Of a stretch of DNA of 64,000 nucleotides, positions 1 through 64,000 are shown one piece after another. The DNA is from Candidatus Omnitrophota bacterium (lineage in GTDB: Bacteria; Omnitrophota; Gorgyraeia; JAHIPI01). Within the stretch, counting starts at the first letter, position 1; each line of letters starts with the position of its first letter. The position numbers were made by a program, and so were the translations under genes. The stretch covers positions 1,552-65,551 of the forward strand of contig JAHIPI010000027.1 of the NCBI GenBank assembly GCA_018894435.1. The letters run 5' to 3'. The notes below the pieces were generated by a model. That model had not been told where the DNA came from and searched no databases. It saw only the letters and a program-made list of their open reading frames with translations.

Positions 1-3000
1 AGTCTCAGTTCCTGAAAGCTGCAATGAATTGTAAGTAGTGGTAGTAACATTGATGTTGCCTGCTGAGTTAGTAGCAGAGTATTTAACTGTAGAGGTGCCG
101 GGAGTTAAGGTGCCGCTAACAGTTAAGACTGTAGCAGTAGCGCCTGCATTGGCTAAGGTAAGCGTATAGCTTCCTGCTCCAAGATCTAAGATATCAGCCG
201 AACCAACTGTTCCATCGATCGTCAGCGTATCCACAGTCATTGAAGAAGCAAGAGTGAGTTTATTGTTAGTAGCCGGAGCTACAGTATCAGTCTTATTGAT
301 TGAGACTACGCCGATATTTTGTGGAGTGGCAGTTGAATCAGTATATGTAGCTGCGGTTGTGCCATCGAATGTCCAGGTGCCTGTGCCTTTGGTAACAGCT
401 CCTGCGGAAGCTATTGAGACATTGCCTGCGGTATTGACATTAGGATTATTGGTCAAAAGATTTAGGGTGCCATCAGTAATCGTCAGTGTCCCATTTACAT
501 CCAAAGCGCCTGATATAATCGCCTGGTCATAAGTCGCCTGGGTATTATTGAGCGTCAGGTTATAGAATGCCTGTCCGGCAGTAGTGATTGTCTGATGAGC
601 TGAAGCATTGCCGGTGAGAGTAACTGTGCTTGTGCCTGCAGTAAATGTTCCTGAGTTAGTCCAGTTGCCGCTTGCTGTAATAGGGGCGTATGAGCTTGTC
701 GCATCGAGGGTGCCATTTATTGTAATGTCTACGGCAGTAAGGCCATACTCTGTGCTAGTGGGTTTCACATCCAATGTGGCGTTAGAATTGATTGTTAAAT
801 TGCCTGTCATGGCATAGCTGCCTATAAGGTCGCCGGTCAGATTATATGTTGTAGCGCCTGTTGGAGTAAGTGTCAGGTTATTGTAAGCGACTCTTGCGAT
901 ATTAGTGGCTGTAGCAGTGCCGGTATAGATTACTGTAGAGCCTGTGCCTTTATTGAAGGTGCCTGTAGCTACAAGAGGAGTACCTGTGCCTGTGATGGTT
1001 AATATATATGAGGTTGTCCCAAGATTAAATGTTGTGCCGGTACCGATACTTAAAGAGGTTAGCTTTAAGTTACCTATCATCGTGGTAGTGCCTGTACCAC
1101 TAGTTACTACTACGCCTATGTCATTAGTAGTGGCGTTAGCATCTGATATATTCTGGGTAGCGCCGTCCAATGTGAGAGCCTGGCCGCCTGTGGCCTTGGT
1201 GAATGTGGAGCCATCCGCTATCGTGAAGTTACCTGATACATTAAGAGTCGAGGTGGCCTGAGTGAATGTGCCTGAATTAAGCGCGAAGGCTCCGTTAACG
1301 TCTACTGAGCCGGCCGCACCGCTTGTAAACGTCCCTCCCCCTATCGTTAACCCACCGTTAAAGGTCTGAAGGGCTGTTGAGGCCGAGTATGTGCCGCCGT
1401 TAATAGATGTAAGGCCTGTTACCGTGACGGTCATGGTGTTGGCATCGAAGATGCCAACTGAATTGATGAAGGCGCCTGTTACTGAAAGAGCATCCGCTAA
1501 CTGCAGCGTGCCGGCTCCGGAGTGAGTGAGGTTGTAGAAGGATGAATTCGTTGTACCGGAAGTTAACGTCTGGGTTCCGCTAGCTTTATTAAAAATAACC
1601 GTAGAATCATCGGCGATGAACTGTGACGGCGCTGTGCCTGTGCCGTAGTTAAGCCAGTTACCACCGACGGTGATGGTTGATGTGCGGCCAGCGCCAACGT
1701 TACGCGTGGCATCGAGTTTTCTTAAACCTGTCTCATCATTAAAACCAATTGTTAAATTTCCGCCAACCGTAAGGTTATAACCATCGGTTTTCCAGGTAAT
1801 TACGTTTCCAGCCGAATAAGCGGTTATAGATAAACTGTTTGTACCATTAAGCGTAACATTGCCTGTTTGAGTTATTGTTACGTTACCCCCTGTGACGATC
1901 CCACAATTATAGCCATTAGTTAGTGTGGGTATTGTAGCACTTGCAACAAAAGATAACATAGTAAGAGTAAGACTCGAGTTGACATCGAAACTGAGCGGAT
2001 TAGCCCCTTTGAGATATATCCATTTGCTACCTGTCAACGTACCGGAACCAATCGTCAATATCGACCCAATGGCAATATGGCTACCCAAAGTCGTCGTATT
2101 ACCGCTCTGTCCGGCGGTCAGGTTATTGAAGCCGTTAGCCGAATAACCTGATAAATTATTATACGTCAGCGTATTCACCCCATTCAGCACTAAGGTAGCA
2201 CTGTTGTATTGAGTAGATGCCACTGTCCCATCCGCTGTGAATGTGCCGTTGCCGTTAATGGTAATAGTTGATGAATTGGCGTTGAAGCGTGAGGTAATAG
2301 ATGACTGAACGAAGTTGCCGGCGAGCGTAATACCGTAAGAGTTGGCTAATGTAGTATCAAGTATCGCTCCTGCATCAATAGTCAGATTACCGGTTAAGGC
2401 ATTGCCAACTGTTAAGTTACCGGTCAAGTCATAAGTCTCAGTTCCCGAAAGTTGCAATGAATTGTAAGTAGTAGTGGTAACATTGATGTTGCCAGCTGAG
2501 TTAGTAGCAGAGTACTTGACTGTAGAGGTTCCGGGAGTTAAGGTACCACTTACTGTTAAGACTGTAGCAGTGGCGCCTGCATTGGCTAAGGTAAGTGTAT
2601 AGCCGCCAGCTCCTAAGTCCAGGGTATCAGCTGAACCGGCAGTGCCATCAATAGTTAAAGTATCTACTGTCATGGATGAGGCAAGAGTGAGCTTATTGTT
2701 TGTGGCTGGGGCTACTGTATCTGTCTTATTGATGGAGACTATTCCGATATTCTGAGGAGTAGCTGTTGAGTCTGTGTATGTAGCAACGGTGATGCCGTCA
2801 AAGGTAACTGCTCCGCCCTTGGTAAAGGTGGTGCCTAGATCCAGCTGGAAGTTGCCGGCATAGTTCTGGGTTTGACTGTTGGCATTAAATGTTCCTGACT
2901 GTAGCCTGAAGTTGCCATTCACATCCAAGGCATCTATTAATACCGCACTGCCAGCGGATTTATTGATGGTCAAGCCATAGAATGACTGACTATTCGATGT

Positions 3001-6000
3001 GATATTCTGGGTTCCTGTGCCGTTTAGAATAACCGTGGAGCTGCCGGGGGTGACGGTGGCGCGGGTAAAATCAACATTTCCGCCGATACTGACATTGCTC
3101 GTTGTGCCAAAATCGAAATAGCCGTAGGTATAACCGCTGCTGCCGTCCACATTAACATTGCCGGTAATGCTGTGCGTGCCGGTCTTAAACAGAATTTTTC
3201 CTCGATAGCCTTCCGGATAAGGAGCGTAACTTATTCCTAAATCCAGATTACCATTAACGGTTAGATTAAAGCCGTTTGTATCTAAAACTTGCGCTTCTGC
3301 TTCTGTATCAGCTAAGAAATCGCCGGCAATCCATAAAGTTCCGGTTGTCCAGTTGCCTGTCATTTGAATAGTCTTTGTATTAGCATACGCTATCTTGACC
3401 TGAACAGAAGTGCTAAATGCTTTTTGTGTTAAAGGGGTAGCGCTGGGTACAATGTCTATTCCACCGGTGGTTATACTCGAACCAGCGCCCATATCTAAAA
3501 AGTCATTCGCATTCGGATAAATAGCAATAGTACTCGCACCGGTCAAGACTGCGCTAGTTCCGAGAACAAGCTTCTTAGTGAAAACTCCGCCGGTTCTCGT
3601 GGAAGTAACACTGTTGCCAATTTGCAATACAGCAATAATATTGCCAGAATTTGGATTGGAGATATTCCCGTTTGCTCCCTGGATCCACGTACCTGTTGAT
3701 GTAAGGATACCCGAAGTATTGGCAATGCTGATATTGCCATTTACAGTTACGGTTTGGCCGCCATCGATCAGTGTGCCATCGGTAACAGTAATACCTGTGC
3801 ACGTTAACGCATCCACCAGCGTCCATCCGCCCGCGGCATTGCTTGAGTCAAATACGACAGTATTAAAAGTAGAGCCGCCGGTCGTAATAGTTTTTCCTAC
3901 TGCGCTAGCGGTAAAGGTAACTGTTTCGCTGGCGCCTTTGGTATATACACCTCTTGTCCCAGAATCCCAATTGCCGCCGACATTAATCGGCGTATTATTG
4001 ACTGAATTATTCAGGGTAATGGTTACGGCGCCGACCGTTGTATGGGTTATGGTAAGATTACCACCCACAGTAAGAGTGCCAATGCCTAAAACACCTGTAG
4101 CGGAGCCGGCATTGCTATTCGTTATGGTTAAATTGCCGCCGTAGGTTGTGGGGGTTATGGGCGCGGTTGTAGCGCCTTGTCCAATCAGATATTCAAATAA
4201 GCTCACAGAAATCGTGCCATTGTTGACAATGTTAGATGAGGCATTGCTAACATCTTTAGAAAACCTGCCCGCGCCGCTTAAGGTGCTTGCATTATTGATG
4301 GTTAAGGTGCCAGTCTGACCTACGTATAATCTCTTACCTGTCCCGATTTCCAGTTCTCCTGTAATATTCAGGGCATAAGAGGGATAGGCGGAAGTGCCTG
4401 TATTCCAGCTCACTTTGTTAATTCCGGAATTTATGGTTAATTTGTAGAATTTAACGTCCCAGTAACTCCCGCTTGTAGGAGTAGTAATGGTTTTGTTTCC
4501 CCCTGTGGCTGTCATAATTACTTCGCTTGTGCCATAAGTAAACGTCCCTGCCGAAGAATCCCAGTTGCCGCCGACATTAATTAGCGTGGCGCCGCTGCAG
4601 GTAAGCGTAACACCGGAGTTAATCGTGAGATTGCCTGAAACGCCGATAGTATAGACACCCACAGTATAGGTAGCGGCAGTGGTGGTCTTAGCTAATGTCA
4701 AAGCGCCGGCTGAAGTAACTGCCTGAAGCGTTGATGATACGCCTTCGCTGGTTAAGGTAATGTCACCGCTGGTAACTGTAGAAATCGTCCCTGAAGACTG
4801 GATGAGCGCTCCTGCGCCGGTATTAATCTGCAGCGCTCCGCTAGTGACTGTGAGGTTCCCGGCAATGGTGAGCGTATTGCCATTACTATTAATATATGCG
4901 CCGCCGGAGCCTGCAACTACGCCAGTGAGCGCTGTAGAAGGAGCAATATATAAATTCGCTACGTCTGTGCCTAATCCGCCAGTCGCGCCGCCGGCTGTCA
5001 ATTTAAGATTTGCTGCCTTGATAATATTGGAAGCGCCGCCGGAATGGGTGATGTTTCCTGCTGCTGCCGCTAGCGTTAGGTCGCCAAGAGTTTTATAAAG
5101 TAGGTTGTCGCCGGTATTTTCCAAAACTCCGCCATAAGTAGCTGTGTTGGAAACAATGGCTAATTCTTCAGTCGTGCCGGATTCAACCGCGGTCTTAATA
5201 TCCAAATTGCCCGAGGCTTTAGAAATGTGCGAAGCGCCAAGGGGCGTATTAGTTTCTACATAGACGCCTGTTGCAATTGGGATTGGCGTAGAGGCAGTGC
5301 CGACACTACCGGAGGTAGATTTTAGGACTATCGCGTCAGCGCTAAAGCTGGCTGAATTTGAAGTTATATTATTTGTTGCTGTAACATAGATAAAGTTGGC
5401 TCCGGAAAATGCGGAAATAGACCCCAGCGAAATATCATAACCCTTGATTGTTATATTGGAAGCCGTTGTGGTTGAAATTGTTCCGGAAGTATGGGTGAAA
5501 TTTCCTGAGCCATTGGCATCGTAATCAGCTTGGATAGCTATAGAGCTGCCGGTTGAGCTAACATTTGCCTGGATATCAATATCGCCATTGGAATAGAGAA
5601 AAATATTCCCTGATCTGGAGAACGCGCCTGTAACTGTTAATTCTACCGGCGCGCCGGCAGTATCGCCAGTAGCATAAATAGTAGTGGTAGCTCCTCCGGA
5701 TAAGCTGGCATTCTGGGTGGAGCCGCCGGTAGTAATAGTATTACCATTAATGATAAAGGTATTGGCGCCTTGCAGGGTTAGAGGGTTTCCCGTGCCGGCA
5801 GTTAAAGTCACTAAGCCTGCAGCGGTAAAAGTGAGGTTGCCTGAGCCATTGGCATTATAATCAGCTTGGATATAAAGGTAACTTTCGGTTGAGCCAACAT
5901 TAGCCTGGATATCAATATCACCTTTGGAAAAGAGATAAACTACCCCTGATTTGGAAATCGCGCCTGTAACTGTCAACTCTACCGGTGCGCCGGCAGTATC

Positions 6001-9000
6001 ACCAGTAGCATAAATGTTAAGGCTATTTCCTCCGGATAAGCTGGCATTCTGGGTTGAGCCAGCAGTAGTAATAGTATTGCCATTAACGCTAAAGGTATTG
6101 GCGCCTTGCAGATAATGAATGTTTGACGCGCCGGCAGTTAAAGTCACTGTAGCTGCAGCAGTAAAAGTGAGATTGCCTGAGCCATTGGCATCATAATCAG
6201 CTTGGATATAAAGGTAATTCCCTGTTGAGCCAACATCAGCCTGTATATCAATATCACCTCTGGACCAAAGAGTAACTATGCCGCTCTTAGAGATCGCTCC
6301 TGTGACTGTCAGCTCTACTGGCGCGCCGGCAGTATCGCCAGTAGTATAGATTTGTAAGCTATTTCCTCCGGATAAGCTGGCATTCTGGGTTGAGCCAGCA
6401 GTAGTAATAGTATTGCCATTGATGCTAAAGGTATTGGCGCCTTGCAGATAATGAGTGCTTGACGCGCCGGCGGTTAAAGTCACTGTAGCTGCGGCAGTAA
6501 AAGTGAGGTTGCCTGAGCCATTGGCATCTATATCAGCTTGGACATAAAGTGAGCTTCCCGTTGAGCTAACATTTGCTTGTATATCAATATCTCCTTTGGA
6601 ATAGAGATAAACTGTCCCTGATTTGGAGACCGCTCCTGTAACTGTCAGCTCTACTGGCGCGCCAACAGTATCGCCAGTGGCATAAATAGTAAGGCTATTT
6701 CCTCCGGATAAGCTGGCATTCTGGGTGGAGCCGCCGGTAGTAATAGTATTGCCATTAACGCTAAAGGTATTGGCGCCTTGCAGATAATGAAGGCTTGATG
6801 CGCCGGCAGTTAAAGTCACTGTAGCTGCGGCAGTAAAAGTGAGGTTGCCTGAGCCATTGGCATCATAATCAGCTTGGATATACAGGGTATCTCCCGTTGA
6901 GCCAACATCAGCCTGTATATCTATATCGCCATAGGCTCGAAGATTAACCGCGCCAGTCTTAGAGATCGCTCCTGTAACTGTTAATTCTACTGGCGCGCCG
7001 GCGGTATCGCCAGTAGCAGTAATGGTAAGGCCGCCACTTCCTCCGGATAAGCTGGCATTCTGGGTGGAGCCAGCAGTAGTAATAGTATTGCCATTAACGC
7101 TAAAGGTATTCGCGCCTTGCAGGACATGAGCGCTCGATGCTTCGGCAGTTAAAGTCACTATGCCGACAGCAGTAAAAGTGAGATTGCCTGAGCCGTTGGC
7201 ATCATAGTCAGCGTAGATACCTACAGAGCTGCCGGTTGCGCTAACATCAGCCTGTATATCAATATCACCTTTGGAAAAGAGATAAACTGCCCCCGATTTG
7301 GAAATTGTGCCTGTAACTGTCAACTCTATTGGTGCGCCGGCAGTATCGCCAGTAGCATAAATGTTAAGGCTATTTCCTCCGGATAAGCTGGCATTCTGGG
7401 TGGAGCCACCGGTAGTAATAGTATTACCATTAACGCTAAAGGTATTGGCGCCCCACAGTTTATGAACGCTTGATGCGCCGGCAGTTAAAGTCACTAAACC
7501 TGCAGCAGTAAAAGTGAGGTTGCCTGAGCCATTGAGATCGTAATCAGCTTGGATATAAAGGTAATTCCCTGTTGAGCCAACATCAGCCTTTATATCAATA
7601 TTTCCATTTGCCCATAATCTTATAAGGCCGGCGCAGGAAATCGTATCATTGACTGTAATGTCCCCGACTATAGCCGAAATAATTGATTTGTAAACACTTA
7701 ATGAGCCTGCAGAAGTAATCGCATCTAACGTGGCATTTGCCGCGTAGATGATGATGTTTGCTGTGCCGGTAGTGGTAATTTGTGTGGCAGAGCCCTGGAT
7801 AAACGAACCATTGCCATCACGGTCAGAATCCGCGTTAAAAGTAATCGTGCCGGAGGCGGAAACCGAGGCATTGACATATATATCATTAGTAGCGGTGAAG
7901 GTCAGCGCGCCGGCATAGGCAGTAATCGGAGAATCAATCCAGATATTTACCGGGTCAAAATCAAGGTGGCTGGCAGAATAGGTGCCGCCAATGTCAAGGC
8001 TGTCAGCCTTAAAGATAATCGTGCCGTAGTCAGGGTTGGCAGCCATAATTCCGCGGGCGTAAATTGTCCCATTTAATGCTTTTAATACTATATCGCCGGT
8101 GGGCGTAGATAAAGTGCCGTTTAAGAATAAATTTTGGGTGGTTGAGATGAGGGTGAGGTTGTTGCTGGAAATAGTTACACCCCTAGCGACATAGATAGAC
8201 CCATCTTGCGCTTCGAGGATAAGATTTGTGCTCTTTAAGTATTGAATTGCGAAATCGTCGCCGGGAGGACCCCTGACGGTTACGCCTTCGCCCATGATAG
8301 AAGATAAAGCTATTACTATATCTTCATTGGTTCTCACCACCTTGAGCGTGCCGGCTGCGGTTATTACGGGTTCCTCGCTATGACCGATATTGTTGCCTAT
8401 AAGGGTGAGTGTTGAGGCAGGTATTATGGCCTGTCCTGAATCTGTCACTCCACCATTTTGGGCCTCCAGGGTAAGAGACTTAAGCGAACAATAGGTCACT
8501 GCTCCGAAACCTTCAACCGGTCCGACAATCGTAACCTGGTCTCCTTCTAACTCTATAACTGCTACTATGTCAATGTCACTTATATTCCTATATATATGGG
8601 TGACATTCGCGTTCACTATGAAAGGCTCTTCAATACTGCCTATTTGAATTCCTATCAGCTTAACCATATCACCGGGAACTGCTGTATCCGATATGTTAGT
8701 AACTTTCCCGTTTGGCGCTTCCAGCGTAATACTGCCGGCAGTCGCATACCTTAATATATCACCGTGCTCTGTGGTCATGGTGGTTATGCCGGCATCTGAG
8801 GTTACTGTGTTAATCTCTATGTCGCCTGCTGTATGGATGTAATGGGGCAGGCCCGCTATCTGAATCGGTGCAACACGGCTTCCTATTAATATATGGCCCT
8901 CGGCCGCCTCCATATCGTACAGGGTAAGAAGAGGAGCATCGACCATCAGGTCGCCTTCAAGAACGGCCAGCTTTGTCCCTTCGATCTGCCTCACCTCGCC

Positions 9001-10305
9001 GCCGAACGCGGTAATATCGAGGTCGCCCGATGAAGAGACGTTAGCCACTGTCACGCTTCCGGTTCCGGAATAGGCAGTGGTGCCTGACCTTATGGTTATA
9101 TCCCCACCTCCCTGAGTAGATATGGCAGCATCGGCGAGTTGGGTGAAATCGCCTCCGTTTAGGTTATCATCATCTGCTATGAATACAAGGTCTGCCCCGT
9201 TTAATCCATATACATTGCCTGTAATATTGATATTGGCAGGCGTCGCTACGGTGAGGGACGCGGTTGCTTCCATTGTGCCTGCTAATGTAGTATCTAACAA
9301 TGAGCTATATGAGATGTTCGCGCCCGTAACTTCGGCGCTTGCCAGTTGTACTATTTCGCCTTTCGTCGCCTCTATAGTGATATCACCTGAGGCGTACATG
9401 GTACCGCTATTTTCTATATCGCCCTCAGGCGCCAGGAGCGCAATGGTTCCGTCCGCATTCTCCACGATCTTAGCGGCCAGTATCATGCCTTCGTTGTTAA
9501 CGGCATTAGCAAAGGCGTCTCTGGCAGCTGAGGCAGCAATAATGACTTTGCCTGAATCGGCCTGGATTGTCCCTGTATTTATTATGGCAGCTTCCTCATT
9601 GGTGGGGTTAGAGGTAACAGGTTCATCTATAGCCACCTGTATGAGGCGGTTATTTTCGAAACTGATGGTAACCTTGTTCCCGCTTGCCAGTGCCACCGTT
9701 CCCTGATCGGCCTGCAGCATCCCTTCATTTTTGATAGTCTGGGCTAAAAGGGCAATGAAGCCGCCATCGTTCACAGCTATTACTGCCTGGTTTACAATCT
9801 GGCCATCTTTGTTCAGTTTCTGGAAAACATATCTGCCGTTTCTGAAATCTTCTGTATCAATGTTCATTGTTGATGCAACAAGCGATCCAACATTGATGTT
9901 TGCGCTGGGGTCAAATACTATGCCGTTCGGGTTGACTATAAAGATATTGCCATTGGCATAAAGATAGCCAGCAATTACTGATTGCTGGCCGCCTATGACA
10001 TTGTTAAGGACGTTTGAGTTTGCTGATGTCTGATAATAATAGACGCTCTCGTTTGCTGTGATATTTAAAGACTGCCAATTTAAAACTGCATTATCTGAGG
10101 GCCTTACGGTTACACTATTGGGGATCGAATAATCGATTTCGGCTGTGCCTTCAACTACCTGGCATCCTTCAGGAAGTGCGTGTACTGTGTTTACGCTAAA
10201 TAATAAAAAAAGAGCAATCAAACCCGCAGCCCACATTATGCCGCTTGTGGCGCGTGTCTTTCTTGCCCTTATAATCTCGTTTTTACTGTGGCTTAACGTT
10301 CTCAT
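1..10305 (-). CDS. Giant TpsA / filamentous-haemagglutinin-like secreted repeat exoprotein; N-terminal signal peptide plus TPS (haemagglutination activity) domain; 3' end lies beyond the window start (at least 3435 codons in window)
   Basis: Reverse-complement translation from ATG at 10305 gives MRTLSHSKNEIIRARKTRATSGIMWAAGLIALFLLFSVNTVHA... then ...GNIFIVNPNGIVFDPSANINVGSLVAST (NPNGI hallmark of the TPS domain). No complete minus-strand ORF is listed for 1..10305, consistent with one open frame with no in-frame stop before the window edge. The plus-strand V/P-rich ORFs are antisense shadows. Confidence 0.8.
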   Translation of the reverse strand, partial: MRTLSHSKNEIIRARKTRATSGIMWAAGLIALFLLFSVNTVHALPEGCQVVEGTAEIDYSIPNSVTVRPSDNAVLNWQSLNITANESVYYYQTSANSNVLNNVIGGQQSVIAGYLYANGNIFIVNPNGIVFDPSANINVGSLVASTMNIDTEDFRNGRYVFQKLNKDGQIVNQAVIAVNDGGFIALLAQTIKNEGMLQADQGTVALASGNKVTISFENNRLIQVAIDEPVTSNPTNEEAAIINTGTIQADSGKVIIAASAARDAFANAVNNEGMILAAKIVENADGTIALLAPEGDIENSGTMYASGDITIEATKGEIVQLASAEVTGANISYSSLLDTTLAGTMEATASLTVATPANINITGNVYGLNGADLVFIADDDNLNGGDFTQLADAAISTQGGGDITIRSGTTAYSGTGSVTVANVSSSGDLDITAFGGEVRQIEGTKLAVLEGDLMVDAPLLTLYDMEAAEGHILIGSRVAPIQIAGLPHYIHTAGDIEINTVTSDAGITTMTTEHGDILRYATAGSITLEAPNGKVTNISDTAVPGDMVKLIGIQIGSIEEPFIVNANVTHIYRNISDIDIVAVIELEGDQVTIVGPVEGFGAVTYCSLKSLTLEAQNGGVTDSGQAIIPASTLTLIGNNIGHSEEPVITAAGTLKVVRTNEDIVIALSSIMGEGVTVRGPPGDDFAIQYLKSTNLILEAQDGSIYVARGVTISSNNLTLISTTQNLFLNGTLSTPTGDIVLKALNGTIYARGIMAANPDYGTIIFKADSLDIGGTYSASHLDFDPVNIWIDSPITAYAGALTFTATNDIYVNASVSASGTITFNADSDRDGNGSFIQGSATQITTTGTANIIIYAANATLDAITSAGSLSVYKSIISAIVGDITVNDTISCAGLIRLWANGNIDIKADVGSTGNYLYIQADYDLNGSGNLTFTAAGLVTLTAGASSVHKLWGANTFSVNGNTITTGGSTQNASLSGGNSLNIYATGDTAGAPIELTVTGTISKSGAVYLFSKGDIDIQADVSATGSSVGIYADYDANGSGNLTFTAVGIVTLTAEASSAHVLQGANTFSVNGNTITTAGSTQNASLSGGSGGLTITATGDTAGAPVELTVTGAISKTGAVNLRAYGDIDIQADVGSTGDTLYIQADYDANGSGNLTFTAAATVTLTAGASSLHYLQGANTFSVNGNTITTGGSTQNASLSGGNSLTIYATGDTVGAPVELTVTGAVSKSGTVYLYSKGDIDIQANVSSTGSSLYVQADIDANGSGNLTFTAAATVTLTAGASSTHYLQGANTFSINGNTITTAGSTQNASLSGGNSLQIYTTGDTAGAPVELTVTGAISKSGIVTLWSRGDIDIQADVGSTGNYLYIQADYDANGSGNLTFTAAATVTLTAGASNIHYLQGANTFSVNGNTITTAGSTQNASLSGGNSLNIYATGDTAGAPVELTVTGAISKSGVVYLFSKGDIDIQANVGSTESYLYIQADYNANGSGNLTFTAAGLVTLTAGTGNPLTLQGANTFIINGNTITTGGSTQNASLSGGATTTIYATGDTAGAPVELTVTGAFSRSGNIFLYSNGDIDIQANVSSTGSSIAIQADYDANGSGNFTHTSGTISTTTASNITIKGYDISLGSISAFSGANFIYVTATNNITSNSASFSADAIVLKSTSGSVGTASTPIPIATGVYVETNTPLGASHISKASGNLDIKTAVESGTTEELAIVSNTATYGGVLENTGDNLLYKTLGDLTLAAAAGNITHSGGASNIIKAANLKLTAGGATGGLGTDVANLYIAPSTALTGVVAGSGGAYINSNGNTLTIAGNLTVTSGALQINTGAGALIQSSGTISTVTSGDITLTSEGVSSTLQAVTSAGALTLAKTTTAATYTVGVYTIGVSGNLTINSGVTLTCSGATLINVGGNWDSSAGTFTYGTSEVIMTATGGNKTITTPTSGSYWDVKFYKLTINSGINKVSWNTGTSAYPSYALNITGELEIGTGKRLYVGQTGTLTINNASTLSGAGRFSKDVSNASSNIVNNGTISVSLFEYLIGQGATTAPITPTTYGGNLTITNSNAGSATGVLGIGTLTVGGNLTITHTTVGAVTITLNNSVNNTPINVGGNWDSGTRGVYTKGASETVTFTASAVGKTITTGGSTFNTVVFDSSNAAGGWTLVDALTCTGITVTDGTLIDGGQTVTVNGNISIANTSGILTSTGTWIQGANGNISNPNSGNIIAVLQIGNSVTSTRTGGVFTKKLVLGTSAVLTGASTIAIYPNANDFLDMGAGSSITTGGIDIVPSATPLTQKAFSTSVQVKIAYANTKTIQMTGNWTTGTLWIAGDFLADTEAEAQVLDTNGFNLTVNGNLDLGISYAPYPEGYRGKILFKTGTHSITGNVNVDGSSGYTYGYFDFGTTSNVSIGGNVDFTRATVTPGSSTVILNGTGTQNITSNSQSFYGLTINKSAGSAVLIDALDVNGNFRLQSGTFNANSQTQNYAGNFQLDLGTTFTKGGAVTFDGITVATYTDSTATPQNIGIVSINKTDTVAPATNNKLTLASSMTVDTLTIDGTAGSADTLDLGAGGYTLTLANAGATATVLTVSGTLTPGTSTVKYSATNSAGNINVTTTTYNSLQLSGTETYDLTGNLTVGNALTGNLTIDAGAILDTTLANSYGITLAGNFVQSSITSRFNANSSTITINGNGTFTADGTVASTQYNSATLVLNGVNTLTYNNLSGYSANGFNNLTAGQSGNTTTLGSHIAIGSILTIGSGTLTGSKWIYLKGANPLSFDVNSSLTLTMLSFVASATIPTLTNGYNCGIVTGGNVTITQTGNVTLNGTNSLSITAYSAGNVITWKTDGYNLTVGGNLTIGFNDETGLRKLDATRNVGAGRTSTITVGGNWLNYGTGTAPSQFIADDSTVIFNKASGTQTLTSGTTNSSFYNLTHSGAGTLQLADALSVTGAFINSVGIFDANTMTVTVTGLTSINGGTYSASTALQTFNGGLTIGGGTFTSGAAGSVDVNGAFALNSGTFTQATSTLNVSGNFTIADGSTFTKATGGQALTLDGATQNISDANATTNDIGVVVTSGTGTTTMIGNLKLTSLSIGTGTTFNLGTTSYILTITGTGTPLVATGTFNKGTGSTVIYTGTATATNIARVAYNNLTLTPTGATTYNLTGDLIGSYAMTGNLTINSNATLDVKPTSTEYGLTAVDITINGTLDATSSYAPITASGNWTNSGTFTAGTSTVTLTGNASAHQTITTAGQAFYNLTLNNTQATYDQAIISGALDVNGTLTITDGTLNLLTNNPNVNTAGNVSIASAGAVTKGTGTWTFDGTTAATYTDSTATPQNIGVVSINKTDTVAPATNNKLTLASSMTVDTLTIDGTVGSADILDLGAGSYTLTLANAGATATVLTVSGTLTPGTSTVKYSATNSAGNINVTTTTYNSLQLSGTET
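2440..2820 (-). repeat. Long-range intragenic duplication: 2440..2820 is about 88% identical to 1..380 (2.44-kb period), with weaker similarity continuing beyond
   Basis: Direct comparison of agtctcagttcctgaaagctgcaatgaattgtaagtag... at position 1 with agtctcagttcccgaaagttgcaatgaattgtaagtag... at position 2440. Confidence 0.75.
5505..7524 (-). repeat. Tandem array of 336-bp (112-aa) near-identical repeats inside the tpsA-like gene, about 6 full copies plus degenerate copies on both sides (roughly 5170..7860)
   Basis: The motif cctgagccattggcat recurs at 5505, 5841, 6177, 6513, 6849, 7188 and 7524; the period is 336 bp (one step of 339). A repeat translates on the minus strand as DANGSGNLTFTAAATVTLTAGASSTHYLQGANTFSINGNTITTAGSTQNASLSGGNSLQIYTTGDTAGAPVELTVTG... 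Confidence 0.8.
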
Positions 10306-10471
10306 TGCAAATCCTATTTTCGGCAACTGACAGCCATGACCAGAATGGCTTTAGGCTCTTAGTTTTGCGTCGCCAGCTTTTGCTGGTTTTGCCTTTTCGC
10401 TATAGAATTTAAAGAGAACCCGAATTACTTTGAGTGGTTTGGTTCGTCTTTACCCTTTTAGCCCTACTAAG

Positions 10472-10500
10472 AGTATAACACATAGTACCTTAAAAATCAA
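10472..10500 (-). promoter_or_regulatory. Candidate sigma70 promoter for the tpsA-like gene (TTGATT-17-TATACT on the minus strand)
   Basis: Reverse complement of 10471..10500 is ttgatt tttaaggtactatgtgt tatact; about 165 nt upstream of the ATG at 10305. Confidence 0.35.
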
Positions 10501-10603
10501 GTTTCGAGTCGTGGTATTATACGTAACTCATTGTGCTATAATATGTTATCTTACTAAACCCCCATTAAAAAGTCTTCCCTTGCCGAAAAATCGTGACAGG
10601 CGC

Positions 10604-10942
10604 TTATTTTTTCAGCCACTTTGTAATCTTAGGGTTCCGGCTCAGTTTGTCTATCTTCTTGTAAACTGTTACCGCCTCCTCATATCTTTTCTCAGCCAAA
10701 AGCGACTCTGCCTCATCATAAAGCGGCTTTATCTCAGAAAGTATACCTTGAAGTTTGTCTTGCGCTTGCTCCTCCCAAATCTTTTGCTCGATCTCCTTTA
10801 TGCGTACCTTCGCTTTCCTCGCCAGCTCATCTATGTTGTATCTGTAGAATTCGGCACGGGAGGTACTAGTAAATAGCAGAACAACTAATATGGTCATTGC
10901 GAGCGCCGCGAAGCGGCGCGTGGCAATCTCAAAGTTTTTCAT
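10604..10942 (-). CDS. Small secreted/periplasmic helical protein with a TPR-like segment
   Basis: 112 aa. N-terminal signal peptide (MKNFEIATRRFAALAMTILVVLLFTSTSRA). The motif LYDEAESLLAEKRYEEAVTVYKKI resembles the C-terminal repeats of the adjacent TpsB. Confidence 0.5.
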   Translation of the reverse strand: MKNFEIATRRFAALAMTILVVLLFTSTSRAEFYRYNIDELARKAKVRIKEIEQKIWEEQAQDKLQGILSEIKPLYDEAESLLAEKRYEEAVTVYKKIDKLSRNPKITKWLKK

Positions 10943-11219
10943 ATAGATCCGTAAATTTAGGATTCAAGCTGTTTATCAAATCTATCTTCTTCTTTCTAGA
11001 ACCAGCTTTAATCTGTTTTTCTCTTGCGATAGCCGTTTCAATATCGTCAAATACTTCATAATATACCAGCTTGTCAACATTGTATTTCTTGGTAAATCCC
11101 TCTACCATCTTATGCTTGTGTTCATACGCTCTCTTACGTAAATCGCTTGTAACGCCTGTGTAAATAACCGCATCCCCTTTGTTAGTCATTAAATAGACGT
11201 AGCCTTGCTTTTCATGCAT
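10929..11219 (-). CDS. GIY-YIG nuclease family protein (UPF0213-like, 96 aa)
   Basis: GYVYLMTNKGDAVIYTGVTSDLRKRAYEH matches the GIY-(x10)-YTG...R...EH core of GIY-YIG; the size is typical of the family. Confidence 0.8.
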   Translation of the reverse strand: MHEKQGYVYLMTNKGDAVIYTGVTSDLRKRAYEHKHKMVEGFTKKYNVDKLVYYEVFDDIETAIAREKQIKAGSRKKKIDLINSLNPKFTDLYEKL

Positions 11220-11231
11220 ATTTTATTTATT

Positions 11232-11270
11232 GAGATTGCTTCGTCCCGCCAAGGCGGGACTCGCAATGAC
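11232..11270. repeat. Family-C palindromic element (GTCATTGCG-NNN-CCCGCC-NNGG-CGGG-NN-GAAGCAATCTC), minus orientation
   Basis: Its reverse complement, gtcattgcgagtcccgccttggcgggacgaagcaatctc, is nearly identical to the plus-strand 39-mer at 33049..33088. Confidence 0.55.
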
Positions 11271-11280
11271 ACAGCCCCCC

Positions 11281-13482
11281 TTATCTCGCGAGCTCCAATG
11301 CCCTTTGATACGCTTCCCCGGCCTTTTCGAGGTCGCCTTCTTTATCGTACTTTTCTGCCTCTTCAAAGGCCTTGACCGCCGCCTCTTCTTCCGAATTTCC
11401 CGTGTGGCTCCAAGCCAGTTCAAGTACCTTCACATACGCCTCTTTTGCCTTTTTCCAATCTCCTTCTTTCTGGTATTTCACTGCCTGCTCAAACGTCATC
11501 TGCGCTTCTTCCTCTTTCTGGATAGTATCTTTTATCTCCACCTGAGTGCCGGTAATGACCTGGTCACGCAGCTCAACGACCTTGGCATACAGTTCCTTTG
11601 CCTCTTCGTAGCGGCCTTCCTGCTCCAGCGCCTGAGCCGTCTCAAACGAGTCTTTCATCTCCACTGACGGTGTTTCGTGCTTTACCTTCGTCAGTCTGTC
11701 TTCTATCCTCGTATACATCATCTCTTGTAAAAGCTGTTCATACTCGGCGAGTGACGGCTCCTCAAAGCTGAAATACATGTGCGCCTTGGGGCTTCTGCCG
11801 TAAGACGAGGCATCGCCGACAGGCCAGGCAACGTCATACCGAGCGGAGAGGCAATTCATAATATTTGCCCTTCCGCCAAAACCTACGCCTATGAAATTAT
11901 GGTTATGCCTTGGCGTCGGGCTGGGCTCTCGGTAGTGCGCAAAGCCCCAGTCGGCAAATATCGTGCCCTGCAGGACGCGCCTCGGATGTATACCCTCAAT
12001 GTGAAAACTGTCCGGAATAAAATAAAACGGATAACGTAATTCTATGCTCGCATTGTTGCCGTAATCGCCCAATGCGTCGCCTTCGCCGTAGCCCCTCACC
12101 GTATACATGCCGCCAATTCTATACTGCTCGGAACTTACAAGCGGATTATTTGACGCCTGTCCCGCCGCGCTCAAAAGAAGGTACGTTGAAAGAGGCATGG
12201 CGTTCATGCGAGAAATGGAGTAGGTATATTTAACAAATTTCCCGCCGCCTTTTTCTCTGGAGGAGTGTATGTCGTTCTCGTCCATAGAGTCCAGGAAATT
12301 AGGGAATGAAACGTTCAGCTCGTTTCTGAGCTGCGTCCTCCCGACGGCATCGCTCTCGTCAAGCGTAAAGGCGCCTTTCATAATCCGCAGTTTGTCGCGC
12401 GAATCCAAAACACCGCCTATGGTGGTCTTTGCCTCTTTTATGTCCATGCCACCGTCAATGGTGCCACCCAATGTGCCGGATTTGTAAGTAAGGTTAAAAA
12501 CGGGGTGCGACATAAAGGGCGATACCGTTCCCGACCAGCTTTTTATACCGTAATCCTGAAAATCACCGCCTATTCTCGATTTAAAGTAAGACGCGGAAAT
12601 CCCCAGCTTTGTACCGGATTCGTTAACGGGTATCGTGTAGTCTGCTATCCAGCCATAAAAATTGAATGTATCGGATCTCATGAAACGGCCGAAGAAGCGG
12701 TCGTCCCAGCCGAGGAGCGAGTTGTCTTCCAGTCCAAGGGTAAGACGCCAATTACCTGTCGTATTATTGCCGGTGTTATCAAAACTCAAAAAAGGATGCA
12801 CCGGCGGCCTGTCCTTTACTTTTATCATTACGTCGCTCGTGTCCGGAAGCGAGCCGCGGTAAAGTACGGCCCGCACAATTCTATCGGGGCTCTGGTTTAG
12901 ATACAAGAGGTCGTCTCTTAAGTCATTGTAATCTAAGATGTCGCCCCTATTGTTATTAATGCGTCTCTTTATTACGGACTCGTTTGAATTCTGAACGCCC
13001 TCTATATTGATATTGCCGTATTTGCCTTCAAGGACTTTTATGGTAACGGTATTGTCTGCGATCGTCTGCGGCGGGACATATGCCTGCGAGGTTATATAAC
13101 CTTCCGATGTGTAAAGAGCGCTTATCTTATTGGCCGCCTCTATAAGGTCGTTCAGTGACAATTCCCTGTTTTCGTAAGGTTGCGTGATCTCTTTAATACG
13201 CTTCTCGGGAAATACGGTATTGCCTTCTACGTTTATGTGCTCAATTAGGAATTTCTTTGTGGATTCGGCCTCGGGGACTGCTATTTTCTTTTCTTCGTCT
13301 TCTATGTTTACTTTTGGCTGGGGTTTGAAACCTTGGAAAGGTTTTTGCTTCAAGATAGCGCTGCCCTCTTTGCCCGCTGTAGGTATGGGTGGTTGAGCGC
13401 GCAACAAAGAAGCCGTGAAGATACAGACGGCTAAAAGTGCAAAAAATATGATTTTTCGTAACTCTTTTTCTTTATTAGGCAT
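11281..13482 (-). CDS. TpsB / ShlB-FhaC family outer-membrane transporter (POTRA domains plus beta-barrel) with a non-canonical C-terminal extension of about 155 aa containing three TPR-like repeats; the listed ORF extends to 13542 but the likely start is the Met at 13482
   Basis: POTRA-like FLIEHINVEGNTVFPEKRIKEITQ...VTIKVLEGKYGNINIEG. Barrel region ending ...KAHMYFSF. Then FETAQALEQEGRYEEAKELYAKVVEL / FEQAVKYQKEGDWKKAKEAYVKVLEL / FEEAEKYDKEGDLEKAGEAYQRALEL. Signal peptide MPNKEKELRKIIFFALLAVCIFTASLLRAQ follows the second Met. Confidence 0.8.
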   Translation of the reverse strand: MPNKEKELRKIIFFALLAVCIFTASLLRAQPPIPTAGKEGSAILKQKPFQGFKPQPKVNIEDEEKKIAVPEAESTKKFLIEHINVEGNTVFPEKRIKEITQPYENRELSLNDLIEAANKISALYTSEGYITSQAYVPPQTIADNTVTIKVLEGKYGNINIEGVQNSNESVIKRRINNNRGDILDYNDLRDDLLYLNQSPDRIVRAVLYRGSLPDTSDVMIKVKDRPPVHPFLSFDNTGNNTTGNWRLTLGLEDNSLLGWDDRFFGRFMRSDTFNFYGWIADYTIPVNESGTKLGISASYFKSRIGGDFQDYGIKSWSGTVSPFMSHPVFNLTYKSGTLGGTIDGGMDIKEAKTTIGGVLDSRDKLRIMKGAFTLDESDAVGRTQLRNELNVSFPNFLDSMDENDIHSSREKGGGKFVKYTYSISRMNAMPLSTYLLLSAAGQASNNPLVSSEQYRIGGMYTVRGYGEGDALGDYGNNASIELRYPFYFIPDSFHIEGIHPRRVLQGTIFADWGFAHYREPSPTPRHNHNFIGVGFGGRANIMNCLSARYDVAWPVGDASSYGRSPKAHMYFSFEEPSLAEYEQLLQEMMYTRIEDRLTKVKHETPSVEMKDSFETAQALEQEGRYEEAKELYAKVVELRDQVITGTQVEIKDTIQKEEEAQMTFEQAVKYQKEGDWKKAKEAYVKVLELAWSHTGNSEEEAAVKAFEEAEKYDKEGDLEKAGEAYQRALELAR

Positions 13483-13513
13483 ATGTGTATTTGCGCTAAT
13501 TATATTACTAACA

Positions 13514-13542
13514 ATAATACCTGATTTTTTGGGTTTAGTCAA
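13514..13542 (-). promoter_or_regulatory. Candidate sigma70 promoter for tpsB (TTGACT-17-TATTAT on the minus strand)
   Basis: Reverse complement of 13514..13542 is ttgact aaacccaaaaaatcagg tattat. It lies inside the first 20 codons of the longest ORF, which supports the downstream Met at 13482 as the true start. Confidence 0.4.
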
Positions 13543-13579
13543 CCCTTCGACGCACTATTTTGTAAAATCTAGCGGGTTT

Positions 13580-13599
13580 GCTCAGGGTTGACCCTGAGC
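13580..13599. other. Short perfect hairpin gctcagggt-tg-accctgagc downstream of kdsC, with no U-tract
   Basis: Read directly from the sequence. Confidence 0.3.
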
Positions 13600-13630
13600 G
13601 TAGTCGAATGGGTCAAGGCTGGAAGGTAAA

Positions 13631-14152
13631 TTAGACGTACCTTTTCATCAATTCTTGCCACTTTCCCTGGGCCTTCAGGATAATCTCTATGACTTCGCGC
13701 ACTGCGCCGCGTCCGCCCCCTTTTGAGGTTACATAATGGGCGGCTTCAAGGACTTCCGGTACGGCATTGGATACCGCTACGGCAAGACCGACTTTTCTCA
13801 AAACCGGCAGGTCCACAAGATCATCGCCGATGAAACAGACCTCTTCGGGAATGACTTTAAAATCGGACAATATCTCCCCGTATGCATCCGCCTTGCGTAC
13901 GGCATTCTGGTAGGATTTGTCTATATTGAGGGTTTTTGCTCTTTTTGCCACAATCTGTGACTTTTTGGCGGTAAGTATAGCGGTTTTAAGGCCGGCCCTT
14001 TTAAATAGCGACAGCCCCATGCCGTCAGTCACGTCAAAAAATTTGAGTTCATCTCCTGAATTTGTGTATATTATGCGGCCGTCTGTCAGGACGCCATCCA
14101 CGTCCATTACAAGTAGTTTGATCTTTTTAGCTTTTTCGTTTATCATCGTCAT
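13631..14152 (-). CDS. kdsC: 3-deoxy-D-manno-octulosonate 8-phosphate phosphatase (HAD-IIIA)
   Basis: LLVMDVDGVLTDGRIIY ... FIGDDLVDLPVLRKVGLAVAVSNA; 173 aa; lies in a kds operon. Confidence 0.85.
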   Translation of the reverse strand: MTMINEKAKKIKLLVMDVDGVLTDGRIIYTNSGDELKFFDVTDGMGLSLFKRAGLKTAILTAKKSQIVAKRAKTLNIDKSYQNAVRKADAYGEILSDFKVIPEEVCFIGDDLVDLPVLRKVGLAVAVSNAVPEVLEAAHYVTSKGGGRGAVREVIEIILKAQGKWQELMKRYV

Positions 14153-14154
14153 TT

Positions 14155-14182
14155 GGGGTCAGACCCTCGTTATGTAAACTAC
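14155..14182 (+). repeat. REP unit (family A) GGGGTCAGACCCTCGTTATGTAAACTAC; single arm
   Basis: Fills the kdsD-kdsC junction; its CTA supplies the TAG stop of kdsD. Confidence 0.8.
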
Positions 14183-15138
14183 ACCAGCCCCGCTTTCAGT
14201 AGATCCTGCACGTCCAGAAGCCCTGCGGGCCGGCCCTTGCGGTCAACCACCGGCATTTCGTCTATCTTTTTGGACTGTAATATCCGAAGGGCGTCAATTG
14301 CCATGGCCTCTTCCCCGATAGTTATAGGGTTCTTTGTCATTACCTCTTTTACGCGCTTACGCGTAATATCGCCTTTCGCCCTCACCTGGCGCCTCAGGTC
14401 GCCGTCGGTAAATATGCCTCGCAATACGCCGCTTTTATCAACAATGCTCGCTGAACCTGCGCGGGCGCGCGTTATCTTCAATAAAATTTCTCTCACCAGC
14501 TCGTCTTCACGCGCCACGGGATTAGCATCGCCCTTTCGCATTATGTCTTTCACCCTCAAAAGAAGCCGCTTGCCTAAATTGCCGCCGGGATGGTAGAGCG
14601 CAAAATGTTCTATTTTGAAACCTTTTTTCGCCTGCACCGCCACAGATAGCGCATCGCCCATCGCGAGCATAACGGTCGTGCTCGTAGTAGGAGCAAGCCC
14701 GAACGGGCACGCCTCTTTATTTATGCCGACATTCAGGACGCAGTCCGCGTTTCTCGCGAGCGTGGAAGACACATTGCCAACCATCGCAATAAGCGTGGCT
14801 CCTATCCGCTTTACAATCGGCAGTAAACTTATTATCTCCTCTGTCTCGCCGCTATTGGATATAGCTATAAGGCAGTCGTTCTTTGTAACTCTGCCAAGGT
14901 CGCCGTGCAGCGCCTCCGCGGGATGCAAATAAATGCTCGGCGTCCCCGTTGATGAGAAAGTCGCGGATATCTTCTGCGCTATAAATCCGGGTTTTCCCAT
15001 GCCGGTTACTATTACGTGGCCCTTTGTCTTCAGGACGATTTTTACCGCCTTCACAAAATTTGAATCTATCCTTTTTATGAGGTCTTGTATGGCTTTTGCT
15101 TCTATTTTCAGCACTTCTTTGGCTTTTTTTATCGACAT
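14179..15138 (-). CDS. kdsD: Arabinose-5-phosphate isomerase (SIS plus tandem CBS domains)
   Basis: GHVIVTGMGKPGFIAQKISATFSSTGTPSIYLHPAEALHGDLG; the C-terminal half has CBS-domain character. Confidence 0.85.
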   Translation of the reverse strand: MSIKKAKEVLKIEAKAIQDLIKRIDSNFVKAVKIVLKTKGHVIVTGMGKPGFIAQKISATFSSTGTPSIYLHPAEALHGDLGRVTKNDCLIAISNSGETEEIISLLPIVKRIGATLIAMVGNVSSTLARNADCVLNVGINKEACPFGLAPTTSTTVMLAMGDALSVAVQAKKGFKIEHFALYHPGGNLGKRLLLRVKDIMRKGDANPVAREDELVREILLKITRARAGSASIVDKSGVLRGIFTDGDLRRQVRAKGDITRKRVKEVMTKNPITIGEEAMAIDALRILQSKKIDEMPVVDRKGRPAGLLDVQDLLKAGLV

Positions 15139-15151
15139 AACCCCTCTTTAT

Positions 15152-15206
15152 GGGGTCAGACCCTCGTTATGTTAACTACGTAGTTTACATAATCAGGGTC
15201 TGACCC
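15152..15206. repeat. REPIN: inverted doublet of family-A REP units forming a palindrome of about 55 bp
   Basis: ggggtcagaccctcgttatgttaactac|gtagtttacataatcagggtctgaccc. Encodes the last codons (IRVRP) and the stop of kdsA. Confidence 0.85.
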
Positions 15207-16017
15207 TAATGACCTTCTCTATTTTTTTCATTTTTTCAAGTATCGCCGGCAATTCCGCCAAAGGCAGCATATTCGGGCCGTCGCATGGAGCCTTGTCCGG
15301 CGCTTCGTGTACCTCTACAAATATGCCGTCTACGCCAACCGAGATAGCCGCATAAATAAGCGGCTCTATAAAACGCCTCTCCCCGCCGCTTGCCGCCCCA
15401 AGTGAGCCCGGCAGCTGTACCGAATGGCTCGCATCATAAATAACCGGTACCCCGAACCCCCGCATTATCAAAATGGAGCGAAAATCACTCACAAGATTAT
15501 TGTATCCGAATATCGTGCCGCGTTCTGTGATTATTACTTTATTATTACCCGCGGAGGCGGCCTTTTCTATAGAGTGCTTCATGTCCCACGGAGAAAGGAA
15601 CTGCCCCTTCTTTATATTCACTATTCTTTTCGTCTTTGCCGCCGCTATTATAAGGCTGGTCTGCCTTGAAAGAAGCGCCGGTATCTGCAAAATATCGAGG
15701 ACCTCGCCCGCTCTTTTCGCCTCTTCTTCCGTATGCACGTCGCTCAGGATAAATACGCCGAGCGAGTCCTTCACCTTCTTCAGTATCTTAAGGCCTTTAT
15801 CTATGCCCGGCCCCCTGTAAGATTTAACTGATGTCCTGTTTGCCTTGTCATAACTCGATTTAAATATAAAAGGCACCTTCGCTTTATCGGTAATCTTCTT
15901 GAGCCGTTCAGCGTGGCGCATCGTGCTTTTTTCGTCTTCTATGACACACGGCCCGGCTATTAAAACAGCGGGATTGTTGCCGCCTATTTTTATTTTGCCC
16001 AAAGTAACTACGTTCAT
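15193..16017 (-). CDS. kdsA: 2-dehydro-3-deoxyphosphooctonate aldolase (KDO-8-P synthase)
   Basis: LIAGPCVIEDE...FKSSYDKANRTSVKSYRGPG. Confidence 0.9.
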   Translation of the reverse strand: MNVVTLGKIKIGGNNPAVLIAGPCVIEDEKSTMRHAERLKKITDKAKVPFIFKSSYDKANRTSVKSYRGPGIDKGLKILKKVKDSLGVFILSDVHTEEEAKRAGEVLDILQIPALLSRQTSLIIAAAKTKRIVNIKKGQFLSPWDMKHSIEKAASAGNNKVIITERGTIFGYNNLVSDFRSILIMRGFGVPVIYDASHSVQLPGSLGAASGGERRFIEPLIYAAISVGVDGIFVEVHEAPDKAPCDGPNMLPLAELPAILEKMKKIEKVIRVRP

Positions 16018-16739
16018 TTGGCACCCATAATAGTTCTCGCGCGTTCCAAATCTTCCGGGGTATCTATTCCTATAGTATCGAACTTCGTTTCTATAACCTT
16101 TATCTTATATCCCGATTCCAAAACGCGCAGCTGCTCAAGCCCCTCGGTCATCTCAAGATGCGATTTCGGGAGATTGGTAAACTGAAAGAGGAAATCCTTG
16201 GTATAGGCATATATCCCTATATGCTTATAGTACATTGGCGTCGTCTCATGCCTGCGGTAGGGTATAATCGAGCGCGAAAAATATAAAGCGAAGCCGTTTT
16301 TGTCCTTCACCACCTTGACTACGTTCGGATTTTCTATCTCGCTCTTATCCTCTATCTTCTTTGCCAGGGTGGCCATATAGACATCTTTATCGTCCAAAAT
16401 CGCTCTCGCCAGATCGTCTATCATCTCGGGCCGCACCATCGGCTCATCGCCCTGGATATTTATAATCACCTTAACGTCCAAAGGGTTTACCACTTCTATT
16501 AATCTGTCGCTCCCCGACGGCTGGTCCGGCGAAGTATATATGGCCTTTGCGCCAAAATCCGTCGCCGCTCTAAGCACCCTTTCATCGTCGGTCGCGATTA
16601 TAAGATCGTCCACCATCTTGGCTTTTTTAGCGCTCTCCCACACGTGCTGGACAACGGGTTTACCCAAAAGATCGGCAAGAACCTTGCCGGCGAACCTCGC
16701 CGAGCTGAATCTCGCCGGAATAACTCCTATTACATTCAT
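16014..16739 (-). CDS. kdsB: 3-deoxy-manno-octulosonate cytidylyltransferase (CMP-KDO synthetase)
   Basis: MNVIGVIPARFSSARFAGKVLADLLGKPVVQHV; 241 aa. Confidence 0.9.
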   Translation of the reverse strand: MNVIGVIPARFSSARFAGKVLADLLGKPVVQHVWESAKKAKMVDDLIIATDDERVLRAATDFGAKAIYTSPDQPSGSDRLIEVVNPLDVKVIINIQGDEPMVRPEMIDDLARAILDDKDVYMATLAKKIEDKSEIENPNVVKVVKDKNGFALYFSRSIIPYRRHETTPMYYKHIGIYAYTKDFLFQFTNLPKSHLEMTEGLEQLRVLESGYKIKVIETKFDTIGIDTPEDLERARTIMGAK

Positions 16740-16759
16740 TTAGAGCTCCTTGACTGGTC

Positions 16760-16811
16760 GCGGGACACGTTCCTTAAGAATCGCTAATTTAATCGCCGGA
16801 ACATGTCCCGC
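16760..16811. other. 14-bp-stem hairpin (gcgggacacgttcc ... ggaacatgtcccgc) between the hldE-like gene and kdsB; contains the GTCCCGC core shared with family C
   Basis: Inverted repeat with one mismatch and a 24-nt loop. Confidence 0.4.
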
Positions 16812-16846
16812 CGTTTGGCATTACAACCATTCTTTGCGTTATTGGT

Positions 16847-17857
16847 TCACCTGCTATGGCTACTGTCTATCTCTTTTCTAATTTTGTCTATCAATTCTTT
16901 TTGCGTAGTTACCGCGATACCGACCTTGCCGACCACTATCCCTGCCGCGCAGTTTGCTATGTGCGCCGCCTCTATAGCCTTTGCGCCGGAGGCAAGCGCC
17001 AGCGTATAGGCGCTTATGACCGTATCGCCCGCGCCTGAAACATCATACACTTCCTGCGCCACGGTGGGTATTTTTGTTATCTTGCCGTTTTTTTCGAAGA
17101 CGCACATCCCGTTCTCCCCCAAAGTAATAAGTACCGCTTCGCAATTCAGGCGCTTTAGAAGCTTTCTCCCTATATCTTCTATAGAAACGCCGTTCTCCGT
17201 CAATATGCCCGCTGCCCTCGCCGCTTCATGATGATTGGGGGTGATAGCCGTTACATTCTTGTACATCGGAAAATGGCTCTCTTTAGGGTCGACCGTTATG
17301 ATCTTTTTATGTTTTTTTGCCAGCTTTACAAGCGGAGAAAGGAGCTCCGGCACTATCACTCCCTTTCCGTAATCTTCTATTACCACAGCATCAATATGGC
17401 CTATGATCTCGTTAGCGAAATCCAGTATTTTCTTTACGGTGTCTTTGCTTATATTGCTAAGTTTTTCCCTGTCTATTCTTACTACTTGCTGGCTATGCGC
17501 TATAACTCTCGTTTTTAGGGTGGTGGGCCGCTCTGCTTCCATTATTACTCCCTCGGCATTTATCTCTCTCTTTGAAAGCTCTTCTATAAGGAGCCGCCCT
17601 CTTTCGTCATAGCCCACTGCGCCGGCCAAGTAGACTTTACAGCCGAGAGAACGTATGTTATTGGCGACATTGCTCGCGCCGCCCGGCATAAGGCTTTCTG
17701 AAGTAGCCCACACAACCGGCACCGGCGCTTCCGGGGAAATCCTCGAGACCTTGCCCCATATAAATTCATCAAGCATCAGGTCCCCTACGACAAGAACGGA
17801 GGCATTATCGAAATGCCTGATGATTTTTTTAAGTTTTTCTATTTTGAGGTCTTTCAT
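16847..17857 (-). CDS. hldE: D-glycero-beta-D-manno-heptose-7-phosphate kinase (HldE domain I / RfaE1, PfkB family); kinase domain only
   Basis: VLVVGDLMLDEFIWGKVSRISPEAPVPVV. The longest ORF begins 21 codons further upstream (MLCCFSV...); the Met at 17857 is preferred and abuts the corA stop. Confidence 0.7.
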   Translation of the reverse strand: MKDLKIEKLKKIIRHFDNASVLVVGDLMLDEFIWGKVSRISPEAPVPVVWATSESLMPGGASNVANNIRSLGCKVYLAGAVGYDERGRLLIEELSKREINAEGVIMEAERPTTLKTRVIAHSQQVVRIDREKLSNISKDTVKKILDFANEIIGHIDAVVIEDYGKGVIVPELLSPLVKLAKKHKKIITVDPKESHFPMYKNVTAITPNHHEAARAAGILTENGVSIEDIGRKLLKRLNCEAVLITLGENGMCVFEKNGKITKIPTVAQEVYDVSGAGDTVISAYTLALASGAKAIEAAHIANCAAGIVVGKVGIAVTTQKELIDKIRKEIDSSHSR

Positions 17858-17858
17858 A

Positions 17859-18830
17859 TTACAGCCATTCCTTCCGCTTGAAATACACCAGCATGCTGAT
17901 ACCGAGAAGCAACATAACAATAGATATACCCAGAAAACCGTATTCCCAATTCAGGATAGGCATATACCTGAAGTTCATGCCGTAGACACCCGTTATTAAA
18001 GTTAGCGGCATCATTATGGTAGCTATCATTGTAAGCACCTTCATTATATCGTTGGTCTTATTTGATACCGTGGAGATATACACATCAAGCGCGCTGTTCA
18101 GCACATCTCTGTAAGTGTCTATAGTGTCGTTTATGAATATCATATTATCGTAAACATCGCGGAAATAGATGCGGGTCTTGGCATGAATAAAAGGCGAATC
18201 TTCTTTCGACAGGAAATTTACCGTATCGCGCTGGGGCCCTATAAAACGCCTCATATTCAGGACTTCCTTCTTTAAAGTAAATATACTGTTAAGTATGCTC
18301 TGGGTCGGATTTTTGAGCATCTGCGTCTCGATATTTGATATCTTATAATCCATTACGTCAAGGACCGGCAGGTAATTATCCACCAGAGAATCCACCACTA
18401 GATGGAGAAGCACATCCGCTCCCTTTGCCATCGACTGCGGGTTCTTCTGTATCCTCTCCATGGTACTCGATATCCCTTTCATGAGTTCCTGATGGATAGT
18501 GATAATATAATTGCTACCGATGCACATATTCAGTTCTATCATCTTTACTTTTTGGGCGCGTGGCGTAAGCGTAGCGCCATGCATGACTATGAAAAGATAT
18601 TTCTCAAACCGGTCCACTTTCGGACGGGTGATCGTATTTATGCAGTCTTCTATAGTTAAGGGGTGCAATTCAAAGACCTTTTCTATCATATCCAGCTCTG
18701 CCTTTTCCGGGTCGATGATGTCGAGCCACAGGACGTCTTTTTCCGACTGGACAACGGCCTTCATTTCCTCGGGCTTGAGATTATTTATAATCTCGCCGTT
18801 CCCCTTGTAATAAACCAACGCTGTTGCCAT
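17859..18830 (-). CDS. corA: CorA magnesium/cobalt transporter
   Basis: C-terminal YGMNFRYMP (GMN motif) followed by two transmembrane helices. Confidence 0.85.
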   Translation of the reverse strand: MATALVYYKGNGEIINNLKPEEMKAVVQSEKDVLWLDIIDPEKAELDMIEKVFELHPLTIEDCINTITRPKVDRFEKYLFIVMHGATLTPRAQKVKMIELNMCIGSNYIITIHQELMKGISSTMERIQKNPQSMAKGADVLLHLVVDSLVDNYLPVLDVMDYKISNIETQMLKNPTQSILNSIFTLKKEVLNMRRFIGPQRDTVNFLSKEDSPFIHAKTRIYFRDVYDNMIFINDTIDTYRDVLNSALDVYISTVSNKTNDIMKVLTMIATIMMPLTLITGVYGMNFRYMPILNWEYGFLGISIVMLLLGISMLVYFKRKEWL

Positions 18831-18847
18831 AGTTCCTCCGTCACTAT

Positions 18848-18875
18848 AGTAGCGGACACTTAAGTGTCCGCTACT
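18848..18875. repeat. GTAG-hairpin (family D): AGTAGCGGACAC-TTAA-GTGTCCGCTACT
   Basis: Perfect 12-bp stem between corA and the GT9 gene. Confidence 0.6.
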
Positions 18876-18880
18876 GCTAT

Positions 18881-19924
18881 TTATAACAATTTAAGCGAAC
18901 TTATCATCCCGCTGACAGCTTCAAAGACATCGTCCGTCGTGATCATCTTCAGGCATTTGAAACCGTTCTCGCAATTATGCGCAAGGCAAACCTTGCAGCC
19001 GGCGTCTTTATGAAGAAACATGTCCTTTTCGCCGGTAGGCCCCCATCTTTTCGGACTGAGGCCGGGCTCGTTCCTTCCGAATATAACAACACAGGGTGTG
19101 CCCGCAGCCGACGCTATATGGACCGGGCCTGAATCATTTGAAATAAATAAGGCGCACTTCTTAAAGAGCGCGGCAAGCTCGCCCACGGACGTCTTGCCGG
19201 AAAGGTCCAGCACCTCAGTTTTTAGGCCTTTTAAAAGCGCTTGGGCGTCTTTTGAATCGGCCGGCCCGGATATCAATACCGCCTGAAAATTATACCGTTC
19301 TTTCAGCCGGTCTATCAACGCCGCAAAACGCTCCGCCGGCCACCTCTTTGAGGGGCAGCTTGCGCCGGGATGCACAGCTATTAAGGGAACGGCACCGTTA
19401 TAGCCCTCGCGCGCCAGCTTTATATTTATCGAATTTTTGGCCGATTCTTTTACGGGCACATACGGCCTCTTATCCTTTGCCGTAATACCTATGTACTTTA
19501 ATATATCTAAAGTATAATCCAATTCATGCTTTTCTCCAAGAAATTTTTTATCTTTTATCCTTTTTGTCAAAAGACCCGCCATCTTCCTGTCTAGGCCGAT
19601 TCTTGAGGGGATGCCGGCTGAAAATGCTACTATATGCGCGCGGTTGGTCGGATGAAGTATAAGCGCTGTATCAAAGTGTTTTTTTCTTAAAGCCAGCCCG
19701 AAGAGGAGCGTCGCAAGAAAACTTTTATGCGCGCCGTCTTTATCATATATAATTACCTCATTGAGGTAAGGGTTACCTTCCACTATATCCCGGGCATAAG
19801 GCCGTACCATAACCGCAATATAAGCGGAAGGATAGGCATCCCTCACCGCCTTTATGGCCGGCGTAGAAAGCACCACATCGCCTATGCGGTCAGTCCGTAT
19901 TAGTAGTATGCGTTTTGGGTTCAT
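18881..19924 (-). CDS. Glycosyltransferase family 9 (ADP-heptose:LPS heptosyltransferase, WaaC/WaaF-like)
   Basis: RILLIRTDRIGDVVLSTPAIKAVRDAYPSAYIAVMV... Confidence 0.8.
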   Translation of the reverse strand: MNPKRILLIRTDRIGDVVLSTPAIKAVRDAYPSAYIAVMVRPYARDIVEGNPYLNEVIIYDKDGAHKSFLATLLFGLALRKKHFDTALILHPTNRAHIVAFSAGIPSRIGLDRKMAGLLTKRIKDKKFLGEKHELDYTLDILKYIGITAKDKRPYVPVKESAKNSINIKLAREGYNGAVPLIAVHPGASCPSKRWPAERFAALIDRLKERYNFQAVLISGPADSKDAQALLKGLKTEVLDLSGKTSVGELAALFKKCALFISNDSGPVHIASAAGTPCVVIFGRNEPGLSPKRWGPTGEKDMFLHKDAGCKVCLAHNCENGFKCLKMITTDDVFEAVSGMISSLKLL

Positions 19925-19930
19925 ATTTTT

Positions 19931-19962
19931 AGCTATCAGCTATCAGCTCTCAGCTATCAGCT
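19931..19962. repeat. Family-B heptamer-repeat arm (AGCTATC)n, left inverted repeat of the four-helix-bundle cassette
   Basis: agctatcagctatcagctctcagctatcagct. Encodes the last residues (ADS) and the stop of the four-helix-bundle gene. Confidence 0.7.
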
Positions 19963-20315
19963 TTTAATTTCTTTTTTAAACCAGATATCATTGCCGAAAT
20001 CTCATCGGATTTTTCAATAAGACAGCTTATGTCTCTTTCATTAAGATAATTTAACCGCTTAGCTATTTCTAGCCCACACATTACTTCATAAGAAGAACGT
20101 AATGAAATGCTCAAAAATCTATTAAACTCATTATCTGAACCAGCTCCGCTACCTTCGGCTATATTTAATGCTATTGACGTAGCTGCCCTTCTTAATTGAC
20201 TCGTTAATCCATATATCTCATTCGTCGGAAATTTATTCGTAATCTTATAAATATCTTCTATAAAACTCATTGCTTTATTCCAAATTGTCAGTTTTCTGAA
20301 TTTTTGTTCTTTCAT
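19950..20315 (-). CDS. Four-helix-bundle protein (23S rRNA intervening-sequence protein family, TIGR02436-like)
   Basis: 121 aa. ...LTSQLRRAATSIALNIAEGSG...EFNRFLSISLRSSYEVMCGLEIAKRLNYL is typical of the family. Confidence 0.7.
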   Translation of the reverse strand: MKEQKFRKLTIWNKAMSFIEDIYKITNKFPTNEIYGLTSQLRRAATSIALNIAEGSGAGSDNEFNRFLSISLRSSYEVMCGLEIAKRLNYLNERDISCLIEKSDEISAMISGLKKKLKADS

Positions 20316-20331
20316 ATCTAATTCCTATTAT

Positions 20332-20364
20332 AGCTGATGACTGACGACTGAAAGCTGACAGCTC
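20332..20364. repeat. Family-B heptamer-repeat arm, right inverted repeat of the four-helix-bundle cassette
   Basis: agctgatgactgacgactgaaagctgacagctc; its reverse complement is agctgtcagctttcagtcgtcagtcatcagct. Confidence 0.7.
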
Positions 20365-21334
20365 ACTTACCAAGCATTTCTTTCGCAACCTCAAACACTT
20401 CCTCCGCAGTGATCTCTTTCATGCATTCGTGCTCAAACTCGCACTGCGCCTTTTCGCAAGGAACGCAGTGTATCTTCTTTCTTATAACGCGGTCGTCTTT
20501 GCCTCTCGGGCCGTAGAGCCGCGGGTCCGTCGGGCCGAATATCGCCAATACTTTTGTTCCGGCGGCAACTCCTAAATGCATGGGAGCGCTGTCATTCGTT
20601 ATAAGCAGGTCGCTCTTTTTTAAAAGTGCGGCAAGCTGGCAAAGGCTCGTTTCGCCGGTAAGGTCAGTTACCTCTTTATTTGCGGCGGCTATTATATCCT
20701 TTACCGCCCGCCTGTCCGCCTTGTCGCCTGCCAATATCACATCGGCGTCGATTTCGTCAATAAGACGCCCTACAAGCTCCGCATATCCTTTTTTCGTCCA
20801 TCTTTTTATCTCGCTTTTCGCGCCCGGCGCTATGGCAACAACGGGTTTTTTTGAGTCGCTCTTTTTTATTATCTTATCTATAAAATCAATGTCTTCCGTG
20901 GGTATATGTATAAAAAAAGGCGCGTCCTTTACTTCGAGCCCTATTGAACTCAGTTTTGCGAGGTGCTGCTCCTTTTTATGCCTGACGGCCCTTGGGACAT
21001 TTTGAATGGGGCTCGTCCTGTATTTTGCGCCCAGAAGAAACGGGAAAAGCGAATTTCTCATATCTACTATAAGGTCATAACGGACCTTTCTCAATTTCTG
21101 TATGAGGCGGCGTTTCTCTTTAAGGGATGTGTGCTTATTGTAGATTATCAGCTTAAATACAGCCGGATGTTTTTTGAATAAGTCCTCACCGTTCGGGCCG
21201 ACCATCACGTCGAGTCTAGCGCTTGGAAAATGGCCGCAAAGGACCGACATGACGGGTGTCGTCAGCACTATATCGCCTATATTGCTCAGTGTGATAAATA
21301 GCATGCGTTTTACTTTGGATTTGTCTATTTTCAT
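20363..21334 (-). CDS. Glycosyltransferase family 9 (heptosyltransferase-like)
   Basis: MLFITLSNIGDIVLTTPVMSVLCGHFPSARLDVMV... Confidence 0.8.
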   Translation of the reverse strand: MKIDKSKVKRMLFITLSNIGDIVLTTPVMSVLCGHFPSARLDVMVGPNGEDLFKKHPAVFKLIIYNKHTSLKEKRRLIQKLRKVRYDLIVDMRNSLFPFLLGAKYRTSPIQNVPRAVRHKKEQHLAKLSSIGLEVKDAPFFIHIPTEDIDFIDKIIKKSDSKKPVVAIAPGAKSEIKRWTKKGYAELVGRLIDEIDADVILAGDKADRRAVKDIIAAANKEVTDLTGETSLCQLAALLKKSDLLITNDSAPMHLGVAAGTKVLAIFGPTDPRLYGPRGKDDRVIRKKIHCVPCEKAQCEFEHECMKEITAEEVFEVAKEMLGK

Positions 21335-21343
21335 AACATGCTT

Positions 21344-21391
21344 GGGGTCAGACCCTGATTATGTTAACTACGTTTCTTGGGGTCTGACCCC
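21344..21391 (+). repeat. REP (family A) with a shortened inverted arm
   Basis: ggggtcagaccctgattatgttaactacgtttcttggggtctgacccc. Encodes the C-terminal LGSDPKKRS of the upstream GT4-GT9 gene. Confidence 0.8.
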
Positions 21392-23532
21392 AGATACCCT
21401 TCTTCCTCAATCACCTTCATAACATCTTCCGGTGTAACGGCAGCCATGCACCTATTCTCGCGGCAGGTCATATCATAACAAGGAACTGAACAACCAATAT
21501 CTTTCTGTATCACCGTATAATTGTCTCCGCCGTAAGGGCCGGTTATGGCCGGATCCGTCGGCCCGAATATCGCTATCGTGCCGGTATGCATGCTTACAGA
21601 TATATGCATAGGCCCGGAATCCCCGGAGATAACGAGTTTGGCTCTTTCAAATATAGCCGCCATCTCCCTTATCGCAGTCCTTCCGCATAAAGATACCGTC
21701 TTATGGCGCATCGCTTTAGATATTTCTTCGGCCAGTTTCTCGTCTTTTCTGCCTCCGCTTATCACTATCTTTACACCGTATTTCTCCCGAAGCCGGTCGC
21801 CCAATAAGGAGAAATGCTCTACGGGCCACCTCTTAGGATCCCAGTTACCGCCCGGATTCAACACCACAAAACGCTCATTTGTGTTTATGCCCAGGGACTG
21901 TAAGAGCGCTTCGACTTTTTTTCTGTCAATATCCGTTATAAAAAACTCGTAATTCTTTTTAGAGGTATCCGCCCCTGCCGCTTCGGCCAATTTGAGGAAA
22001 TATTCCACTTTATGCATCCCGCACCCGCGCGCGGGCGCTGGATCGGATTGCTTCAGCTTCCCGGTCAGGATGCATCCTCTCCCTTTCGTGTCATAGCCAA
22101 TGCGCTCTTTTATCCCCGCCAAAAATGTAATGAATGCGCGTGTAAACGAACGGTGAAGTATAAAAGCTGTGTCAAAATGCTCTTTTCGCAGCTTCATTAT
22201 AAATCGGATCTTCCCCGCAATACCTCTTTCGCTCGCGTCTTCATCGAATATTATTAGTTCGTTAATACGCGAATTCGCCTCCAGCATCTCTTTCGTGCGC
22301 GGCACGACGACACAGGCGATGTAACTTTCAGGGTATGCCTCGCGGATAGCTCTTATGAACGGCGTGGAAAATATAACGTCGCCGAGCCAGTTCACGTTGA
22401 TGATTAATATTTTCTTCCGGGTTTTGGGTTTAGGGTTTATCACCTTTTTATATAAATTCTCGACTTTATCCGCCATCTTATCCAGCGTAAAGTCTCTCAA
22501 CACCTCTTCCCTTGCTTTTTCGCCAAGTGCGGACATCGTCTTCTTATCATTTAATAAATCTACGATCTTCCGGGCAAGGTCTTCGGCGTCGCCCACATTA
22601 AAAAGGATGCCGTTTTTCTTATCCTTTATAACATTCTCTATGCCGCCGACTCGACTCGCGATGCACGGTTTCGCCGAAGCCATCGCTTCCAAAAGCGAAA
22701 GGCCAAGACCTTCCTTCACCGAGGGTAAAATGAAAATATCCATAACTGAAAGCGGCTTTTTTGTGTCTTTTGCGCTTTTCGAAAATACTACATTGTCGCC
22801 GATGCCGAGTGTATCCGCAATTTTCCGCAGCCTCTTCTCGTCGGGGCCGTCACCGACCATCAATACCTTGAGAGACGGCACGCTGTCCGATACCCTGCTT
22901 GCCGCTTTAAGCAGTACCTCCTGGCCTTTCACAGGCGAAAGCCTGCCTATTGTGCCTATCACAGGGCCTTGGGCTTGGAACCCCAGTTCTTTTTTCTCCT
23001 TTATTTTATCGGCGTCAGCTATATCCCTGCGAAAATATTCGGTATCTATGCCGGTATATATAAGTTCCACTCTATCTTCCGGTAATTTGAAGTCATCCAT
23101 GAGATGCTGCTTTACCGCTTCGCTTATCGCTATCACTTTCACGCCCCAGGCTCCGTACAAGATCCTTCCCAGGCGGGTTTTAAAATAACCGTGACAAGTA
23201 GTAATATAAGGTACGCCCGTAGCGCGTGAGGTAAGGGCGGCCACTACCGCCGTAACCCTTGTATGCGCGTGTATTAATTCTATATTTTCCCGCTTCACTA
23301 TATCTTTTACGGCAAAAAATGTTTTGATTATCTTCGGGCTCAGTTCCGATTTAGTTTTTATATCCAGGTGAAAATGGTTTATGCCGCTTTTGGAAAGTTC
23401 CCCTTCCAGATCACCGCCAGAAGAAGCCACGAAAATAACGTGATTTCTCGCCTTCATGGCCTTAGCCAGATTGGCGACATATACGCCTATCCCGCCGATA
23501 TTAATGTGTGTTGTTAAGTGCAATATGCGCAT
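21364..23532 (-). CDS. Bifunctional glycosyltransferase: N-terminal GT4 (GT-B, EX7E) fused to a C-terminal GT9 heptosyltransferase-like domain
   Basis: N-terminus MRILHLTTHINIGGIGVYVANL...EGLGLSLLEAMASAKPCIAS. C-terminus KILIINVNWLGDVIFSTPFIRAIREAYPESYIACVV. Confidence 0.75.
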   Translation of the reverse strand: MRILHLTTHINIGGIGVYVANLAKAMKARNHVIFVASSGGDLEGELSKSGINHFHLDIKTKSELSPKIIKTFFAVKDIVKRENIELIHAHTRVTAVVAALTSRATGVPYITTCHGYFKTRLGRILYGAWGVKVIAISEAVKQHLMDDFKLPEDRVELIYTGIDTEYFRRDIADADKIKEKKELGFQAQGPVIGTIGRLSPVKGQEVLLKAASRVSDSVPSLKVLMVGDGPDEKRLRKIADTLGIGDNVVFSKSAKDTKKPLSVMDIFILPSVKEGLGLSLLEAMASAKPCIASRVGGIENVIKDKKNGILFNVGDAEDLARKIVDLLNDKKTMSALGEKAREEVLRDFTLDKMADKVENLYKKVINPKPKTRKKILIINVNWLGDVIFSTPFIRAIREAYPESYIACVVVPRTKEMLEANSRINELIIFDEDASERGIAGKIRFIMKLRKEHFDTAFILHRSFTRAFITFLAGIKERIGYDTKGRGCILTGKLKQSDPAPARGCGMHKVEYFLKLAEAAGADTSKKNYEFFITDIDRKKVEALLQSLGINTNERFVVLNPGGNWDPKRWPVEHFSLLGDRLREKYGVKIVISGGRKDEKLAEEISKAMRHKTVSLCGRTAIREMAAIFERAKLVISGDSGPMHISVSMHTGTIAIFGPTDPAITGPYGGDNYTVIQKDIGCSVPCYDMTCRENRCMAAVTPEDVMKVIEEEGYLGSDPKKRS

Positions 23533-23549
23533 AAATCTCCGGGGTCGCT

Positions 23550-23605
23550 GGGGTCAGACCCTCGTTATGTTAACTACGTAGTTTACATAATCAGGGTCTG
23601 ACCCC
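23550..23605. repeat. REPIN palindromic doublet (family A)
   Basis: ggggtcagaccctcgttatgttaactacgtagtttacataatcagggtctgacccc. Translated as the C-terminal tail LGSDPDYVNYVVNITRV of the upstream ORF. Confidence 0.85.
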
Positions 23606-25710
23606 AAATACTTCTCCACCGCTTTTAGCACTTCATCCGCTTTTATGTTTTTCATGCAGCGGTTATTTTTCGGGCAAACGCTCTTATAGCACGGGCTGCA
23701 TTTGATATCGGATTTGAGGACAATGGAATTTTCTACTTTCGTCATGTGTCTTTCGGGATCCGTCGGTCCAAATAGCGCCACTACCGGCACGTTAACAGCC
23801 GCTGCTATATGAAGCGGCGCGCTATCAGTAGTCACATATACTTTAAAACGGCTTATGAGCGCCGCAAGCTGCATGATATTTGTCTTTCCCGCCGCTATTA
23901 TGGGCTTACTCGCCGATAGTTTCGCCGCTTCTTTTGCCGGGGCAATATCCAGAGCTGCGCCGGTAAACACCGCCCTTATATCATGTTTCTTCGCAAGCGC
24001 GTCGCATAGTTCGGCTATTTCTTCGACGGGCCATCTCTTCGACTGCCATCTCGTACTCGCGGCTACATTTATGCCCACAAGAACATGCCTTTCGTCTACC
24101 CAGTTTTGTCTCAGAAAGTCATCCACCCATTCATAGTCCTCTTTTTTAGGCCAGAGCTGCGGCACTTCATCTTTTCTGTCTATACCGAGCATTGCGAGCG
24201 CCCTAAACTGATGCATTACCGGTTCGGCCGGTACTACGGAATCTTTGATCTTTTTATTTAAAAAGATGCTCCATTTACCGTTATCATAGCCATACCTTAA
24301 ATTTGCCATAGTCAGAAGTGAAAGAAGGTGGCTCGTCCTATTGTTCTGCAAATCCACGACTATGTCGAAATCTTCCTTTCTCAAACGTCCTGCCAATTTT
24401 AAAAGCCCCTTCCATGTCTTATCTCTGTTATCCGGTTCGAATATTATCCTCTCGTTTATGTACGGACAGCTCTCAAGCACACTGCTTGATGCTTCGCCGA
24501 CCAGCATCTTTATCACGGCTTCGGGAAATTTTTTCCGTATCGCCTGTAATGAAGGGATGGATAAGATCACATCGCCGAGAGCGCTCAGCTTAATAACCAG
24601 TATCTTCCTAAGTTTTATAGCATCCTCATAGACTTTCACGGTCTTCTCCGCCATGGAAGTGAGAGAATATTTATCCTCGACATCCTTTCGCGCCCGGGCG
24701 GCAATAGACCGGGCCAATCCGTTGTCCTTAAAAAGCCTCGTTATAGCTTCTGCTATGGAGTGCGGGTCTTCGGGAAATACCAATAAGCCGTTTTCTCCGT
24801 CGCGGATTATATCGGTTACCCCGCCTACCCGCGTAGCCACTACCGGCACGCCTACCGCCTGCGCTTCTATAATAACCCTGCCAAACGCCTCCGGTGCCCG
24901 CGTCGGCAGGACAAGCACATCAAGTTTAGACAATATCTGGGGGATATCCGTCCTCTGGCCCATAAATTCCACGACGCTGCTTATCCCTAACTGCCTTGTG
25001 AGGGCCTCAAGCTCTTCTCTGTATCTGGGTTTGGAATGCGGGGCGTCGCCGACTACCAGCAATTTTACATTCGGCATTTTTCTGAATATCATCGCTACCG
25101 CCCTGAAAAGATCCGCATGGCCTTTTAGCGGCGTTATTCTTGAGACTACGCCTATAATAAAATCTTTTTTCCGAGGGCTCTTCTCGCCTGCCGCGGCATC
25201 GATCTGTTTTAAGAATCTGAATTCGTCGAGATTGACTCCGCGCGGTATCAGCCTTATTCTGTCGTAGGGCGTAGCGAAATCTTTCATCATGTGCTCGGCC
25301 ATATCGCGGCTTGCTACTATTACAAACCTTCCCCAGCTCATGGGCCTTGAAAAAAGCCCGGTGTTATAATAACCGTGCGCTGTGGTTATAAATATCCTTT
25401 TAGTCAGTTTTGCCGCTCCTGAGCCAATTATAGCCGGCACCCTGCTTCTTGCGTGAACTATATCTATGTCTTCCTCTAATATGATCTTCGCCACTTTTCG
25501 TATCATCATTATAACGGTGACGGGAGATTTTTTCCCTACCGGAAGCGTGTAATGTTTAGAGCCTTCTTTCCGAAGGCGCTTTACGAGCCCGCCGCCACCT
25601 GATATCACGACGGATTTATGGCCCTTTTGGACGAGATAGCCGGCCAAATCTACCGCTCCGCGCTCCACACCCCCCACTTCCAGCTCTGGTAATATCTGTA
25701 GTATGTTCAT
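23554..25710 (-). CDS. Second bifunctional GT4-GT9 glycosyltransferase (paralog of 21364..23532)
   Basis: N-terminus MNILQILPELEVGGVERGAVDLAGYL...FGRVIIEAQAVGVPVVAT. C-terminus KILVIKLSALGDVILSIPSLQAIRKKFPEAVIKMLV. Confidence 0.75.
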   Translation of the reverse strand: MNILQILPELEVGGVERGAVDLAGYLVQKGHKSVVISGGGGLVKRLRKEGSKHYTLPVGKKSPVTVIMMIRKVAKIILEEDIDIVHARSRVPAIIGSGAAKLTKRIFITTAHGYYNTGLFSRPMSWGRFVIVASRDMAEHMMKDFATPYDRIRLIPRGVNLDEFRFLKQIDAAAGEKSPRKKDFIIGVVSRITPLKGHADLFRAVAMIFRKMPNVKLLVVGDAPHSKPRYREELEALTRQLGISSVVEFMGQRTDIPQILSKLDVLVLPTRAPEAFGRVIIEAQAVGVPVVATRVGGVTDIIRDGENGLLVFPEDPHSIAEAITRLFKDNGLARSIAARARKDVEDKYSLTSMAEKTVKVYEDAIKLRKILVIKLSALGDVILSIPSLQAIRKKFPEAVIKMLVGEASSSVLESCPYINERIIFEPDNRDKTWKGLLKLAGRLRKEDFDIVVDLQNNRTSHLLSLLTMANLRYGYDNGKWSIFLNKKIKDSVVPAEPVMHQFRALAMLGIDRKDEVPQLWPKKEDYEWVDDFLRQNWVDERHVLVGINVAASTRWQSKRWPVEEIAELCDALAKKHDIRAVFTGAALDIAPAKEAAKLSASKPIIAAGKTNIMQLAALISRFKVYVTTDSAPLHIAAAVNVPVVALFGPTDPERHMTKVENSIVLKSDIKCSPCYKSVCPKNNRCMKNIKADEVLKAVEKYLGSDPDYVNYVVNITRV

Positions 25711-25713
25711 TTT

Positions 25714-25808
25714 CAGCTTTCAGCTTTCAGCTCTCAGCTTTCAGCTGCCAATTTACCTGACCACAATCAGGTTTATAGCTGATAGCTGACGGCTGACGAC
25801 TGAAAGCT
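25714..25808. repeat. Family-B heptamer palindrome: (CAGCTTT)4CAGCTG, a 29-bp spacer that itself contains a hairpin, then the inverted heptamer arm; an 'empty' copy of the cassette ends
   Basis: cagctttcagctttcagctctcagctttcagctg ccaatttacctgaccacaatcaggtttat agctgatagctgacggctgacgactgaaagct. Occupies the whole intergenic gap. Confidence 0.75.
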
Positions 25809-25811
25809 TAA

Positions 25812-27761
25812 TTAAACTATCCTTTTCACTGCCTCGTATATTTTTTCGTTATCGTTCAAACGCTTCGGCTCTTCGTCCGAATCCATAAGCCCTACAATAT
25901 TGTCTTTCAGGTCTTTTACTTCCGAGAGGCAGATATGCCCTTTGGAGGCCATCTTTTTAAGGAACAGCTCGTGCTTGTTCGCTGCCGGCGCCGAGAGTTT
26001 TTTGTTCGGTTTAAACGCTATAACGTGTTTGCCGGAACTCGCCGCCTCCGAAAGCATGGAAGTCGATTCGCCCGAAACTACCACGACCGAAGACGCGCCC
26101 AATATCCCGCCAATGGCCCATTCAGGATTGCGCTCAGCGGATATTATAACAAGCTTTGCAAGTTCATCTTTTCCGAGTTTCGTCTTTAGGAGATTGTTTA
26201 CCTCATTACTCGTCCTTCTTGATGTGGTCGCGAGTATGTTTGCGTCAAGTTCATGTGCTGCGCCGAGCACTTTTTCAATCACATCTTCCACAAGCGCCTT
26301 GTCCAGCGAATAATTCTTATTGTCCCCGCCTATGAATAACCCTATATTTTCCTTATTGCCGAGTTCCGCGATCCTCTCCAGCTGCTTCAGGTCATCGGCC
26401 ATCTTTTTTTGCGATATCAAATTGGGCATGCCGAGCGTCTTTACAATATTTTCTCTTTCGGCGGGCCTGTCGTGTTCCGGTATTATGTTTATGTCAAAAT
26501 TGCGCACTGATAAAAGCGACGGTTTCATAAGCGCGATGCTTTTTGCGCAGTTTTCCCTGCTGAAGAGGATGTTTACGGCCGCCACGCGCGATCCGCATGA
26601 TATCACTATGTCGGCGTAAGCACTTTTTATCTCGTCATAACATTTAGGATCCAAAACAAGATTGAGCAGCTTCATCCTGAACAAGCAATAATTTGAAATA
26701 AGGGGCGTGATTAAAGCGGCAAGGGTCCTTCCGAAATCACTTTTATACGTTATCTCTATCACCCTTTTTTCGGTATCGCGCTCGGTATAGCCGAATTCGC
26801 GCCGCGATTCTTTTATCTTCTCGAAGACGGCAAGCGATTGATTTAAATGGCCCGCCCTGCCGTCTGTTAAAATAACCACCTTCCTCAAAGGTGTAGATTT
26901 CCATCTTTTATGAAGCCAAAGCCACTGCTCAGGGCTTTTCCTTACAAATGATTCCAAGAGAGAGCCGAATCTCTGCATTGCTTCAAGCTCGTTAGCTTCC
27001 ATGTCGCCTTCACTGCTGAGTGCTATGGGTTTCTCTATAAATATTGTATGGTAAGGACCGTCCCTTCTTACGACAAATGCCGGCACTATGAGGGCACCCG
27101 TCTTTCTCGCCAGCGCGAAAGCGCCTCTCGGACTGGAAGTAGGCCTCGCGAAGAAATTTATAAATACCCCCTTTTTGCCGGCGTCCTGATCGGAGAGGAT
27201 CCCGACTATGCCGTTTCTCGCGAGGTGCTCGTATATCTCCCTTGTTGCCATGCCTTTTTTTATGACCTTGCAGCCCTTGCTTTCTCTGGCGGCATTTAAA
27301 AGGTTGTTCAACCGCGTCATCTTCTGTTCCCTCGCAAGCACAAAAAGAGGAAAGCCTCTTAGCGCGCTCGCGATACTGGAAAGTTCCCAGTTTCCAAAAT
27401 GACCCGTAAGGTATATGGTGCCGCGGCCAAGTTTAGCCGCGCTTTCAAAATTATGCCAACCCTCCACTTTTATATATTTCTCAAAATAGTCCTTGTCAAC
27501 GTCGGGCAATCTCAAGATTTCCACAAGCATTTGGCCAAAATTCCTATATAGGCGCTTAACGGTACGCCGTATCTCTTCGGGCTCCTTTTCCGAGCCGAGC
27601 GCCGCGCGCATATTGGAATACGCCACCTTCGCCCTCTTGTAATTTACAAAATATGCGATACTGCCAAAGCCGCGGCCAAACGCCAAAGCGGTATCTACGG
27701 GAAGTATCCTGAAAAGCGCGCTTGCAAAATTAGCTATTAAATAAAGAACGTAATCGAGCAA
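25812..27761 (-). CDS. Fusion protein: N-terminal lipid A lauroyl/myristoyl acyltransferase (LpxL/HtrB family) plus C-terminal ELM1/DUF1022-like domain
   Basis: N-terminus ...YSNMRAALG...YLTGHFGNWELSS (LPLAT/LpxL motifs). C-terminal half begins VVILTDGRAGHLNQSLAV, recalled as the signature N-terminus of the ELM1-like family. Confidence 0.6.
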   Translation of the reverse strand: MLDYVLYLIANFASALFRILPVDTALAFGRGFGSIAYFVNYKRAKVAYSNMRAALGSEKEPEEIRRTVKRLYRNFGQMLVEILRLPDVDKDYFEKYIKVEGWHNFESAAKLGRGTIYLTGHFGNWELSSIASALRGFPLFVLAREQKMTRLNNLLNAARESKGCKVIKKGMATREIYEHLARNGIVGILSDQDAGKKGVFINFFARPTSSPRGAFALARKTGALIVPAFVVRRDGPYHTIFIEKPIALSSEGDMEANELEAMQRFGSLLESFVRKSPEQWLWLHKRWKSTPLRKVVILTDGRAGHLNQSLAVFEKIKESRREFGYTERDTEKRVIEITYKSDFGRTLAALITPLISNYCLFRMKLLNLVLDPKCYDEIKSAYADIVISCGSRVAAVNILFSRENCAKSIALMKPSLLSVRNFDINIIPEHDRPAERENIVKTLGMPNLISQKKMADDLKQLERIAELGNKENIGLFIGGDNKNYSLDKALVEDVIEKVLGAAHELDANILATTSRRTSNEVNNLLKTKLGKDELAKLVIISAERNPEWAIGGILGASSVVVVSGESTSMLSEAASSGKHVIAFKPNKKLSAPAANKHELFLKKMASKGHICLSEVKDLKDNIVGLMDSDEEPKRLNDNEKIYEAVKRIV

Positions 27762-28812
27762 CTATCTCCTCCTTATTCCTCGTAACTGTGGCTTCTATCA
27801 GCAGGCTTAAAAGATCCACTTTTTTGCCTCCTCCGGAAGCCTCTATCAAACTCGCAAGGCCGTCCGTACCGTTATTTTTTGAGCGTATGATATCCTTTTC
27901 TGTAGTAATGACGGTATCAATGCCTTCACGCGCGCATTTTTCGATCACTGAGTCAACATCCTTCATGCTGTACAGGTGATGGTCCGCATAATAGAAACTC
28001 TCGGCGATATTGGCGCCCAGATTTTTTATCATCCACTCAAAGTAGCCGGGATTGGCGATAGCCGCAAGAAGAGCTACACGCCTGCCTTTTATATAATCCA
28101 ACGGCACGATCCCGCCGGATACTCTTTTTAGGCCTGCCGGTTTATAGAAAGATTCTACGGCGACAATATCATCTTTTATCTTCTTTAGCTCCGCGTATAT
28201 TGCGGGCTTATTGCTGGCGCCCATATCGGCCTTTGTCAAAACGGCCATGTCGGCCTCTTTCAGGCGGCTGAGCCCTTCGCGCAGGATACCAGCCGGAAAT
28301 AATTTCATATTTCCAAAGGGCGAAGTCGCATCTATGAGGACTATATTGAGGTCTCTTTTCAGCCGGCGATGCTGAAAACCGTCATCAAGTATAATGCAGT
28401 CGCTTCCAAACTTGTCTATGGCGCGCTTTGCGCTTTTATATCTATCGGCCCCTACTATTACGGGTATACCGCTAAGGCGTGTTTCAAGAAGATGCGATTC
28501 ATCTTCGCCGTAACCTCTTATCAAAACGGCGACATTTTTTCCCATCGCCTTTACGTTCTCCGCCAGCATGATAACAAAAGGCGTCTTGCCGGTACCGCCC
28601 AACGTTATATTACCCACACTGATGACCTTGGCGGATACTTTTCTGCAAGGCAGGATGCCGGCCCTATACAAAAAAGATATGCACTTTAAAACAATGGCGT
28701 ACAAAAAAGAGCATAACGATAGAATTATTCCTACTACATAAGCATCCGGCGTCTTCCTTTCGCCTTTCATTATTGAGAGCATGTACAGTTTTAATTTATC
28801 CATGGTAAACAA
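27730..28812 (-). CDS. lpxK: Tetraacyldisaccharide 4'-kinase
   Basis: VISVGNITLGGTGKTPFVIMLAENV; overlaps the neighbouring genes in operon fashion. Confidence 0.85.
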   Translation of the reverse strand: MFTMDKLKLYMLSIMKGERKTPDAYVVGIILSLCSFLYAIVLKCISFLYRAGILPCRKVSAKVISVGNITLGGTGKTPFVIMLAENVKAMGKNVAVLIRGYGEDESHLLETRLSGIPVIVGADRYKSAKRAIDKFGSDCIILDDGFQHRRLKRDLNIVLIDATSPFGNMKLFPAGILREGLSRLKEADMAVLTKADMGASNKPAIYAELKKIKDDIVAVESFYKPAGLKRVSGGIVPLDYIKGRRVALLAAIANPGYFEWMIKNLGANIAESFYYADHHLYSMKDVDSVIEKCAREGIDTVITTEKDIIRSKNNGTDGLASLIEASGGGKKVDLLSLLIEATVTRNKEEIVARLRSLFNS

Positions 28813-30094
28813 GATCCATAATCAAAAGCGCGTTGCGTTCCGTCGAACCGACGTTATCCATAACGACTTTTCGGGCATTCTCGCCCATTATCTTCCGTTT
28901 ATGTTCGTCGAAAAGGAGCTCCCTCAGGTATTTTGCCAGCTCCTCCTCGTCGTCCGCCACGAGAAGCGCGCGTTCATTCAGAAAGAGTTCCGCCATATCC
29001 TTAAAATTATCCACAAAAGGCCCGGTTATTATCGGCTTTGCGTACGCCGCCGGCTCCACAAAATTATGGCCTCCTTGGGGAACAAGGCTTCCGCCCATAA
29101 TCACAATAGCGGCTATCTGATAAAGTACTTTCAGATTGCCGATAGAATCAAGCAGAAATACGCAATCGTCCAAAAAGTGCGCGTCCCGGCCGCTTATTAT
29201 TTCCGACATCCTTACGGGAGTAAAGTCAAACTTTGATATAAGCGCGGCTATTTCATTTACCCTCTCTATGTGACGCGGAGCTATCAAAAGCCGCGCATCC
29301 GGAAAATCACCTTTTAGCGACTTAAAGGCTCCAAGTATCTTTTGGTCTTCTCCACGGTGAGTGCTGCCGGCTATGATAAGTTTTGCCTGATGAGGAAGCC
29401 AAAGATCACTTTTTTCTATCGGGAAAAACGAGCGCGCGGCCGTATCGGATACCTTATATATCATATCAAATTTCATGTTACCGGTAACTTTTACCCTGTC
29501 GGAAGGCGCGCCCAGCTCTATTATTCTCGCCGCGTCGTCTTTCGCCCTCATGGCAAAAAGGGTAATTTTTGAAAGTATATTACTCATGACCGGTTTTATA
29601 AGCATATAATTCGCAAATGATTTCGCGGATATGCGGCCGTTCAAGAGCGCTATAGGTATCTTATTGTCATGAAGCGCCGAAATAAGATTGGGCCATATCT
29701 CGGTCTCTATGGAAATAAACAGGCACGGGTTTATTTCTTTTATCACCTTTTTTACGATAAATGTCAGATCCAGCGGCAAGTATATTACGATGTCCTCTTT
29801 TGCGGCTATGGAAAGCGCTATCTCGTGGCCCGTCTTGGTTACATTTGATATAACGAGGCGTTTTGACGGAAAAAGAGTCTTAATCCTCTCTATGAGGCCC
29901 TCCGTAGTCTTCATTTCCCCTACACTTACGGCGTGGATCCATATGGGCCTTGCACGCGCCATGCCCAGGAGTAATCCCTTGTCAAATATGCCGAAGCGCT
30001 GCATAAAATCCTTATGCGCCTTCTTTTTTATCAGAAAATAAGGCAGATACACCAGCGCAAACAATATAAAAAACAGATTGTAAAGTATCCGCAT
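28796..30094 (-). CDS. waaA: 3-deoxy-D-manno-octulosonic acid transferase (Kdo transferase)
   Basis: PIWIHAVSVGEMKTTEGLIERIK; 432 aa. Confidence 0.85.
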   Translation of the reverse strand: MRILYNLFFILFALVYLPYFLIKKKAHKDFMQRFGIFDKGLLLGMARARPIWIHAVSVGEMKTTEGLIERIKTLFPSKRLVISNVTKTGHEIALSIAAKEDIVIYLPLDLTFIVKKVIKEINPCLFISIETEIWPNLISALHDNKIPIALLNGRISAKSFANYMLIKPVMSNILSKITLFAMRAKDDAARIIELGAPSDRVKVTGNMKFDMIYKVSDTAARSFFPIEKSDLWLPHQAKLIIAGSTHRGEDQKILGAFKSLKGDFPDARLLIAPRHIERVNEIAALISKFDFTPVRMSEIISGRDAHFLDDCVFLLDSIGNLKVLYQIAAIVIMGGSLVPQGGHNFVEPAAYAKPIITGPFVDNFKDMAELFLNERALLVADDEEELAKYLRELLFDEHKRKIMGENARKVVMDNVGSTERNALLIMDLVYHG

Positions 30095-30101
30095 TTTGCC
30101 C

Positions 30102-30974
30102 TTACGCGCGAGGATGCGCTTTGTCGTAAATTTCTTTTAGCCGTTCAGTAGTAACATGCGTATATATCTGTGTTGTGGATAAATTCATGTGCCCCAGAAG
30201 CTCCTGCACACTTCTCAGGTCCGCGCCCCTGTTTAAAAGATGCGTAGCAAAGGAATGCCTGAGCGTGTGAGGGGATACGCCTTCCCGGAGCGATACCCTT
30301 TTTATATATTTCTCCAGGACCCTTCTTATGCTCCTGTCAGTAAGCCTTGAACCGCCCTTGTTTAGAAAAACCGCCTTCTTATCATTAAGCCTTGCAACGC
30401 CTCTTTTATCCAAATAATTCCTTATCGCGCGAAGTGCCTTGTCCCCTATGGGAGCGAGCCTCTCTTTTTTGCCTTTGCCGAAGACCTTCACTACGCCGCC
30501 TATGAAATCCACGTTGTCGAGACTCATGCCTACGAGTTCGCTTACGCGTATACCCGTAGAATAAAGCGTTTCCATTATTGCTCTGTCGCGCAGCCCGGCG
30601 GCGTCCTTTTCATTGGGAGATTCTATCAACCGGGAGACCTCGTCCGGCCCTAAAAAGATAGGCAGCTTCTTATCCAATTTCGGCGTAGCTATGCCTGAAG
30701 ACGGGTTTGCCTTTATATAGCCTTCCCTGTACAAGAATTTAAAAAATGACCTCAATGACGCCAGTTTTCTCGCGACAGTTCGTTTCGAATAATTCTTCGC
30801 CTTCATATTGGCGAGATATTTGCGCAGAAAAAGATAGCTTACGTTTTCCACGCTTGTCTCGCCCAAAAACTTCGCGAAATCCCTCAGGTCTACGGAGTAG
30901 TTCACTATCGTGTGGTGTGAGGCATTCTTTTCTATATTAAGATAATTTACGAATTTATCAATGTAGCGCAGCAT
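30102..30974 (-). CDS. xerC: Tyrosine site-specific recombinase XerC/XerD
   Basis: ...HTLRHSFATHLLNRGADLRSVQELLGHMNLSTTQIYTHV; the dprA-topA-xerC neighbourhood matches known arrangements. Confidence 0.8.
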   Translation of the reverse strand: MLRYIDKFVNYLNIEKNASHHTIVNYSVDLRDFAKFLGETSVENVSYLFLRKYLANMKAKNYSKRTVARKLASLRSFFKFLYREGYIKANPSSGIATPKLDKKLPIFLGPDEVSRLIESPNEKDAAGLRDRAIMETLYSTGIRVSELVGMSLDNVDFIGGVVKVFGKGKKERLAPIGDKALRAIRNYLDKRGVARLNDKKAVFLNKGGSRLTDRSIRRVLEKYIKRVSLREGVSPHTLRHSFATHLLNRGADLRSVQELLGHMNLSTTQIYTHVTTERLKEIYDKAHPRA

Positions 30975-30983
30975 ACGATTTAT

Positions 30984-31009
30984 GTAGAGGACATTTAAAC
31001 GTCCTCTAC
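30984..31009. repeat. GTAG-hairpin (family D): GTAGAGGACA-TTTAAA-CGTCCTCTAC
   Basis: Contains the last four codons and the stop of topA. Related to the hairpin at 52148 with compensatory base changes. Confidence 0.6.
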
Positions 31010-33028
31010 TCCTGTGGACAACTTATTGTCGGGCGTATCTTTTGAGGGCAGAGTACGGGAGACATAGCGGCACGCGGGAAACTTGGTACAGCCGTAAAAG
31101 GCCCCCCTCGAGGAGCGCCTTTCCACAAGCTCTCCTCGGCAATCAGGCTGGGGGCATTTCACTCCGGTGGTAATAGATTTGGCATTCTTGCAGCGGGGGA
31201 AGTCGGAACAGCTTAAGAATTTTCCCTTTCTGCCCCACTTTATCACCATCGGCTTGCCGCATTTATCGCATACCTCGTTCGTAGGCGTATTGATATTCTT
31301 AATGCTCTTCATGTCCTTCTGAGCCTTTTCGAACGCTATTTTAAACGGCGAGTAGAAATCCCTTAGGACCTTAAGCCATTCTATCTTTCCCTCCTCCACC
31401 TCGTCCAGCTCCTCTTCAAGATAAGCGGTAAATTTTATATCCAACACTTTCGGAAAATGCTTGGTTAAAAGCTCTGTCACCACCATGCCCAATTCTGTCG
31501 GGTAGAGATAGCCCTTTTCCCTTTTAACATAATTGCGTAAGGTAATAGTCGAGATAATAGGGGCATATGTGCTGGGGCGGCCTATGCCTTTTTCTTCAAG
31601 CTCTTTTACCAAAGAAGCGTCGGAGAACCTCGGCGGAGGGTTTGTAAAATGCTGCGACGGGTCCAACTTAATAAGTACCAATAATTCTTTTTCCTGTAAG
31701 TGCGGCAGGGTGTTAGTTTCTTTGTCAGTATCATGGTATAGGGCGGTAAAGCCGTCAAAAAGGACCTTGGTGCCGCTTGCCCTGAATATACATTTGCCCG
31801 CTTCTATATCTGCGCTGACAACGAGATTAAGCGCCGGTTCCATCTGGCTCGTGACGAACCTCGTCCATATAAGCTCGTACAATTTATGCTGAGCGCTCGA
31901 GAGATGCTCCTTTATGGCATCCGGTTCGTGAAGAGGCAAACTTGGCCTGATAGCTTCATGCGCCTCCTCGGCGCTCTTTTTTGATTTGTATTTATTGGGT
32001 GCCGCCGGGCAGTATTTTTTCCCGAATTTTTTTGTAATATACTCCCGCACCTCGTTCTCTGCTTCTTTGGACACGTTGACGGAATCGGTCCTCATATAAG
32101 TTATGAGCCCTGCGGCTTCTTCCTTACCCAGCTCTATACCTTCGTAGAGTTCCTGCGCCACTTTCATTGTTTTGCCAACCGAAAATCCGAGTTTATTAAA
32201 CGCGTCCTGCTGCATTTTGCTCGTGGTATAAGGCGGGTACGGCGAACGCCTCTTTTTTATCTCCCTTACGCTCTTTACTATGAAGTTTTCTTCTTTAAGG
32301 CCGCCTATAATGGCTTCCGCTTCTTTTCCGGCCTTTAATTTCGATTCGTTGCCGTCTATCAATATCAATTTCGCCTTAAAGGGCCTCGTCTCCCCTTTGT
32401 CCGTTTCGGCGGCATCCGTAAGAGCGCCTCTCTTTTTTAGAAGGGCCTCTACTTCCCAATATTCCACCGGAATAAACGCCTTTATTTTTTGCTCCCGTTC
32501 GGCTACCAATCTGAGAGCCACCGACTGAACCCTGCCGGCGCTTAAACCCGAACCGACCTTCTTCCATAAAAGCGGGCTAAGGCTGTATCCGAGCACCCTG
32601 TCAAGTATCCTTCTTGCCTGTTGCGCGTTCACTTTGTTAATATCCAGTATGTGGGGATTTTTGAATGCCTCTTTTATCGCCCGTTCCGTTATTTCGTGGA
32701 AAGTGACGCGGTGGATCTTATCGTTTATTCCGGAAAGCTGGTCCCTCAGATGGTATGCTATCGCCTCGCCTTCTCTGTCAGGGTCCATCGCCAGGTAAAT
32801 ATCCTCCGTCTCCTTCGCGCCTTTTTTAAGCTCGGAAAGGATCTTGCGCCGTTTTGCCATAACTATATAACGGGGCTTGAAATCATTCTCAAGGTCAACG
32901 CCCATCTCGCTCTTCGGCAGGTCTATTACGTGCCCCATTGAAGAGAGGATAATGTAATCACTGCCTAAAAACTTGTTTATAGTTTTCGATTTTGTCGGCG
33001 ATTCGACCACTACCAGATGTTTTGCCAT
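30995..33028 (-). CDS. topA: DNA topoisomerase I with C-terminal zinc-ribbon repeats
   Basis: MAKHLVVVESPTKSKTINKFLG... TOPRIM; C-terminal Cys4 modules. Confidence 0.9.
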   Translation of the reverse strand: MAKHLVVVESPTKSKTINKFLGSDYIILSSMGHVIDLPKSEMGVDLENDFKPRYIVMAKRRKILSELKKGAKETEDIYLAMDPDREGEAIAYHLRDQLSGINDKIHRVTFHEITERAIKEAFKNPHILDINKVNAQQARRILDRVLGYSLSPLLWKKVGSGLSAGRVQSVALRLVAEREQKIKAFIPVEYWEVEALLKKRGALTDAAETDKGETRPFKAKLILIDGNESKLKAGKEAEAIIGGLKEENFIVKSVREIKKRRSPYPPYTTSKMQQDAFNKLGFSVGKTMKVAQELYEGIELGKEEAAGLITYMRTDSVNVSKEAENEVREYITKKFGKKYCPAAPNKYKSKKSAEEAHEAIRPSLPLHEPDAIKEHLSSAQHKLYELIWTRFVTSQMEPALNLVVSADIEAGKCIFRASGTKVLFDGFTALYHDTDKETNTLPHLQEKELLVLIKLDPSQHFTNPPPRFSDASLVKELEEKGIGRPSTYAPIISTITLRNYVKREKGYLYPTELGMVVTELLTKHFPKVLDIKFTAYLEEELDEVEEGKIEWLKVLRDFYSPFKIAFEKAQKDMKSIKNINTPTNEVCDKCGKPMVIKWGRKGKFLSCSDFPRCKNAKSITTGVKCPQPDCRGELVERRSSRGAFYGCTKFPACRYVSRTLPSKDTPDNKLSTGVEDV

Positions 33029-33048
33029 TAGGTTTCCTTTACGTGCTT

Positions 33049-33088
33049 GTCATTGCGGGCCCCGCCATGGCGGGGCGAAGCAATCTCA
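33049..33088 (+). repeat. Family-C palindromic element, plus orientation
   Basis: gtcattgcgggccccgccatggcggggcgaagcaatctc. Lies in the 157-bp hairpin-rich dprA-topA intergenic region. Confidence 0.55.
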
Positions 33089-33185
33089 TTCGAGATCCCT
33101 CGTATGCTCCTATTCGTCGCATCCTCGGGATGAAATTCGGCCTGATGACTTACATTCGCTACGCTCTGTAAGTCATGGCCTCATT

Positions 33186-34283
33186 TCACTTCAGTATAAA
33201 ATTCTTGCCCGGTAATTCCCGAATAATATTTTTTATCTCCAGCCTCACAAGAAGCGACGCCACCTTATCAACACTCATATTACTCTTCTCGGTCAGATCA
33301 TCTATATATGAAGGCTCATAACTTAAAAATGCCGTCATTGCCAACTCATCTTTAGTTAAATCCTCCCGGCCGCTTATCCCTTTTGCCGGGCCGTCCGCGG
33401 GTTTTTTATAGAATCTCAGCTTATTTTCTATCTCCTCAATAATATCGTCGGGGCCTTCTATTAGCTTGGCGCCTTCTTTTATAAGCCTGTTCGTACCGGC
33501 GCTAGTTTTGGAATCGACCCTACCGGGCATGGCAAATACGTCTCTATTATCTTCCAGCGCAAAATTCGCCGTTATAAGGGCGCCGCTACTCTCGCCGGCC
33601 TCCACAACTACCACGCCGAGCGAAAGGCCGCTTATAATCCTATTGCGCCTCGGAAAATTCAGTTTAAGAGGCGGCGTATCCATGGGAAACTCGGAGATGA
33701 CGGCTCCGTGGGCGCTGATCTCCTCCGCGAGCTTTTTATTCTCCGGCGGATAGATATCGTTGAGGCCGCTGCCGAGCACCGCTATCGTGCGTCCTGACTT
33801 AAGCGCGCCCTTATGCGCCGCCGTATCTATGCCGCGCGCCATCCCGCTCACGATCGTTATGCCGCGCGAAGCAAGGGCCTCGCTCAATTTCTCCGAACTC
33901 GATATGCCGTAATGAGACGGTATCCTTACGCCGACTATAGCCACACTATCGGCGTCTTCGGGTTTTATCTCGCCTTTTATATAAAGAACTATAGGGGGCG
34001 AATAACTATTTTTAAGAAGCTCCGGATATTTGGGGTCAAATACGCTTATGGCGTAGACACTTCTTTTTTCCATCAAACGGAGCTCCTTATCAAGCTCCTC
34101 TCTTTTTAAGGAGGCTATCTTATCTGCTATTGTTTCCCCGATATTCGGTATCTTGGCCAGCTCCCGGCGCGGGGCCTTTAATACAGCCCCGGGTTCTCCG
34201 TAGAATTTTAGGAGGCCTTCGAGCTTTTTAAAGCCGAGGCCCTCCGCCATATTGAGGAGTATGTAGTCTTCTATATGCGTCAT
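33186..34283 (-). CDS. dprA: DNA processing protein A (Smf)
   Basis: ...VSGMARGIDTAAHKGAL...AVLGSGL... Rossmann-like DprA core. Confidence 0.85.
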   Translation of the reverse strand: MTHIEDYILLNMAEGLGFKKLEGLLKFYGEPGAVLKAPRRELAKIPNIGETIADKIASLKREELDKELRLMEKRSVYAISVFDPKYPELLKNSYSPPIVLYIKGEIKPEDADSVAIVGVRIPSHYGISSSEKLSEALASRGITIVSGMARGIDTAAHKGALKSGRTIAVLGSGLNDIYPPENKKLAEEISAHGAVISEFPMDTPPLKLNFPRRNRIISGLSLGVVVVEAGESSGALITANFALEDNRDVFAMPGRVDSKTSAGTNRLIKEGAKLIEGPDDIIEEIENKLRFYKKPADGPAKGISGREDLTKDELAMTAFLSYEPSYIDDLTEKSNMSVDKVASLLVRLEIKNIIRELPGKNFILK

Positions 34284-34286
34284 ATG

Positions 34287-34856
34287 TTATTTCCCGGTCC
34301 TCCGGTAGATCTCCATGATTTCGTTGGCGATATCCCGAGCCGTCTTCCCTGTCGTGTTTATCTGATAATCTGCCCTTCTATAATACGATTCTCTTTTCTT
34401 TAAAAGATAACTTATCTCGCCAAGCGGGTCTTCAACATTCAAGAGCGGCCGGTGCGTCCTTTGGCTTACCCTTTTGTATATCTCCTCCGGCGTGGCATTA
34501 AGGCAGAAAAGAATGCCGTTCATCTTGAGGTCAGCCACATTCAGTTCGTTTATTACAGCGCCGCCGCCCGTATCTATGACAGTCGATTCCTCTGCCGATA
34601 CTTCCATTATCGCTTCCCGTTCAAGCTGCCTGAAATAAGATTCGCCTTTCTTCGCGAATATATCATTTATGAACATGCCGGCTTTCTTCTCTATGATATC
34701 GTCTGTCCTGATAAAAGAAATGCCAAGCTCTTTCGCTATGAGAGCGGCAACGACCGTCTTGCCGGTACCCATGAAGCCTACTAGCACAATGTTCTTCTTG
34801 GGCATGCGCATTTTGTCTTCCATAGTTTTTCGCTCGCAATATCTCTTATTAACCAC
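34287..34856 (-). CDS. aroK: Shikimate kinase
   Basis: IVLVGFMGTGKTVVAALIAKELGISFIRTDD; the true start is probably the internal Met before this P-loop. Confidence 0.8.
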   Translation of the reverse strand: MVNKRYCERKTMEDKMRMPKKNIVLVGFMGTGKTVVAALIAKELGISFIRTDDIIEKKAGMFINDIFAKKGESYFRQLEREAIMEVSAEESTVIDTGGGAVINELNVADLKMNGILFCLNATPEEIYKRVSQRTHRPLLNVEDPLGEISYLLKKRESYYRRADYQINTTGKTARDIANEIMEIYRRTGK

Positions 34857-34922
34857 ATCAATATGAATTCCACGGGTTCCCCAAGGAATTCGCTACTTCC
34901 CAAATGCGGGCGAATTTCATAC

Positions 34923-36044
34923 CTAAAATTTTTCCAGCATCTTTATATAATTCTGATAGTTCTTGGTAATTTCCCCAAGCGCGTCCGAACCGAACTTCTC
35001 CAAAAATGCGCCTGCGATTTCAAAGGCGCATACTCCTTCCGCTACTACTGAAGCGGATGGCACTGCGCATATATCAGACCGCTCAAGCGCGGCGCTCGTC
35101 ACTTCTTTCGTGATTATATCCACACTTTTAAGGGGATTTTTGAGTGTTGATATCGGTTTCATGGCGGCCCTTATTACTACGGGTTCTCCATTTGTTATGC
35201 CGCCTTCTATTCCTCCGGCATTATTTGTGGATCTTCGGAATCTGCCGTCTTTATATATTATCTCGTCGTGCGACTTTGAACCCATCCTCTTTGCCAGAGA
35301 AAATCCCGCGCCTATTTCAACTCCTTTTATCGCTTGTATAGACATTACGCCCATTGCGAGCCTTCCATCAAGCTTCCTGTCCCACTGGACATGCGAGCCC
35401 AGTCCTGGGGGCTGGCCTGTTATTACGACCTCAAATATCCCGCCAAGGGTATCGCCGGCCGATGAAGCCTTGTCGATCTCCTCGCACATCAATTTCTCCG
35501 CCGCTTTATCCGCGCAGCGCAATATGGAACCGGATGCTGTATTTTTTACCTCCGCGAGGGTCTGGCCGGATGTATGGGCGTCTATCCCGCCTATGTGTAT
35601 GACATGAGAAAATATATCTATGTCAAACTCCGAAAGAAAAATCTTACAGACTGCTCCTAGTGCGACTCTCGCCGCCGTCTCTCTTGCGCTTGAGCGCTCG
35701 AGGATATCGCGCATATCGCGCCTTCCGTATTTCATGGCTCCCGCCAGATCCGCATGGCCCGGCCTTGGAGAATGGATCTTCGGCAGTTCGTCTATTCTCG
35801 CGTCGGCATTCTTAATAAGAAGCGAAATAGGGCTCCCTATCGTTTCGCCGTTTCTCAGGCCCGAGAGTATTTCTGCCTTATCAGCCTCTATCTTCATCCT
35901 CTCGCCGCGGCCATAACCTGACTGCCGTTTTTTAAGCTCATTATTTATAAAATCCGCGGGTATCTTGAGGCCCGACGGCATTCCTTCCAGTATGGCAAGG
36001 AGCGCCTTACCGTGAGATTCGCCAGCCGTTAAATATCTTAGCAT
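34923..36044 (-). CDS. aroC: Chorismate synthase
   Basis: MLRYLTAGESHGKALLAILEGMPSGL... Confidence 0.9.
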   Translation of the reverse strand: MLRYLTAGESHGKALLAILEGMPSGLKIPADFINNELKKRQSGYGRGERMKIEADKAEILSGLRNGETIGSPISLLIKNADARIDELPKIHSPRPGHADLAGAMKYGRRDMRDILERSSARETAARVALGAVCKIFLSEFDIDIFSHVIHIGGIDAHTSGQTLAEVKNTASGSILRCADKAAEKLMCEEIDKASSAGDTLGGIFEVVITGQPPGLGSHVQWDRKLDGRLAMGVMSIQAIKGVEIGAGFSLAKRMGSKSHDEIIYKDGRFRRSTNNAGGIEGGITNGEPVVIRAAMKPISTLKNPLKSVDIITKEVTSAALERSDICAVPSASVVAEGVCAFEIAGAFLEKFGSDALGEITKNYQNYIKMLEKF

Positions 36045-36067
36045 TGCACACCCCCGTTAAGGAATTT

Positions 36068-36853
36068 TTAATACAGAAAAAGATAGCTGAGTATCCTGTC
36101 CCCCCAAAAAATGACAATAATCGCGGCCAGTGAAATATACGGCCCGTAGGGAATAGTCTCTATTTTATATTTAACCTTAAGCATTATGCCCACAAAAGCG
36201 CCGAAAAAAGGCGCGATAAAAAATACCAAAAGCGCCATTTTCCATCCGAGAAATGCTCCTATCATGGCCATCAGTTTGACATCCCCTCCGCCCATAGCGT
36301 CTTTCTTAAAAGCAATGGTCCCTAAAACGCCTATAAGGTATATACTGCCTCCGCCTACTAAAACTCCCAAAAGAGAATTTATTAAGGCCTTCTGGCGGCT
36401 TATTTCTCCGAAGATAGACGGGAAAATATACGCCGCTATAAGCCCTATTATTATCCCTGAAACCGTTATAGAATCGGGTATTATCTGAAAATCAAAATCT
36501 ATGAAAGTCGCCGCAATAAGTGCCGAAACAAGCAGCGCCATAAAGGCGAACTTCTCGCTAGACCCGAAACTTATAAAGAGCGCAAGGAATAAAAGCGCCG
36601 AAGTCAATTCAACTATGAAATACCGGGGCGAAATAGTCCTCGCGCAAAAACGGCAGCGCCCCCGCAGAAAGATGTAACTCAAAAACGGGATATTGTCATA
36701 CCAATGAAGCCTGTTATTGCAATTGACGCAGTGCGACGGCGGATAGACGATAGATTCGTTCCGCGGAAGCCTGTGTATACAGACATTAAGAAAGCTCCCA
36801 ACGACGGAGCCCATTATAAATATAAATATTTTTAAGCCCATTTTATAATACAC
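36068..36853 (-). CDS. pilD: Type IV prepilin peptidase (A24 family) with an N-terminal zinc-binding DiS-P-DiS domain
   Basis: GSFLNVCIHRLPRNESIVYPPSHCVNCNNRLHWYDNIPFLSYIFLRGRCRFC. Confidence 0.8.
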   Translation of the reverse strand: MYYKMGLKIFIFIMGSVVGSFLNVCIHRLPRNESIVYPPSHCVNCNNRLHWYDNIPFLSYIFLRGRCRFCARTISPRYFIVELTSALLFLALFISFGSSEKFAFMALLVSALIAATFIDFDFQIIPDSITVSGIIIGLIAAYIFPSIFGEISRQKALINSLLGVLVGGGSIYLIGVLGTIAFKKDAMGGGDVKLMAMIGAFLGWKMALLVFFIAPFFGAFVGIMLKVKYKIETIPYGPYISLAAIIVIFWGDRILSYLFLY

Positions 36854-37694
36854 CGCTGAGCGCCTTCTTCATAAGATGAATCGGCGCTTTTTTGCCTGTC
36901 CAGATAGTAAAGGCCAATGTACCTTGGTTCAACAGCATCCCCATTCCGTTCGCTGTCACAGCGCCCCTGTTTCGGGCATCGCGTAAAAGCGTGGTCGTCC
37001 TGGGGTTATATATGGCATCGTAAACTAAAAGGCCCTTATGTATAAAATTGGGCTCAATTACTCTTGGGTCGGACACCTTCATGCCGCAGGGCGTAGCGTT
37101 TACTAAAACATCGGAATTGAGGACCATCTCTTTTATGGCCTTATTCTCTTTCTTAAGAGCGATCGCCTCGCAGGACGTGTGCCTGGAAACGGCCTTTGCC
37201 AAAGCCGCCGACTTTTCCGCTGCATCATCCACAAGCGTGATACGTCCGGCGCCTTGAAGCGCAAGCGAAAAAGATATGGCCCTGGAAGCGCCGCCTGCGC
37301 CGATTATAAAGAAACGCTTACCCTTAGGTAGTATGCCAAATTCTTCCTGCAGAGACTTTACGAACCCTTTGCCGTCGGTGTTAAAACCCTTCGGCTTTCC
37401 GTCTTTAAGCGCGATTGTGTTTACCGCCCCTATAAGCTCGGCCTCTTTTTCTACATCGTCAAGATATTTTAATACCGCCTCTTTATAAGGTACGGTGACA
37501 TTCAGCCCGCGTATGCCCAGCACTTTTAAGCATTGCATAGCTGAACCGAGGTCCTTGGGTTTTACTTCAAACGCCACATACGCGGCGTTTATGCCAAGTG
37601 ATTGAAATGCGGCATTGTGCATAGCCGGCGAAAATGTATGATGAGCCGGATATCCTATAATGCCGTACAGTTCCGTGCTTCCGTTTATACGCAT
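36843..37694 (-). CDS. aroE: Shikimate dehydrogenase
   Basis: LYGIIGYPAHHTFSPAMHNAAFQSLGINAAY... Confidence 0.85.
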   Translation of the reverse strand: MRINGSTELYGIIGYPAHHTFSPAMHNAAFQSLGINAAYVAFEVKPKDLGSAMQCLKVLGIRGLNVTVPYKEAVLKYLDDVEKEAELIGAVNTIALKDGKPKGFNTDGKGFVKSLQEEFGILPKGKRFFIIGAGGASRAISFSLALQGAGRITLVDDAAEKSAALAKAVSRHTSCEAIALKKENKAIKEMVLNSDVLVNATPCGMKVSDPRVIEPNFIHKGLLVYDAIYNPRTTTLLRDARNRGAVTANGMGMLLNQGTLAFTIWTGKKAPIHLMKKALSGVL

Positions 37695-37702
37695 ATTTGC
37701 CT

Positions 37703-39244
37703 TTATAGGGCCGTCTTTGTTTTGCTTTTAGCCGTGCGCTTATTTGTAATTCTACTCACGGCATTCAGATAGGCCTTGGCGCTCGCCTCTATGATGTCGG
37801 TGCTTGAACCTCTGCCCGTCAGGATCTCGTCTTTGACTCTTATCCTTACCGTAACATCTCCGACGGCATCTTTGCCGCCCGTAATCGCGCGGAGGGAATA
37901 GTTCAGGAGTTTTCCCTTAACGCCCGTGATCTTATCGATCGCCTTATAGCATGCGTCTACAGGCCCGTCCCCGGTAGAAGTTGCCTCGGCCGTTTTGTGG
38001 CCGGATTTAAGCTTGATTGTTGCACGCGGGGTGATCTTATTGCCGCTGGTTACTTCAATGGAATCAAGCCGGTACTTTTCCGTAATGCTTCTTGTAGTCT
38101 CTTCTACTATAGCGATAAGGTCTTCATCGAAGACCTCTTTCTTTTTATCCGCCAGCTTTTTGAAATCGAGAAATGTCTTGTTTATCTCGCTATCGCTCAG
38201 ATTGAATCCGAGTTTTTTAAGCCGCTCACTGAAAGCGTGCCTGCCGGAATGTTTTCCCAGCACAAGGCGCGTCATTTCTACGCCCACATCCGACGGTTTC
38301 ATTATCTCGTATGTGGTCCGGCGTTTCAGCACACCGTCCTGATGTATGCCGGATTCGTGCGAAAATGCGTTCGCGCCCACAACGGCTTTGTTCGGCTGGA
38401 CTATTATGCCCGTAAGCCTGCTTACAAGCTGGCTTGTTTTGTAAAGTTCTTCTGTCTTTATGCCGGAGGTAAACCCGAATAGGTCCTTCCGCGTATTAAT
38501 CGCCATTACTATCTCTTCCATCGAAGCGTTGCCGGCGCGTTCGCCCAAGCCGTTTATGGTGCACTCGACTTGTCTCGCGCCGTTTTGGAGCGCAACTATG
38601 GAATTTGCGACGCCCAGGCCCAAATCATTATGGCAATGGACACTCAAAACGCATTCATCAATATTGTTTACGTTTTCCTTTATTCCCTTTATAAGGCGGC
38701 TGAATTCCGAAGGAATGGCGTAGCCGACTGTATCGGGTATATTCACTGTTGTAGCGCCCGCGTCTATAACTGCCCTTACAACCCTATACAAAAACTCTTT
38801 CTCTGTGCGCGAGGCATCTTCCGGCGAAAATTCTATATTCTCGGTAAGGCGCTTTGCGTATTGGACTCCCCACACCGCAAGGCGCAGTATCTCGTCTTCG
38901 GCCTTCCTCAGTTTATATTTCATATGTATCTTTGACGTGGCCAAAAATACGTGGATGCGGCGGTTTTTGGCGTACCTCACCGCCTGATAAGCTGTATCGA
39001 TGTCTTTTTTGAGGCATCTTGCCAGCCCGCAGATCGTAGGGCCTTTTATATTTTTGGCAACGGCCTTTACGGCCTCAAAATCGCCTTTGCTTGAAATGGG
39101 AAAACCCGCTTCAATGACATCGGCCTTAAGGTGCGCGAGCTGCCTAGCTATTTCAAGCTTCGCCTTAGGCGTCAGAGACGCCCCCGGTGACTGCTCGCCG
39201 TCACGCAGCGTCGTGTCGAATATTATGACTCTGTCACTACTCAT
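37703..39244 (-). CDS. leuA: 2-isopropylmalate synthase (LeuA-type, with the C-terminal regulatory domain); a citramalate synthase cannot be excluded
   Basis: IFDTTLRDGEQSPGASL...HCHNDLGLGVANS...; 513 aa. Confidence 0.75.
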   Translation of the reverse strand: MSSDRVIIFDTTLRDGEQSPGASLTPKAKLEIARQLAHLKADVIEAGFPISSKGDFEAVKAVAKNIKGPTICGLARCLKKDIDTAYQAVRYAKNRRIHVFLATSKIHMKYKLRKAEDEILRLAVWGVQYAKRLTENIEFSPEDASRTEKEFLYRVVRAVIDAGATTVNIPDTVGYAIPSEFSRLIKGIKENVNNIDECVLSVHCHNDLGLGVANSIVALQNGARQVECTINGLGERAGNASMEEIVMAINTRKDLFGFTSGIKTEELYKTSQLVSRLTGIIVQPNKAVVGANAFSHESGIHQDGVLKRRTTYEIMKPSDVGVEMTRLVLGKHSGRHAFSERLKKLGFNLSDSEINKTFLDFKKLADKKKEVFDEDLIAIVEETTRSITEKYRLDSIEVTSGNKITPRATIKLKSGHKTAEATSTGDGPVDACYKAIDKITGVKGKLLNYSLRAITGGKDAVGDVTVRIRVKDEILTGRGSSTDIIEASAKAYLNAVSRITNKRTAKSKTKTAL

Positions 39245-39262
39245 TTATTTGCTCCTCCATCT

Positions 39263-39323
39263 AGCTTTCAGCTTTCAGTCTTCAGCTTTCAGCTGAGAGC
39301 TGACGGCTGATAGCTGATAGCTC
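39263..39323. repeat. Family-B heptamer palindrome, an 'empty' cassette copy filling the leuA-ilvC gap
   Basis: agctttcagctttcagtcttcagctttcagct g agagctgacggctgatagctgatagctc. Confidence 0.75.
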
Positions 39324-39324
39324 T

Positions 39325-40317
39325 CTACTTTTTCATCCAGGGCATCATTTCGCGCAGCTTCTTACCCACTGCCTCTATGGGATGTTCATCGCCCGCTTTT
39401 AAAAGCTTGTTAAAATTGGGCCGTCCCTCTTCGTTCTCCCTTATCCATTCGCGGGCAAACTTGCCGGATCGGATATCCTTCAACATCTTCTTCATTATTT
39501 TGCGGGTCTTTTCAGTTATAACCATGGGGCCGCGCGTAACATCGCCGTAGCAGGCCGTATTTGAAACCCTGCGCCTCATCCCGCTTATGCCGGTCTCCTG
39601 TATAAGATCGGTTATCAGTTTCAATTCGTGCAGGACTTCGAAGTATGCTATTTCCGGTTGATAACCCGCCTCTACCAGCGTGTCAAATCCTGCCTTGATC
39701 ATTTCGCTGACGCCTCCGCAAAGAACAGCCTGCTCTCCGAAAAGATCTGTTTCTGTCTCTTCAGAAAATGTAGTCTCAATAACGCCTGCCCGCGTTCCGC
39801 CTATCGCTTTAGCGTAAGCGAGCGCCAGTTTCATAGCATCACCGGTAGCGTCCTGATGAATGGCCACAAGGCATGGAACGCCTTTCCCTTCTTCGTACAT
39901 CTTTCTCACTAAAGCTCCCGGGCCTTTCGGCGCCACCATAAAGACATCTATCTTCTTACTCGGTTTTATCTGCTTGAATCTTATATTAAATCCGTGTGAA
40001 AAAACAAGCGCCTTTCCCTTGGTCATATACGGAGCTATGGATTCCTTGTAGACCTTCGCCTGCACGTGATCCTGCGTCAGTATCTGGACGATATCGGCCT
40101 GCTTTGCCGCTTCGGATGCGGATATAGGATTGAAGCCATCTTTTTTTGCCGTCTCATAATTCGGGCTCGCTTCTATTTCGCTCACTATGACATTGAGCCC
40201 GCTGTCGCGGAGGTTCAGCGCCTGGCCCCGGCCCTGTATGCCGTAGCCGATTATGGCGATCTTTTTATCCTTTAATATACTCGGGTCTGCATCGTTATCA
40301 TAGTAAATCTTCAGCAT
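39325..40317 (-). CDS. ilvC: Ketol-acid reductoisomerase (class I). The listed ORF extends to 40407, but its first 30 codons are REP-encoded; the probable start is the Met at 40317 ([11 protein letters not shown]), preceded by AAGGA
   Basis: [25 protein letters not shown]. Confidence 0.9.
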
Positions 40318-40342
40318 AATTATTTTCCTTTCTCGGTCTATC

Positions 40343-40395
40343 GGGGTCAGACCCTCGTTATGTAAACTACAAATATGTGCCGGGGGTCTGACCCC
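40343..40395 (+). repeat. REP (family A) with a 12-nt loop insert and an inverted arm
   Basis: ggggtcagaccctcgttatgtaaactac aaatatgtgccg ggggtctgaccccc. Confidence 0.8.
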
Positions 40396-40413
40396 CTCCC
40401 GCGGCACATATAA

Positions 40414-40887
40414 TTAATAACCGACTGCCACTCTTCCGGTCCTGACCAGTTCCTTTACGCCGAATTTCCCGAGCTCCTCGAGCAATTCTTTTATCTGCGC
40501 CTGGTCTCCAACCGCTTCAATGATCGCGATATCTCCTTTTGAATATATGATCTTCCCTACATACTTATTAAGAAGATTCTCTATCTTCCCTTTGTCTTTC
40601 GGGGAATAATCCACTTTTATTAAAACCATCTCTCTGTCAATATGCTCTTTCTTCGTAAAGTCGGTAACCGTTATAACGTCGATCAATTTATTGAGCTGCT
40701 TCTTTATCTGTTCGAGTATCTTCTCGTCCTCGGCCTCGACCACTACAGTCATATAAGAGACTACCGGGTCCAATGTCTCAGAGACGGCGAGAGAGGCAAT
40801 ATTGTACCCCCGCGCGCTGAAAAGCCCGGCAATACGCGCCAAGACACCGAATTTGTTTTCTACTAGAAGTGATATTGTCCGCCTCAT
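40414..40887 (-). CDS. ilvH: Acetolactate synthase small (regulatory) subunit
   Basis: [30 protein letters not shown] (ACT domain). Confidence 0.85.
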
Positions 40888-42554
40888 GCCAACCCCCCGA
40901 TAATTTTGTTAATCGCTTCGCCCGCCGGCACCATAGGATAGACATTCTCTTCCGCTTCCACGCGGAAATCTATAAAAACTGTGTTATCCGTTTTGATGGC
41001 CTTCTCGATCGCCGGGCGCACGTCTTCTTTTTTGCTGACAGATATGCCCACCGCGCCATAGCTTTCGGCAAGCTTCACAAAATCGGGCCCTGTGATCGAA
41101 ACCTGCGAATAACGCCTTTTGTAAAAAAGTTCCTGCCATTGCCTGACCATGCCCAAGTAGCCATTATTGAGTATCGCCACTTTTACATTTATTTTATTGC
41201 AAACGCAAGTGGCGAGTTCCTGTATATTCATTTGTATTGAGCCGTCGCCGGCTATATCAAACACAATTTTGTCCGGACACCCCACCTTAGCGCCCATAGC
41301 CGCGGGAAAACCGTACCCCATCGTCCCGAGGCCGCCGGAAGAGAGGAATGTGCGCGGATGGGAATATTGGTACCATTGGGCCGCCCACATCTGATTTTGC
41401 CCGACCTCTGTGGCAATAATAGCGTCGCCTTTTGTCGCCTCATAGATCTGCTCGACCACATACTGGGGCTTAAGAATGCCGTCTTCTTTATATTGCATGG
41501 GGAACTTCTTCTTCCACTCATCCACGGTCTTAAGCCATTCTGAGGTATCAGGTGCCTTTTTGATTTCGCCTACCAGTTCGCTTAATATATTCTTTGCGTC
41601 TCCCACTATGGGTATTTCTACGCTGACATTTTTACTTATGGAAGACGGGTCTATGTCAATATGCACAATCTTGGCGTGAGGCGCAAATGCGTCGAGCCTC
41701 CCCGTCACGCGGTCGTCGAAACGCGCGCCCACTGCGATAATAAGATCCGATTCCATTATAGCGTGGTTTGCATAAGCCGTACCATGCATGCCGAGCATTC
41801 CCAAAGAAAGCTCATGTTTTGACGGAAAACCGCCTATGCCCATAAGGGTCCAGGTAACGGGCGTCTTTATTTTTTCTGCCAGGTCTCTAAGTTCTTTGTG
41901 CGCGCCGGAGATTATGATGCCGCCACCCGCGTAAATAATGGGCCTTTTGGCAAGCGATATCGCCTTTGCCGCCTTTTTTATTTGTCCCGGATGTCCGACG
42001 TACGTCGGTTTATAACTGCGCATTGTAATTTTTTCGTGCCAAATAAACTCCGCCTCCGCCATTTGGACATCCGATGGTATATCTATAAGCACAGGCCCGG
42101 GCCTGCCTGTCGATGCCACATAGAACGCTTCGCGCACTATGCGCGCGAGGTCTTTGATGTCTTTCACAAGATAGTTATACTTTGTTATGGGTCTGGTTAT
42201 TCCCGTAACATCCGCTTCCTGAAAAGCGTCGTTTCCTATGAGGTGTGTCTTTACCTGGCCTGTGATGGCAACCATGGGAATAGAATCCATATACGCGGTT
42301 GCCAGGCCGGTAGTAAGATTTGTGGCGCCGGGGCCGGAAGTAGCAAGACATACCCCGACTTTGCCCGTTGCCCGCGCATATCCGTCCGCCGCGTGAGCAG
42401 CTGCCTGCTCATGGCGCGTCAGTATGAAATTTATCTTTTCGTCATAAAGGGCGTCTAAAATAGGCAGGACCTGCCCGCCAGGGTAACCGAATATGACATC
42501 GACCCCTTCTTTTTTCAAAGCCTCCAGAAGTATATTCGCGCCTTTTAATTTCAT
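40884..42554 (-). CDS. ilvB: Acetolactate synthase large subunit (ThDP-dependent)
   Basis: [23 protein letters not shown]...; 556 aa. Confidence 0.9.
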
Positions 42555-44206
42555 TTTCCGAACACCGCCCCTTCATTCGCCTGCGTAACCGCTTCGGCAT
42601 ACCGCTTAAGATATCCTTCGCTAATGGATGGCTTGGGCGCTGTCCACTTGGACAGCCTCTTCTTGATCTCGCCAATATTCACATCTAGTTCCAGTTTTCT
42701 ATTGGGGATATCTATCAGGATCGTATCGCCGTCTTTGATCGCGGCGATCGGCCCGCCGATTGCCGCCTCGGGAGATATGTGGCCAATGCACGGACCTTTA
42801 GTCCCGCCGGAAAATCTTCCGTCAGTTATAAGCGCGACATCGTTAGCAAGGCCCATACCGACAATACTCGATGTCGGCGAAAGCATCTCCCTCATGCCGG
42901 GTCCACCCCTCGGCCCTTCGTATCTTATGACCACAACGTCGCCTTTTACTATTTTTGCGTTCATTATCGCCTGCATCGCCGATTCTTCCGAATCAAAAAC
43001 GCGCGCGCGGCCTCTAAACTTTAACATCTTACTGGAAACAGCGCTCTGCTTAACAACCGCGCCATCCGGCGCGAGGTTGCCGTAAAGTATTGCCATGCCG
43101 CCCTCTTTATGGTAAGGGTTATTGAGCGGACGGATGATTTCTTCGTCAAATATCCGCGCCTCCCGCGCTATCTTGGATATTTTATCTCCGGACACTGTGT
43201 CGACGTCGTTCAGTCTATTGCGAAGCCTTTTAAGAACAGCGGGTATACCTCCGGCCATATCAAGATCTTCCATAAAATATTCTCCGCCGGGCAGTAAATT
43301 GACGATGTGCGGCGTTTCGCGGCTGATCTTATCAAATTCCTTTAGCGGCAGATTAATGCCAAGTTCATTTGCTATGGCTTTTATGTGAAGGACCGTGTTG
43401 CTTGATCCGCCCATTGCCATATCGACAATGATAGCATTTTCAATCGCCTCTTTGCGCATGATGGTGCGCGGCAGGACATTCCTTCTCACAAGCGAAATGA
43501 TCCTTTCGCCGCTTTCAAAAGAGATCCTGTCTTTTTTTGCCGAAACAGCGAGCGCTGAAGCCGAATAAGGAAGGCTCATGCCCATCACCTCAGTAATGCA
43601 GGCCATGGAATTAGCCGTATAAAGCCCCTGGCACGATCCTGCGCCGGGGCACGCTTCCATTTCAAGACAGCCCAATTCTTCCTGCGATATCTCGCCCTTT
43701 TTGAAGCGGCCGACTGCCTCAAAGGTATCTTTTACCAAAGAAAGCCTTCTGCCTGCATACCTTCCGGAAAGCATAGGGCCTGCCGTTACGGTTATTGCCG
43801 GCAAATTAAGCCTTGCCGCCGCCATAATCATGCCGGGCGTTATCTTATCGCAATTAGTAAGTAAAACCATCCCGTCAAGCGAATGCGCCCTCATGATCGT
43901 CTCGACCATATCCGCGATTAGCTCGCGGCTCGGAAGCGAATACTTCATGCCTGAATGGCCCATAGCTATGCCGTCGCATATGCCCGGTATCCCAAATATA
44001 AAAGGCACGCCTCCCGCGCTCACAATACCCCGCTCAATAAAGCGCTCCAGCCTCCGCATCCCTATATGACCGGGTATTATGTCAGAGTGGCTTGAAAATA
44101 CCCCTATGAAGGGCTTGGCCATCTCCTTTTTAGTAATACCGGTTGCGTAAAGTAAGGCCCTGTTACCCGCTCTTTCCAGTCCTCTTTTTATCTTGTCGCT
44201 GCGCAT
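42551..44206 (-). CDS. ilvD: Dihydroxy-acid dehydratase
   Basis: ...[15 protein letters not shown]...[12 protein letters not shown]... Confidence 0.9.
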
Positions 44207-44221
44207 AACATTCCCCCAATG

Positions 44222-44241
44222 AGTCCCGCCATGGCGGGACG
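44222..44241. repeat. Family-C core hairpin GTCCCGCC-ATGG-GGCGGGAC in the ilvD leader, 16 bp upstream of the start codon
   Basis: agtcccgccatggcgggacg; an alternative pairing gcggga/tcccgc lies upstream on the transcript. Confidence 0.5.
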
Positions 44242-44335
44242 AATTGATCCCGCAGCTTACGCAGAAAATTTTGCAGAAATTTTCAAGTGCTTAAGCAAGG
44301 GACTATCTTATTCATTTTACATTATAAGACCCATT

Positions 44336-44364
44336 ATTATACCCATGGGGAGGAAATTTGTCAA
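44336..44364 (-). promoter_or_regulatory. Consensus sigma70 promoter (TTGACA-17-TATAAT on the minus strand) driving the ilvD-ilvB-ilvH-ilvC-leuA operon
   Basis: Reverse complement of 44336..44364 is ttgaca aatttcctccccatggg tataat: a perfect -35 and -10 with a 17-nt spacer. The TSS would be about 123 nt upstream of ilvD. Confidence 0.55.
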
Positions 44365-44376
44365 CAAAATTAGGAT

Positions 44377-45516
44377 TTAGCGGGAATTCTTGTATATCCT
44401 TGGAACGCGGTTAGTTATGGAGCAGACTATTTCGTATGGAATCGTGCCTGCCAGGCGCGCAAGCTCTTCGCAGCTTATCTCATTATTGCCCTGTTTGCCT
44501 ATTAGGACGACTTCATCTCCCAACTTGACCCCCTCTATGTGTCCAACGTCTACCATGGTCTGGTCCATGGTAACCTTTCCTACTACCGGGGCCTTCTCGC
44601 CCCTGACTAGGACCTTCGCCTTATTGGAGAGGATACGGCCGTAGCCGTCGGCATAGCCTATCGGAAGAGTTGCGATAACTGTGGGTTTCTGGGTGATGTA
44701 GGTCCTCCCGTAACTTATGGACATCCCGGGTGGCGTCTTTTTAAGAAATACTATCTTTGTCTTAAGGGACATCGCCGGTTTAAGGCGAAATAGGCGTGAA
44801 AACGACCTTTTCGGATACATGCCGTACATTATTATTCCCGGCCGCACTAAATTTAAATGCGCCTTTTTAATAGCAACAATCGCTATGCTGTTGGCGGCAT
44901 GGCGGTAAGGTATATCTATGCCAAGGTGCTTGAGTTCTTCCAGGAGGGCATTAAAAGAGTCAAGTTGATATGTCGTAAAGAATTTATCCCTGCCGGCTAC
45001 GGAAAAATGGGTATATATGCCTTCTACAAAAATATTTTTACAATCGAAAATGACATCCTTAACAAAATCGAAAGCGCCTTCATGCCAGACGCCTATGCGG
45101 CCCATGCCCGTATCTATCTTGATGTGAACTTTTGCTTTTTTCTTCAGCTTGGCCGCCGCCCTATTGATGATCTTGGCAAGCTCCATATCGCACAGGGTGA
45201 GCGTTATGTCATTTTTAATAGCCGGCTCCACTTCTTTGGGAAGCACCGAACCCAAAACGAGTATCGGCGTCTTTATTTTTCTTTCGCGAAGATGGAGCGC
45301 CTCGTCGAGAGTGGCAACGCCGAAGAAGTCCGCGCCGGCTTTCTCAAGCGCCTTTGTGACCTCAAACATGCCATGGCCGTACGCATTGCCTTTTACGATG
45401 ACGAGTATGGATGCGCCGTTCGCCACCAATTTCTTGACCTGCCGATAATTGTAGACAATGGCTCCGAGATCGACCTCAGCCCACGTAGCCCTATGCGTCA
45501 TTTTTGTTTTAAACAT
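44377..45516 (-). CDS. alr: Alanine racemase (PLP)
   Basis: VIVKGNAYGHGMFEV (PLP-lysine motif). Confidence 0.85.
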   Translation of the reverse strand: MFKTKMTHRATWAEVDLGAIVYNYRQVKKLVANGASILVIVKGNAYGHGMFEVTKALEKAGADFFGVATLDEALHLRERKIKTPILVLGSVLPKEVEPAIKNDITLTLCDMELAKIINRAAAKLKKKAKVHIKIDTGMGRIGVWHEGAFDFVKDVIFDCKNIFVEGIYTHFSVAGRDKFFTTYQLDSFNALLEELKHLGIDIPYRHAANSIAIVAIKKAHLNLVRPGIIMYGMYPKRSFSRLFRLKPAMSLKTKIVFLKKTPPGMSISYGRTYITQKPTVIATLPIGYADGYGRILSNKAKVLVRGEKAPVVGKVTMDQTMVDVGHIEGVKLGDEVVLIGKQGNNEISCEELARLAGTIPYEIVCSITNRVPRIYKNSR

Positions 45517-45527
45517 ATCATCCCTTT

Positions 45528-45574
45528 GGGGTCAGACCCTCGTTATGTAAACTACGATGGCCGGGGTCTGCCCA
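45528..45574 (+). repeat. REP (family A) between alr and tsaB; its inverted arm is degenerate
   Basis: ggggtcagaccctcgttatgtaaactacgatggccggggtctgccc. Encodes the C-terminal MGRPRPS of tsaB. Confidence 0.8.
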
Positions 45575-46274
45575 TGACATTGCAATCCCGCGCATACAAA
45601 TAAAGCGGCTCTAAATCGTACGGGTCGTCACGCTTACCGCTTTTAAACATCTCGAGCCCCAATTTGGCGATCACGCTCGCCTTGGGAAACCACCGATTAT
45701 CTTCGATAAACTTTGCCTTGATCGTCTTCTCTGCCATCAACTTATCTTTATATATAGCTATGCCGTCGCCTAGAAATAAAACATCTCCTTCTAACCGTTT
45801 CATCAGCCGCTCAACAGGCTCAAGCAAATAATCACTATTCCTTACAAGTCTATCACCATCTATGCGATAAATACAAGCGTAGACCTGACTTTTCTTTGCA
45901 TCCAGAATCGGTATTGGGGTCAGACCCCCATTATGTAAACTACGATGGCCGGAGTATAACTCCAAAGCATTATATGCTATTGCGTCCAGCGTCGGCACGC
46001 CAATTATGGGCTTATTTAATGCTATGGAAAAGGCCCTCATCGCCGTTACGCCTATCCTGAGACCCGTAAAAGAGCCGGGGCCCATACCGACGGCAAAAAG
46101 ATCGACGTCTTTGAGTTTCTTTCTGGCTTTCCTTAGCGCCTTTTGTATAGTCGGCACAAGAAGCGCCGAATGGCTAAGCCGGCCTATTGCGTTATAATCG
46201 GAGAGCACCTTATTACCGCTTATTACGCTTACCGTCAAAAATTCTGTAGACGTGTCTACGCCAAGTGTTATCAT
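45552..46274 (-). CDS. tsaB: tRNA threonylcarbamoyladenosine biosynthesis protein TsaB (YeaZ)
   Basis: MITLGVDTSTEFLTVSV...PILDAKKSQVYACIYR. Confidence 0.8.
   Translation of the reverse strand: MITLGVDTSTEFLTVSVISGNKVLSDYNAIGRLSHSALLVPTIQKALRKARKKLKDVDLFAVGMGPGSFTGLRIGVTAMRAFSIALNKPIIGVPTLDAIAYNALELYSGHRSLHNGGLTPIPILDAKKSQVYACIYRIDGDRLVRNSDYLLEPVERLMKRLEGDVLFLGDGIAIYKDKLMAEKTIKAKFIEDNRWFPKASVIAKLGLEMFKSGKRDDPYDLEPLYLYARDCNVMGRPRPS
45916..45956 (+). repeat. REP (family A) lying in-frame inside the tsaB coding sequence
   Basis: ggggtcagacccccattatgtaaactacgatggccggagt; translated on the minus strand as ...LHNGGLTPI... within TsaB. Confidence 0.7.
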
Positions 46275-46735
46275 AATTTCATCTTCTCGAGCATCTTTTC
46301 GTAACGTTTTCCATGGGCTTTCGCGCTAATTCTTCTTTTGCTCGAACCTGCGATATCGATATTTATCATAAGATATTCTTTCGGCAATGCCTCTTTCACT
46401 TTATCGGCCCATTCTACAACCGAGACACCTTTGCCGTAAAAATATTCATCATATCCGACGGTGGAAAACTGTAAAATATCTTTTAGTCGATAAACGTCAA
46501 AGTGGTAAAGAGGAATTCGCCCCTTATATTCCTTAAGAATTACAAAAGACGGGCTGTTTACATAGCTACTTTGTTTTACGCCTAAGCCTCTAGCAATCCC
46601 TTTAGTCAAAACCGTCTTGCCGCTTCCAAGCTGGCCCGAAAGCCCGACCACGTCTCCGGCCTTCAAACTTTTGCCGAGCCGTTTGCCGAAATTTATCGTC
46701 TCATCCCTGGTCTTAGAAACAAAACTTCGTGCCAT
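46271..46735 (-). CDS. tsaE: tRNA threonylcarbamoyladenosine biosynthesis ATPase TsaE (YjeE)
   Basis: VVGLSGQLGSGKTVLTKGIARGLGV. Confidence 0.85.
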   Translation of the reverse strand: MARSFVSKTRDETINFGKRLGKSLKAGDVVGLSGQLGSGKTVLTKGIARGLGVKQSSYVNSPSFVILKEYKGRIPLYHFDVYRLKDILQFSTVGYDEYFYGKGVSVVEWADKVKEALPKEYLMINIDIAGSSKRRISAKAHGKRYEKMLEKMKL

Positions 46736-46758
46736 TAAAATACCTAGCCCCCGCTAAT

Positions 46759-46800
46759 CTAACCTGGTTAGTCTAACCTGGTTAGATTTGTCAGGTTAGA
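46759..46800. promoter_or_regulatory. Tandem 13-bp near-palindromes CTAACCTGGTTAG x2 plus a partial CAGGTTAG; operator-like site upstream of tsaE
   Basis: ctaacctggttag tctaacctggttag atttgtcaggttaga. Confidence 0.35.
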
Positions 46801-47695
46801 AATGTCGATATCCTGCCGGCTTCAATCCGACTCTTTTTCCGCTCTTATCCACTATTGTGACGTTTTTGTATTCAGCAACAATCTCGCCTATCATACTAAC
46901 TCGAACACCAAGCTTTTTAGTCAATACTTTTTCATTCACATTGCCCGGCATCGTAAATAAGAGCTCGAAGTCTTCACCGTCGGTCAGTGCGCCCTTTAAG
47001 GACGAACCCTTGGAAATAGGAATGTCTTTTTCGTATATAAGCGCGCCGGTATTACTTGACTCGGCAATATGCCGCAAGTCTGATGATAGCCCATCCGAGA
47101 TATCTATCATAGCGTTGACTTTGAAATTTTTGACTAAAATCCTAGCTTCTTTGACTTTGGGAGTAAAATTATATTGCTTGACCTTTATGGATCCGCCTAA
47201 TCGCCCTGTGACATATATCTTGTCGCCTATTTTGGCGCCGCTGCGTTTAACTAAGCGGTGTTTTTCCACTTCCCCGACGACACAGACATCACAAATAAGC
47301 TTATCCGATTTATTAGTATCACCGCCGATAAGTTCCACTTTGTATTCCTTCGCTAATTTAACGAAACCCGCGTAAAAATCATCGACAACCTTAACCGGCA
47401 TGTTTGGCGGTAAACCGACCGATATAAGACAATATTTTGGAACTCCCCCCATAGCCGCAATATCACTCAAAGATACCGCTAATGCCTTTCTTCCGACTCT
47501 CTTTGGCCCGGCTTTTCTCAAATTAAAGTGGACGCCATCTATCAGCATGTCCACAGTTAGTAGAAGATACCTATCTTTTGTATAATCTATAACGGCGCAA
47601 TCATCGTCGATGCCCAAAACGGCGCTCTTCAGAGGTATCGCTTTCTTCTTTACTCTCTCTATTAAACCAAACTCGCCGAGCGTTTTTATCTTCAT
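46796..47695 (-). CDS. thiL: Thiamine-monophosphate kinase
   Basis: LGEFGLIERV...LGIDDDCAV... Confidence 0.8.
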   Translation of the reverse strand: MKIKTLGEFGLIERVKKKAIPLKSAVLGIDDDCAVIDYTKDRYLLLTVDMLIDGVHFNLRKAGPKRVGRKALAVSLSDIAAMGGVPKYCLISVGLPPNMPVKVVDDFYAGFVKLAKEYKVELIGGDTNKSDKLICDVCVVGEVEKHRLVKRSGAKIGDKIYVTGRLGGSIKVKQYNFTPKVKEARILVKNFKVNAMIDISDGLSSDLRHIAESSNTGALIYEKDIPISKGSSLKGALTDGEDFELLFTMPGNVNEKVLTKKLGVRVSMIGEIVAEYKNVTIVDKSGKRVGLKPAGYRHF

Positions 47696-47740
47696 GTGGC
47701 TTATTTTACCACTAATAATCCCATATTTGTAGCATAATTA

Positions 47741-47767
47741 GGGTCAGACCCCGATTATGTTAACTAC
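47741..47767 (+). repeat. REP (family A) abutting the 3' end of the RAYT gene
   Basis: gggtcagaccccgattatgttaactac; overlaps the last codons and stop of the RAYT. Confidence 0.8.

Positions 47768-64000: not shown

Follow-up and report, generated by a model that had tools for sequence, protein, structure and literature searches.

A type Vb secretion locus of an uncultured Omnitrophota bacterium, with a small TPR-like ORF, an inserted GIY-YIG cassette and a c-di-GMP-I riboswitch upstream of a giant exoprotein gene

The secretion genes

The window, a stretch of 64,000 nucleotides from an uncultured Omnitrophota bacterium, carries four minus-strand genes in the order tpsB, a gene for a 96-aa GIY-YIG nuclease, an ORF for a 112-aa signal-peptide protein and a giant tpsA (Table 1). 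The original prediction had given the positions of these genes correctly, and its identification of a genuine TpsB/TpsA (type Vb) locus was borne out by Pfam and NCBIfam matches and by AF2 and Foldseek. Its premise that nothing lies between tpsB and tpsA in canonical two-partner secretion (TPS) loci was too strong, as genes between or beside the two are found in fhaB-fimBCD-fhaC, hmw1ABC, etpBAC and Burkholderia-type cdiAIB. Absent from that prediction were the c-di-GMP-I riboswitch, the Shine-Dalgarno sequence (SD) within its P1 helix, the separate tpsA promoter and the C-terminal TPR extension of TpsB.

Table 1. Features of the locus, in window coordinates
Feature	Coordinates	Strand	Description
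tpsB promoter-like site	13514..13542	-	TTGACT-17-TATTAT; 10/12 consensus matches; ~30 nt upstream of ATG 13482; basis, consensus match only
tpsB	11281..13482	-	733 aa; Omp85-family, two POTRA domains, 16-strand barrel, ~160-aa C-terminal TPR extension
Left inverted repeat of GIY-YIG cassette	11230..11270	.	GTCATTGCGAG-hairpin-GAAGCAATCTC
GIY-YIG nuclease gene	10929..11219	-	96 aa; PF01541 E 1.9e-16; cargo of inserted cassette
Right inverted repeat of GIY-YIG cassette	10893..10932	.	GAGATTGCC-hairpin-CTCGCAATGAC
Small ORF	10604..10942	-	112 aa; signal peptide, long helix, one TPR-like unit
tpsA promoter-like site	10472..10500	-	TTGATT-17-TATACT, extended -10 TG
c-di-GMP-I riboswitch aptamer (RF01051)	10319..10403	-	68.1 bits (RF01051 gathering score, 35 bits), E 3.3e-11, full model length
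P1 3' strand and start	10303..10317	-	AUAGGAUUU 10317..10309; SD AGGA 10315..10312; start codon 10305..10303
tpsA	2..10305	-	ATG 10305; signal peptide, TPS domain, T/G/A/S/N-rich passenger; 3434 aa in window, no stop

TpsB matched POTRA_2 (E 4.7e-25), ShlB (E 3.5e-24) and TPR_2, and the POTRA domains and 16-strand barrel expected in the original prediction were both present in its AF2 model (pLDDT 89.3), which has two POTRA domains, 16 barrel strands and C-terminal helices. The top PDB fold matches in Foldseek were CdiB (6wim, E 1.9e-32) and then FhaC, and a VRGY motif is found in loop L6. Canonical TpsBs stop at the last barrel strand with a terminal F or Y, whereas about 160 aa of TPR sequence follow that strand here and match consensus TPR proteins at E 1.7e-15. 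Because of the barrel topology the TPR domain must be periplasmic, and TpsB would comprise an outer-membrane 16-strand Omp85 barrel with two POTRA domains and a TPR domain in the periplasm. A longer tpsB ORF that begins with a TTG and extends to 13542 is an artefact, as the TTG belongs to the promoter-like -35 hexamer and database calls use the ATG at 13482.

The TPS domain that had been read in the giant protein was matched in the HMM search at residues 59-299 (E 3e-32), together with the adhes_NPXG model (E 1.2e-19) and an NPNGI motif. As called on its contig (NCBI JAKLQY010000009.1, Candidatus Omnitrophica MAG), TpsA is at least 4208 aa and runs off the contig end. Over some 740 N-terminal aa it shares 65% identity with the proteins of two relatives, L009 and L011, and the remainder is not alignable. 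Pfam matches to FHA repeats, pretoxins or toxins are absent from the 3434 aa available. Complete TpsAs are found in L005 (1441 aa; TPS domain and a faint PEGA match) and L019 (1391 aa; TPS domain and weak Peptidase_M26_N and Glug matches), with no toxin or pretoxin family among their listed Pfam matches.

As in FhaC/FhaB of Bordetella and CdiB/CdiA, the two genes are adjacent; TpsB belongs to the Omp85 family and has two POTRA domains, 16 barrel strands and the VRGY motif of loop 6, and TpsA combines a signal peptide, an N-terminal TPS domain with NPNGI and a long beta-helical passenger. The locus differs from these systems in that TpsB carries ~160 aa of TPR repeats in place of an end at a terminal aromatic residue, the gene of a small, conserved, TPR-like periplasmic protein lies between tpsB and tpsA, a separate promoter and a riboswitch precede tpsA, and FHA repeats are not recognisable in the passenger. 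After export by Sec and recognition by way of its TPS domain, TpsA would be threaded through TpsB; it may then form a long, threonine-rich surface fibre with a beta-helical fold, for attachment to particles, hosts or prey.

An alternative function is contact-dependent growth inhibition of the CdiB/CdiA type, with a polymorphic C-terminal toxin on TpsA and an immunity gene beyond the contig end. The order of tpsB before tpsA is that of cdiBAI, CdiB is the best PDB fold match of TpsB, and past about residue 740 the passenger is hypervariable between close relatives. FhaC, however, matches TpsB nearly as well, and the decisive C-terminus of TpsA lies beyond the contig end; with toxin and pretoxin families missing both from the available part of TpsA and from the listed matches of the complete proteins of L005 and L019, growth inhibition appears unlikely.

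The GIY-YIG cassette

The GIY-YIG gene lies between inverted repeats of about 40 nt that form hairpins (-11.2 kcal/mol, z -3.9, for the left repeat). Its stop codon overlaps the start of the right repeat, and the gene overlaps the small ORF by 14 nt; the right repeat, in frame, codes for residues EIATRRFAALAMT of the small ORF. The nuclease has no signal peptide. Its family is abundant: 7944 of 8000 scored candidates matched at E<=1e-15, most of them ~96-aa Omnitrophota proteins.

In a second species-level genome, L011, the same GIY-YIG insertion is found in the same four-gene arrangement. The orthologous junction of L008 is an empty site without GIY-YIG, where the tpsB stop codon overlaps the ATG of the small ORF (ATGA). 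L003 and L004 have a 23S_rRNA_IVP gene cassette at the tpsB/small-ORF junction in place of GIY-YIG. Deletion remnants of the cassette occur in L009 and L010, and in L009 the gene is reduced to approximately its last 15 nt plus the right repeat. In another Omnitrophota genome, L020, the same cassette with its flanking repeats sits between jag and parA near oriC, and the stop codon overlaps the right repeat in exactly the same way. The repeat that forms the left copy in the window flanks the GIY-YIG copies of both L011 and L020.

Since the GIY-YIG gene is absent in L008, swapped in L003 and L004, a remnant in L009 and part of a cassette located elsewhere in L020, it is a self-contained mobile cassette inserted at this site and lies outside the secretion system. 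The original prediction had taken both extra genes for lineage-specific parts of the system; this syntenic comparison removes the GIY-YIG nuclease from that proposal, and the small signal-peptide TPR-like protein stays. A non-canonical TPS or growth-inhibition system of four genes, to which the small protein is integral and in which the nuclease might be, for example, an effector or a factor linked to immunity, would account for four contiguous, co-oriented genes, for the 14-nt overlap and for the recurrence of the arrangement in L011. That reading is largely refuted and now highly improbable: the nuclease lacks a signal peptide and is bounded by inverted repeats, the orthologous site has no GIY-YIG gene in L008, an unrelated small gene in L003 and a remnant in L009, an identical cassette stands between jag and parA in L020, and near-identical ~96-aa homologues number in the thousands.

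A selfish GIY-YIG cassette with inverted hairpin repeats probably landed precisely at the tpsB/small-ORF junction, and its 3' end and right repeat now provide the start codon of the small ORF and the positively charged n-region of the signal peptide. The element is reminiscent of small stand-alone GIY-YIG proteins (YhbQ/UPF0213-like) and of REP/MITE-like palindromic repeats, with which it shares a ~96-aa protein consisting of the catalytic domain only, multiple copies in the genome, hairpin-forming inverted repeats and variable presence among close relatives. Unlike homing endonucleases, the GIY-YIG protein has no DNA-binding domain and resides in no intron or intein, and its mobility is putative.

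The small ORF and the TPR tail of TpsB

Of the features ascribed to the small protein in the original prediction, the signal peptide is matched by a signal-peptide-like N-terminal segment (by inspection), and the TPR-like segment was recovered only below Pfam thresholds. The ORF has no Pfam family match, and TPR_2 was weakly matched by 5 of 6 family members (best E 0.0015). Among PDB entries, the family profile matched TPR proteins (E 3.7e-5), and a 38-aa stretch of the small ORF shares 42% identity with the first TPR unit in the tail of TpsB. An invariant EFYRYNIDELARKA block is present in the mature N-terminus (alignment A1). The family is very rare, with 15 representative clusters at E<=1e-3 among 1.84 billion proteins.

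The small ORF, which tblastn located in 8 distinct relatives, adjoins tpsB in L008, L009, L003, L011, L005, L017, L018 and L007, which bears out its proposed place in the system. It is kept directly downstream of tpsB at TpsB identities of 41-75%, usually with overlapping stop and start codons. Wherever cassettes were inserted or deleted among relatives, it has kept its frame and a signal-peptide-like N-terminus, which argues for selection. The only relative without the small ORF, L019, has a TpsB (protein P0013) that also lacks the TPR units, a correlation based on this one counter-example.

These comparisons support the small ORF as a probable conserved, lineage-specific partner of this TpsB clade. 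The ORF could instead be an unrelated linked periplasmic protein or have arisen by duplication of the TPR tail of TpsB and now be decaying, given that it has no Pfam family and a sub-threshold TPR signal, that its likeness to the tail could be a duplication remnant and that L019 has tpsB and tpsA without it. Either origin is unlikely in light of its retention downstream of tpsB at 41-75% TpsB identity, its invariant mature N-terminal block and the survival of its frame and signal-peptide-like N-terminus through cassette insertions and deletions.

Ancestrally, translation of the small ORF was probably coupled to that of tpsB through the overlapping ATGA. The protein would be exported by Sec, and we infer that it may dock on or extend the TPR array of TpsB, so that the two create a platform in the periplasm on which the very long TpsA is received unfolded. 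Periplasmic TPR domains are combined with outer-membrane barrels in BamA with BamD and in the exopolysaccharide exporters PgaA, BcsC and AlgK/AlgE. The likeness to these machines, in which periplasmic TPRs and a beta-barrel handle a long unfolded or polymeric substrate, is limited to the generic TPR fold; their TPRs are N-terminal to the barrel or in a separate lipoprotein, whereas here they are fused C-terminally to an Omp85 TpsB that is paired with a soluble 80-aa protein.

The riboswitch and expression of tpsA

The 300-nt gap before tpsA holds the riboswitch and a promoter-like site of its own, which is largely conserved in L008, L009 and L011 (alignments A3 and A4): the -10 TATACT and the preceding TG are invariant in all three, and L008 and L009 also match in the -35 hexamer. 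The tpsA genes of L008/L014 (67.8 bits), L009 (62.3) and L019 (62.3) are likewise preceded by orthologous aptamers, and L007 has one (52.9 bits) before a truncated secreted-protein gene next to its tpsB-small ORF pair. The riboswitch is absent from L005, L011, L017 and L018 and is thus not obligatory for the system.

By sequence and folding, the partner of the P1 3' strand AUAGGAUUU is AAAUUCUAU at 10410..10402. P1 has a conserved CG/CG top at a distance of 4-7 nt from the SD AGGA, and this top agrees with the P1 annotation of RF03167 and with helix P1a of Vc2 (PMC11705072). P1, including the conserved SD, is invariant in L008 and L009 except for one A-U to G-U change, and covariation support is minimal because the helix is nearly invariant among three distinct orthologous leaders.

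The position of the SD within the P1 3' strand predicts repression by c-di-GMP, and we infer an OFF switch like Vc2, in which ligand-bound P1 formation represses translation (PMC11705072): c-di-GMP would lock P1, mask the ribosome-binding site and repress translation of the giant exoprotein. The same direction is predicted from L007, where the P1b 3' strand of the aptamer is complementary to the 5' strand of a terminator, as in an antiterminator design. Unconstrained folding of the window sequence already pairs the SD (unpaired probability 0.02-0.06), so ligand dependence is not evident from thermodynamics alone. Part of a candidate anti-P1 segment, UAGGGCU at 10466..10460, may precede the transcription start.

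Repression is biologically counter-intuitive because c-di-GMP usually turns adhesins on, as with Vc1, which positively regulates gbpA (PMC4744006). The same parts might therefore form an ON switch that activates tpsA as for an adhesin in the sessile or attached state. Riboswitches of this kind before adhesin genes are typically activating (Vc1 and gbpA; PMC4744006), the ligand might remodel the leader to free an SD that is already sequestered in unconstrained folds, and a P1 extension that covers the AUG faces competition from a conserved 5' hairpin, GGACGAACC/GGUUCUCC, in which one change is compensatory. Activation nevertheless seems doubtful, as the SD is itself part of the P1 3' strand and the ligand stabilises P1 in this riboswitch class, an alternative anti-SD element was not found outside P1, and the transcriptional platform of L007 also reads OFF.

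With repression as the preferred direction, the locus is probably best described as a type Vb system with a small-ORF partner, a GIY-YIG cassette insertion, an OFF riboswitch before tpsA and two expression units. The promoter upstream of 13482 would drive tpsB and the small ORF, and tpsA would be expressed from its own conserved promoter (10500..10472) with a 5' UTR of ~165 nt containing the c-di-GMP-I aptamer. CdrA/CdrB of Pseudomonas aeruginosa is a TPS adhesin system that is transcriptionally induced by c-di-GMP through FleQ. Production of a large TPS-secreted surface protein appears tied to the c-di-GMP level in both cases, but here through an RNA aptamer in the tpsA leader that is predicted to be repressive, and gene order and accessory parts differ.

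The aptamer belongs to the same RF01051 class as Vc2 (tfoY) and Vc1 (gbpA) of Vibrio cholerae and has the G20- and C92-equivalent positions. It shares with Vc2 the link between P1 formation and masked translation initiation (PMC11705072), and may share with Vc1 a secreted attachment factor as the regulated product (PMC4744006), if TpsA has such a role. In contrast to both, the gene that it precedes encodes a giant type Vb exoprotein and belongs to another phylum, the SD is directly in P1, not in a distant element, and the relatives L007 and L019 use terminator-based platforms.

The transporter and its giant cargo

At the sequence level, every feature of type Vb secretion that was looked for was found at this locus. 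TpsB, a GIY-YIG protein, a small protein and a giant TpsA are encoded where the original prediction placed them, as judged from ORFs, translations and Pfam matches (see the table). HMM searches matched POTRA_2 (E 4.7e-25) and ShlB (E 3.5e-24) in TpsB, the GIY-YIG domain in the nuclease-like protein and the TPS domain in TpsA, and gave nothing significant for the small protein. Upstream lie kdsC, kdsD, kdsA, kdsB, an rfaE-like gene, corA and heptosyltransferase genes, an unremarkable LPS-core neighbourhood on the chromosome of a diderm bacterium. No tRNAs and no second copy of the GIY-YIG gene or the small ORF were found in the 64-kb window. A longer, TTG-started form of the tpsB ORF (753 aa) was rejected, as it had no exact match in the gene index, where the 733-aa ATG form was matched. 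The 60 nt that extend the ORF to the TTG (13483-13542) hold a good sigma-70-like promoter, TTGACT-17-TATTAT, and the supposed start codon is part of its -35 hexamer.

Features of the locus and of cassette-derived coding sequence (window positions unless a relative's locus, L003, L009 or L010, is named)
Feature	Coordinates	Strand	Basis
tpsB	13482..11281	minus	ORF list and translation; 733 aa
GIY-YIG ORF	11219..10929	minus	ORF list and translation; 96 aa
Small ORF	10942..10604	minus	ORF list and translation; 112 aa
tpsA	ATG 10305, open to the window's left edge	minus	3434 codons without stop
c-di-GMP-I aptamer	10403..10319	minus	68.1 bits vs 35, E 3.3e-11, model positions 1-87 of 87
Promoter-like site ahead of aptamer	10500..10472		TTGATT-17-TATACT, extended -10 TG
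Left inverted repeat of GIY-YIG cassette	11270..11230		
Right inverted repeat of GIY-YIG cassette	10932..10893		
Cassette-derived n-region, window	10892-10942		
Cassette-derived n-region, L003	12551-12640		
Cassette-derived n-region, L009	4642-4700		
Cassette-derived n-region, L010	4400-4500		

The fold expected of TpsB, POTRA domains followed by a 16-strand barrel, was borne out by an AlphaFold2 model (mean pLDDT 89.3, with 57 homologues as input), in which residues ~77-225 form two POTRA-like alpha/beta units, residues 228-574 the 16 beta-strands, and residues 578-732 a C-terminal domain that is all-helical and confidently modelled. Foldseek searches of the PDB returned CdiB (6wim, E 1.9e-32) and FhaC first, then BamA and TamA; since the aligned targets are ~450-540 residues long, none spans the tail. 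The loop-6 (V/I)RG(Y/F) motif is VRGY at residue 462 of the protein, and its column is invariant or nearly so in an alignment of TpsB proteins. In canonical TpsB homologues the chain ends in F or Y ~115 residues past this motif. The window protein and its relatives P0002 to P0012 and P0014 carry 110-160 extra residues past the last strand (…AHMYFSF/EEPSL…). This tail matches TPR_2 of Pfam (E 1.3e-9) and consensus TPR proteins in the PDB (E 1.7e-15) and is a bona fide TPR domain, made of tandem 34-residue helix-turn-helix repeats. Both termini of a 16-strand barrel are periplasmic, so the tail should sit in the periplasm beside the POTRA domains. A full-text literature search, within the searchable library, returned no paper on a TpsB with a C-terminal TPR extension.

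The TPS domain claimed for residues ~45-300 of the giant protein was recovered as PF05860 at residues 59-299 (E 3e-32), together with TIGR01901 (adhes_NPXG of NCBIfam, E 1.2e-19) and the NPNGI motif; the N-terminus has a hydrophobic segment followed by VHA/LPEG. The protein consists to 56% of T, G, A, S and N, with few charged residues. Across the 3434 aa that lie in the window, no Pfam family besides TPS was matched even at E<=10, neither a toxin nor a pretoxin module was seen, and self-BLAST (E<=1e-5) revealed no repeats within the protein. The FHA-1 and FHA-2 repeats expected in the passenger of a contact-dependent inhibition (CdiBAI) system were not found in this stretch either. On the source contig (NCBI JAKLQY010000009.1, 67,077 bp, a Candidatus Omnitrophica MAG), the tpsA call is 4208 aa long and is itself cut off at the contig end, past which any CdiA-type C-terminal pretoxin motif, toxin domain and following immunity gene would lie. 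When the window protein is compared with those of the related loci L009 and L011, the alignment (65% identity) extends over the first ~740 residues only, and the rest has diverged past detection. Such divergence is typical of exposed surface fibres. Taken together as a gene pair, TpsB and TpsA are predicted to form a type Vb system in which secretion of TpsA would depend on TpsB.

A mobile cassette and a conserved partner behind tpsB

The GIY-YIG protein matches PF01541 with E 1.9e-16 over profile positions 2-76 of 78. Its gene is bracketed by inverted repeats, each of which folds as a hairpin. The left repeat consists of the outer arms GTCATTGCGAG and GAAGCAATCTC with a hairpin between them, and the right repeat shares these arms but encloses another hairpin; the inner stem varies between copies while its self-complementarity is kept. 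We considered an I-TevI-type homing endonuclease and rejected it. That class requires a catalytic and a C-terminal DNA-binding domain and resides in introns or inteins or free-standing in phage, and the present gene is intergenic in a bacterial chromosome and encodes 96 aa; TIGR01453 reached only 16 bits vs a cut-off of 56. The family is large: 7944 of 8000 scored candidates fell at E<=1e-15, most of them ~96 aa, many from Omnitrophota and many on short contigs.

Relatives were compared at the orthologous junction, all of them with kdsC-tpsB synteny. The locus L008, whose TpsB is 75% identical, has no insertion, and there the tpsB stop overlaps the ATG of the small ORF as ATGA. In L003 and L004 (TpsB 73%), a gene for a 23S_rRNA_IVP four-helix bundle occupies the junction, flanked by other inverted repeats, and L010 retains only the 3' remnant of a gene of that type. 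The last ~15 nt of the GIY-YIG gene and the right repeat remain in L009 (TpsB 71%), and the full insertion is shared by L011, another species-level MAG at ~87% nucleotide identity. The same left and right repeats recur in an unrelated context in L020, another Omnitrophota MAG, which has two tandem GIY-YIG genes between jag and parA near dnaA, and the GIY-YIG stop codon overlaps the right repeat there as it does in the window.

To judge from these junctions, the GIY-YIG gene is an inserted cassette. The proposal that it belongs to the TPS locus therefore fails at the empty, replaced and remnant-bearing junctions, and a gene so variable at an orthologous site is the local insertion that the original prediction had named as the contrary outcome. 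Its headline feature, a nuclease inside a TPS locus, is accounted for as a mobile cassette. The wider idea that both inserted genes are components of a variant system holds for the small ORF, which is conserved after tpsB, but not for the GIY-YIG gene.

In L020, the whole cassette is tandemly duplicated in the dnaA/parAB region, and tandem ~25-nt repeats (…CGCAATGACGATGAAGGACGATCGCT…) follow each copy at 9590-9760 and 10300-10500. A 121-aa 23S_rRNA_IVP gene also lies elsewhere in the window (19950-20315, minus strand), between two heptosyltransferase genes and within inverted AGCTGA/TCAGCT-type repeats (19925-19965 and 20320-20365). It is absent at the same site in L003, and L008 has a 70%-identical copy between kdsB and kdsA. 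The 23S_rRNA_IVP genes are a second family of small-gene cassettes whose presence varies among relatives. Annotators should be aware that multi-copy small cassettes of both families may pass for system components when they sit inside operons.

The small ORF bears a trace of these insertions. In every lineage that has a cassette now or had one earlier, it starts within the 3' end of the cassette and continues across the right repeat, so that both its start codon and the charged n-region of its signal peptide come from the cassette. The N-terminus reads MKNFEIATRRFAALAMT… in the window and MVFKKHSKLKAYSLQLKA… in the IVP lineages. The cassette 3' end and right repeat are kept in frame for the small protein even where the cassette gene has been deleted. 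Cassette ends can thus become coding sequence, here as the n-region of a signal peptide.

The mature part of the small protein (EFYRYNIDELARKAK…AESLLAEKRYEEAVTVYKKI…) is 52-64% identical in L003, L008, L009 and L010 and 74% identical in L011. The ORF is still recognisable at TpsB identities of 41-47%, always directly after tpsB. More distant relatives are longer: 140 aa in L005 and 364 aa with a K/E-rich tail in L017. The relative in L018 also has a K/E-rich tail, and in L007 (12090-15950) a 1286-aa protein that is E/K/R-rich coiled coil almost throughout has the small-protein module at its N-terminus. Among 1.84 billion cluster representatives scanned exhaustively with HMMER, only 15 small-ORF clusters reached E<=1e-3. 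The small protein itself gives only sub-threshold TPR matches, and its helix-turn-helix unit is 42% identical over 38 aa to the first TPR unit of the TpsB tail (pairwise E 4e-5). The sole relative that lacks the small ORF, L019, also lacks TPR units in its TpsB, P0013 (5705-7693), which has a K/E/R-rich charged tail in their place. Charged tails of this kind are also found on the small-protein relatives in L005, L017, L018 and L007. Its constant place and conservation mark the small ORF as a conserved partner of this TpsB, and we infer that the small protein and the TPR tail act together in the periplasm.

Omnitrophota are reported to be ultra-small and host-dependent and to encode many giant proteins (PMC10066038; bioRxiv 10.1101/2023.11.21.568195); two preprints on their giant genes mention neither TPS nor riboswitches. 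The TPR tail and its small partner suggest how an Omp85 transporter may adapt to extremely long substrates, and they bear on how Omnitrophota make and export giant proteins.

A c-di-GMP-I riboswitch ahead of tpsA

The small ORF and tpsA are separated by 298 nt. Across the window, a single Rfam family exceeded its gathering score, c-di-GMP-I (RF01051); it falls in this gap and is an element that the original prediction did not mention. The aptamer ends 14 nt before the tpsA AUG. The promoter-like site lies ~70 nt upstream of the aptamer; L008, L009 and L011 all keep its -10 unchanged, and the first two also have the matching -35 hexamer. With a promoter-like site of its own upstream of the aptamer, tpsA is its own regulated unit. 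A G at the position equivalent to G20 separates c-di-GMP aptamers from cGAMP variants, which have A. The candidate aptamer keeps AAAAGGCAAA, CGCAAA and UGCCGAA in the model alignment, containing the equivalents of G20, A47 and C92 of Vc2, the riboswitch upstream of tfoY in Vibrio cholerae (numbering derived from the model consensus and PMC11705072). It is predicted to bind c-di-GMP and to make tpsA expression ligand-dependent. A full-text search, within the searchable library, found no paper in which two-partner secretion, large exoproteins or the regulation of filamentous haemagglutinin is connected with c-di-GMP riboswitches.

Aptamers orthologous to this one also stand ahead of tpsA in L008/L014 (67.8 bits), in L009 (62.3 bits), where the distal P1b loop carries an inserted hairpin, and in the more distant L019 (62.3 bits; TpsB 44% and TPS domain 48% identical). 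In L007, a 52.9-bit aptamer follows the tpsB-small pair, and the secreted-protein gene behind it is truncated at the end of the contig. None was found in L005, L011, L017 or L018. When four aptamers were aligned with MAFFT and folded with RNAalifold, the consensus was poor and recovered only the P1a stem, and support for the aptamers is accordingly drawn from the Rfam covariance scores. The L009 insertion (aptamer at 5164-5284) is GC-rich and ~36 nt long. In L007, a Y1 (IS200-like) transposase gene lies between the coiled-coil gene and the aptamer, and an intrinsic terminator follows the aptamer (16033-16930).

Whether c-di-GMP would repress or activate tpsA was judged from the leader sequence. 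The binding core is directly flanked by CG (10399-10398) and CG (10322-10321), which match P1, the closing helix, of RF03167 and the pairs G14-C93/C13-G94 of Vc2 (PMC11705072). Beyond a small internal loop the P1 helix goes on, pairing AAAUUCUAU (10410..10402) with AUAGGAUUU (10317..10309), and the 3' strand contains the Shine-Dalgarno sequence AGGA, 6 nt before the AUG. In the c-di-GMP-I class, ligand binding drives P1 formation, which in Vc2 represses translation (PMC11705072). The placement of the Shine-Dalgarno sequence in such a helix thus argues for an OFF switch, and we consider it probable that c-di-GMP represses tpsA. An OFF switch on an adhesin-like protein would run counter to the usual logic, exemplified by Vc1 upstream of gbpA (PMC4744006), and it is this logic that would favour the alternative, an ON switch through which c-di-GMP activates tpsA. 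Set against the P1 architecture, activation seems rather unlikely. The platform in L007 is an intrinsic terminator whose 5' strand, GCCAGG, is complementary to the P1b 3' strand of the aptamer, CCUGGC, and this antiterminator logic predicts an OFF switch there too. The L019 platform is also a terminator and may act in either direction. Two further points temper the OFF reading for tpsA: P1 is almost invariant in three distinct leaders, and unconstrained folding of the window sequence without ligand already pairs the Shine-Dalgarno sequence. A segment UAGGGCU that pairs with the P1 5' strand could possibly serve as an anti-P1 element; only in L008 does this pairing compete energetically, and part of the segment may fall before the transcription start.

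The locus differs from described TPS systems in the TPR tail on TpsB, a dedicated small, TPR-like and presumably periplasmic protein, and a riboswitch on the cargo gene. It is possible, though we hold this reading only tentatively and regard it as doubtful in full, that a three-component type Vb machine, composed of a TPR-tailed TpsB, a small TPR-like docking or holdase partner and exoproteins of >4000 aa, has evolved in a narrow, Omnitrophota-centred clade, with the cargo gated by a c-di-GMP OFF riboswitch and the fibre made only at low c-di-GMP. Such a system would invert the way in which c-di-GMP is usually coupled to adhesin production, and the fibre might be tied to a free or attack phase of ultra-small, possibly host-dependent bacteria. 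If functional, the riboswitch would offer a small, readily tested example of how a second messenger controls a giant surface protein, in a phylum without cultured members.

Two relatives vary in this regulation. In L011, homology breaks just after the promoter (5640-5720, compared with 10466-10250 in the window), and unrelated sequence stands in place of the riboswitch and the signal-peptide codons; despite this, the TPS domain is 75% identical to that of the window, and the L011 tpsA is a natural riboswitch-less allele. In a regex scan, the window ORFs gave only two EAL-pattern matches and none for GGDEF, HD-GYP or PilZ. In L005 (1-9724), three GGDEF-domain genes lie directly upstream of tpsB-small-tpsA, which has no riboswitch, and these neighbours hint at a protein-level link to c-di-GMP.

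Follow-up and report, generated by a model that had tools for sequence, protein, structure and literature searches.

Six diverged 112-residue tandem units as a probable structural extension module in a giant two-partner secretion exoprotein of a Candidatus Omnitrophota bacterium

The window, a stretch of 64,000 nucleotides from contig JAHIPI010000027.1 of a Candidatus Omnitrophota bacterium, carries on its minus strand a tandem array that is probably a structural extension module in the passenger of a giant type Vb exoprotein. An earlier note on this DNA had marked the array as a likely hotspot for copy-number variation. The present analysis serves mainly to correct this view: the array exists, but its copies are neither near-identical nor recent, it poses no hazard to assembly, and the hotspot label is therefore unwarranted. 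Six diverged in-frame copies are an ordinary route to longer adhesin-like fibres.

On the evidence of its sequence, the gene is a tpsA of two-partner secretion (type Vb) with its tpsB beside it (Table 1). The minus-strand frame is continuous across the repeats, being open over window positions 1-10350 (3450 codons), and the translation opens MRTLSHSK. There are 3435 N-terminal codons inside the window; the gene reaches past the window start and the contig end and encodes at least 4208 aa. Two partial deposited proteins, MCG2704615.1 of 4208 aa and MBU4487832.1 of 3952 aa, match the TpsA sequence of the window exactly, and in both deposited assemblies the gene is cut off by the end of its contig. 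The TpsA-like identity proposed in the earlier note is borne out by the Pfam TPS domain, PF05860 (aa 59-299, E 3e-32, 112.9 bits with a cut-off of 33.5), and by TIGR01901 (70 bits, cut-off 29.1), and the repeats are in frame; the TPS domain and adhes_NPXG matches far exceed their cut-offs. An NPNG motif was read off the translation within this domain. A candidate Sec signal peptide, picked out by eye, has the hydrophobic stretch IMWAAGLIALFLLFSVNTVHA/LPEG. Encoded on the same strand, TpsB matches POTRA_2 (87.7 bits), ShlB (86.3 bits) and TPR_2 in Pfam. In the public record, tpsB is a 733-aa gene with another start codon.

Tandem repeats with a period of 336 nt are present where they had been reported. 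TRF placed the array at 5504-7601, with 6.2 copies, 83% matches and a score of 2706, and a repeat search gave unit spacings of 336, 336, 336, 336 and 339, the last figure being due to one additional codon in unit 2 (u2). The boundaries proposed earlier have the same register moved by 18 nt and include the single 339-nt unit, and the peptide quoted with them matches unit 4 exactly. Seven copies had been counted, where six full units (u1 to u6) were found. The range given, 5169-7860, does hold the array, but it spans eight periods, with a degenerate leading unit as the outermost period at one end and, at the other, a C-terminal cap that is not a repeat. The degenerate leading unit has 31-40% amino acid identity to the units and scores 29-53 bits, against 103-210 for full units; about 27 final residues are unit-like and the remainder has diverged. 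Among the full units, u6 is the most diverged. The copies had been called near-identical, at 85-95%; in fact their DNA identity is 77-90%, averaging about 83%, and their protein identity 71-89%.

Table 1. Features of the tpsA repeat module and the neighbouring tpsB gene, in window coordinates
Feature	Position	Strand	Remarks
tpsA exoprotein gene	1..10305	-	open frame over 1-10350, ATG at 10305
TPS secretion domain, aa 59-299, with NPNG motif (IVNPNGIVF)	9409..10131	-	PF05860 and TIGR01901
Module lead-in (N-cap), conserved, aa ~760-826, GTIIFKADSLDIGGTYSASHLDFDPVNIWI...TFTATNDIYVNA	7828..8028	-	precedes array also in P0002, P0003, P0004, P0006, P0017
Degenerate leading unit, aa 827-921	7543..7827	-	unit HMM 29 bits, family HMM 53 bits
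Unit 1 (u1), 112 aa	7207..7542	-	unit profile 203 bits
Unit 2 (u2), 113 aa	6868..7206	-	unit profile 191 bits
Unit 3 (u3), 112 aa	6532..6867	-	unit profile 208 bits
Unit 4 (u4), 112 aa	6196..6531	-	unit profile 205 bits
Unit 5 (u5), 112 aa	5860..6195	-	unit profile 211 bits
Unit 6 (u6), 112 aa	5524..5859	-	unit profile 190 bits
Module C-terminal cap, conserved, aa 1595-1720, YDANGSGNFTHTSGTISTT...ISLGSISA...VTATNNITSNSASFSA...GTASTPIPI	5146..5523	-	aligns with post-array segment of P0002, P0003, P0004, P0006
Cognate TpsB outer-membrane transporter gene, C-terminal TPR extension	11281..13482	-	Pfam POTRA_2, ShlB, TPR_2; upstream of tpsA

An exhaustive HMMER search of 1.84 billion representatives identified 8 true clusters, one of them that of the window protein itself. 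In the seven others, the same lead-in and the same cap enclose 3-7 units of 95-121 aa. These define a small repeat family that is described by no curated library, and its named members are all Omnitrophota. Three further candidates from this search (P0008, P0010 and P0011) were rejected as low-complexity or LRR-type chance matches to short parts of the profile only. A single-sequence query found 4 relatives. Word-indexed protein searches with the unit alignments A1 and A2 found nothing, which is a limit of the sensitivity of that method, and there was no match in pattern scans with A1 (genome contigs and metagenome contigs) or with an exact 27-mer (metagenome contigs). The array had no meaningful match in NCBIfam, and the repeat unit had none in Pfam, NCBIfam or PDB sequences.

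Comparison of the unit sequences indicates that the units are maintained by purifying selection and are old copies, not a locus that is unstable at present. The dS between units is 0.23-0.53, which speaks against the recent expansion suggested earlier, and the mean dN/dS is 0.39. A PHI-type permutation test for gene conversion or recombination across the six units was not significant (p = 0.13), and because of this a high four-gamete incompatibility count was not accepted as proof of recombination. Amino acid identity between units is 64-80% within a protein and 33-50% between homologous proteins, with one homologue at 50% within. Since the likeness within a protein exceeds that between homologues, some homogenisation or lineage-specific amplification took place. 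To this extent the earlier note is supported. The units are partly homogenised within the lineage, or were amplified lineage by lineage.

The units are 336 or 339 nt, both multiples of 3, and a change in copy number therefore cannot shift the frame; the phase variation once proposed, as ON/OFF switching, is impossible. The idea of a variation hotspot also runs against the sequences at hand. The protein from the second deposited MAG shows no difference along 3952 aa, and near-identical variants of two homologues retain the array length: P0003 and P0016 differ by 1 residue, as do P0002 and P0014, with equal lengths in each pair, and the P0003 gene is identical across 5 contigs from 3 samples. 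Copy-number polymorphism was found neither between the two deposited proteins nor inside the two homologue clusters, which make up a tiny sample of assembled sequences. It is very unlikely that the array is a contingency locus, in which unequal recombination or slippage would often alter copy number and with it fibre length or antigenic variation within populations. Such a locus would be in keeping with the greater similarity of units within proteins than between homologues, with the spread of 3 to 7 copies among homologues (the complete homologous arrays have 6, 6, 6, 7, about 5 and 3 units), and with the exact tracts of 27-63 nt common to units, which could seed RecA-dependent exchange. There is one genuine copy-number difference in the family, between P0013 and P0002, but it is in RCC1 repeats. 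Added to the constant lengths, the preserved frame, the dS values and the PHI result, the units differ by 10-23% in DNA, and three lineages have precisely six strong units and one degenerate one, all of which counts against frequent change.

The longest exact tract common to any two units is 63 nt. Each unit is therefore unique at read or k-mer scale, and the assembly-collapse risk raised earlier falls away. That the array or its copy number arose by short-read mis-assembly, through collapse or spurious expansion, is scarcely credible. The source is a short-read-style MAG contig, and in both deposited assemblies the contig ends inside the gene, but every unit is unique with an identity of at most 90%, the frame is open throughout, an identical protein comes from the second deposited assembly, and the same architecture recurs in homologues from other samples. 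The artefact was rejected on these grounds.

The fold was predicted from a shallow alignment, with the internal repeats used as pseudo-homologues. The model of two units plus the cap is an uninterrupted run of short strands, which resembles beta-helices rather than beta-sandwiches. Whether the unit is a beta-helix or Ig-like had been left to fold prediction; it is modelled as a beta-helix, and Ig-like (BIg-type) tandem domains were rejected, the model being continuous and not a set of separate beta-sandwiches. In the model the cap prolongs the beta-helix, with a pLDDT of about 80-95 up to about model residue 330. Single-sequence AlphaFold of u3-u5 was of no use, with a pLDDT of 41, and a Foldseek search of the PDB gave no significant match. 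The array is predicted to be a right-handed parallel beta-helix. Each unit probably forms 4-5 coils, about 2-2.4 nm, and the six together would add roughly 12-14 nm of rigid shaft.

In the proposed course of secretion, the N-terminal signal peptide would take TpsA across the inner membrane, the TPS domain would be recognised by the TpsB encoded upstream, and the passenger would fold extracellularly into a right-handed parallel beta-helix. Between the lead-in with its degenerate unit and the cap, each of the six 112/113-residue units would add several coils, and the six would lengthen the rigid shaft and present the same surface six times. In keeping with a module, its distance from the TPS domain differs between proteins, and the TpsA of the nearest relative, with only the first ~740 aa in common, lacks it. 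A D-x-D-x-N-G-x-G-N-L turn at the junctions, a putative calcium loop, may stabilise the stack. The array may serve as a spacer, as a multivalent adhesive surface by which other cells are contacted, or as both. If it is by these fibres that host or prey cells are attached, then the module sets fibre length.

EtpA of enterotoxigenic E. coli (PDB 8vba, 8vbb, 8cpk) is also a TpsA secreted via a TpsB and has a long right-handed beta-helix. Tandem long repeat modules form much of this helix, giving it a repeated surface, and act jointly in glycan binding (PMC11463764). However, EtpA has 4 C-terminal modules of about 228 aa each (glycan sites at 849, 1077 and 1305, spaced 228 residues), whereas the TpsA of the window has 6 x 112-aa units placed centrally in more than 4200 aa of protein, and comes from an uncultured environmental Omnitrophota bacterium. 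EtpA was absent from the matches of the unit profile to all PDB sequences, the best of which was an unrelated amidase (E 0.63), and the likeness of EtpA-type repeats to the modelled array is structural only, no sequence similarity having been detected. No EtpC/HMW1C-type glycosyltransferase was seen adjoining the genes.

It is possible, though doubtful, that the array binds ligands multivalently, with one site per unit, which might recognise a glycan of host or prey cells, and with avidity across all six as in EtpA, a role that would be compatible with shaft extension. The four C-terminal repeat modules of EtpA are jointly required for blood-group A glycan binding (PMC11463764), and published work portrays Omnitrophota as nanobacteria that depend on a host or are predatory, and that bear giant surface proteins (10.1101/2023.11.21.568195; 10.64898/2026.06.07.730766). 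Furthermore, all six units agree at 65 of their 112 positions, with variation limited to a few patches, but the core of a beta-helix may by itself explain such conservation. No ligand, pocket or lectin-family similarity turned up, and Pfam, NCBIfam and the PDB sequences gave no match.

The prototypes of TpsA beta-helix adhesins, the filamentous haemagglutinin of Bordetella (FhaB/FHA) and the HMW1 protein of Haemophilus, share the TPS domain with NPNG, the POTRA-bearing TpsB partner and a beta-helical shaft made of internal repeats. The repeats of the FHA shaft are short, roughly one coil each. The block described here is instead a multi-coil 112-aa unit with its own conserved caps. In addition, the TPS domain was the sole Pfam match of the 3435 aa of TpsA (E <= 0.01), and the haemagglutinin repeat families Fil_haemagg and Fil_haemagg_2 were not matched.

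This phylum also has very long secreted or surface proteins that as a rule contain repeated domains (10.64898/2026.06.07.730766; 10.1101/2023.11.21.568195), although the TpsA array differs in that its repeat has no Pfam family. In a survey of Omnitrophota repeats, the copies had gathered synonymous and tolerated non-synonymous changes and were not recent expansions (10.64898/2026.06.07.730766), as the dS values of the array likewise indicate. It appears that Omnitrophota carry large two-partner secretion fibres on which the searched papers on their giant proteins are silent: a text search of 10.64898/2026.06.07.730766 and 10.1101/2023.11.21.568195 found two-partner secretion, TpsA and hemagglutinin-type proteins unmentioned for Omnitrophota, and a literature search for Omnitrophota with 'filamentous hemagglutinin' found nothing.

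The turn at each unit junction resembles the Dx[DN]xDG calcium loop, a motif class that binds Ca2+ in many folds (PMC3123361). In the window protein every junction reads D-Y-D-A-N-G, with N at position 5, while the canonical D-x-D-x-D-G is found in many units of the homologues. Nearly all members of the family have one D-x-[DN]-x-[DN]-G-x-G-x-[LF] per junction and almost none elsewhere in the proteins, and in the model the motif is a non-strand turn between strands. These features would suit a calcium-dependent folding module, itself compatible with shaft extension, in which the turn would bind extracellular Ca2+, drive or lock folding outside the cell as in RTX-type beta-rolls, and aid secretion of the long passenger. 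This is unlikely, however: the likeness is one of motif only, position 5 is N in the window protein, and the hydrophobic residue lies at +10 rather than at +8 as in EF-hand loops. The array shares with the RTX beta-roll an Asp/Asn/Gly-rich turn regularly repeated in a secreted beta-solenoid (PMC3123361), but its motif recurs every 112 aa instead of in each 9-residue repeat, and secretion is type Vb and not type I.

A wider reading, which is quite unlikely, is that the module is a discrete cassette for extension, portable and confined to the TpsA fibres of Omnitrophota, made up of a cap, units of about 105 aa and a second cap, locked by Ca2+ at the junctions and shuffled between otherwise unrelated passengers, where it would tune the reach of the fibre for seizing other cells. 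If true, fibre reach would be tuned in ultra-small host-dependent or predatory bacteria.

The repeats lie in a single minus-strand frame that stays open over 3450 codons, from 10350 to the first base of the window, and continues past the window edge; translation probably starts at the ATG at 10305. The identity of the product as a TpsA, a giant two-partner-secretion (type Vb) exoprotein, and the continuity of the frame across the repeats are borne out. Residues 59-299 form a TPS secretion domain (PF05860, 112.9 bits against a Pfam cut-off of 33.5); the protein also matches the NCBIfam model adhes_NPXG and has an NPNG motif in its translation, and the gene for its outer-membrane transporter TpsB is upstream. 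No other Pfam or NCBIfam family matched in the 3435 residues of TpsA, and the unit profile had no meaningful match among PDB sequences.

Features of the repeat gene and its neighbourhood
Feature	Window position	Strand	Basis
u1	7207-7542	-	NGSGN[LF]T cut
u2	6868-7206	-	NGSGN[LF]T cut
u3	6532-6867	-	NGSGN[LF]T cut
u4	6196-6531	-	NGSGN[LF]T cut
u5	5860-6195	-	NGSGN[LF]T cut
u6	5524-5859	-	NGSGN[LF]T cut
Dispersed ~140-aa repeat, in-window copies	1-300; 2434-2733	-	
Junction-like motif in TpsA stalk (aa ~360-380)	~9165-9225	-	
tpsB-tpsA spacer: 112-aa ORF without family	10604-10942	-	
tpsB-tpsA spacer: 96-aa ORF, GIY-YIG nuclease domain	10929-11219	-	PF01541, public annotation
tpsB (POTRA_2, ShlB, C-terminal TPR extension)	11281-13482	-	Pfam
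TpsB TPR extension (aa ~630-753; TPR_2, TPR_1, TPR_8)	~11281-11650	-	Pfam
LPS-core-type cluster: KdsC-like HAD hydrolase, KdsD-like SIS+CBS isomerase	within ~13631-25710	-	Pfam, public annotation
LPS-core-type cluster: DAHP_synth_1 (KdsA-like), CTP_transf_3 (KdsB-like)	within ~13631-25710	-	Pfam, public annotation
LPS-core-type cluster: three Glyco_transf_9 heptosyltransferase-like genes	within ~13631-25710	-	Pfam, public annotation
LPS-core-type cluster: two 720-aa fused glycosyltransferases	within ~13631-25710	-	Pfam, public annotation
Small 23S_rRNA_IVP family ORF	19950-20315		Pfam, public annotation

With Tandem Repeats Finder, a single large array appears at 5504-7601 (period 336, 6.2 copies, 83% matches, score 2706), and a repeat search of the window places six copies in register at spacings of 336, 336, 336, 336 and 339 nt. 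Cuts at each recurrence of NGSGN[LF]T in the protein delimit six full units, u1 to u6, of 112, 113, 112, 112, 112 and 112 residues, with pairwise identities of 77-90% in DNA (mean ~83%) and 71-89% in protein. The unit profile scores 190-210 bits on each of these, against 29 bits for the period before u1 and 2 bits for that after u6. The range 5169-7860 (8 periods), in which the earlier note saw seven near-identical copies at 85-95%, therefore holds six real units, with a degenerate unit leading them and a cap outside the repeat behind them. The array is real, but its copy number and identity had been overstated. The boundaries drawn there keep the same register, offset by 18 nt, and the peptide quoted is unit 4.

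A recent expansion had been proposed for the array, which is not supported by the dS values of 0.23-0.53 between units (mean 0.37, Nei-Gojobori). The dN is 0.05-0.21 and dN/dS is 0.17-0.64 (mean 0.39); judged from sequence comparison, the copies are old and each under purifying selection. A 2026 survey (10.64898/2026.06.07.730766) reports internal repeats as the rule in long Omnitrophota proteins and ascribes the differences among copies to synonymous changes and tolerated non-synonymous ones, without recent expansion; this array shows a like pattern. The longest exact tract common to two units is 27-63 nt, depending on the pair. Each unit is therefore unique at short-read or large k-mer scale, which argues against the suggested assembly risk; collapse of the array is unlikely. 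Homologous exchange could still occasionally start from such tracts. The closest-matching unit shifts along a unit's length, and 414 of 741 informative site pairs among u1-u6 fail the four-gamete test. The PHI-type permutation test did not reach significance (p = 0.13), so that these data do not establish recombination among u1-u6.

Phase variation does not fit an array whose unit lengths are multiples of three, such that a change in copy number alters length and never switches frame. Nor is a copy-number hotspot supported, since array length is constant among the few near-identical variants compared: the homologues P0003 and P0016 are one residue apart and equal in length, as are P0002 and P0014. 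Five contigs from three samples carry the P0003 gene in identical form. A further homologue, P0013, is otherwise near-identical to P0002 and has one extra 57-aa RCC1 blade (3143 vs 3086 aa). The six-unit beta-helix arrays of these two are the same, and the family's copy-number difference is real but lies in the RCC1 repeat.

The six-unit array is reproduced in two deposited assemblies, possibly resting on shared reads. Locus L001 (contig JAKLQY010000009.1, GCA_022013075.1, a Candidatus Omnitrophota MAG) is identical to window 4179-25138, and its partial 4208-aa 'filamentous hemagglutinin N-terminal domain-containing protein' (MCG2704615.1) is the TpsA of the window. MBU4487832.1 (partial, 3952 aa, on a 66,273-nt contig) is identical to it over its full length. 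The distal TpsA also holds a second, dispersed repeat, a ~140-aa segment (FDGTTAATYTDSTATPQNIG...KYSATNSAGNINV...YNSLQLSG) in four copies at aa 2502, 3313, 3587 and 3853 (P0012 numbering of this protein). The two copies within the window have 85% DNA identity and are 2433 nt apart; the MBU4487832.1 contig ends inside the fourth.

An exhaustive HMMER search of 1.84 billion representatives with the unit profile (E <= 0.001) returned 11 proteins: the window's own, seven true relatives (P0002-P0007 and P0009) and three chance matches. The last (P0008, P0010 and P0011) were rejected as low-complexity or LRR matches. P0017 and P0018, the latter named Omnitrophota, were added by single-sequence search. 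In the complete-array relatives except P0009, a conserved lead-in (GTIIFKA..LDLGGTY.AS.IDFDP.NIWI...TFTATNDIYVNA) precedes a single degenerate unit and the successive units, after which comes a likewise conserved cap (DGTGNF[TI]HT.GTISTT...VSLGTISANSG...VTATGNITSNSA.FTA). Strong units number six in the window protein (112-113 aa), P0002 (105-106 aa) and P0003 (111-121 aa), seven in P0006 (102-104 aa) and four, with a truncated fifth, in P0004 (105 aa). P0009 has three (95-101 aa), then a segment different from the cap.

The distance of the module from the TPS domain varies (~aa 335 in P0003, ~aa 760 in the window's TpsA), and the module behaves as a cassette. The units group by protein, with mean amino acid identity of 64-80% within proteins (50% in P0003) and 33-50% between them. 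This higher identity within proteins supports some homogenisation, as had been supposed, and the grouping indicates that the units evolved in concert or were amplified separately from lineage to lineage. The repeat family is new, lacking a curated model, rare (eight clusters) and with named members confined to Omnitrophota; with caps and a junction motif of its own, its novelty is modest.

Among species-representative genomes, the nearest to carry the TpsB (86% identity) is another Candidatus Omnitrophota MAG (locus L004). The 2230-aa TpsA encoded there (L004:5711-12400) matches the window's TpsA only over the first ~740 residues, at 65% identity, and the homology stops just short of the module in the window's protein. 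The unit profile finds the repeat absent altogether from the L004 protein. Beyond ~740 aa its passenger is unrelated. In this lineage it seems common for the passenger to be swapped while the TPS and stalk region upstream of it is conserved.

Single-sequence AlphaFold2 prediction of three units gave no usable model (pLDDT 41). With A3, an alignment whose 19 rows are unit pairs and caps taken from the window protein and relatives, the u5-u6-cap model reached a mean pLDDT of 83.3 and pTM of 0.84. The pLDDT exceeds 90 over most of residues 1-330 and falls at the TGDTAGAP loop, a segment that several relatives have lost by deletion. The predicted structure is all-beta, each unit having ~13 short strands. 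Foldseek found no significant match to the model in the PDB, and nearly all the non-significant ones were beta-solenoids. Compared with known structures, it scored 18.1 against the HMW1 secretion domain (2odl), 15.8 against the EtpA secretion domain (8cpk), 14.7 and 14.5 against HxuA (4i84, 4rt6), 13.5 against FHA (1rwr) and 13.4 against full-length EtpA (8vba). Because of this resemblance, the unit is predicted to be a stretch of right-handed beta-helix. The choice between a beta-helix and an Ig-like domain, raised in the earlier note, was addressed by this modelling; the Ig-like reading is rejected on the strength of the beta-helix model and its matches to TpsA-type beta-helices. From the strand count we infer 4-5 coils per unit, or ~2-2.4 nm at 0.48 nm per coil.

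TpsA adhesins such as FHA, HMW1 and EtpA are well known to build their beta-helix from tandem repeats. On the best-supported reading, the array is a module that lengthens the shaft of a two-partner-secretion fibre. TpsB would export the TpsA protein, the passenger would fold into a beta-helix outside the cell, and the six units would add ~12-14 nm of rigid shaft, with one surface repeated six times. That surface may bind a ligand multivalently, a refinement compatible with shaft extension; in EtpA, glycan binding requires all four C-terminal repeat modules together (PMC11463764). Text searches of two studies of Omnitrophota giant proteins (10.64898/2026.06.07.730766, 10.1101/2023.11.21.568195) turned up neither two-partner secretion nor TpsA, and a literature search joining Omnitrophota with 'filamentous hemagglutinin' gave no result.

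Nearly every family member carries the motif D-x-[DN]-x-[DN]-G-x-G-x-[LF] once at each unit junction, and the rest of these proteins is almost free of it. In the model, the D-x-D-x-N-G-x-G-N segment is a non-strand turn from the last strand of one unit to the first of the next. Also compatible with shaft extension, the junction may be a putative calcium site of the Dx[DN]xDG class (PMC3123361), locking the stack outside the cell. An extra junction-like motif, AD-x-D-x-[DN]G-x-G-x-F-TQ, is in the TpsA stalk well upstream of the module. It reads IADDDNLNGGDFTQ in the window's protein and is found at the same place in several family members (P0002 and P0017).

FhaC/ShlB-type transporters normally end with the barrel, and a periplasmic TPR tail on one would be unusual. 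The extension is kept in the L004 TpsB, whose 86% identity spans the full length, and the L004 spacer also holds a GIY-YIG ORF at the same place. The large ORFs of the window are all on the minus strand, including the LPS-core-type gene cluster upstream of tpsB.

Follow-up and report, generated by a model that had tools for sequence, protein, structure and literature searches.

A two-partner secretion transporter of Omnitrophota with a C-terminal TPR-type tail and a matching small partner protein

Introduction

The outer-membrane transporters FhaC, CdiB and ShlB share two ShlB-type POTRA domains and an Omp85 barrel, which has 16 strands and carries the VRGY motif in loop 6. They are encoded in operons with a TpsA protein whose TPS domain is what the TpsB POTRA domains recognise. 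The characterised TpsBs end at strand 16 with an aromatic residue, a stop that is typical of the family and not strictly defining. TPR proteins also accompany outer-membrane barrels in other systems. In the BAM complex this protein is BamD, a free-standing lipoprotein with five TPRs, which binds POTRA5 and is docked beneath the Omp85 barrel of BamA. Periplasmic TPRs are joined to or paired with the barrel in BcsC, PgaA, PelB and AlgK-AlgE, which are exopolysaccharide exporters in which the TPRs act as a scaffold below the pore. These TPRs are N-terminal, long and contiguous, and the barrels are not of the Omp85 type. PilF and PilW are small periplasmic TPR proteins that serve a single outer-membrane machine; they are multi-repeat lipoproteins acting on secretins. 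Additional genes are found in TPS operons as well, among them those of BcpO in Burkholderia (a lipoprotein or cytoplasmic protein) and of HMW1C, a cytoplasmic glycosyltransferase. The function of TpsA depends on, or is linked to, such accessory third genes (PMC5422565; PMC3983070).

The window analysed here is a stretch of 64,000 nucleotides from a Candidatus Omnitrophota contig (JAHIPI010000027.1). The Omnitrophota are ultra-small and may be predatory or dependent on a host; giant surface proteins are a known feature of these bacteria. The locus encodes a TpsB that extends well beyond its barrel and a small protein that shares a motif with this extension.

The tpsB locus

An operon for type Vb (two-partner) secretion is encoded here, in the order tpsB, small partner gene and giant tpsA, all on the minus strand. 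The tpsB gene (11281..13482) encodes a ShlB/FhaC-type Omp85 transporter with a C-terminal tail. Its reading frame covers 11281..13542 and would yield 753 aa if the in-frame TTG at 13542 were used. Judged from sequence, the ATG at 13482 is the likely start, giving 733 aa in agreement with the NCBI call P0001 and with the N-termini of homologues; P0001, from a Candidatus Omnitrophica MAG, is 100% identical to the window TpsB. A promoter-like site (13542-13514) lies directly upstream. The tpsA gene (1..10305, minus strand) starts at 10305, extends past the window edge and encodes at least 3435 aa. Its product is the cognate TpsA of the locus, with a signal peptide and an N-terminal TPS secretion domain (Pfam TPS PF05860, E 5.6e-35), and contains a tandem array at 5504-7601 with a 112-aa unit, a period of 336 nt and 6.2 copies.

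The small partner gene had been described in the earlier note as the direct neighbour of tpsB. This does not hold, because a GIY-YIG cassette (10893..11270, minus strand) sits between the two. The cassette consists of a 96-aa gene (11219..10929; Pfam GIY-YIG, E 1.9e-16) flanked by imperfect inverted repeats of ~40 bp (10893-10932 and 11230-11270). It is an insertion that separates tpsB from the partner gene, and it probably stands outside the secretion module.

The order TpsB, partner, TpsA recurs wherever the contig holds a downstream TpsA, namely in the window and in loci L003, L004, L005 and L013. In L003, L004 and L013 the two genes tpsB and partner overlap, at the stop of the former and the start of the latter. 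Loci L001/L002 and L012 hold TpsB followed by the partner only; in L001 a transposase and then the contig end come next, and the contigs of L002 and L012 end soon after the partner gene. The partner gene was not found in the three tail-less TpsB loci examined (L009-L011), nor in L008, whose TpsB tail has no TPR units. This co-occurrence of tail and partner rests on about 14 loci. A search of a genome collection with a single protein gave one true relative (L005) and two unrelated TPR matches (L006, L007). The small signal-peptide protein is a conserved member of the operon.

Barrel and C-terminal tail

The POTRA and barrel parts of TpsB resemble FhaC, CdiB and ShlB. The full-length AlphaFold2 model (mean pLDDT 89.3) has two POTRA-like beta-alpha-alpha-beta-beta units N-terminal to a barrel for which DSSP counts 16 strands. 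Pfam places a POTRA_2 (ShlB-type POTRA) match at 13024..13251 (PF08479, E 4.7e-25) and the ShlB barrel domain at 11881..12840 (PF03865, E 3.5e-24), both on the minus strand. Loop 6 reads GGMYTVRGY, which includes the conserved (V/I)RG(Y/F) motif, and the columns G457, G458, T461, R463, G464 and Y465 are invariant in the homologue alignment. The best Foldseek matches are CdiB 6wim (E 2e-32) and FhaC 4ql0/4qky, the CdiB and FhaC matches together ranging from E 2e-32 to 1e-25. An N-terminal H1 plug is not confidently modelled: residues 20-59, where H1 would sit, have pLDDT <50 and a sole helix of 10 residues (36-45).

The main difference lies at the other end of the protein. The 16th and last barrel strand, KAHMYFSFE (11761..11787, minus strand; residues 566-574 by DSSP on the model), marks the barrel end that the earlier note had proposed, and is now an internal, beta-signal-like strand. 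The C-terminus of tail-less homologues falls exactly opposite ...KAHMYFSFEE in the alignment, and in 90 of 103 homologues the protein ends at most 10 aa from the barrel end. In the longer TpsBs checked outside the tailed Omnitrophota clades, the extra length consists of N-terminal or internal segments and the C-terminus is still ...QF/F, with the exception of one protein carrying an unrelated 46-residue extension. The window TpsB does not stop at strand 16 with a terminal aromatic. It continues for 159 residues, and in the full-length model, the check that had been suggested for the barrel end, only helices are found beyond strand 16.

The tail (11284..11760, minus strand) comprises 159 aa in six helices, with a net charge of about -17 (40 D+E and 23 K+R in 160 residues). 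It opens with a conserved helix of 26 residues, LAEYEQLLQEMMYTRIEDRLTKVKHE (11674..11751, minus strand; residues 578-603), which is N-terminal to the TPR-type hairpins and preceded by an invariant E-P. This start is the most conserved part of the tail (invariant E1, P2, E8, M14, R18 and I19), and the sole part retained in short-tail relatives, whose tails have 15-22 aa. Three hairpins follow on the minus strand. Hairpin 1, FETAQALEQEGRYEEAKELYAKVVEL (11569..11646), is defined by Pfam TPR_2 positions 6-31 and the unit alignment; hairpin 2, FEQAVKYQKEGDWKKAKEAYVKVLEL (11416..11493), by the model, the unit alignment and a PDB profile match; and hairpin 3, FEEAEKYDKEGDLEKAGEAYQRALEL (11290..11367), by the unit alignment and a PDB profile match. 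Hairpin 3 is found only in the closest relatives, P0001-P0005. By direct reading of the sequences, pairwise identity among the three units is 50-65%. The earlier note had counted three repeats of ~34 aa. Three units do exist, but they are not contiguous 34-mers: the hairpins have 26-33 aa and a start-to-start spacing of 51 and 42 aa, with inserts of 25 and 16 residues, so that the classical peptide-binding groove of TPR proteins, which belongs to a right-handed superhelix of three or more contiguous repeats, may not form. In the model, the helix pairs are 606-621 with a helix beginning at 625, a helix ending at 672 with 676-691, and 697-715 with 718-732. A single continuous helix of 48 residues serves both as helix B of hairpin 1 and as the first helix of hairpin 2.

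The TPR signature spans 34 residues, with small residues at positions 8, 20 and 27 and large hydrophobic residues at 4, 7, 11 and 24. It is present in the tail, as judged from Pfam gathering scores and from alignment to consensus TPR proteins. Over the final 120 residues of TpsB, Pfam TPR_2, TPR_1 and TPR_8 score above their gathering thresholds, and on the tail alone TPR_1, TPR_2 and TPR_8 give E 5e-11 to 3e-10. Searched against the PDB, the tail-unit profile finds consensus TPR proteins, on which units 2 and 3 fall as two successive repeats with an insert of 7 residues. The tail also gives a weak match to PilW (E 7.9e-4). The model and the Pfam matches thus bear out the proposal of a helical tail of TPR type. 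The tail modelled alone is of low confidence, with a TM of 0.2 against consensus TPR structures, and in a Foldseek search with the tail the consensus TPRs rank first, weakly. The pLDDT of the tail is 74-96 within the whole protein and 71.9 when modelled alone, which is consistent with packing onto the rest of TpsB. Since the barrel has 16 strands and the POTRA domains are periplasmic, the tail is expected to leave strand 16 on the periplasmic face and should be periplasmic.

The N-terminal-TPR, C-terminal-barrel order of BcsC and PgaA (BcsC is described in PMC11379886) is reversed here, on a barrel of ShlB type; the cargo of those exporters is also different, being a polysaccharide. The resemblance to BAM, an Omp85 barrel with a periplasmic TPR element, has its limits too, because the window TpsB carries its TPR-type module as a fusion at the C-terminal end of the barrel.

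The small partner protein

The partner gene (10604..10942, minus strand), an extra gene when compared with the FhaC, CdiB and ShlB operons, encodes 112 aa: a signal peptide, a mature N-terminus EFYRYNIDELARKAKVRIKEIEQKI and one TPR-type hairpin LYDEAESLLAEKRYEEAVTVYKKI. Cleavage is placed between SRA and EF, and no lipobox is present; the mature form has 82 residues and, in the window copy, no charged extension. A family of 22 members shares the single TPR hairpin and an N-terminal motif that is invariant. Partner lengths range overall from 85 to 746 aa.

As proposed in the earlier note, the hairpin motif of the tail is present in the small protein. BLASTP aligns the two with 16/38 identical residues (E 9e-5 for the pair), and hhalign aligns the partner family with the tail-unit profile at a probability of 95.9% (E 5e-9). 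An HMM of the small protein run over all six-frame ORFs of the window matches only its own gene and the TpsB tail. The similarity, as read from these alignments, exceeds chance, and the two proteins have one TPR hairpin in common. In a PDB profile search the partner matches TPR proteins, including DNAJC3 (E 2e-5) and PilF (E 2.6e-4). When metagenomes were scanned with the small-protein alignment, the matches were confined to a copy of L003 and the fragment of the window itself.

Three further features of the partner were considered and rejected. Export by the twin-arginine route was suggested by TRRFAAL; the RR is missing in other members, and the stretch is encoded by an inverted repeat of the GIY-YIG cassette. 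A lipoprotein was suggested by the Cys in ...FCEFY of some homologues; most members have Ala there and none has a canonical lipobox. Charge complementarity between tail and partner (net -17 vs +3) is weak and inconsistent across homologues.

The single hairpin and the missing lipobox set the partner apart from BamD. Its match to the BamD family TIGR03302 (NCBIfam) has E 0.012 and 15.1 bits against a cut-off of 81.4, which places it outside that family, with no significant sequence relationship to BamD. The likeness to PilF and PilW is generic to TPR proteins. BcpO and HMW1C are comparable as additional genes of TPS operons; their products are not TPR-like and do not echo any transporter domain.

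Distribution in Omnitrophota

A survey of TpsB homologues, recommended in the earlier note, found a homologous tail in at least 100 Omnitrophota ShlB-type protein clusters, which fall into two clades, A (that of the window) and the much larger B. The uninterrupted barrel and tail architecture recurs in many independent assemblies (NCBI, JGI, ENA, Logan). The tails of the two clades are homologous (hhalign probability 97.9%, E 4e-13, 117 columns). In clade B the tail is present in 92 of 120 proteins among those listed, and has been repeatedly lost or truncated; at least some relatives can therefore do without the module. P0010 has a 59-residue K/R/E-rich tail in place of the TPR units. Tailed clades A and B are distinct in a neighbour-joining tree, with tail-less members nested within clade B; the tree has no support values and is used for these two points only. 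Clade-B proteins end in a strongly conserved beta-signal-like motif, K-P-L-x-Φ-E-F, and no such terminal strand exists in the window TpsB.

Partner homologues also adjoin clade-B barrels (L014-L016; hhalign probability 95.6%, E 1e-8). In the three clade-B loci examined, the 6 kb flanking the transporter gene to the left and to the right hold no TPS-domain gene. On this survey, the tailed Omp85 and its partner are a two-gene module specific to the Omnitrophota lineage. No description of a TpsB or Omp85 protein with a TPR or C-terminal extension was found in the literature searched, and the tailed architecture is apparently conserved but undescribed.

Possible functions of the tail and the partner

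The architecture itself, an Omnitrophota-specific ShlB/FhaC-type lineage with a helical domain beyond strand 16 and a matching partner, is held with high confidence. The module is most likely a periplasmic accessory platform. The tail would exit strand 16 beside the strand 1/16 seam and POTRA2, and would form with the partner a fixed platform, the single hairpin of the partner probably stacking on the tail hairpins. Such a platform would act roughly as BamD does for BamA. In this operon it would offer a larger periplasmic surface to the unfolded TpsA (at least 3435 aa) arriving from Sec, and would help to pass the TpsA on to the pore and the POTRA domains or bring in a general periplasmic chaperone. 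This handover function is put forward tentatively, and the complete explanation, a tailed-TpsB operon whose tail and partner form the platform, is given slightly less than an even chance. A chaperone or docking platform dedicated to the giant substrate, as the earlier note had envisaged, is not borne out: in the three clade-B loci examined, tail and partner occur without a neighbouring TPS-domain cargo, which weakens any substrate-specific reading and ties the function of the module to the transporter rather than to the giant TpsA. The range of partner lengths is, in addition, unlike a simple fixed docking subunit.

The same clade-B arrangement would suit an envelope tether or spacer, by analogy with TolA domain II or OmpA-type periplasmic domains, in which tail and partner handle no substrate and instead join the transporter to another part of the envelope, be it peptidoglycan, the inner membrane or some other structure. 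A tether is favored by partner homologues that carry low-complexity extensions, rich in K/A/E/R(Q) and some 260 to 650 residues long (L004, 364 aa; L012, 615 aa; L016, 746 aa; L014, 312 aa), and also by the charged tail of P0010. However, the window partner has no such extension, and a range from none to roughly 650 residues argues against a spacer of fixed distance. No peptidoglycan-binding or membrane-anchor motif was found in TpsB or the partner with Pfam and NCBIfam, and the signal peptides of the partner family, read from sequence, resemble those of signal peptidase I substrates and not of lipoproteins. A tether is rather doubtful.

Regulation of the gate is unlikely. The tail is attached to strand 16, at the lateral seam of the Omp85 barrel, and its first helix may therefore occupy or cap the pore, like helix H1 of FhaC. 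The helix is of roughly barrel-spanning length and belongs to the part of the tail that short-tailed relatives keep, and the H1 region is poorly modelled, although low confidence in H1 does not amount to its absence and the entry of the helix into the lumen has no structural support. The conserved clade-B terminal strand may likewise pair with strand 1 as an intramolecular mimic of the beta-signal, and either arrangement would hold the channel closed until substrate or partner arrives. The window TpsB lacks the terminal strand; in clade A the N-terminal EFYRYNI motif of the partner might substitute for it, a correspondence that is speculative and without statistical support. Taken to its full extent, this reading would make tail and partner a device, specific to Omnitrophota, that controls the lateral gate of a self-inhibited Omp85 opened by the substrate, with the first helix capping or entering the pore and a beta-signal-like strand on a tether (in clade B K-P-L-x-Φ-E-F, here perhaps EFYRYNI of the partner) paired with strand 1. 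This is improbable; if true, the device would do naturally, and within one molecule, what BamA inhibitors do by mimicking the beta-signal.

The small protein could also be a second cargo of the transporter, given its signal peptide, its invariant mature N-terminus as a possible recognition motif and, in clade B, its position as the gene most tightly linked to the barrel with no TpsA nearby. It has no TPS domain, however, and a TPR hairpin matching the transporter's own tail fits assembly with the tail better than export, which makes a cargo very unlikely. Finally, a frameshift or misassembly that fused a separate TPR gene, or E/K-rich low complexity mimicking TPR, has only the compositional bias of the tail in its favor and is effectively refuted by the same uninterrupted architecture in independent assemblies, the conserved TPR-signature positions and the confident whole-protein model.

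Significance

The module also bears on the biology of the Omnitrophota: type V secretion is not mentioned in the checked literature on their giant genes. The tailed proteins extend the domain diversity of Omp85 beyond the N-terminus. In a 2014 survey of the superfamily, the barrel was taken to end where the protein ends (PMC4104836). How a very large TpsA stays secretion-competent in the periplasm, and how Omp85 gates are controlled without an energy source, are poorly understood. According to a 2017 review of TPS, few systems indeed have been examined for their handling of the substrate in the periplasm (PMC5422565). A lineage whose transporter has its own periplasmic helical domain on strand 16, together with a dedicated partner, offers a defined two-gene handle on both questions.

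Locus and gene order

Positions 11281-11750 form the 3' end of a minus-strand gene. Its mechanically called reading frame spans 13542..11281 (753 aa from TTG); the true tpsB start is likely the ATG at 13482 (733 aa, the numbering used here), because it agrees with the homologue N-termini and with P0001, an NCBI protein from a Candidatus Omnitrophica MAG to which the product from this ATG is 100% identical. A promoter-like site lies just upstream of it. On the same strand, tpsB (13482..11281) is followed by a 96-aa GIY-YIG gene (11219..10929), a gene for a 112-aa signal-peptide protein (the partner; 10942..10604) and a giant gene (at least 3435 aa), whose start is at 10305 and which leaves the window without a stop. 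The giant product carries a TPS secretion domain (PF05860, E 5.6e-35), which makes the locus a two-partner (type Vb) secretion operon. The giant tpsA also contains a tandem array at 5504-7601 (6.2 copies, period 336 nt or 112 aa, 83% matches) and a 300-nt dispersed duplication (1-300 / 2434-2733, 85% identity).

Presumed KDO-biosynthesis genes (16739..13631, minus strand) lie directly upstream of tpsB. These four minus-strand ORFs (13631-16739) have the sizes and order of the KDO-pathway genes upstream of tpsB in the related loci L001, L002 and L013, where Pfam gives CTP_transf_3, DAHP_synth_1, SIS+CBS and Hydrolase_3, presumably kdsB, kdsA, kpsF/kdsD and kdsC. If this match of size and order identifies the window ORFs correctly, an LPS-containing outer membrane would fit.

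Barrel end and C-terminal tail

The transporter has those defining features of a TpsB that were examined: POTRA_2 (Pfam, E 4.7e-25), a 16-strand ShlB barrel (E 3.5e-24), the VRGY loop and, as cognate partner, a TPS-domain protein. The sole departure from the typical form is that the chain continues past strand 16. An AlphaFold2 model built from a 103-sequence alignment is confident (mean pLDDT 89.3, pTM 0.77) and contains two POTRA-like units and 16 barrel strands; its closest structures are CdiB (6wim, E 2e-32) and FhaC (4ql0, 4qky). The last strand comprises residues 566-574 (KAHMYFSFE), after which the model holds only helices (578-603, 606-621, 625-672, 676-691, 697-715 and 718-732; pLDDT 74-96). 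Tail-less relatives terminate exactly opposite ...KAHMYFSFEE, and in 90 of the 103 aligned proteins the C-terminus lies within 10 residues of the TpsB barrel end. The barrel of the window protein thus ends at KAHMYFSF, as the earlier note had proposed, and not at the extreme C-terminus.

Pfam finds TPR_2, TPR_1 and TPR_8 above gathering scores near the C-terminus, and the tail profile matches consensus TPR proteins in the PDB, units 2 and 3 aligning to two consecutive consensus repeats with a 7-residue insert. The three units are 50-65% identical among themselves and are kept in homologues. The reading of this region as three repeats of about 34 residues holds in that the units are real and TPR-type; they are not contiguous 34-mers. 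The hairpins measure 26-33 residues, their starts are spaced by 51 and 42, and helix B of unit 1 is modelled as continuous with helix A of unit 2, 48 residues in all. Before the units comes a conserved helix of 26 residues, opened by an invariant E-P. The predicted tail therefore has the TPR sequence signature and hairpin structure, short of a demonstrated canonical superhelix. Modelled as part of the whole protein it scores better than by itself, which suggests that it packs against the rest of TpsB. Given 16 strands and periplasmic POTRA domains, the tail would be periplasmic.

The small partner protein

At least 20 clusters make up the family of the partner. Common to its members are a signal peptide, one TPR-type hairpin and an invariant mature N-terminus (A|EFYRYNIDELARKAKVRIKEIEKKI); the family profile matches TPR proteins in the PDB. 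The hairpin is related to the tail units (BLASTP 16/38 identical, E 9e-5; profile-profile probability 95.9%, E 5e-9), which bears out the claimed echo of the tail motif, and among all six-frame ORFs of the window the partner HMM matches only its own gene and the TpsB tail. Contrary to the earlier note, the small gene is not directly adjacent to tpsB in the window; the GIY-YIG gene separates them.

Among related loci on long enough contigs, the order TpsB, partner, TpsA is repeated in L003, L004, L005 and L013, and the partner start overlaps the tpsB stop in L003, L004 and L013. L001/L002 and L012 carry TpsB then partner, with no TpsA on the contig. No partner gene stands beside three tail-less Omnitrophota TpsBs (L009-L011) or beside P0010, a homologue with a 59-residue K/R/E-rich tail without TPR units. 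L009, from another Omnitrophota MAG, has two tandem 572-aa tail-less TpsB genes (5001-8495) after a protein of >2100 aa, with a Y1 transposase adjoining.

Partner length runs from 105 aa up to 615 aa, since in some members a long K/A/E/R-rich stretch is added. Such repetitive K/A/E/R(Q)-rich extensions, of about 150 to 650 residues behind the conserved N-terminal domain (L012 4596-6443, L016 8193-10433, L004 8085-9179, L014 8645-9583), are reminiscent of TolA domain II or single alpha-helix domains.

The tpsB/partner junction

Imperfect ~40-bp inverted repeats (GTCATTGCGAG...GCAATCTC, 10893-11270) flank the GIY-YIG gene, which gives it the look of a small mobile cassette. The signal peptide of the partner has its start and n-region (MKNFEIATRRFAALAMT) encoded by the repeat at 10893-10932. 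A GIY-YIG gene occupies the same junction in L005 (4938-5228), and another small gene (bAvd / 23S_rRNA_IVP family, 118 aa) does so in L001 (8223-8579) and L002 (4154-4510). L013 (4642-5004) is without an insert, yet its partner still starts MKNLKIAARRFAALAMT, which may be what is left of a single repeat. As a site for small selfish inserts, this junction seems to be a hot spot.

Distribution in Omnitrophota

With the last 75 barrel residues and the tail as query against 1.84 billion representative proteins, about 11 representatives match both barrel end and tail, including a distant group at 26-28% identity. P0261, of this group, gives 192 matches at E ≤1e-30, all named ones from Omnitrophota. 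The extension recurs in at least 92 clade-B proteins among the matches listed (92 of 120 listed, of 192). Clade B (P0261, P0263, P0291-P0410) is a large Omnitrophota clade of ShlB-type proteins of ~700 aa. Its tails are homologous to those of the window protein and its near relatives (clade A): the 117 aligned columns (hhalign probability 97.9%, E 4e-13) take in the first helix, units 1 and 2 and the long helix. Where the window TpsB has its third unit, the clade-B tails end in a strongly conserved K-P-L-x-Φ-E-F motif resembling a beta-signal or terminal strand.

Tails fall into length classes of none, 15-22 (the start of the tail only), 59-76, ~117-135 and 156-158 residues. Repeated loss is suggested by a rough neighbour-joining tree, in which tail-less members nest inside clade B. 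The longer TpsBs examined outside the tailed clades have their extra length N-terminally or internally and still end ...QF/F, except one with an unrelated 46-residue extension.

Three clade-B loci with long flanks (L014-L016) show no TPS-domain gene in the 6 kb to each side of the transporter gene. Among the neighbours are carbamoyl-phosphate synthase genes and, next to the barrel and partner pair in two of the three loci, a gene for a DUF553 transglutaminase-like protein. In L014 the barrel gene is directly preceded by three genes (2568-5770) for proteins of 133, 139 and 798 aa that have prepilin-type N-termini (for example ...SLTLIELLITISI...). All three loci have a signal-peptide homologue of the partner downstream of the barrel gene, directly in L015 and L016 and one gene further in L014. 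Its likeness to the window partner lies in the N-terminal motif and hairpin (hhalign probability 95.6%, E 1.2e-8, 72 columns), and two of the three have long charged extensions. Clade-B barrels with a partner and without a nearby TPS-domain gene point to a tailed ShlB-type barrel plus small partner as the conserved unit, placed within a TPS operon in the window's clade.

Possible role and relation to known systems

Most likely, tail and partner form a periplasmic platform. As an accessory domain, the tail would be attached to strand 16, next to POTRA2 and the strand 1/16 seam; the partner would assemble onto it by hairpin stacking, giving a platform under the pore with a logic comparable to BamD under BamA. 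In the window operon the platform may help to take up the unfolded giant TpsA and pass it on, or may bring in a general chaperone. Of the earlier note's periplasmic TPR module, the architecture, homology and gene linkage are shown, and the location, the contact between tail and partner and the function are inferred; a role specific to the giant substrate is argued against by the distribution in clade B. That distribution also keeps two other roles alive. An envelope tether would accord with the charged extensions of the partners. A gate or plug regulator would accord with a tail that hangs on strand 16, with its conserved first helix, with the terminal strand of clade B and with an H1 region that is poorly modelled.

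BamD, PilF/PilW, BcsC, PgaA and AlgK are familiar cases of TPR modules that go with outer-membrane barrels. These are separate lipoproteins or N-terminal arrays on non-Omp85 barrels, whereas the window tail is C-terminal on a ShlB barrel. A survey of the Omp85/TpsB superfamily defines the barrel end as the protein end and describes only N-terminal variation (PMC4104836), and a TPS review mentions no TPR component (PMC5422565). No mention of type V secretion was found in two papers on Omnitrophota giant proteins, and among the papers listed as containing both 'TpsB' and 'tetratricopeptide' no title or abstract describes this architecture. Within the literature searched, the tailed TpsB is an undescribed variant of a known machine; public annotations name the tailed proteins 'ShlB/FhaC/HecB family', 'BamA/TamA family' or 'hypothetical'. 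The main addition is a conserved, phylum-wide two-gene module made up of fused tail and free partner, whose function is directly testable.

Follow-up and report, generated by a model that had tools for sequence, protein, structure and literature searches.

We propose that a 64,000-nt stretch of DNA from a Candidatus Omnitrophota bacterium (the window) carries three copies of a hairpin element, one with an ORF and two ORF-less, in which inverted arrays of tandem heptamers form the arms, and that this element corresponds, outside rRNA, to the ORF-containing intervening sequence of 23S rRNA. Taken as a whole, with the RNase III processing and the binding by a pentameric protein that it includes, we give this proposal a probability of about 0.5. 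The anatomy of the cassette, its recurrence among homologous loci and its presence or absence at orthologous sites are observed directly; the steps at the level of RNA are argued from characterized relatives.

The ORF-bearing copy consists of inverted arrays of AGCTNTC heptamers around one gene (Table 1). An inverted-repeat search of the window recovered the arms as 32 nt each, 78% complementary and 369 nt apart, and Tandem Repeats Finder reported a period of 7 with 4.6 copies at positions 19931-19962. In the minimum-free-energy fold of the whole cassette the two arms are paired (z = -5.8 versus shuffles). The first-pass annotation had described a single four-helix-bundle gene between heptamer arms, which is what we find, and its statement that the arms provide the last codons and the stop is correct because the 3' arm overlaps, and encodes, the last four codons and stop of the gene (K-A-D-S-stop). 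In the spacer ahead of the start codon there are a Shine-Dalgarno-like motif (AGGA) and the hexamer TATAAT; a promoter scan called no site in this spacer, and neither the terminator nor the promoter scan gave a call at the arms. The downstream GT9 (glycosyltransferase family 9) gene has no Shine-Dalgarno motif before its ATG. Wider neighbours of the cassette are glycosyltransferases, CorA and PfkB; there is no rRNA match anywhere in the window, and the immediate flanks are the GT9 protein genes. Allowing at most one mismatch, CAGCTNTCAGCT occurs 18 times in the window versus 0.77 expected, a number reached in none of 100 shuffles.

Table 1. Features of the cassette and of related sites in the window (positions from the first letter of the window).
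Feature	Position	Strand	Description
Upstream neighbour, GT9 heptosyltransferase-like gene	20363..21334	(-)	Stop codon abuts 5' arm
5' arm	20332..20363	(-)	mRNA sense AGCTGTC AGCTTTC AGTCGTC AGTCATC AGCTAT; inverted repeat call; starts one base past the stop codon of the upstream GT9 gene
Short spacer, 5' arm to start codon	20316..20331	(-)	..TATAATAGGAATTAGAT ATG; read from sequence
Cargo four-helix-bundle gene	19950..20315	(-)	121 aa; sole ORF between arms
3' arm	19931..19962	(-)	(A)AAGCTG ATAGCTG AGAGCTG ATAGCTG ATAGCT; ends 6 nt ahead of the downstream GT9 ATG
Downstream neighbour, GT9 heptosyltransferase II-like gene	18881..19924	(-)	ATG 6 nt past 3' arm
ORF-less hairpin, same heptamer family as cassette	25715..25808	(-)	~35-nt arms, ~28-nt loop; fold -52.2 kcal/mol, z = -9.5
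ORF-less hairpin, same heptamer family as cassette	39257..39323	(-)	Essentially loop-free; fold z = -4.0
About 1.5 heptamer units (AAGCTTTCAGCT) in 28-nt gap	61344..61355	(-)	One-mismatch match

Profile searches assign the cargo protein to the PF05635 / TIGR02436 four-helix-bundle family (23S rRNA intervening-sequence protein, S23p), with the full predicted domain above curated cut-offs. It scored 127.5 bits against PF05635 (cut-off 33.8; E=3e-37), with residues 7-112 aligned to profile positions 1-106, and 125.2 bits against TIGR02436 (cut-off 24; E=1e-36), and it matched the structure PDB 2gsc (XCC0516) with E=3e-20. Searches of Pfam and NCBIfam returned four-helix-bundle families alone, the protein falling far below the cut-offs for Avd (bAvd, 21.4 bits versus 40; DivGenRetAVD of NCBIfam, 20.7 versus 80). 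The protein is basic (pI 9.1). Across 88 sequences E33, Y35, Q40, R42, R43, S47, N51, E54, S74 and E77 are conserved; G36, Q40, R43, S47, N51 and E54, at least 93% conserved in this set, window protein included, correspond to the family motif G-x2-R-x3-S-x3-N-x2-E (PMC3936711). The family is large, at about 19,000 clusters at 50% identity, and no homologue was found in phage records.

The two ORF-less hairpins had been described as perfect palindromes with little or no cargo. As hairpins they are real, as their fold scores indicate, but they are imperfect, with mismatches about every 7 nt. The hairpin at 25715-25808 occupies the entire gap between two co-directional genes, and that at 39257-39323 precedes the ribosome-binding site (GGAGG) of the next gene. 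No recognizable ORF remnant was found in the loop of the former; 'LKAxS*' readings in it were considered as such a remnant and rejected, being forced by the repeat itself. The supposed fragment at 61344 does not fold stably (z = -0.84) and, taken by itself, lacks significance; it may be a heptamer remnant. Tandem Repeats Finder gave period 7 at all array sites in the window, and every array lies in a gap of a gene run. Other, unrelated palindrome families also occupy gaps of the same genome.

The association of arms and gene extends well beyond a local accident. Of 80 homologous loci, drawn from about 18 phyla, 84% have complementary flanks (score >= 26); shuffling the flanks lowers the figure to 0.4%, pairing flanks of mismatched loci gives 5.8%, and direct comparison within one locus 20%. 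In 65 of the 80 loci period-7 arrays are found no more than 120 nt from the gene ends, and they reach a density of 6.7 per kb near the four-helix-bundle gene versus 0.39 per kb elsewhere; periods 5, 6, 8 and 9 showed no enrichment near the gene in these loci. Such arrays occur at 44% of four-helix-bundle flanks versus 6.8% for other genes of the same loci (about 6-fold), with a typical length of 3-5.5 units. The worry that other copies of the gene might lack arms was thus not borne out, and heptamer hairpins are found outside the window as well. Cassettes are mostly co-oriented with their neighbours (63:7 upstream, 59:10 downstream; gaps of 67 and 46 nt). Since 10-14% are antisense to their neighbours, for example in Nostoc edaphicum, co-transcription is not obligatory. 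Plasmid matches to the family come almost all from Nostoc, Calothrix or Anabaena, and these genes have heptamer arms at their flanks.

A search in the opposite direction, from arrays to what lies between them, yielded less. In a metagenome scan for the window's own heptamer, in which many filled cassettes were expected, almost all hits were solo arrays and short hairpins, and a four-helix-bundle ORF adjoined only 3 of 127 AGCTNTC array sites. Solo one-sided arrays are common, and empty and solo arrays together vastly outnumber filled copies. We also considered other cargo between arrays. The 26 'bracketed' ORFs without a four-helix-bundle HMM match were mostly ordinary genes (thiolase, aminotransferase and others) or probably spurious ORFs, placed between two different elements and not between complementary arms. 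The only ORF ever found between complementary arms is the four-helix-bundle gene.

The heptamer sequence depends on the lineage, and the arms share a common grammar, N-A-G-Y-n-n-n in the 5' arm and n-n-n-R-C-T-N in the 3' arm. The consensus unit of the 5' arm contains AG in 44 of 48 cases and CT in 12 of 48, and AGT occurs 20 times, ACT once. Within arrays, conservation peaks at AG (0.91-0.97), and the final three positions vary. Empty hairpins have the same handedness as filled ones, 9 to 0, and in the stem, mismatches reappear at lags of 7 and 14. A wobble test for selection on pairing of the sense RNA gave no signal, G-U mismatches (70) being no commoner than A-C (93), so that a role at the level of RNA is argued by analogy only. 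Stop codons in all three frames, as a cause of period 7 and of the AG/CT rule, were rejected as the main driver; units contain a stop codon in 51-58% of arms versus 33-46% of random heptamers, and the strands do not clearly differ. A protein-to-heptamer code was likewise rejected. Identity tracks the unit among close relatives only, and cross-phylum pairs with the same unit have proteins 44.7% identical versus a baseline of 43.6%, which argues against a simple protein-to-unit specificity code.

Comparison of orthologous sites shows the element present or absent. In the closest relative (L083, GT9 protein 94% identical) the junction has no insert and the two GT9 genes overlap at ATGA. Another relative, L086, keeps both arms and, of the ORF, the final ~40 nt (identical at 38/41 positions, counted by hand on the alignment) and is thus demonstrably a deleted cassette. 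A third, L085, has at the same junction an empty hairpin of another heptamer. Homologues 69-75% identical to the cargo protein, all with TCAGC/TCAGT arms of the same heptamer family, lie in unrelated operons (DUF72/QRPTase, response-regulator genes, DAGK/epimerase, T2SS-E/T2SS-F). On this evidence the element acts as an invasive cassette and decays to empty hairpins: together with its arms it invades short spacers between co-directional operon genes, and internal deletion leaves empty hairpins, which are far more numerous than filled copies. This partly upholds the earlier suggestion of a small mobile cassette; its 'MITE-like' label stands as an analogy only.

In the element as we read it, the loop carries the gene for a basic, pentamer-forming four-helix-bundle protein (PF05635), and the stem consists of four to five imperfect tandem heptamers, inverted and of fixed handedness. 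The intervening sequence in the 23S rRNA of Coxiella combines an S23p ORF, a 28-bp stem, tandem GACAGAT heptamers and RNase III cleavage (PMC4990558). By analogy, the arms would pair in the polycistronic transcript and the stem would be a substrate of RNase III; the cut would free the cargo mRNA, by looping out or excision, and reduce the harm to the host operon. For the protein the precedent is Avd, a pentamer whose five protomers all contact an RNA stem-loop, with flipped-out bases in inter-protomer crevices, and whose gene contributes its 3' codons to a long-range RNA duplex (bioRxiv 10.1101/2023.10.23.563531). We infer that the pentamer may similarly bind the stem or array of repeats, each protomer taking up one heptamer with its AG or one periodic mismatch. 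Such binding could lead to autoregulation and possibly to action in trans on empty or solo arrays of the same heptamer family.

How the association arose can be read in other ways. The pentamer could be a host post-transcriptional regulator, ring-shaped like TRAP, with arrays before start codons as its operators and its own gene autoregulated through the operators that flank it; the elements would then not be selfish. Arrays do end a few nucleotides before start codons without a Shine-Dalgarno motif, and TAACTGA arrays likewise precede start codons, for which MacGregor 2015 proposed an unknown RNA-binding regulator (PMC4679880). The typical array length and the pentameric state of the protein agree with such operators, as do the invariance of AG at 7-nt spacing and the finding that the arms' unit recurs in 38% of other arrays of the same locus versus 5% for other loci. 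Moreover, some sites are conserved across genera, namely a cassette in groES-groEL of Flavobacterium and another upstream of thiolase, and cassettes fixed at one site in this way look more domesticated than selfish. A host regulator is nonetheless hard to reconcile with presence, absence and a deletion remnant at one orthologous site, with close homologues in unrelated operons, with insertion inside rRNA genes of other species (PMC4990558; bioRxiv 10.1101/2024.02.27.582315) and with the lack of covariation between protein and unit, and we consider this reading of the arrays rather unlikely. Improbable, in our view, is a passive association, in which the hairpins are generic REP-like elements arising from replication slippage and palindrome dynamics, and four-helix-bundle ORFs of unrelated function preferentially land or survive there, for example by gene conversion via the arms. 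Heptamer simple sequence repeats are over-represented in many bacteria, an excess put down to polymerase slippage in work cited in PMC4679880 and PMC4692102; the preponderance of empty and solo arrays, the unrelated palindromes in gaps of the same genome and the lack of a protein-to-unit code would all fit. Passive capture would leave unexplained the concentration of period-7 arrays at four-helix-bundle flanks, paralogues in one locus with different, self-complementary heptamers, the joint travel of gene and arms, the fusion of the 3' arm to the last codons of the ORF, the origin of at least one empty hairpin (L086) by deletion and the recurrence of the anatomy inside rRNA.

Readings based on DNA transposition or on transcription termination fare worse. 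A classical non-autonomous DNA transposon, that is, a true MITE with cargo whose arms are terminal inverted repeats served in trans by a transposase encoded elsewhere, shares with the element small size, inverted ends, multiple copies, more numerous ORF-less forms and insertion polymorphism. We consider it very improbable, since the junctions of the window, L003, L213, L216 and L086, five in all, share no direct repeat that would mark a target-site duplication; the window and the empty site in L083 offer a possible TGA/ATGA coincidence only. No transposase or recombinase was found in the examined neighbourhoods of cassettes, solo one-sided arrays are common, and the ends are tandem arrays variable in number and sequence, with only the AG core conserved across phyla, unlike transposase-specific ends. 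Ordinary intrinsic terminators or attenuators with a gene between two of them by chance, a reading suggested by stable GC-containing stems in intergenic DNA, are refuted for practical purposes: no window hairpin is followed by a U-tract, the next gene begins 3-20 nt on and on the same strand, the terminator scan was empty at the arms, and the two arms pair mutually and not each into its own hairpin.

Three puzzles have stood separately for decades: ORF-bearing 23S rRNA intervening sequences, reportedly described in 1993; the orphan "four helix bundle protein" family, whose structures have been solved and for which we know of no function; and the excess of intergenic heptanucleotide repeats (STRR, TAACTGA, GGGAATC). 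To judge from the window and its relatives, these may be facets of one system with a simple grammar: an AG core every 7 nt, a fixed handedness, four to five units and a pentameric protein. Very tentatively, and with more doubt than expectation, we extend this to the idea that PF05635 pentamers could be readers of bacterial heptamer arrays, with one N-A-G-Y-n-n-n unit or flipped-out base per protomer. In this view a widespread element or regulatory network would have the gene and both arms as its autonomous unit, STRR, TAACTGA and similar heptamer repeats as its ORF-less descendants, and the classical intervening sequence as its rRNA-resident form. The protein might, in addition, recruit a reverse transcriptase, as Avd does, and hairpin RNA freed by RNase III might then be reverse-transcribed into DNA at new sites. 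The element we propose would account for four-helix-bundle genes inside conserved operons (groES-groEL, cas, secretion operons). It also matters for annotation, as stop codons come from the arms, start codons lie against them and metagenome assemblies probably break at them, and the grammar gives experiments a starting point, through assays of binding and processing in Flavobacterium, Nostoc or Xanthomonas. In the literature covered, which took in few subscription-journal papers, we found no general description of the association of heptamer arrays with four-helix-bundle genes, and an earlier account is possible; the earlier impression that it had not been described holds to this extent, but not for the heptamers in the RNase III-cut stem of the Coxiella intervening sequence (PMC4990558).

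Among known systems, the ORF-containing 23S rRNA intervening sequences (Leptospira, Coxiella burnetii and others) come with the same S23p / PF05635 protein encoded in the loop and with inverted termini that pair into a long stem, as in the window. The window element differs in lying between protein genes of an operon and not in 23S rRNA (helix 25 or 45), and in being known from sequence, whereas excision by RNase III is known for intervening sequences. In Coxiella the heptamers (GACAGAT, i.e. CAG-ATGA) are on the 5' side of the stem region and their number varies among strains; the intervening sequence is regarded as a selfish element whose mobility is not explained (PMC4990558). Descriptions of intervening sequences contain neither the heptamer grammar nor many ORF-less copies.

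REP/REPIN-RAYT systems likewise have many short palindromic copies in operon spacers, one protein gene bracketed by inverted repeat copies, and different repeat families paired with different gene copies per genome. However, RAYT is an HUH/Y1 (IS200/IS605-like) transposase, the cargo here is a small four-helix bundle with no recognized catalytic domain, and REP units are not tandem heptamers. Avd of diversity-generating retroelements has a homologous fold and forms a pentameric barrel, but no reverse transcriptase and no template or variable repeats lie beside the window gene. Published heptamer repeats (STRR; TAACTGA of Beggiatoaceae, Cyanobacteria and Bacteroidetes; GGGAATC of Xanthomonas) are intergenic, with period 7 and usually 2-6 copies, have lineage-specific units and often stand a few nucleotides ahead of start codons whose ribosome-binding sites are weak (PMC4679880, PMC4692102). 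The window has the same tandem 7-nt arrays in intergenic DNA, and TAACTGA is the 3'-arm form of the unit TCAGTTA at L058; GGGAATC breaks the AG rule, so not every published unit fits. The arrays in those papers are mostly direct (solo), and the four-helix-bundle gene goes unmentioned there, whereas the window arrays form inverted pairs around that gene, or hairpins. On plasmids of Nostoc, Anabaena and Calothrix, arrays of the cyanobacterial STRR type themselves flank four-helix-bundle genes.

Within a co-directional run of minus-strand genes that begins near 11.3 kb and continues to the window's end, a four-helix-bundle gene and two inverted heptamer arms form a cassette between two GT9 genes (see table). 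The 5' arm directly follows the stop codon of the upstream GT9 gene, the 3' arm begins inside the last four codons of the cargo ORF, and the downstream GT9 ATG is positioned 6 nt past this arm. Each arm is 32 nt long; the two are 78% complementary and base-pair in the minimum-free-energy fold of a 461-nt transcript segment (z = -5.8 relative to shuffled sequences, more negative being more stable). This confirms two observations of the first-pass annotation, that inverted arms bracket the gene and that an arm supplies its last codons and stop. Profile searches place the cargo protein, over its full length, in PF05635 and TIGR02436; its nearest solved structure is the pentameric XCC0516 (PDB 2gsc). 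A perfect TATAAT hexamer at the junction of 5' arm and spacer, ~12 nt 5' of the cargo ATG, was not called in a promoter scan because a -35 hexamer with a suitable fit is absent.

Features of the window (cassette parts as read from the sequence; arm units in mRNA sense)
Feature	Position	Strand	Details
Upstream GT9 stop codon	20365-20363	-	TGA
5' arm	20363-20332	-	five imperfect heptamers, AGCTGTC AGCTTTC AGTCGTC AGTCATC AGCTAT
Spacer, 5' arm to cargo start		-	16 nt
TATAAT hexamer	20317-20334	-	CAGCTATAATAGG
Cargo ORF	20315-19950	-	121 aa
3' arm	19962-19931	-	AAAGCTG ATAGCTG AGAGCTG ATAGCTG ATAGCT
ORF-less heptamer hairpin	25711-25811		position is that of the gap it fills; fold z = -9.5
ORF-less heptamer hairpin	39245-39324		position is that of the gap it fills; fold z = -4.0
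1.5-unit heptamer stretch	61344		not significant
GGGTTTA x3	22415-22439		within coding region of a 722-aa glycosyltransferase
Giant ORF	1-10305	-	>3,430 aa, extends past window start
Tandem repeat	5504-7601		336 nt, 6.2 copies, inside giant ORF
c-di-GMP-I riboswitch	10319-10403	-	68 bits, directly 5' of giant ORF
Second palindrome family	14153, 15139, 21335, 45517, 47696, 48348, 49113		..CATAACGAGGGTCTGACCCC..; at least seven operon gaps
Further hairpins	33029-33185 and 44207-44376		CCCGCCATGGCGGG / GCAATGAC type

Against an expectation of 0.77, the window contains 18 occurrences of the motif CAGCTNTCAGCT. Outside the cassette, its matches comprise two gap-filling hairpins, as had been proposed, and one short stretch that had been counted as a fragment of the family but is not significant. 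These hairpins are not terminators, because none of them leads into a U-tract and the next gene starts 3-20 nt beyond. The sole other period-7 array of the window, GGGTTTA, is probably a chance occurrence. A second, unrelated palindrome family and further hairpins of the CCCGCCATGGCGGG/GCAATGAC type are also present, indicating that several hairpin families colonise the spacers of this genome. Elsewhere in the window, the giant ORF encodes a signal peptide and an FhaB/TPS-like N terminus and, together with its riboswitch, suggests a giant adhesin gene under c-di-GMP control.

The heptamer-arm arrangement around four-helix-bundle genes is general. We fetched 80 loci, one genome per species, from an alignment of homologues covering Bacteroidota, Acidobacteriota, Planctomycetota, Chloroflexota, Patescibacteria, Omnitrophota, Proteobacteria and others, including one archaeon. 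When 110 nt upstream were compared with 110 nt downstream of the gene, 84% of the loci had inverted complementarity at a score of at least 26, as against 0.4% with a shuffled downstream flank, 5.8% with flanks combined from different loci and 20% for the same locus in direct orientation; the arms thus accompany other copies of the gene. Of the 80 loci, 65 have a period-7 array no further than 120 nt from an end of the gene, and 36 have one at both ends; array density was 6.7 per kb beside the gene vs 0.39 per kb in the remainder of these loci. Periods 5, 6, 8 and 9 were not enriched beside the gene. Arms are usually 3-5.5 units long, and 39% of detected downstream arrays, including that of the window, reach or overlap the gene's stop codon with their 3' arm. 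An exception to the hairpin rule is a Crocinitomicaceae locus (L010, 3900-4450), in which the arrays on both sides (..ATGGAGC/ATGGAGT..) are direct. At L216/L218 (2460-2500), two further homologous loci, the ATG immediately follows the 5' arm (..cagccgtcagctATG) with no space for a Shine-Dalgarno sequence, which raises the question of whether and how translation could proceed without prior opening or cleavage of the stem.

Genes are mostly oriented as their neighbours (63:7 upstream, 59:10 downstream), with median gaps of 67 nt upstream and 46 nt downstream. In four Flavobacterium species and in Mariniflexile (L042, L048, L055, L062, L075; around 3900-4520), the cassette separates groES from groEL, a striking interruption of a highly conserved operon, and further heptamer hairpins occur on either side. 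It is also found 5' of thiolase in several Bacteroidota and between T2SS-E and T2SS-F in Omnitrophota. On an Anabaena plasmid the gene lies between cas6 and cas4, in agreement with an earlier remark on four-helix-bundle genes within cas operons (PMC3936711). Cassettes antisense to their neighbours amount to 10-14%. On a Nostoc edaphicum plasmid (L211) the antisense gene, with full heptamer arms on both sides, separates co-directional ribonucleotide reductase beta and alpha genes, and on a Calothrix plasmid (L209) it separates co-directional toxin secretion genes, with the 3' array alone evident. The cassette thus need not be co-transcribed with its host operon.

The orthologous GT9|GT9 junction was recovered from four relatives, L083-L086. 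In L083 (downstream GT9 protein 94% identical) the genes overlap by ATGA with zero spacer; L084 (84%) contains an unrelated palindrome, gtcattgcgagg...cctcgcaatgac (2900-3000), partly read as the C terminus of the upstream gene; and L085 (77%) has an empty hairpin of another heptamer (TAGACGA...TCGTCCG). L086 (71%) retains a 5' arm, the last ~40 nt of the ORF and a 3' arm. Its ORF remnant matches the window at 38/41 positions, counted by hand from the alignment; L086 is the same cassette after internal deletion. Four unrelated operons contain homologues that share 69-75% identity with the window protein, with TCAGC/TCAGT-type arms every time. These results show that the cassette is gained or lost at precise sites, that its arms travel along, and that ORF-less hairpins are left behind. 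A few cross-phylum pairs share a unit and have unusually similar proteins (L070/L082, 61%; L016/L018, 64%; baseline, 44%). The first-pass reading of a mobile, MITE-like cassette is borne out as to mobility, but the five junctions compared gave no target-site duplication, and no recombinase or transposase was found in the neighbourhoods examined.

Arrays also occur on their own. Searching metagenome contigs for four perfect AGCTNTC units gave matches in at least 120 contigs. Among the matches listed, the 127 array sites comprise 65 solo arrays, 33 hairpins with a loop of at most 60 nt, 25 pairs 61-250 nt apart and 4 pairs 251-700 nt apart. The repeats thus extend beyond the window as anticipated, but a four-helix-bundle ORF adjoins only 3 of the 127 listed sites. 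Of the arrays lying apart from the gene in the 80 loci, 38% bear its own unit (at most 1 mismatch), vs 5% when the unit is taken from another locus. Filled copies are therefore a small minority of a larger array population. Solo and empty AGCTNTC arrays resemble the STRR, TAACTGA and GGGAATC/GGGGATT repeats of the literature, which were described with no known function or binding factor (PMC4679880, PMC4692102). On plasmids, nearly every homologue of the window protein belongs to Nostoc, Calothrix, Anabaena or relatives, and the corresponding genes have heptamer arms at their flanks (e.g. GGGAGTA x7 ... TCCCTAC x5 in Nostoc edaphicum). These are the genera in which STRR sequences were first described; PMC4692102 mentions Calothrix and Nostoc.

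The unit varies by lineage (TAGTGGG, TAAGCTN, GAGCTAC, CCAGAGG, GGGACGA, TTAGATA, TCAGCTN), and paralogues 2 kb apart may bear different heptamers (L013, L014, L056). Consensus units of the 5' arm contain AG in 44/48 and CT in 12/48, and AGT outnumbers ACT 20 to 1. The mirror image holds for the 3' arm (CT in 43/53). Within arrays AG is most conserved (0.91-0.97) and usually precedes a pyrimidine, and conservation drops to 0.77-0.80 over the variable last three positions, which is why stem mismatches, most commonly A-A, recur in excess at lags 7 and 14 (1.56- and 1.46-fold). Since an inverted repeat is identical from both strands, the AG rule describes hairpin handedness and is not tied to the gene strand; the score among empty hairpins of these loci is 9 to 0 in its favour. 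As we read the sequence in the literature, GACAGAT, the unit of Coxiella (CAG-ATGA; PMC4990558), is consistent with the rule, as is TAACTGA, the 3'-arm form of TCAGTTA; Xanthomonas GGGAATC falls outside it.

The Coxiella intervening sequence, with a cargo of the same family, has a 28-bp terminal stem and tandem heptamers in variable number, and RNase III cuts at the start of the first repeat (PMC4990558). By analogy, the arms may pair in operon transcripts and then be processed by RNase III. In the pentameric Avd, a homologue of the cargo protein, all five protomers touch an RNA stem-loop, with flipped-out bases in the crevices between them (bioRxiv 10.1101/2023.10.23.563531). The family has a median pI of 9.0 and invariant residues Q40, R42/43, S47, N51, E54, S74 and E77; a basic pentamer could bind the repeat stem, each protomer contacting a single AG unit or a single periodic mismatch. 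G-U pairs are not in excess over A-C mismatches in the stems, which, together with the antisense cassettes, counts against an RNA-only view. Protein similarity fails to predict the unit beyond close relatives, which counts against a simple protein-unit specificity code. Spread could possibly occur by gene conversion between filled and empty hairpins via the arms or, alternatively, by reverse transcription of an excised hairpin.

A diversity-generating retroelement was ruled out, as Avd scores fall short of the cut-offs and the gene has no neighbouring reverse transcriptase. A general link between PF05635 and heptamer arrays was not found in the full texts searched, mostly from outside subscription journals. 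At first pass the association was not known to have been described; for the general link this appears to hold, but a single-species observation in Coxiella is the nearest published precedent. The population structure of the element is similar to that of MITEs and REPIN-RAYT pairs, from which it differs in having neither target duplication nor transposase. In how it works, the element would resemble an ORF-bearing 23S rRNA intervening sequence, although it lies outside the defining location, there being no rRNA in the window. The arrangement described here joins rRNA intervening sequences, the orphan four-helix-bundle family and the excess of heptamer repeats, and makes all three experimentally testable.

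What the first reader, a model, noticed from the sequence alone, without database searches (positions are those of the whole stretch)
21364..25710. Two tandem paralogous GT4-GT9 fusion glycosyltransferases in the LPS core cluster
Each ~720-aa protein has a complete GT4 retaining-glycosyltransferase domain (EX7E motif) fused to a complete GT9 heptosyltransferase-like domain. In characterised LPS core pathways (WaaG versus WaaC/WaaF/WaaQ) these are separate enzymes. Two such fusions in tandem, next to two stand-alone GT9 genes, suggest an unusual inner-core assembly line or a non-LPS glycoconjugate.
Basis: partly seen in the sequence, partly recalled or inferred. Interest (0 to 1): 0.5.

Follow-up and report, generated by a model that had tools for sequence, protein, structure and literature searches.

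The report
Two independently fused LPS-core glycosyltransferases
Two neighbouring genes in an uncultured Omnitrophota bacterium each join a GT4 sugar transferase to a GT9 heptose transferase for building the lipopolysaccharide core; the fusions are real, but they arose separately (one ancient, one recent), so this is an unusual packaging of ordinary enzymes and not a new pathway.

Summary
Observation confirmed. ORFs 21364-23532 ("A", 722 aa) and 23554-25710 ("B", 718 aa), both on the minus strand, each carry a complete GT4 module and a complete GT9 module with all catalytic motifs intact. They lie in a conserved Omnitrophota operon: waaA-lpxK-[LpxL~ELM1]-B-A-GT9-GT9-heptose-7-P kinase-kdsBADC.

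The interpretation needs correction. A and B are not copies of one fused ancestor. B is fused in 67 of 68 complete loci from other Omnitrophota species, with a conserved junction, so that fusion is ancient. A is two separate genes in 63 of 69 loci, usually with a CE4 deacetylase gene between them. A is fused only in the window and six loci, in at least three separate lineages with non-homologous linkers. A's GT9 module groups with a stand-alone GT9 (197/200 bootstraps) and not with B's (3/200).

The same modules also occur as GT9~GT9, GT4~deacetylase and GT4~GT9~GT9. A distinct GT4~GT9 fusion sits in a probable Armatimonadota lipid A cluster.

Most likely function: two bifunctional enzymes, each adding a heptose (GT9) and an alpha-linked hexose or HexNAc (GT4) to Kdo-lipid A. 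Public records call them only "heptosyltransferase II" or "glycosyltransferase". Moderate-to-low interest: a new architectural variant of known enzymes, with no biochemistry yet.

The parts
23554..25710 (-). Gene B: GT4~GT9 bifunctional glycosyltransferase, 718 aa (NCBI name 'glycosyltransferase')
   Evidence: ORF; Pfam hits. Fused in 67 of 68 complete Omnitrophota loci. NCBI name.
24625..25710 (-). B, GT4 module (residues 1-362). R191 and K196 in SRITPLKG; EX7E at 274-282 (nt 24865-24891)
   Evidence: The motifs are intact in 62 of 66 B orthologs.
24607..24621 (-). B junction (residues about 364-368, AIKLR): very short and of fixed length across the phylum, with no relic start codon
   Evidence: junction alignment across 64 loci.
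23557..24624 (-). B, GT9 module (residues 363-718). D380, K558 and D629 correspond to HepI D13, K192 and D261. Cys4 motif at C671/C674/C679/C685.
   Evidence: Invariant in 66 of 66 sequences.
21364..23532 (-). Gene A: GT4~GT9 bifunctional glycosyltransferase, 722 aa (NCBI name 'lipopolysaccharide heptosyltransferase II')
   Evidence: Fused only in the window and in L001, L003, L004, L005, L006 and L015.
22435..23532 (-). A, GT4 module (residues 1-366). H114; R197 and K202 in GRLSPVKG; EX7E at 274-282 (nt 22687-22713). Closest structures are BshA and MshA.
   Evidence: Motifs are invariant in 71 of 71 orthologs.
22414..22440 (-). A linker (residues about 365-373, INPKPKTRK). It derives from the N-terminal extension of a formerly separate GT9 gene.
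   Evidence: split sister L027 has GT4 '...EVIGSR*' followed by GT9 'MNKIKKTRKKILIF...'. Linker pLDDT is 73-85.
21367..22434 (-). A, GT9 module (residues 367-722). D385, K567 and D638. Cys4 motif at C681/C685/C690/C695. TIGR02195 score 174.6 bits (cutoff 134.6).
   Evidence: Invariant in 73 of 73 sequences.
20363..21334 (-). GT9s1: stand-alone GT9, 323 aa
   Evidence: Catalytic D/K/D present in 64 of 64. Fused to GT9s2 in 27 other loci.
18881..19924 (-). GT9s2: stand-alone GT9, 347 aa; closest paralog of A's GT9 module
   Evidence: 216 bits to A_GT9; 197/200.
16847..17920 (-). [quoted passage not shown]
   Evidence: TIGR02198 score 384.3 bits against a cutoff of 345. Position conserved in 40 loci.
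25812..27761 (-). LpxL-type lipid A acyltransferase fused to an ELM1/GtrOC1-type putative glycosyltransferase, 649 aa
   Evidence: PF03279 plus PF06258. Fused in 58 loci. NCBI names.
27730..28812 (-). lpxK (tetraacyldisaccharide 4'-kinase)
   Evidence: PF02606, 3.4e-72.
28796..30094 (-). waaA (Kdo transferase)
   Evidence: PF04413, 3.8e-57.
13631..16739 (-). kdsC, kdsD, kdsA and kdsB (CMP-Kdo synthesis)

Best explanation
A and B are two bifunctional lipopolysaccharide inner-core glycosyltransferases of an Omnitrophota bacterium.

Each polypeptide carries two complete and apparently active GT-B enzymes joined by a linker of about 5-10 residues. The N-terminal module is a retaining GT4, which would add an alpha-linked hexose or N-acetylhexosamine from a UDP- or GDP-sugar. 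The C-terminal module is an inverting GT9, which would add L,D- or D,D-heptose from ADP-heptose.

Together with two stand-alone GT9 enzymes and the ELM1-type module fused to LpxL, they would extend Kdo-lipid A at the cytoplasmic face of the inner membrane. Fusion ties two steps of that series into one protein, giving 1:1 stoichiometry and co-localisation on the lipid-anchored acceptor.

The two fusions have separate histories. B fused once, early in the phylum. A's modules are ancestrally separate genes with a CE4 GlcNAc-type deacetylase gene between them. In the window's lineage the deacetylase gene was lost, the two genes came to abut, and loss of the stop codon joined them. The same thing happened independently in at least two other lineages.

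The deacetylase association, including GT4~CE4 fusions elsewhere, suggests that A's GT4 module transfers an N-acetylhexosamine, as WabH/WabN do in Klebsiella. In this genome that sugar would stay acetylated unless a deacetylase is encoded outside the window.

Shown here: architecture, motif integrity, synteny, distribution, and independence of the two fusions. Inferred: the donors, the acceptors, the order of steps, and any kinetic benefit of fusion.
For: - Architecture and folds.
- HepI catalytic residues D13, K192 and D261 (PMC5713226) align to invariant columns in all four GT9 modules. They are invariant across 60-73 orthologs per class, except 5 Lys-to-Arg changes in GT9s2.
- GT4 R/K/H/EX7E motifs are invariant in 71/71 A and 62/66 B orthologs.
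- LPS context: the order waaA-lpxK-LpxL~ELM1-B-A-GT9-GT9-rfaE kinase-kdsBADC is conserved in about 70 Omnitrophota species. The kinase passes the curated heptose-7-P kinase cutoff.
- Independent fusions, counts: B is fused in 67 loci against one split. A is split in 63 loci and fused in 6 plus the window.
- Independent fusions, phylogeny: fused A lies in three places on the B-protein tree, each next to 'split, abutting' relatives.
- Independent fusions, junctions: linkers are non-homologous and in L004, L005 and L006 retain the former GT9 start Met; the window linker matches the N-terminus of L027's separate GT9.
- Independent fusions, domain tree: A_GT9+GT9s2 197/200 versus A_GT9+B_GT9 3/200.
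- Deacetylase: a PF01522 gene lies between A_GT4 and A_GT9 in 43 of 80 loci and is absent from the window. Its nearest named families are PgaB and IcaB. A GT4~CE4 fusion exists, P0033. The WabH/WabN precedent is in PMC8552709.
- A_GT4's closest structures are the UDP-GlcNAc enzymes BshA and MshA.
- Reproducibility: identical proteins in three assemblies.
Against: - There is no biochemical or structural-chemistry data for any Omnitrophota LPS. Donor and acceptor specificities cannot be read from GT4 or GT9 sequence.
- None of the four GT9 classes can be assigned to HepI, HepII or HepIII. The tree with E. coli WaaC and WaaF is unresolved, and B's GT9 falls just below the HepII cutoff (131.1 versus 134.6).
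- pTM of 0.64 means the relative placement of the two modules is not confidently predicted, so a defined inter-module interface is unproven.
- The trees are neighbour-joining on one protein with a midpoint root. The B+GT9s1 grouping could be long-branch attraction.
- The rest of the ADP-heptose pathway (GmhA, GmhB, adenylyltransferase, epimerase) was not found in the part of the window that was annotated.
- That A works as separate genes in most species shows that fusion is not required for function.
Confidence: 0.7

Rival explanations
1. One reading: A and B are tandem duplicates of a single ancestral gene that was already a GT4-GT9 fusion. The split A genes seen elsewhere would then be secondary fissions.
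For: A and B align colinearly over the full length at 32% identity, including across the junction. They are adjacent and share the Cys4 motif.
Against: - A_GT9 groups with stand-alone GT9s2 in 197/200 bootstraps, and with B_GT9 in 3/200. Raw scores agree: 216 versus 182-189 bits.
- All four GT9 classes share the Cys4 motif, so it is not specific to A and B.
- A is split in 63 of 69 loci, including the deepest branches, mostly with a deacetylase gene exactly between the modules.
- Fused A occurs in three separated positions with unrelated linkers of different lengths.
Confidence: 0.08
2. Neutral-fusion model. The A fusion, and perhaps the others, has no functional meaning beyond co-expression. 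In a compact operon whose genes abut or overlap (TAAATG, ATGA), a single point mutation or indel removes a stop codon. The product is tolerated because both enzymes already work at the same membrane site.
For: - Split A genes abut with gaps of -8 to +6 nt in about 16 loci.
- Fusion recurs in several combinations: GT9~GT9 in 27 loci, GT4~CE4, GT4~GT9~GT9, pfkB~kdsB.
- Fused A lineages are few and terminal.
- The modules function as separate proteins in most species.
Against: - B's fusion has been kept in 67 of 68 loci over phylum-scale divergence, with a fixed-length junction.
- A deep clade keeps B's GT4-like module even after losing every catalytic motif, which suggests a structural role for the fused partner.
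- A GT4~GT9 fusion arose again in a probable Armatimonadota LPS cluster.
- These points argue for selection on B but do not settle the matter for A.
Confidence: 0.3
3. The GT9 modules are not heptosyltransferases and transfer another sugar, so the core is heptose-poor or heptose-free.
For: - No GT9 class is orthologous to E. coli WaaC or WaaF.
- B_GT9 is below the HepII cutoff and none reaches the HepI cutoff.
- Only one ADP-heptose pathway gene was seen in the window.
Against: - The heptose-7-phosphate kinase is conserved inside the cluster in 40 loci and passes its equivalog cutoff.
- D13, K192 and D261 equivalents are invariant.
- A_GT9, GT9s1 and GT9s2 pass TIGR02195.
- A GT9~HAD (GmhB-like) fusion exists among relatives, P0076.
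Confidence: 0.12
4. The locus builds a non-LPS glycoconjugate such as a capsule, a glycoprotein (TibC/Aah-type protein heptosylation) or a glycolipid.
For: GT4 and GT9 families also include non-LPS enzymes. One divergent fused homolog, P0238 on L081, lies outside any LPS cluster.
Against: - The genes sit between waaA/lpxK/lpxL and kdsBADC in one co-directional operon conserved in about 70 species.
- The TibC/Aah model scores only 25.6 bits against a cutoff of 200, and only for GT9s1.
- The operon contains no Wzx/Wzy, ABC-exporter or initiating phosphoglycosyl transferase.
Confidence: 0.04
5. Assembly or sequencing artefact: a missed stop codon or frameshift created false fusions.
For: The source is a metagenome-assembled genome, and A is split in most relatives.
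Against: - Identical A and B proteins occur in three separately deposited assemblies.
- The same fusion is present in a 91%-identical MAG, L001.
- About 26 further fused A-type clusters and about 42 full-length fused 50%-identity representatives exist in public data.
- One fused A comes from a single-cell genome, L006.
Confidence: 0.02

Closest known systems
E. coli/Klebsiella inner-core enzymes WaaC (HepI), WaaF (HepII) and WaaQ (HepIII), CAZy GT9
   Same: The PF01075 GT-B fold is shared. The catalytic Asp, Lys and Asp are conserved. The genes sit next to waaA and Kdo genes. The presumed donor is ADP-heptose, and an rfaE-type kinase lies in the cluster. A's GT9 passes the HepII equivalog cutoff.
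   Different: The known enzymes are stand-alone proteins of about 320-350 aa. Here two of the four GT9 units are C-terminal modules of 720-aa proteins. None is demonstrably orthologous to WaaC, WaaF or WaaQ. All four carry a C-terminal four-Cys motif that E. coli WaaC, WaaF and 3tov lack.
WaaG and other GT4 core glycosyltransferases; BshA and MshA (UDP-GlcNAc-dependent GT4)
   Same: Retaining GT4 fold with PF13439 plus PF00534, the EX7E motif and the R/K phosphate-binding motif. WaaG acts directly after the heptosyltransferases in enterobacterial core synthesis.
   Different: Similarity to WaaG is weak (about 37 bits). The nearest structures are BshA, MshA and a Rickettsia GT4. The known enzymes are single-module proteins.
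WabH/WabN two-step glucosamine incorporation into the Klebsiella core (PMC8552709)
   Same: A GT4 GlcNAc transferase is paired with an LPS-GlcNAc deacetylase. In 43 of 80 Omnitrophota loci a CE4 deacetylase gene directly follows A's GT4 gene, and in P0033 the two are fused.
   Different: The window itself lacks the deacetylase. The Omnitrophota CE4 has an N-terminal hydrophobic segment (read from its sequence), so it may act on the periplasmic side.
Multi-module glycosyltransferases in general, such as bi-domain exostosins (GT47+GT64, PMC9178029) and the A. pleuropneumoniae capsule multienzyme 8qoy
   Same: One polypeptide carries two glycosyltransferase catalytic modules that are thought to perform successive additions on one growing glycan.
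   Different: Those are polymerases that alternate two sugars in a repeating polymer. A and B would each perform two single, non-repeating additions to a lipid-anchored core. No solved structure spans a GT4+GT9 pair (best query TM 0.47).
HldE (RfaE), the classical gene fusion in the heptose pathway
   Same: It is a Rosetta-stone fusion of two consecutive pathway enzymes that are separate genes in other bacteria. Here the kinase is unfused.
   Different: HldE fuses a kinase and an adenylyltransferase in precursor synthesis, not two glycosyltransferases.

Membership tests
CAZy GT4 / Pfam Glyco_transf_4 + Glycos_transf_1 (N-terminal modules of A and B) | HMM match above the curated threshold over the whole module | tested here: met
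   For A, PF00534 scores 156 bits and PF13439 scores 97 bits. For B they score 134 and 86 bits. The cutoffs are 26-29 bits.
CAZy GT4 / Pfam Glyco_transf_4 + Glycos_transf_1 (N-terminal modules of A and B) | GT-B fold of two Rossmann-like halves | tested here: met
   In the AF2 model of A the block-mean pLDDT over residues 1-364 is about 74-95. It superposes on BshA, MshA and 7mi0 with target TM 0.85-0.87. B was not modelled.
CAZy GT4 / Pfam Glyco_transf_4 + Glycos_transf_1 (N-terminal modules of A and B) | EX7E motif and the Arg/Lys donor-phosphate motif | tested here: met
   In A, EX7E is at 274-282 and the Arg/Lys are R197 and K202. In B, EX7E is at 274-282 and the Arg/Lys are R191 and K196. 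Conserved in 71/71 A orthologs and 62/66 B orthologs.
CAZy GT4 / Pfam Glyco_transf_4 + Glycos_transf_1 (N-terminal modules of A and B) | Retaining stereochemistry and the identity of the donor sugar | not testable with these tools
   This needs enzyme assays. The HexNAc inference rests only on the CE4 association and on BshA/MshA similarity.
CAZy GT9 / Pfam Glyco_transf_9 (C-terminal modules of A and B) | HMM match above the curated threshold | tested here: met
   PF01075 scores 141.8 bits for A and 128.2 bits for B, against a cutoff of 22.
CAZy GT9 / Pfam Glyco_transf_9 (C-terminal modules of A and B) | Equivalents of the HepI catalytic residues D13, K192 and D261 | tested here: met
   A has D385, K567 and D638. 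B has D380, K558 and D629. These were mapped through a profile alignment to 2gt1 and 1psw. The residue roles come from PMC5713226.
Heptosyltransferase II (WaaF) equivalog, TIGR02195 | Score at or above the curated equivalog cutoff of 134.6 bits | tested here: inconclusive
   A scores 174.6 (passes). B scores 131.1 (fails narrowly). GT9s1 scores 135.5 and GT9s2 scores 143.3. Four paralogs cannot all be HepII, so the model is not discriminating here.
Heptosyltransferase II (WaaF) equivalog, TIGR02195 | Orthology to characterised WaaF in a phylogeny | tested here: not met
   All four Omnitrophota classes are closer to each other (distance 1.4-1.7) than to E. coli WaaF (1.9-2.1). No class groups stably with WaaF.
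Heptosyltransferase I (WaaC), TIGR02193 / NF008204 | Score at or above the curated cutoff (185.3 or 437 bits) | tested here: not met
   The best TIGR02193 score is B at 109.3 bits. A scores 89.8, GT9s2 81.5 and GT9s1 75.4. Which module acts on Kdo is unknown.
WaaG (UDP-glucose:(heptosyl)LPS alpha-1,3-glucosyltransferase) | Close sequence relationship to WaaG | tested here: not met
   The match to 8b5q/8b5s is only 37.6 bits over part of the module, far below the BshA match of 136 bits.
WabH/WabN-type HexNAc transfer plus deacetylation | GT4 gene paired with an LPS-GlcNAc deacetylase | tested here: not met
   Not met in the window: no CE4 homolog at tblastn E<=1. Met in 43 of 80 related loci and in the fused protein P0033. 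Direct homology to WabH or WabN was not tested.
LPS inner-core biosynthesis operon | Co-directional linkage with waaA, lipid A late genes, Kdo synthesis genes and heptose precursor genes, conserved across species | tested here: met

The most novel reading that the evidence does not exclude
In Omnitrophota, and recurrently elsewhere (for example a probable Armatimonadota lineage), LPS-core GT4 and GT9 enzymes would work as obligate physical pairs. The mosaic of alternative fusions (B GT4~GT9, A GT4~GT9, GT4~CE4, GT9~GT9, GT4~GT9~GT9, LpxL~ELM1, WaaA~LpxK) would then be a Rosetta-stone map of a membrane-associated core-assembly complex and of its order of action. One clade retains a catalytically dead GT4-like module fused to a live GT9. 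That would mean the GT4 fold serves as a structural or acceptor-presenting subunit for the heptosyltransferase. The principle might also apply to the unfused WaaG/WaaF-type enzymes of model bacteria.
Probability: 0.15. Interest if true: 0.55.

Novelty: new variant of a known kind. Interest (0 to 1): 0.33.

Why it matters
**What it adds.** LPS core assembly has been worked out almost entirely in Proteobacteria, where each sugar is added by a separate peripheral-membrane enzyme. Whether those enzymes form complexes is largely unknown. This locus and its relatives show repeated natural fusion of consecutive core enzymes in an uncultured phylum. That gives testable predictions about which steps are coupled: a GT4 with a GT9, a GT4 with a deacetylase, and a GT9 with a GT9.

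**Experimental value.** Single polypeptides that carry out two core additions may be convenient for structural work or chemo-enzymatic synthesis.

**Annotation.** The current public names describe only one of the two activities, or neither ('lipopolysaccharide heptosyltransferase II', 'glycosyltransferase').

**Limits.** The component enzymes, the pathway and the idea of multi-module glycosyltransferases are all familiar, and nothing here has been tested biochemically.

Tried and rejected
1. The genome-collection scan with the mixed A+B alignment A1 failed because no stretch was conserved enough. It was repeated with the A-type alignment A2. The search patterns came from A's GT9 module, so the 80 loci are biased towards genomes that have an A-type GT9.
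2. I tried to assign the GT9 modules to HepI, HepII or HepIII using E. coli WaaC, WaaF and Veillonella 3tov as landmarks. The tree was unresolved. NCBIfam scores do not discriminate either, since three of the four paralogs pass the HepII model.
3. The Foldseek search of AFDB50, meant to find fusions with organism names, could not run because the library was unavailable.
4. Three literature searches for any description of a GT4-GT9 fusion or of Omnitrophota LPS found nothing relevant. The single Omnitrophota paper mentioning a heptosyltransferase concerns a different cassette.
5. My regex motif calls on the divergent fused representatives used fixed windows and proved unreliable. A pairwise alignment showed that P0280 does carry the GT9 motifs and four Cys residues. 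I do not rely on those regex calls.
6. I considered that the 'uncultured Planctomycetia/Planctomycetales' labels might mean a second phylum. I rejected this because those loci share the full synteny and interleave with Omnitrophota on the B tree. The labels look like coarse submission taxonomy, which I could not check directly.
7. I considered that split A genes might be frameshift artefacts. I rejected this because 63 loci are split: about 43 of them have a complete deacetylase ORF between the two genes, and about 16 of the remaining 20 or so have clean stop/start junctions.

Full report
**1.

The window contains two adjacent minus-strand ORFs exactly as reported. A is 21364-23532 (722 aa) and B is 23554-25710 (718 aa). 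Each has a complete GT4 unit (PF13439 + PF00534, residues about 12-342) followed by a complete GT9 unit (PF01075, residues about 440-690). E-values range from 1e-24 to 1e-46.

Both proteins have EX7E at residues 274-282 and the Arg/Lys donor motif. The genes are 21 nt apart, and a GGAG lies 7 nt before A's ATG.

An AlphaFold2 model of A has mean pLDDT 88.8 and pTM 0.64. Its N half superposes on BshA, MshA and a Rickettsia GT4 (target TM 0.85-0.87). Its C half superposes on Veillonella GT9 3tov (0.87) and E. coli WaaF (0.83). No solved chain covers both halves. Residue numbers in alignments A1 and A2 and in the model are one lower than in the full protein, because the first Met was left out of the reference.

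**2. Organism and public status**

A is 100% identical to NCBI proteins annotated 'lipopolysaccharide heptosyltransferase II [Candidatus Omnitrophota bacterium]'. B is annotated 'glycosyltransferase'. Each has three accession numbers from separately deposited assemblies. The fusions are therefore reproducible and already in the databases, but their names reflect at most one of the two modules.

**3. The context is an LPS inner-core operon**

All of the following are on the minus strand:
- kdsC, kdsD, kdsA, kdsB (13631-16739)
- corA
- GT9s2 (18881-19924)
- a small PF05635 gene
- GT9s1 (20363-21334)
- A and B
- an LpxL~ELM1/GtrOC1 fusion (25812-27761)
- lpxK and waaA

Upstream of waaA lie xerC/D-like, topA and dprA genes, which are unrelated housekeeping.

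**4. Catalytic competence**

The review PMC5713226 names D13, K192 and D261 of E. coli HepI as the catalytic or binding residues conserved in all heptosyltransferases. A profile alignment of the four GT9 units to 2gt1 and 1psw places these three residues on invariant columns. In A they are D385, K567 and D638. In B they are D380, K558 and D629.

Across related species the conservation is as follows:

| Module | Residues checked | Conserved |
|---|---|---|
| A_GT9 | D, K, D | 73/73 |
| GT9s1 | D, K, D | 64/64 |
| GT9s2 | D, D | 60/60 |
| GT9s2 | K | 55 Lys, 5 Arg |
| B_GT9 | D, K, D | 66/66 |
| A_GT4 | H, R, K, E, E | 71/71 |
| B_GT4 | R, K, both Glu (H-G and GG loop also checked) | 62/66 |

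All four GT9 units also share an invariant C-x(2-3)-C-x4-C-x(4-5)-C motif that E. coli WaaC, WaaF and 3tov lack. I read this as a probable structural metal site, which is an inference.

**5. Comparative genomics changes the interpretation**

A scan of one genome per GTDB species returned 490 relatives. The best 80 loci are all Omnitrophota, some carrying coarse 'uncultured Planctomycetia' labels. I labelled every ORF by BLASTP against the window's proteins.

The conserved order is topA-xer-waaA-lpxK-[LpxL~ELM1]-[B]-A_GT4-(CE4)-A_GT9-GT9s1-GT9s2-(corA)-rfaE kinase-kdsB-kdsA-kdsD-kdsC.

- **B.** It is a single GT4~GT9 ORF in 67 loci, and only L045 looks split. Its junction has a fixed length and a conserved sequence.
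- **A.** It is fused only in the window and in L001, L003, L004, L005, L006 and L015. In 63 loci A_GT4 (about 365 aa) and A_GT9 (about 340 aa) are separate genes.
- **Split A junctions.** About 20 of the split pairs abut, often as TAAATG. About 43 have an additional gene of roughly 770 nt between them.
- **The intervening gene.** It is a PF01522 polysaccharide deacetylase (109 bits). Its nearest named families are the GlcNAc deacetylases PgaB and IcaB, both below cutoff. It has no homolog anywhere in the window.

**6. Polarity and independence of the fusions**

On a neighbour-joining tree of the B protein (66 taxa, midpoint root), 'split + deacetylase' is the widespread state and includes the deepest clade. 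Fused A appears in three separated places:
- window + L001, sister to L027/L028 (split, no deacetylase)
- L015 + L003, sister to L033 (split)
- L006, sister to L007 (split)

The linkers of these fused lineages are unrelated in sequence and length. L004, L005 and L006 retain the former GT9 start Met: L006 '...NFLMEKILVV', L004 '...KMLKMERVLIV', L005 '...SLSMNRILIV'. The window's linker 'NPKPKTRKK' corresponds to the N-terminal extension 'MNKIKKTRKK' of L027's separate GT9.

At the domain level each of the four GT9 classes is monophyletic (199-200/200). The unrooted tree groups A_GT9 with GT9s2 and B_GT9 with GT9s1 in 197/200 bootstraps. The A_GT9+B_GT9 grouping expected from duplication of a fused gene appears in 3/200. 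Raw scores agree.

I conclude that B fused once and early. A fused late and repeatedly, after the deacetylase gene was lost and the two genes came to abut. The caveats are that these are distance trees of single proteins, the root is a midpoint, and the B+GT9s1 grouping may be long-branch attraction.

**7. A wider pattern of module shuffling**

The same building blocks occur in other combinations:
- GT9s1~GT9s2 in 27 loci
- GT4~GT9~GT9 (P0003, 1081 aa), GT4~CE4 (P0033), GT9~HAD phosphatase (P0076) and GT4~GT4 (P0032)
- pfkB~kdsB in L045

An exhaustive profile search of 1.84 billion cluster representatives found about 42 full-length and about 13 truncated proteins that match both modules in one stretch. 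It also found many GT9~GT9 and multi-GT4 proteins.

One divergent B-like fusion, P0238, lies outside any LPS cluster. The LeuRS on its contig is closest to Omnitrophota.

A third type (P0172, P0173, P0280; 27-31% identical to both A and B) lies in a differently organised cluster: fabZ-lpxA-lpxB-msbA-[WaaA~LpxK]-lpxL-GT9-[GT4~GT9]. The nearest named relative of that WaaA~LpxK protein, at 68% identity, is from an Armatimonadota MAG. P0280 aligns colinearly with A and keeps the GT9 motifs. The architecture is therefore not unique to Omnitrophota. The phylum assignment rests on a single named hit.

**8. Mechanism**

*Shown.* Each protein holds two intact catalytic modules inside a conserved LPS operon.

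*From established knowledge.* GT9 heptosyltransferases invert ADP-L-glycero-beta-D-manno-heptose to give alpha-heptosides on Kdo or heptose (PMC5713226). GT4 enzymes are retaining and make alpha linkages. Core assembly takes place on lipid A-Kdo at the cytoplasmic face before MsbA flipping.

*Inferred.*
- A and B each perform one heptosylation and one hexose or HexNAc addition. With GT9s1, GT9s2 and possibly the ELM1 module, that gives six or seven additions.
- Fusion enforces stoichiometry and proximity.
- A's GT4 probably transfers a HexNAc. Three observations support this: its gene is followed by, or fused to, a GlcNAc-type deacetylase in most species; its nearest structures are the UDP-GlcNAc enzymes BshA and MshA; and WabH/WabN provide a precedent (PMC8552709).
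- In the window's lineage the sugar would stay N-acetylated unless a deacetylase is encoded elsewhere.

*Unknown.* Which GT9 acts first on Kdo. B's GT9 has the highest HepI-model score (109 bits) but is far below the cutoff, and the tree with E. coli references is unresolved.

**9. Is the fusion adaptive?**

For B, three observations argue for selection:
- phylum-wide retention
- a fixed junction
- a deep clade (L034, L036, L048, L065) that keeps a GT4-like module after losing the GG loop, H-G, R..K and both Glu of EX7E, while the attached GT9 stays intact

For A, the few terminal fused lineages, the abutting gene arrangement in their sisters, and normal function as separate genes elsewhere are equally consistent with a near-neutral loss of a stop codon.

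**10. Novelty and verdict**

The components and the pathway are known, and multi-module glycosyltransferases are a familiar concept. A GT4~GT9 LPS-core bifunctional enzyme was not described in any paper I could find, and none has a solved structure.

I classify it as a new variant of a known kind, of moderate-to-low interest. The reading 'tandem paralogous fusions' should be replaced by 'two independently fused bifunctional core glycosyltransferases, one ancient and one recent'. The non-LPS alternative is not supported.

Noticed in passing
window 25812-27761 (-): A 649-aa fusion of an LpxL-type lipid A late acyltransferase (PF03279) with an ELM1/GtrOC1-type putative glycosyltransferase (PF06258). 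It is fused in 58 related loci. NCBI names it only 'mitochondrial fission ELM1 family protein'.
   Followed up: partly
window 19950-20315 (-), insertion about 19925-20362: A gene for a PF05635 '23S rRNA-intervening sequence protein' (four-helix bundle, weak bAvd-like hit) sits between GT9s1 and GT9s2. The cassette of about 440 nt is flanked by inverted repeats (...ATCAGCTAT... / ...ATAGCTGAT...). It is absent from all 80 related loci, including the 91%-identical L001, where the two GT9 genes overlap by 4 nt. It looks like a recent mobile insertion inside the operon.
   Followed up: partly
L078 13161-13985 and 42 other loci; absent from the window: A CE4 polysaccharide deacetylase gene (PF01522; nearest families PgaB and IcaB) lies between the A_GT4 and A_GT9 genes in 43 of 80 Omnitrophota loci. 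It has an N-terminal hydrophobic segment. In P0033 it is fused to the GT4 (627 aa). This suggests a WabH/WabN-like HexNAc-then-deacetylate step that the window's lineage has lost or moved.
   Followed up: partly
L034 7891-9996, L036 794-2935, L048 7794-9965, L065 7905-10001 (also L045): In one deep-branching clade the N-terminal GT4-like module of B has lost the GG loop, the H-G motif, the R..K-G motif and both Glu of EX7E. The fused GT9 module keeps all its catalytic residues. This looks like a pseudo-glycosyltransferase module retained as a fusion partner.
   Followed up: partly
window 21448-21492 and 23656-23700 (also in GT9s1 and GT9s2): A C-terminal four-cysteine motif, C-x(2-3)-C-x4-C-x(4-5)-C, is invariant in all four GT9 units and in 66/66 B orthologs. 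It is absent from E. coli WaaC, WaaF and Veillonella 3tov. It may be a structural zinc site.
   Followed up: no
27 loci such as L007, L009-L014, L078; protein P0003: The two GT9 genes that stand alone in the window are fused into one GT9~GT9 protein of about 670-700 aa in 27 other species. P0003 (1081 aa) is a triple GT4~GT9~GT9 fusion.
   Followed up: partly
L082 5428-7923 and 10001-12160: A metagenome contig carries a WaaA~LpxK fusion (831 aa) and a third type of GT4~GT9 fusion (719 aa, 28% identical to A) in a cluster ordered fabZ-lpxA-lpxB-msbA-...-lpxL-GT9. It is probably Armatimonadota, since the nearest named relative is 68% identical. Some relatives extend the fusion to WaaA~LpxK~LpxL (1161-1186 aa).
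   Followed up: partly
L081 10001-12103: A divergent B-like GT4~GT9 fusion (P0238, 700 aa) lies outside any LPS cluster, between radical-SAM, TrkH and PRAI genes. The lineage's LeuRS is closest to Omnitrophota at about 60% identity.
   Followed up: partly
window 17859-18830 (-): A corA Mg2+ transporter gene lies between GT9s2 and the heptose kinase only in the window's subclade (7 loci). Elsewhere the kinase directly follows the GT9 genes.
   Followed up: no
L045 (ORF labelled pfkB~kdsB, 506 aa); L027 6200-6309: In L045 the heptose-7-P kinase and the CMP-Kdo synthetase appear fused. In L027 the 110-nt spacer between the split A genes is a long GGTAG/CCTAC-rich palindrome.
   Followed up: no
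window 47760-48347 (-) and 11281-13542 (-): One ORF gives a sub-threshold REP-associated tyrosine transposase-like hit (72 bits against a cutoff of 80), in a stretch of lower G+C (about 42%). A 753-aa ShlB/FhaC-type two-partner-secretion transporter with C-terminal TPR repeats lies just beyond the kds genes.
   Followed up: no
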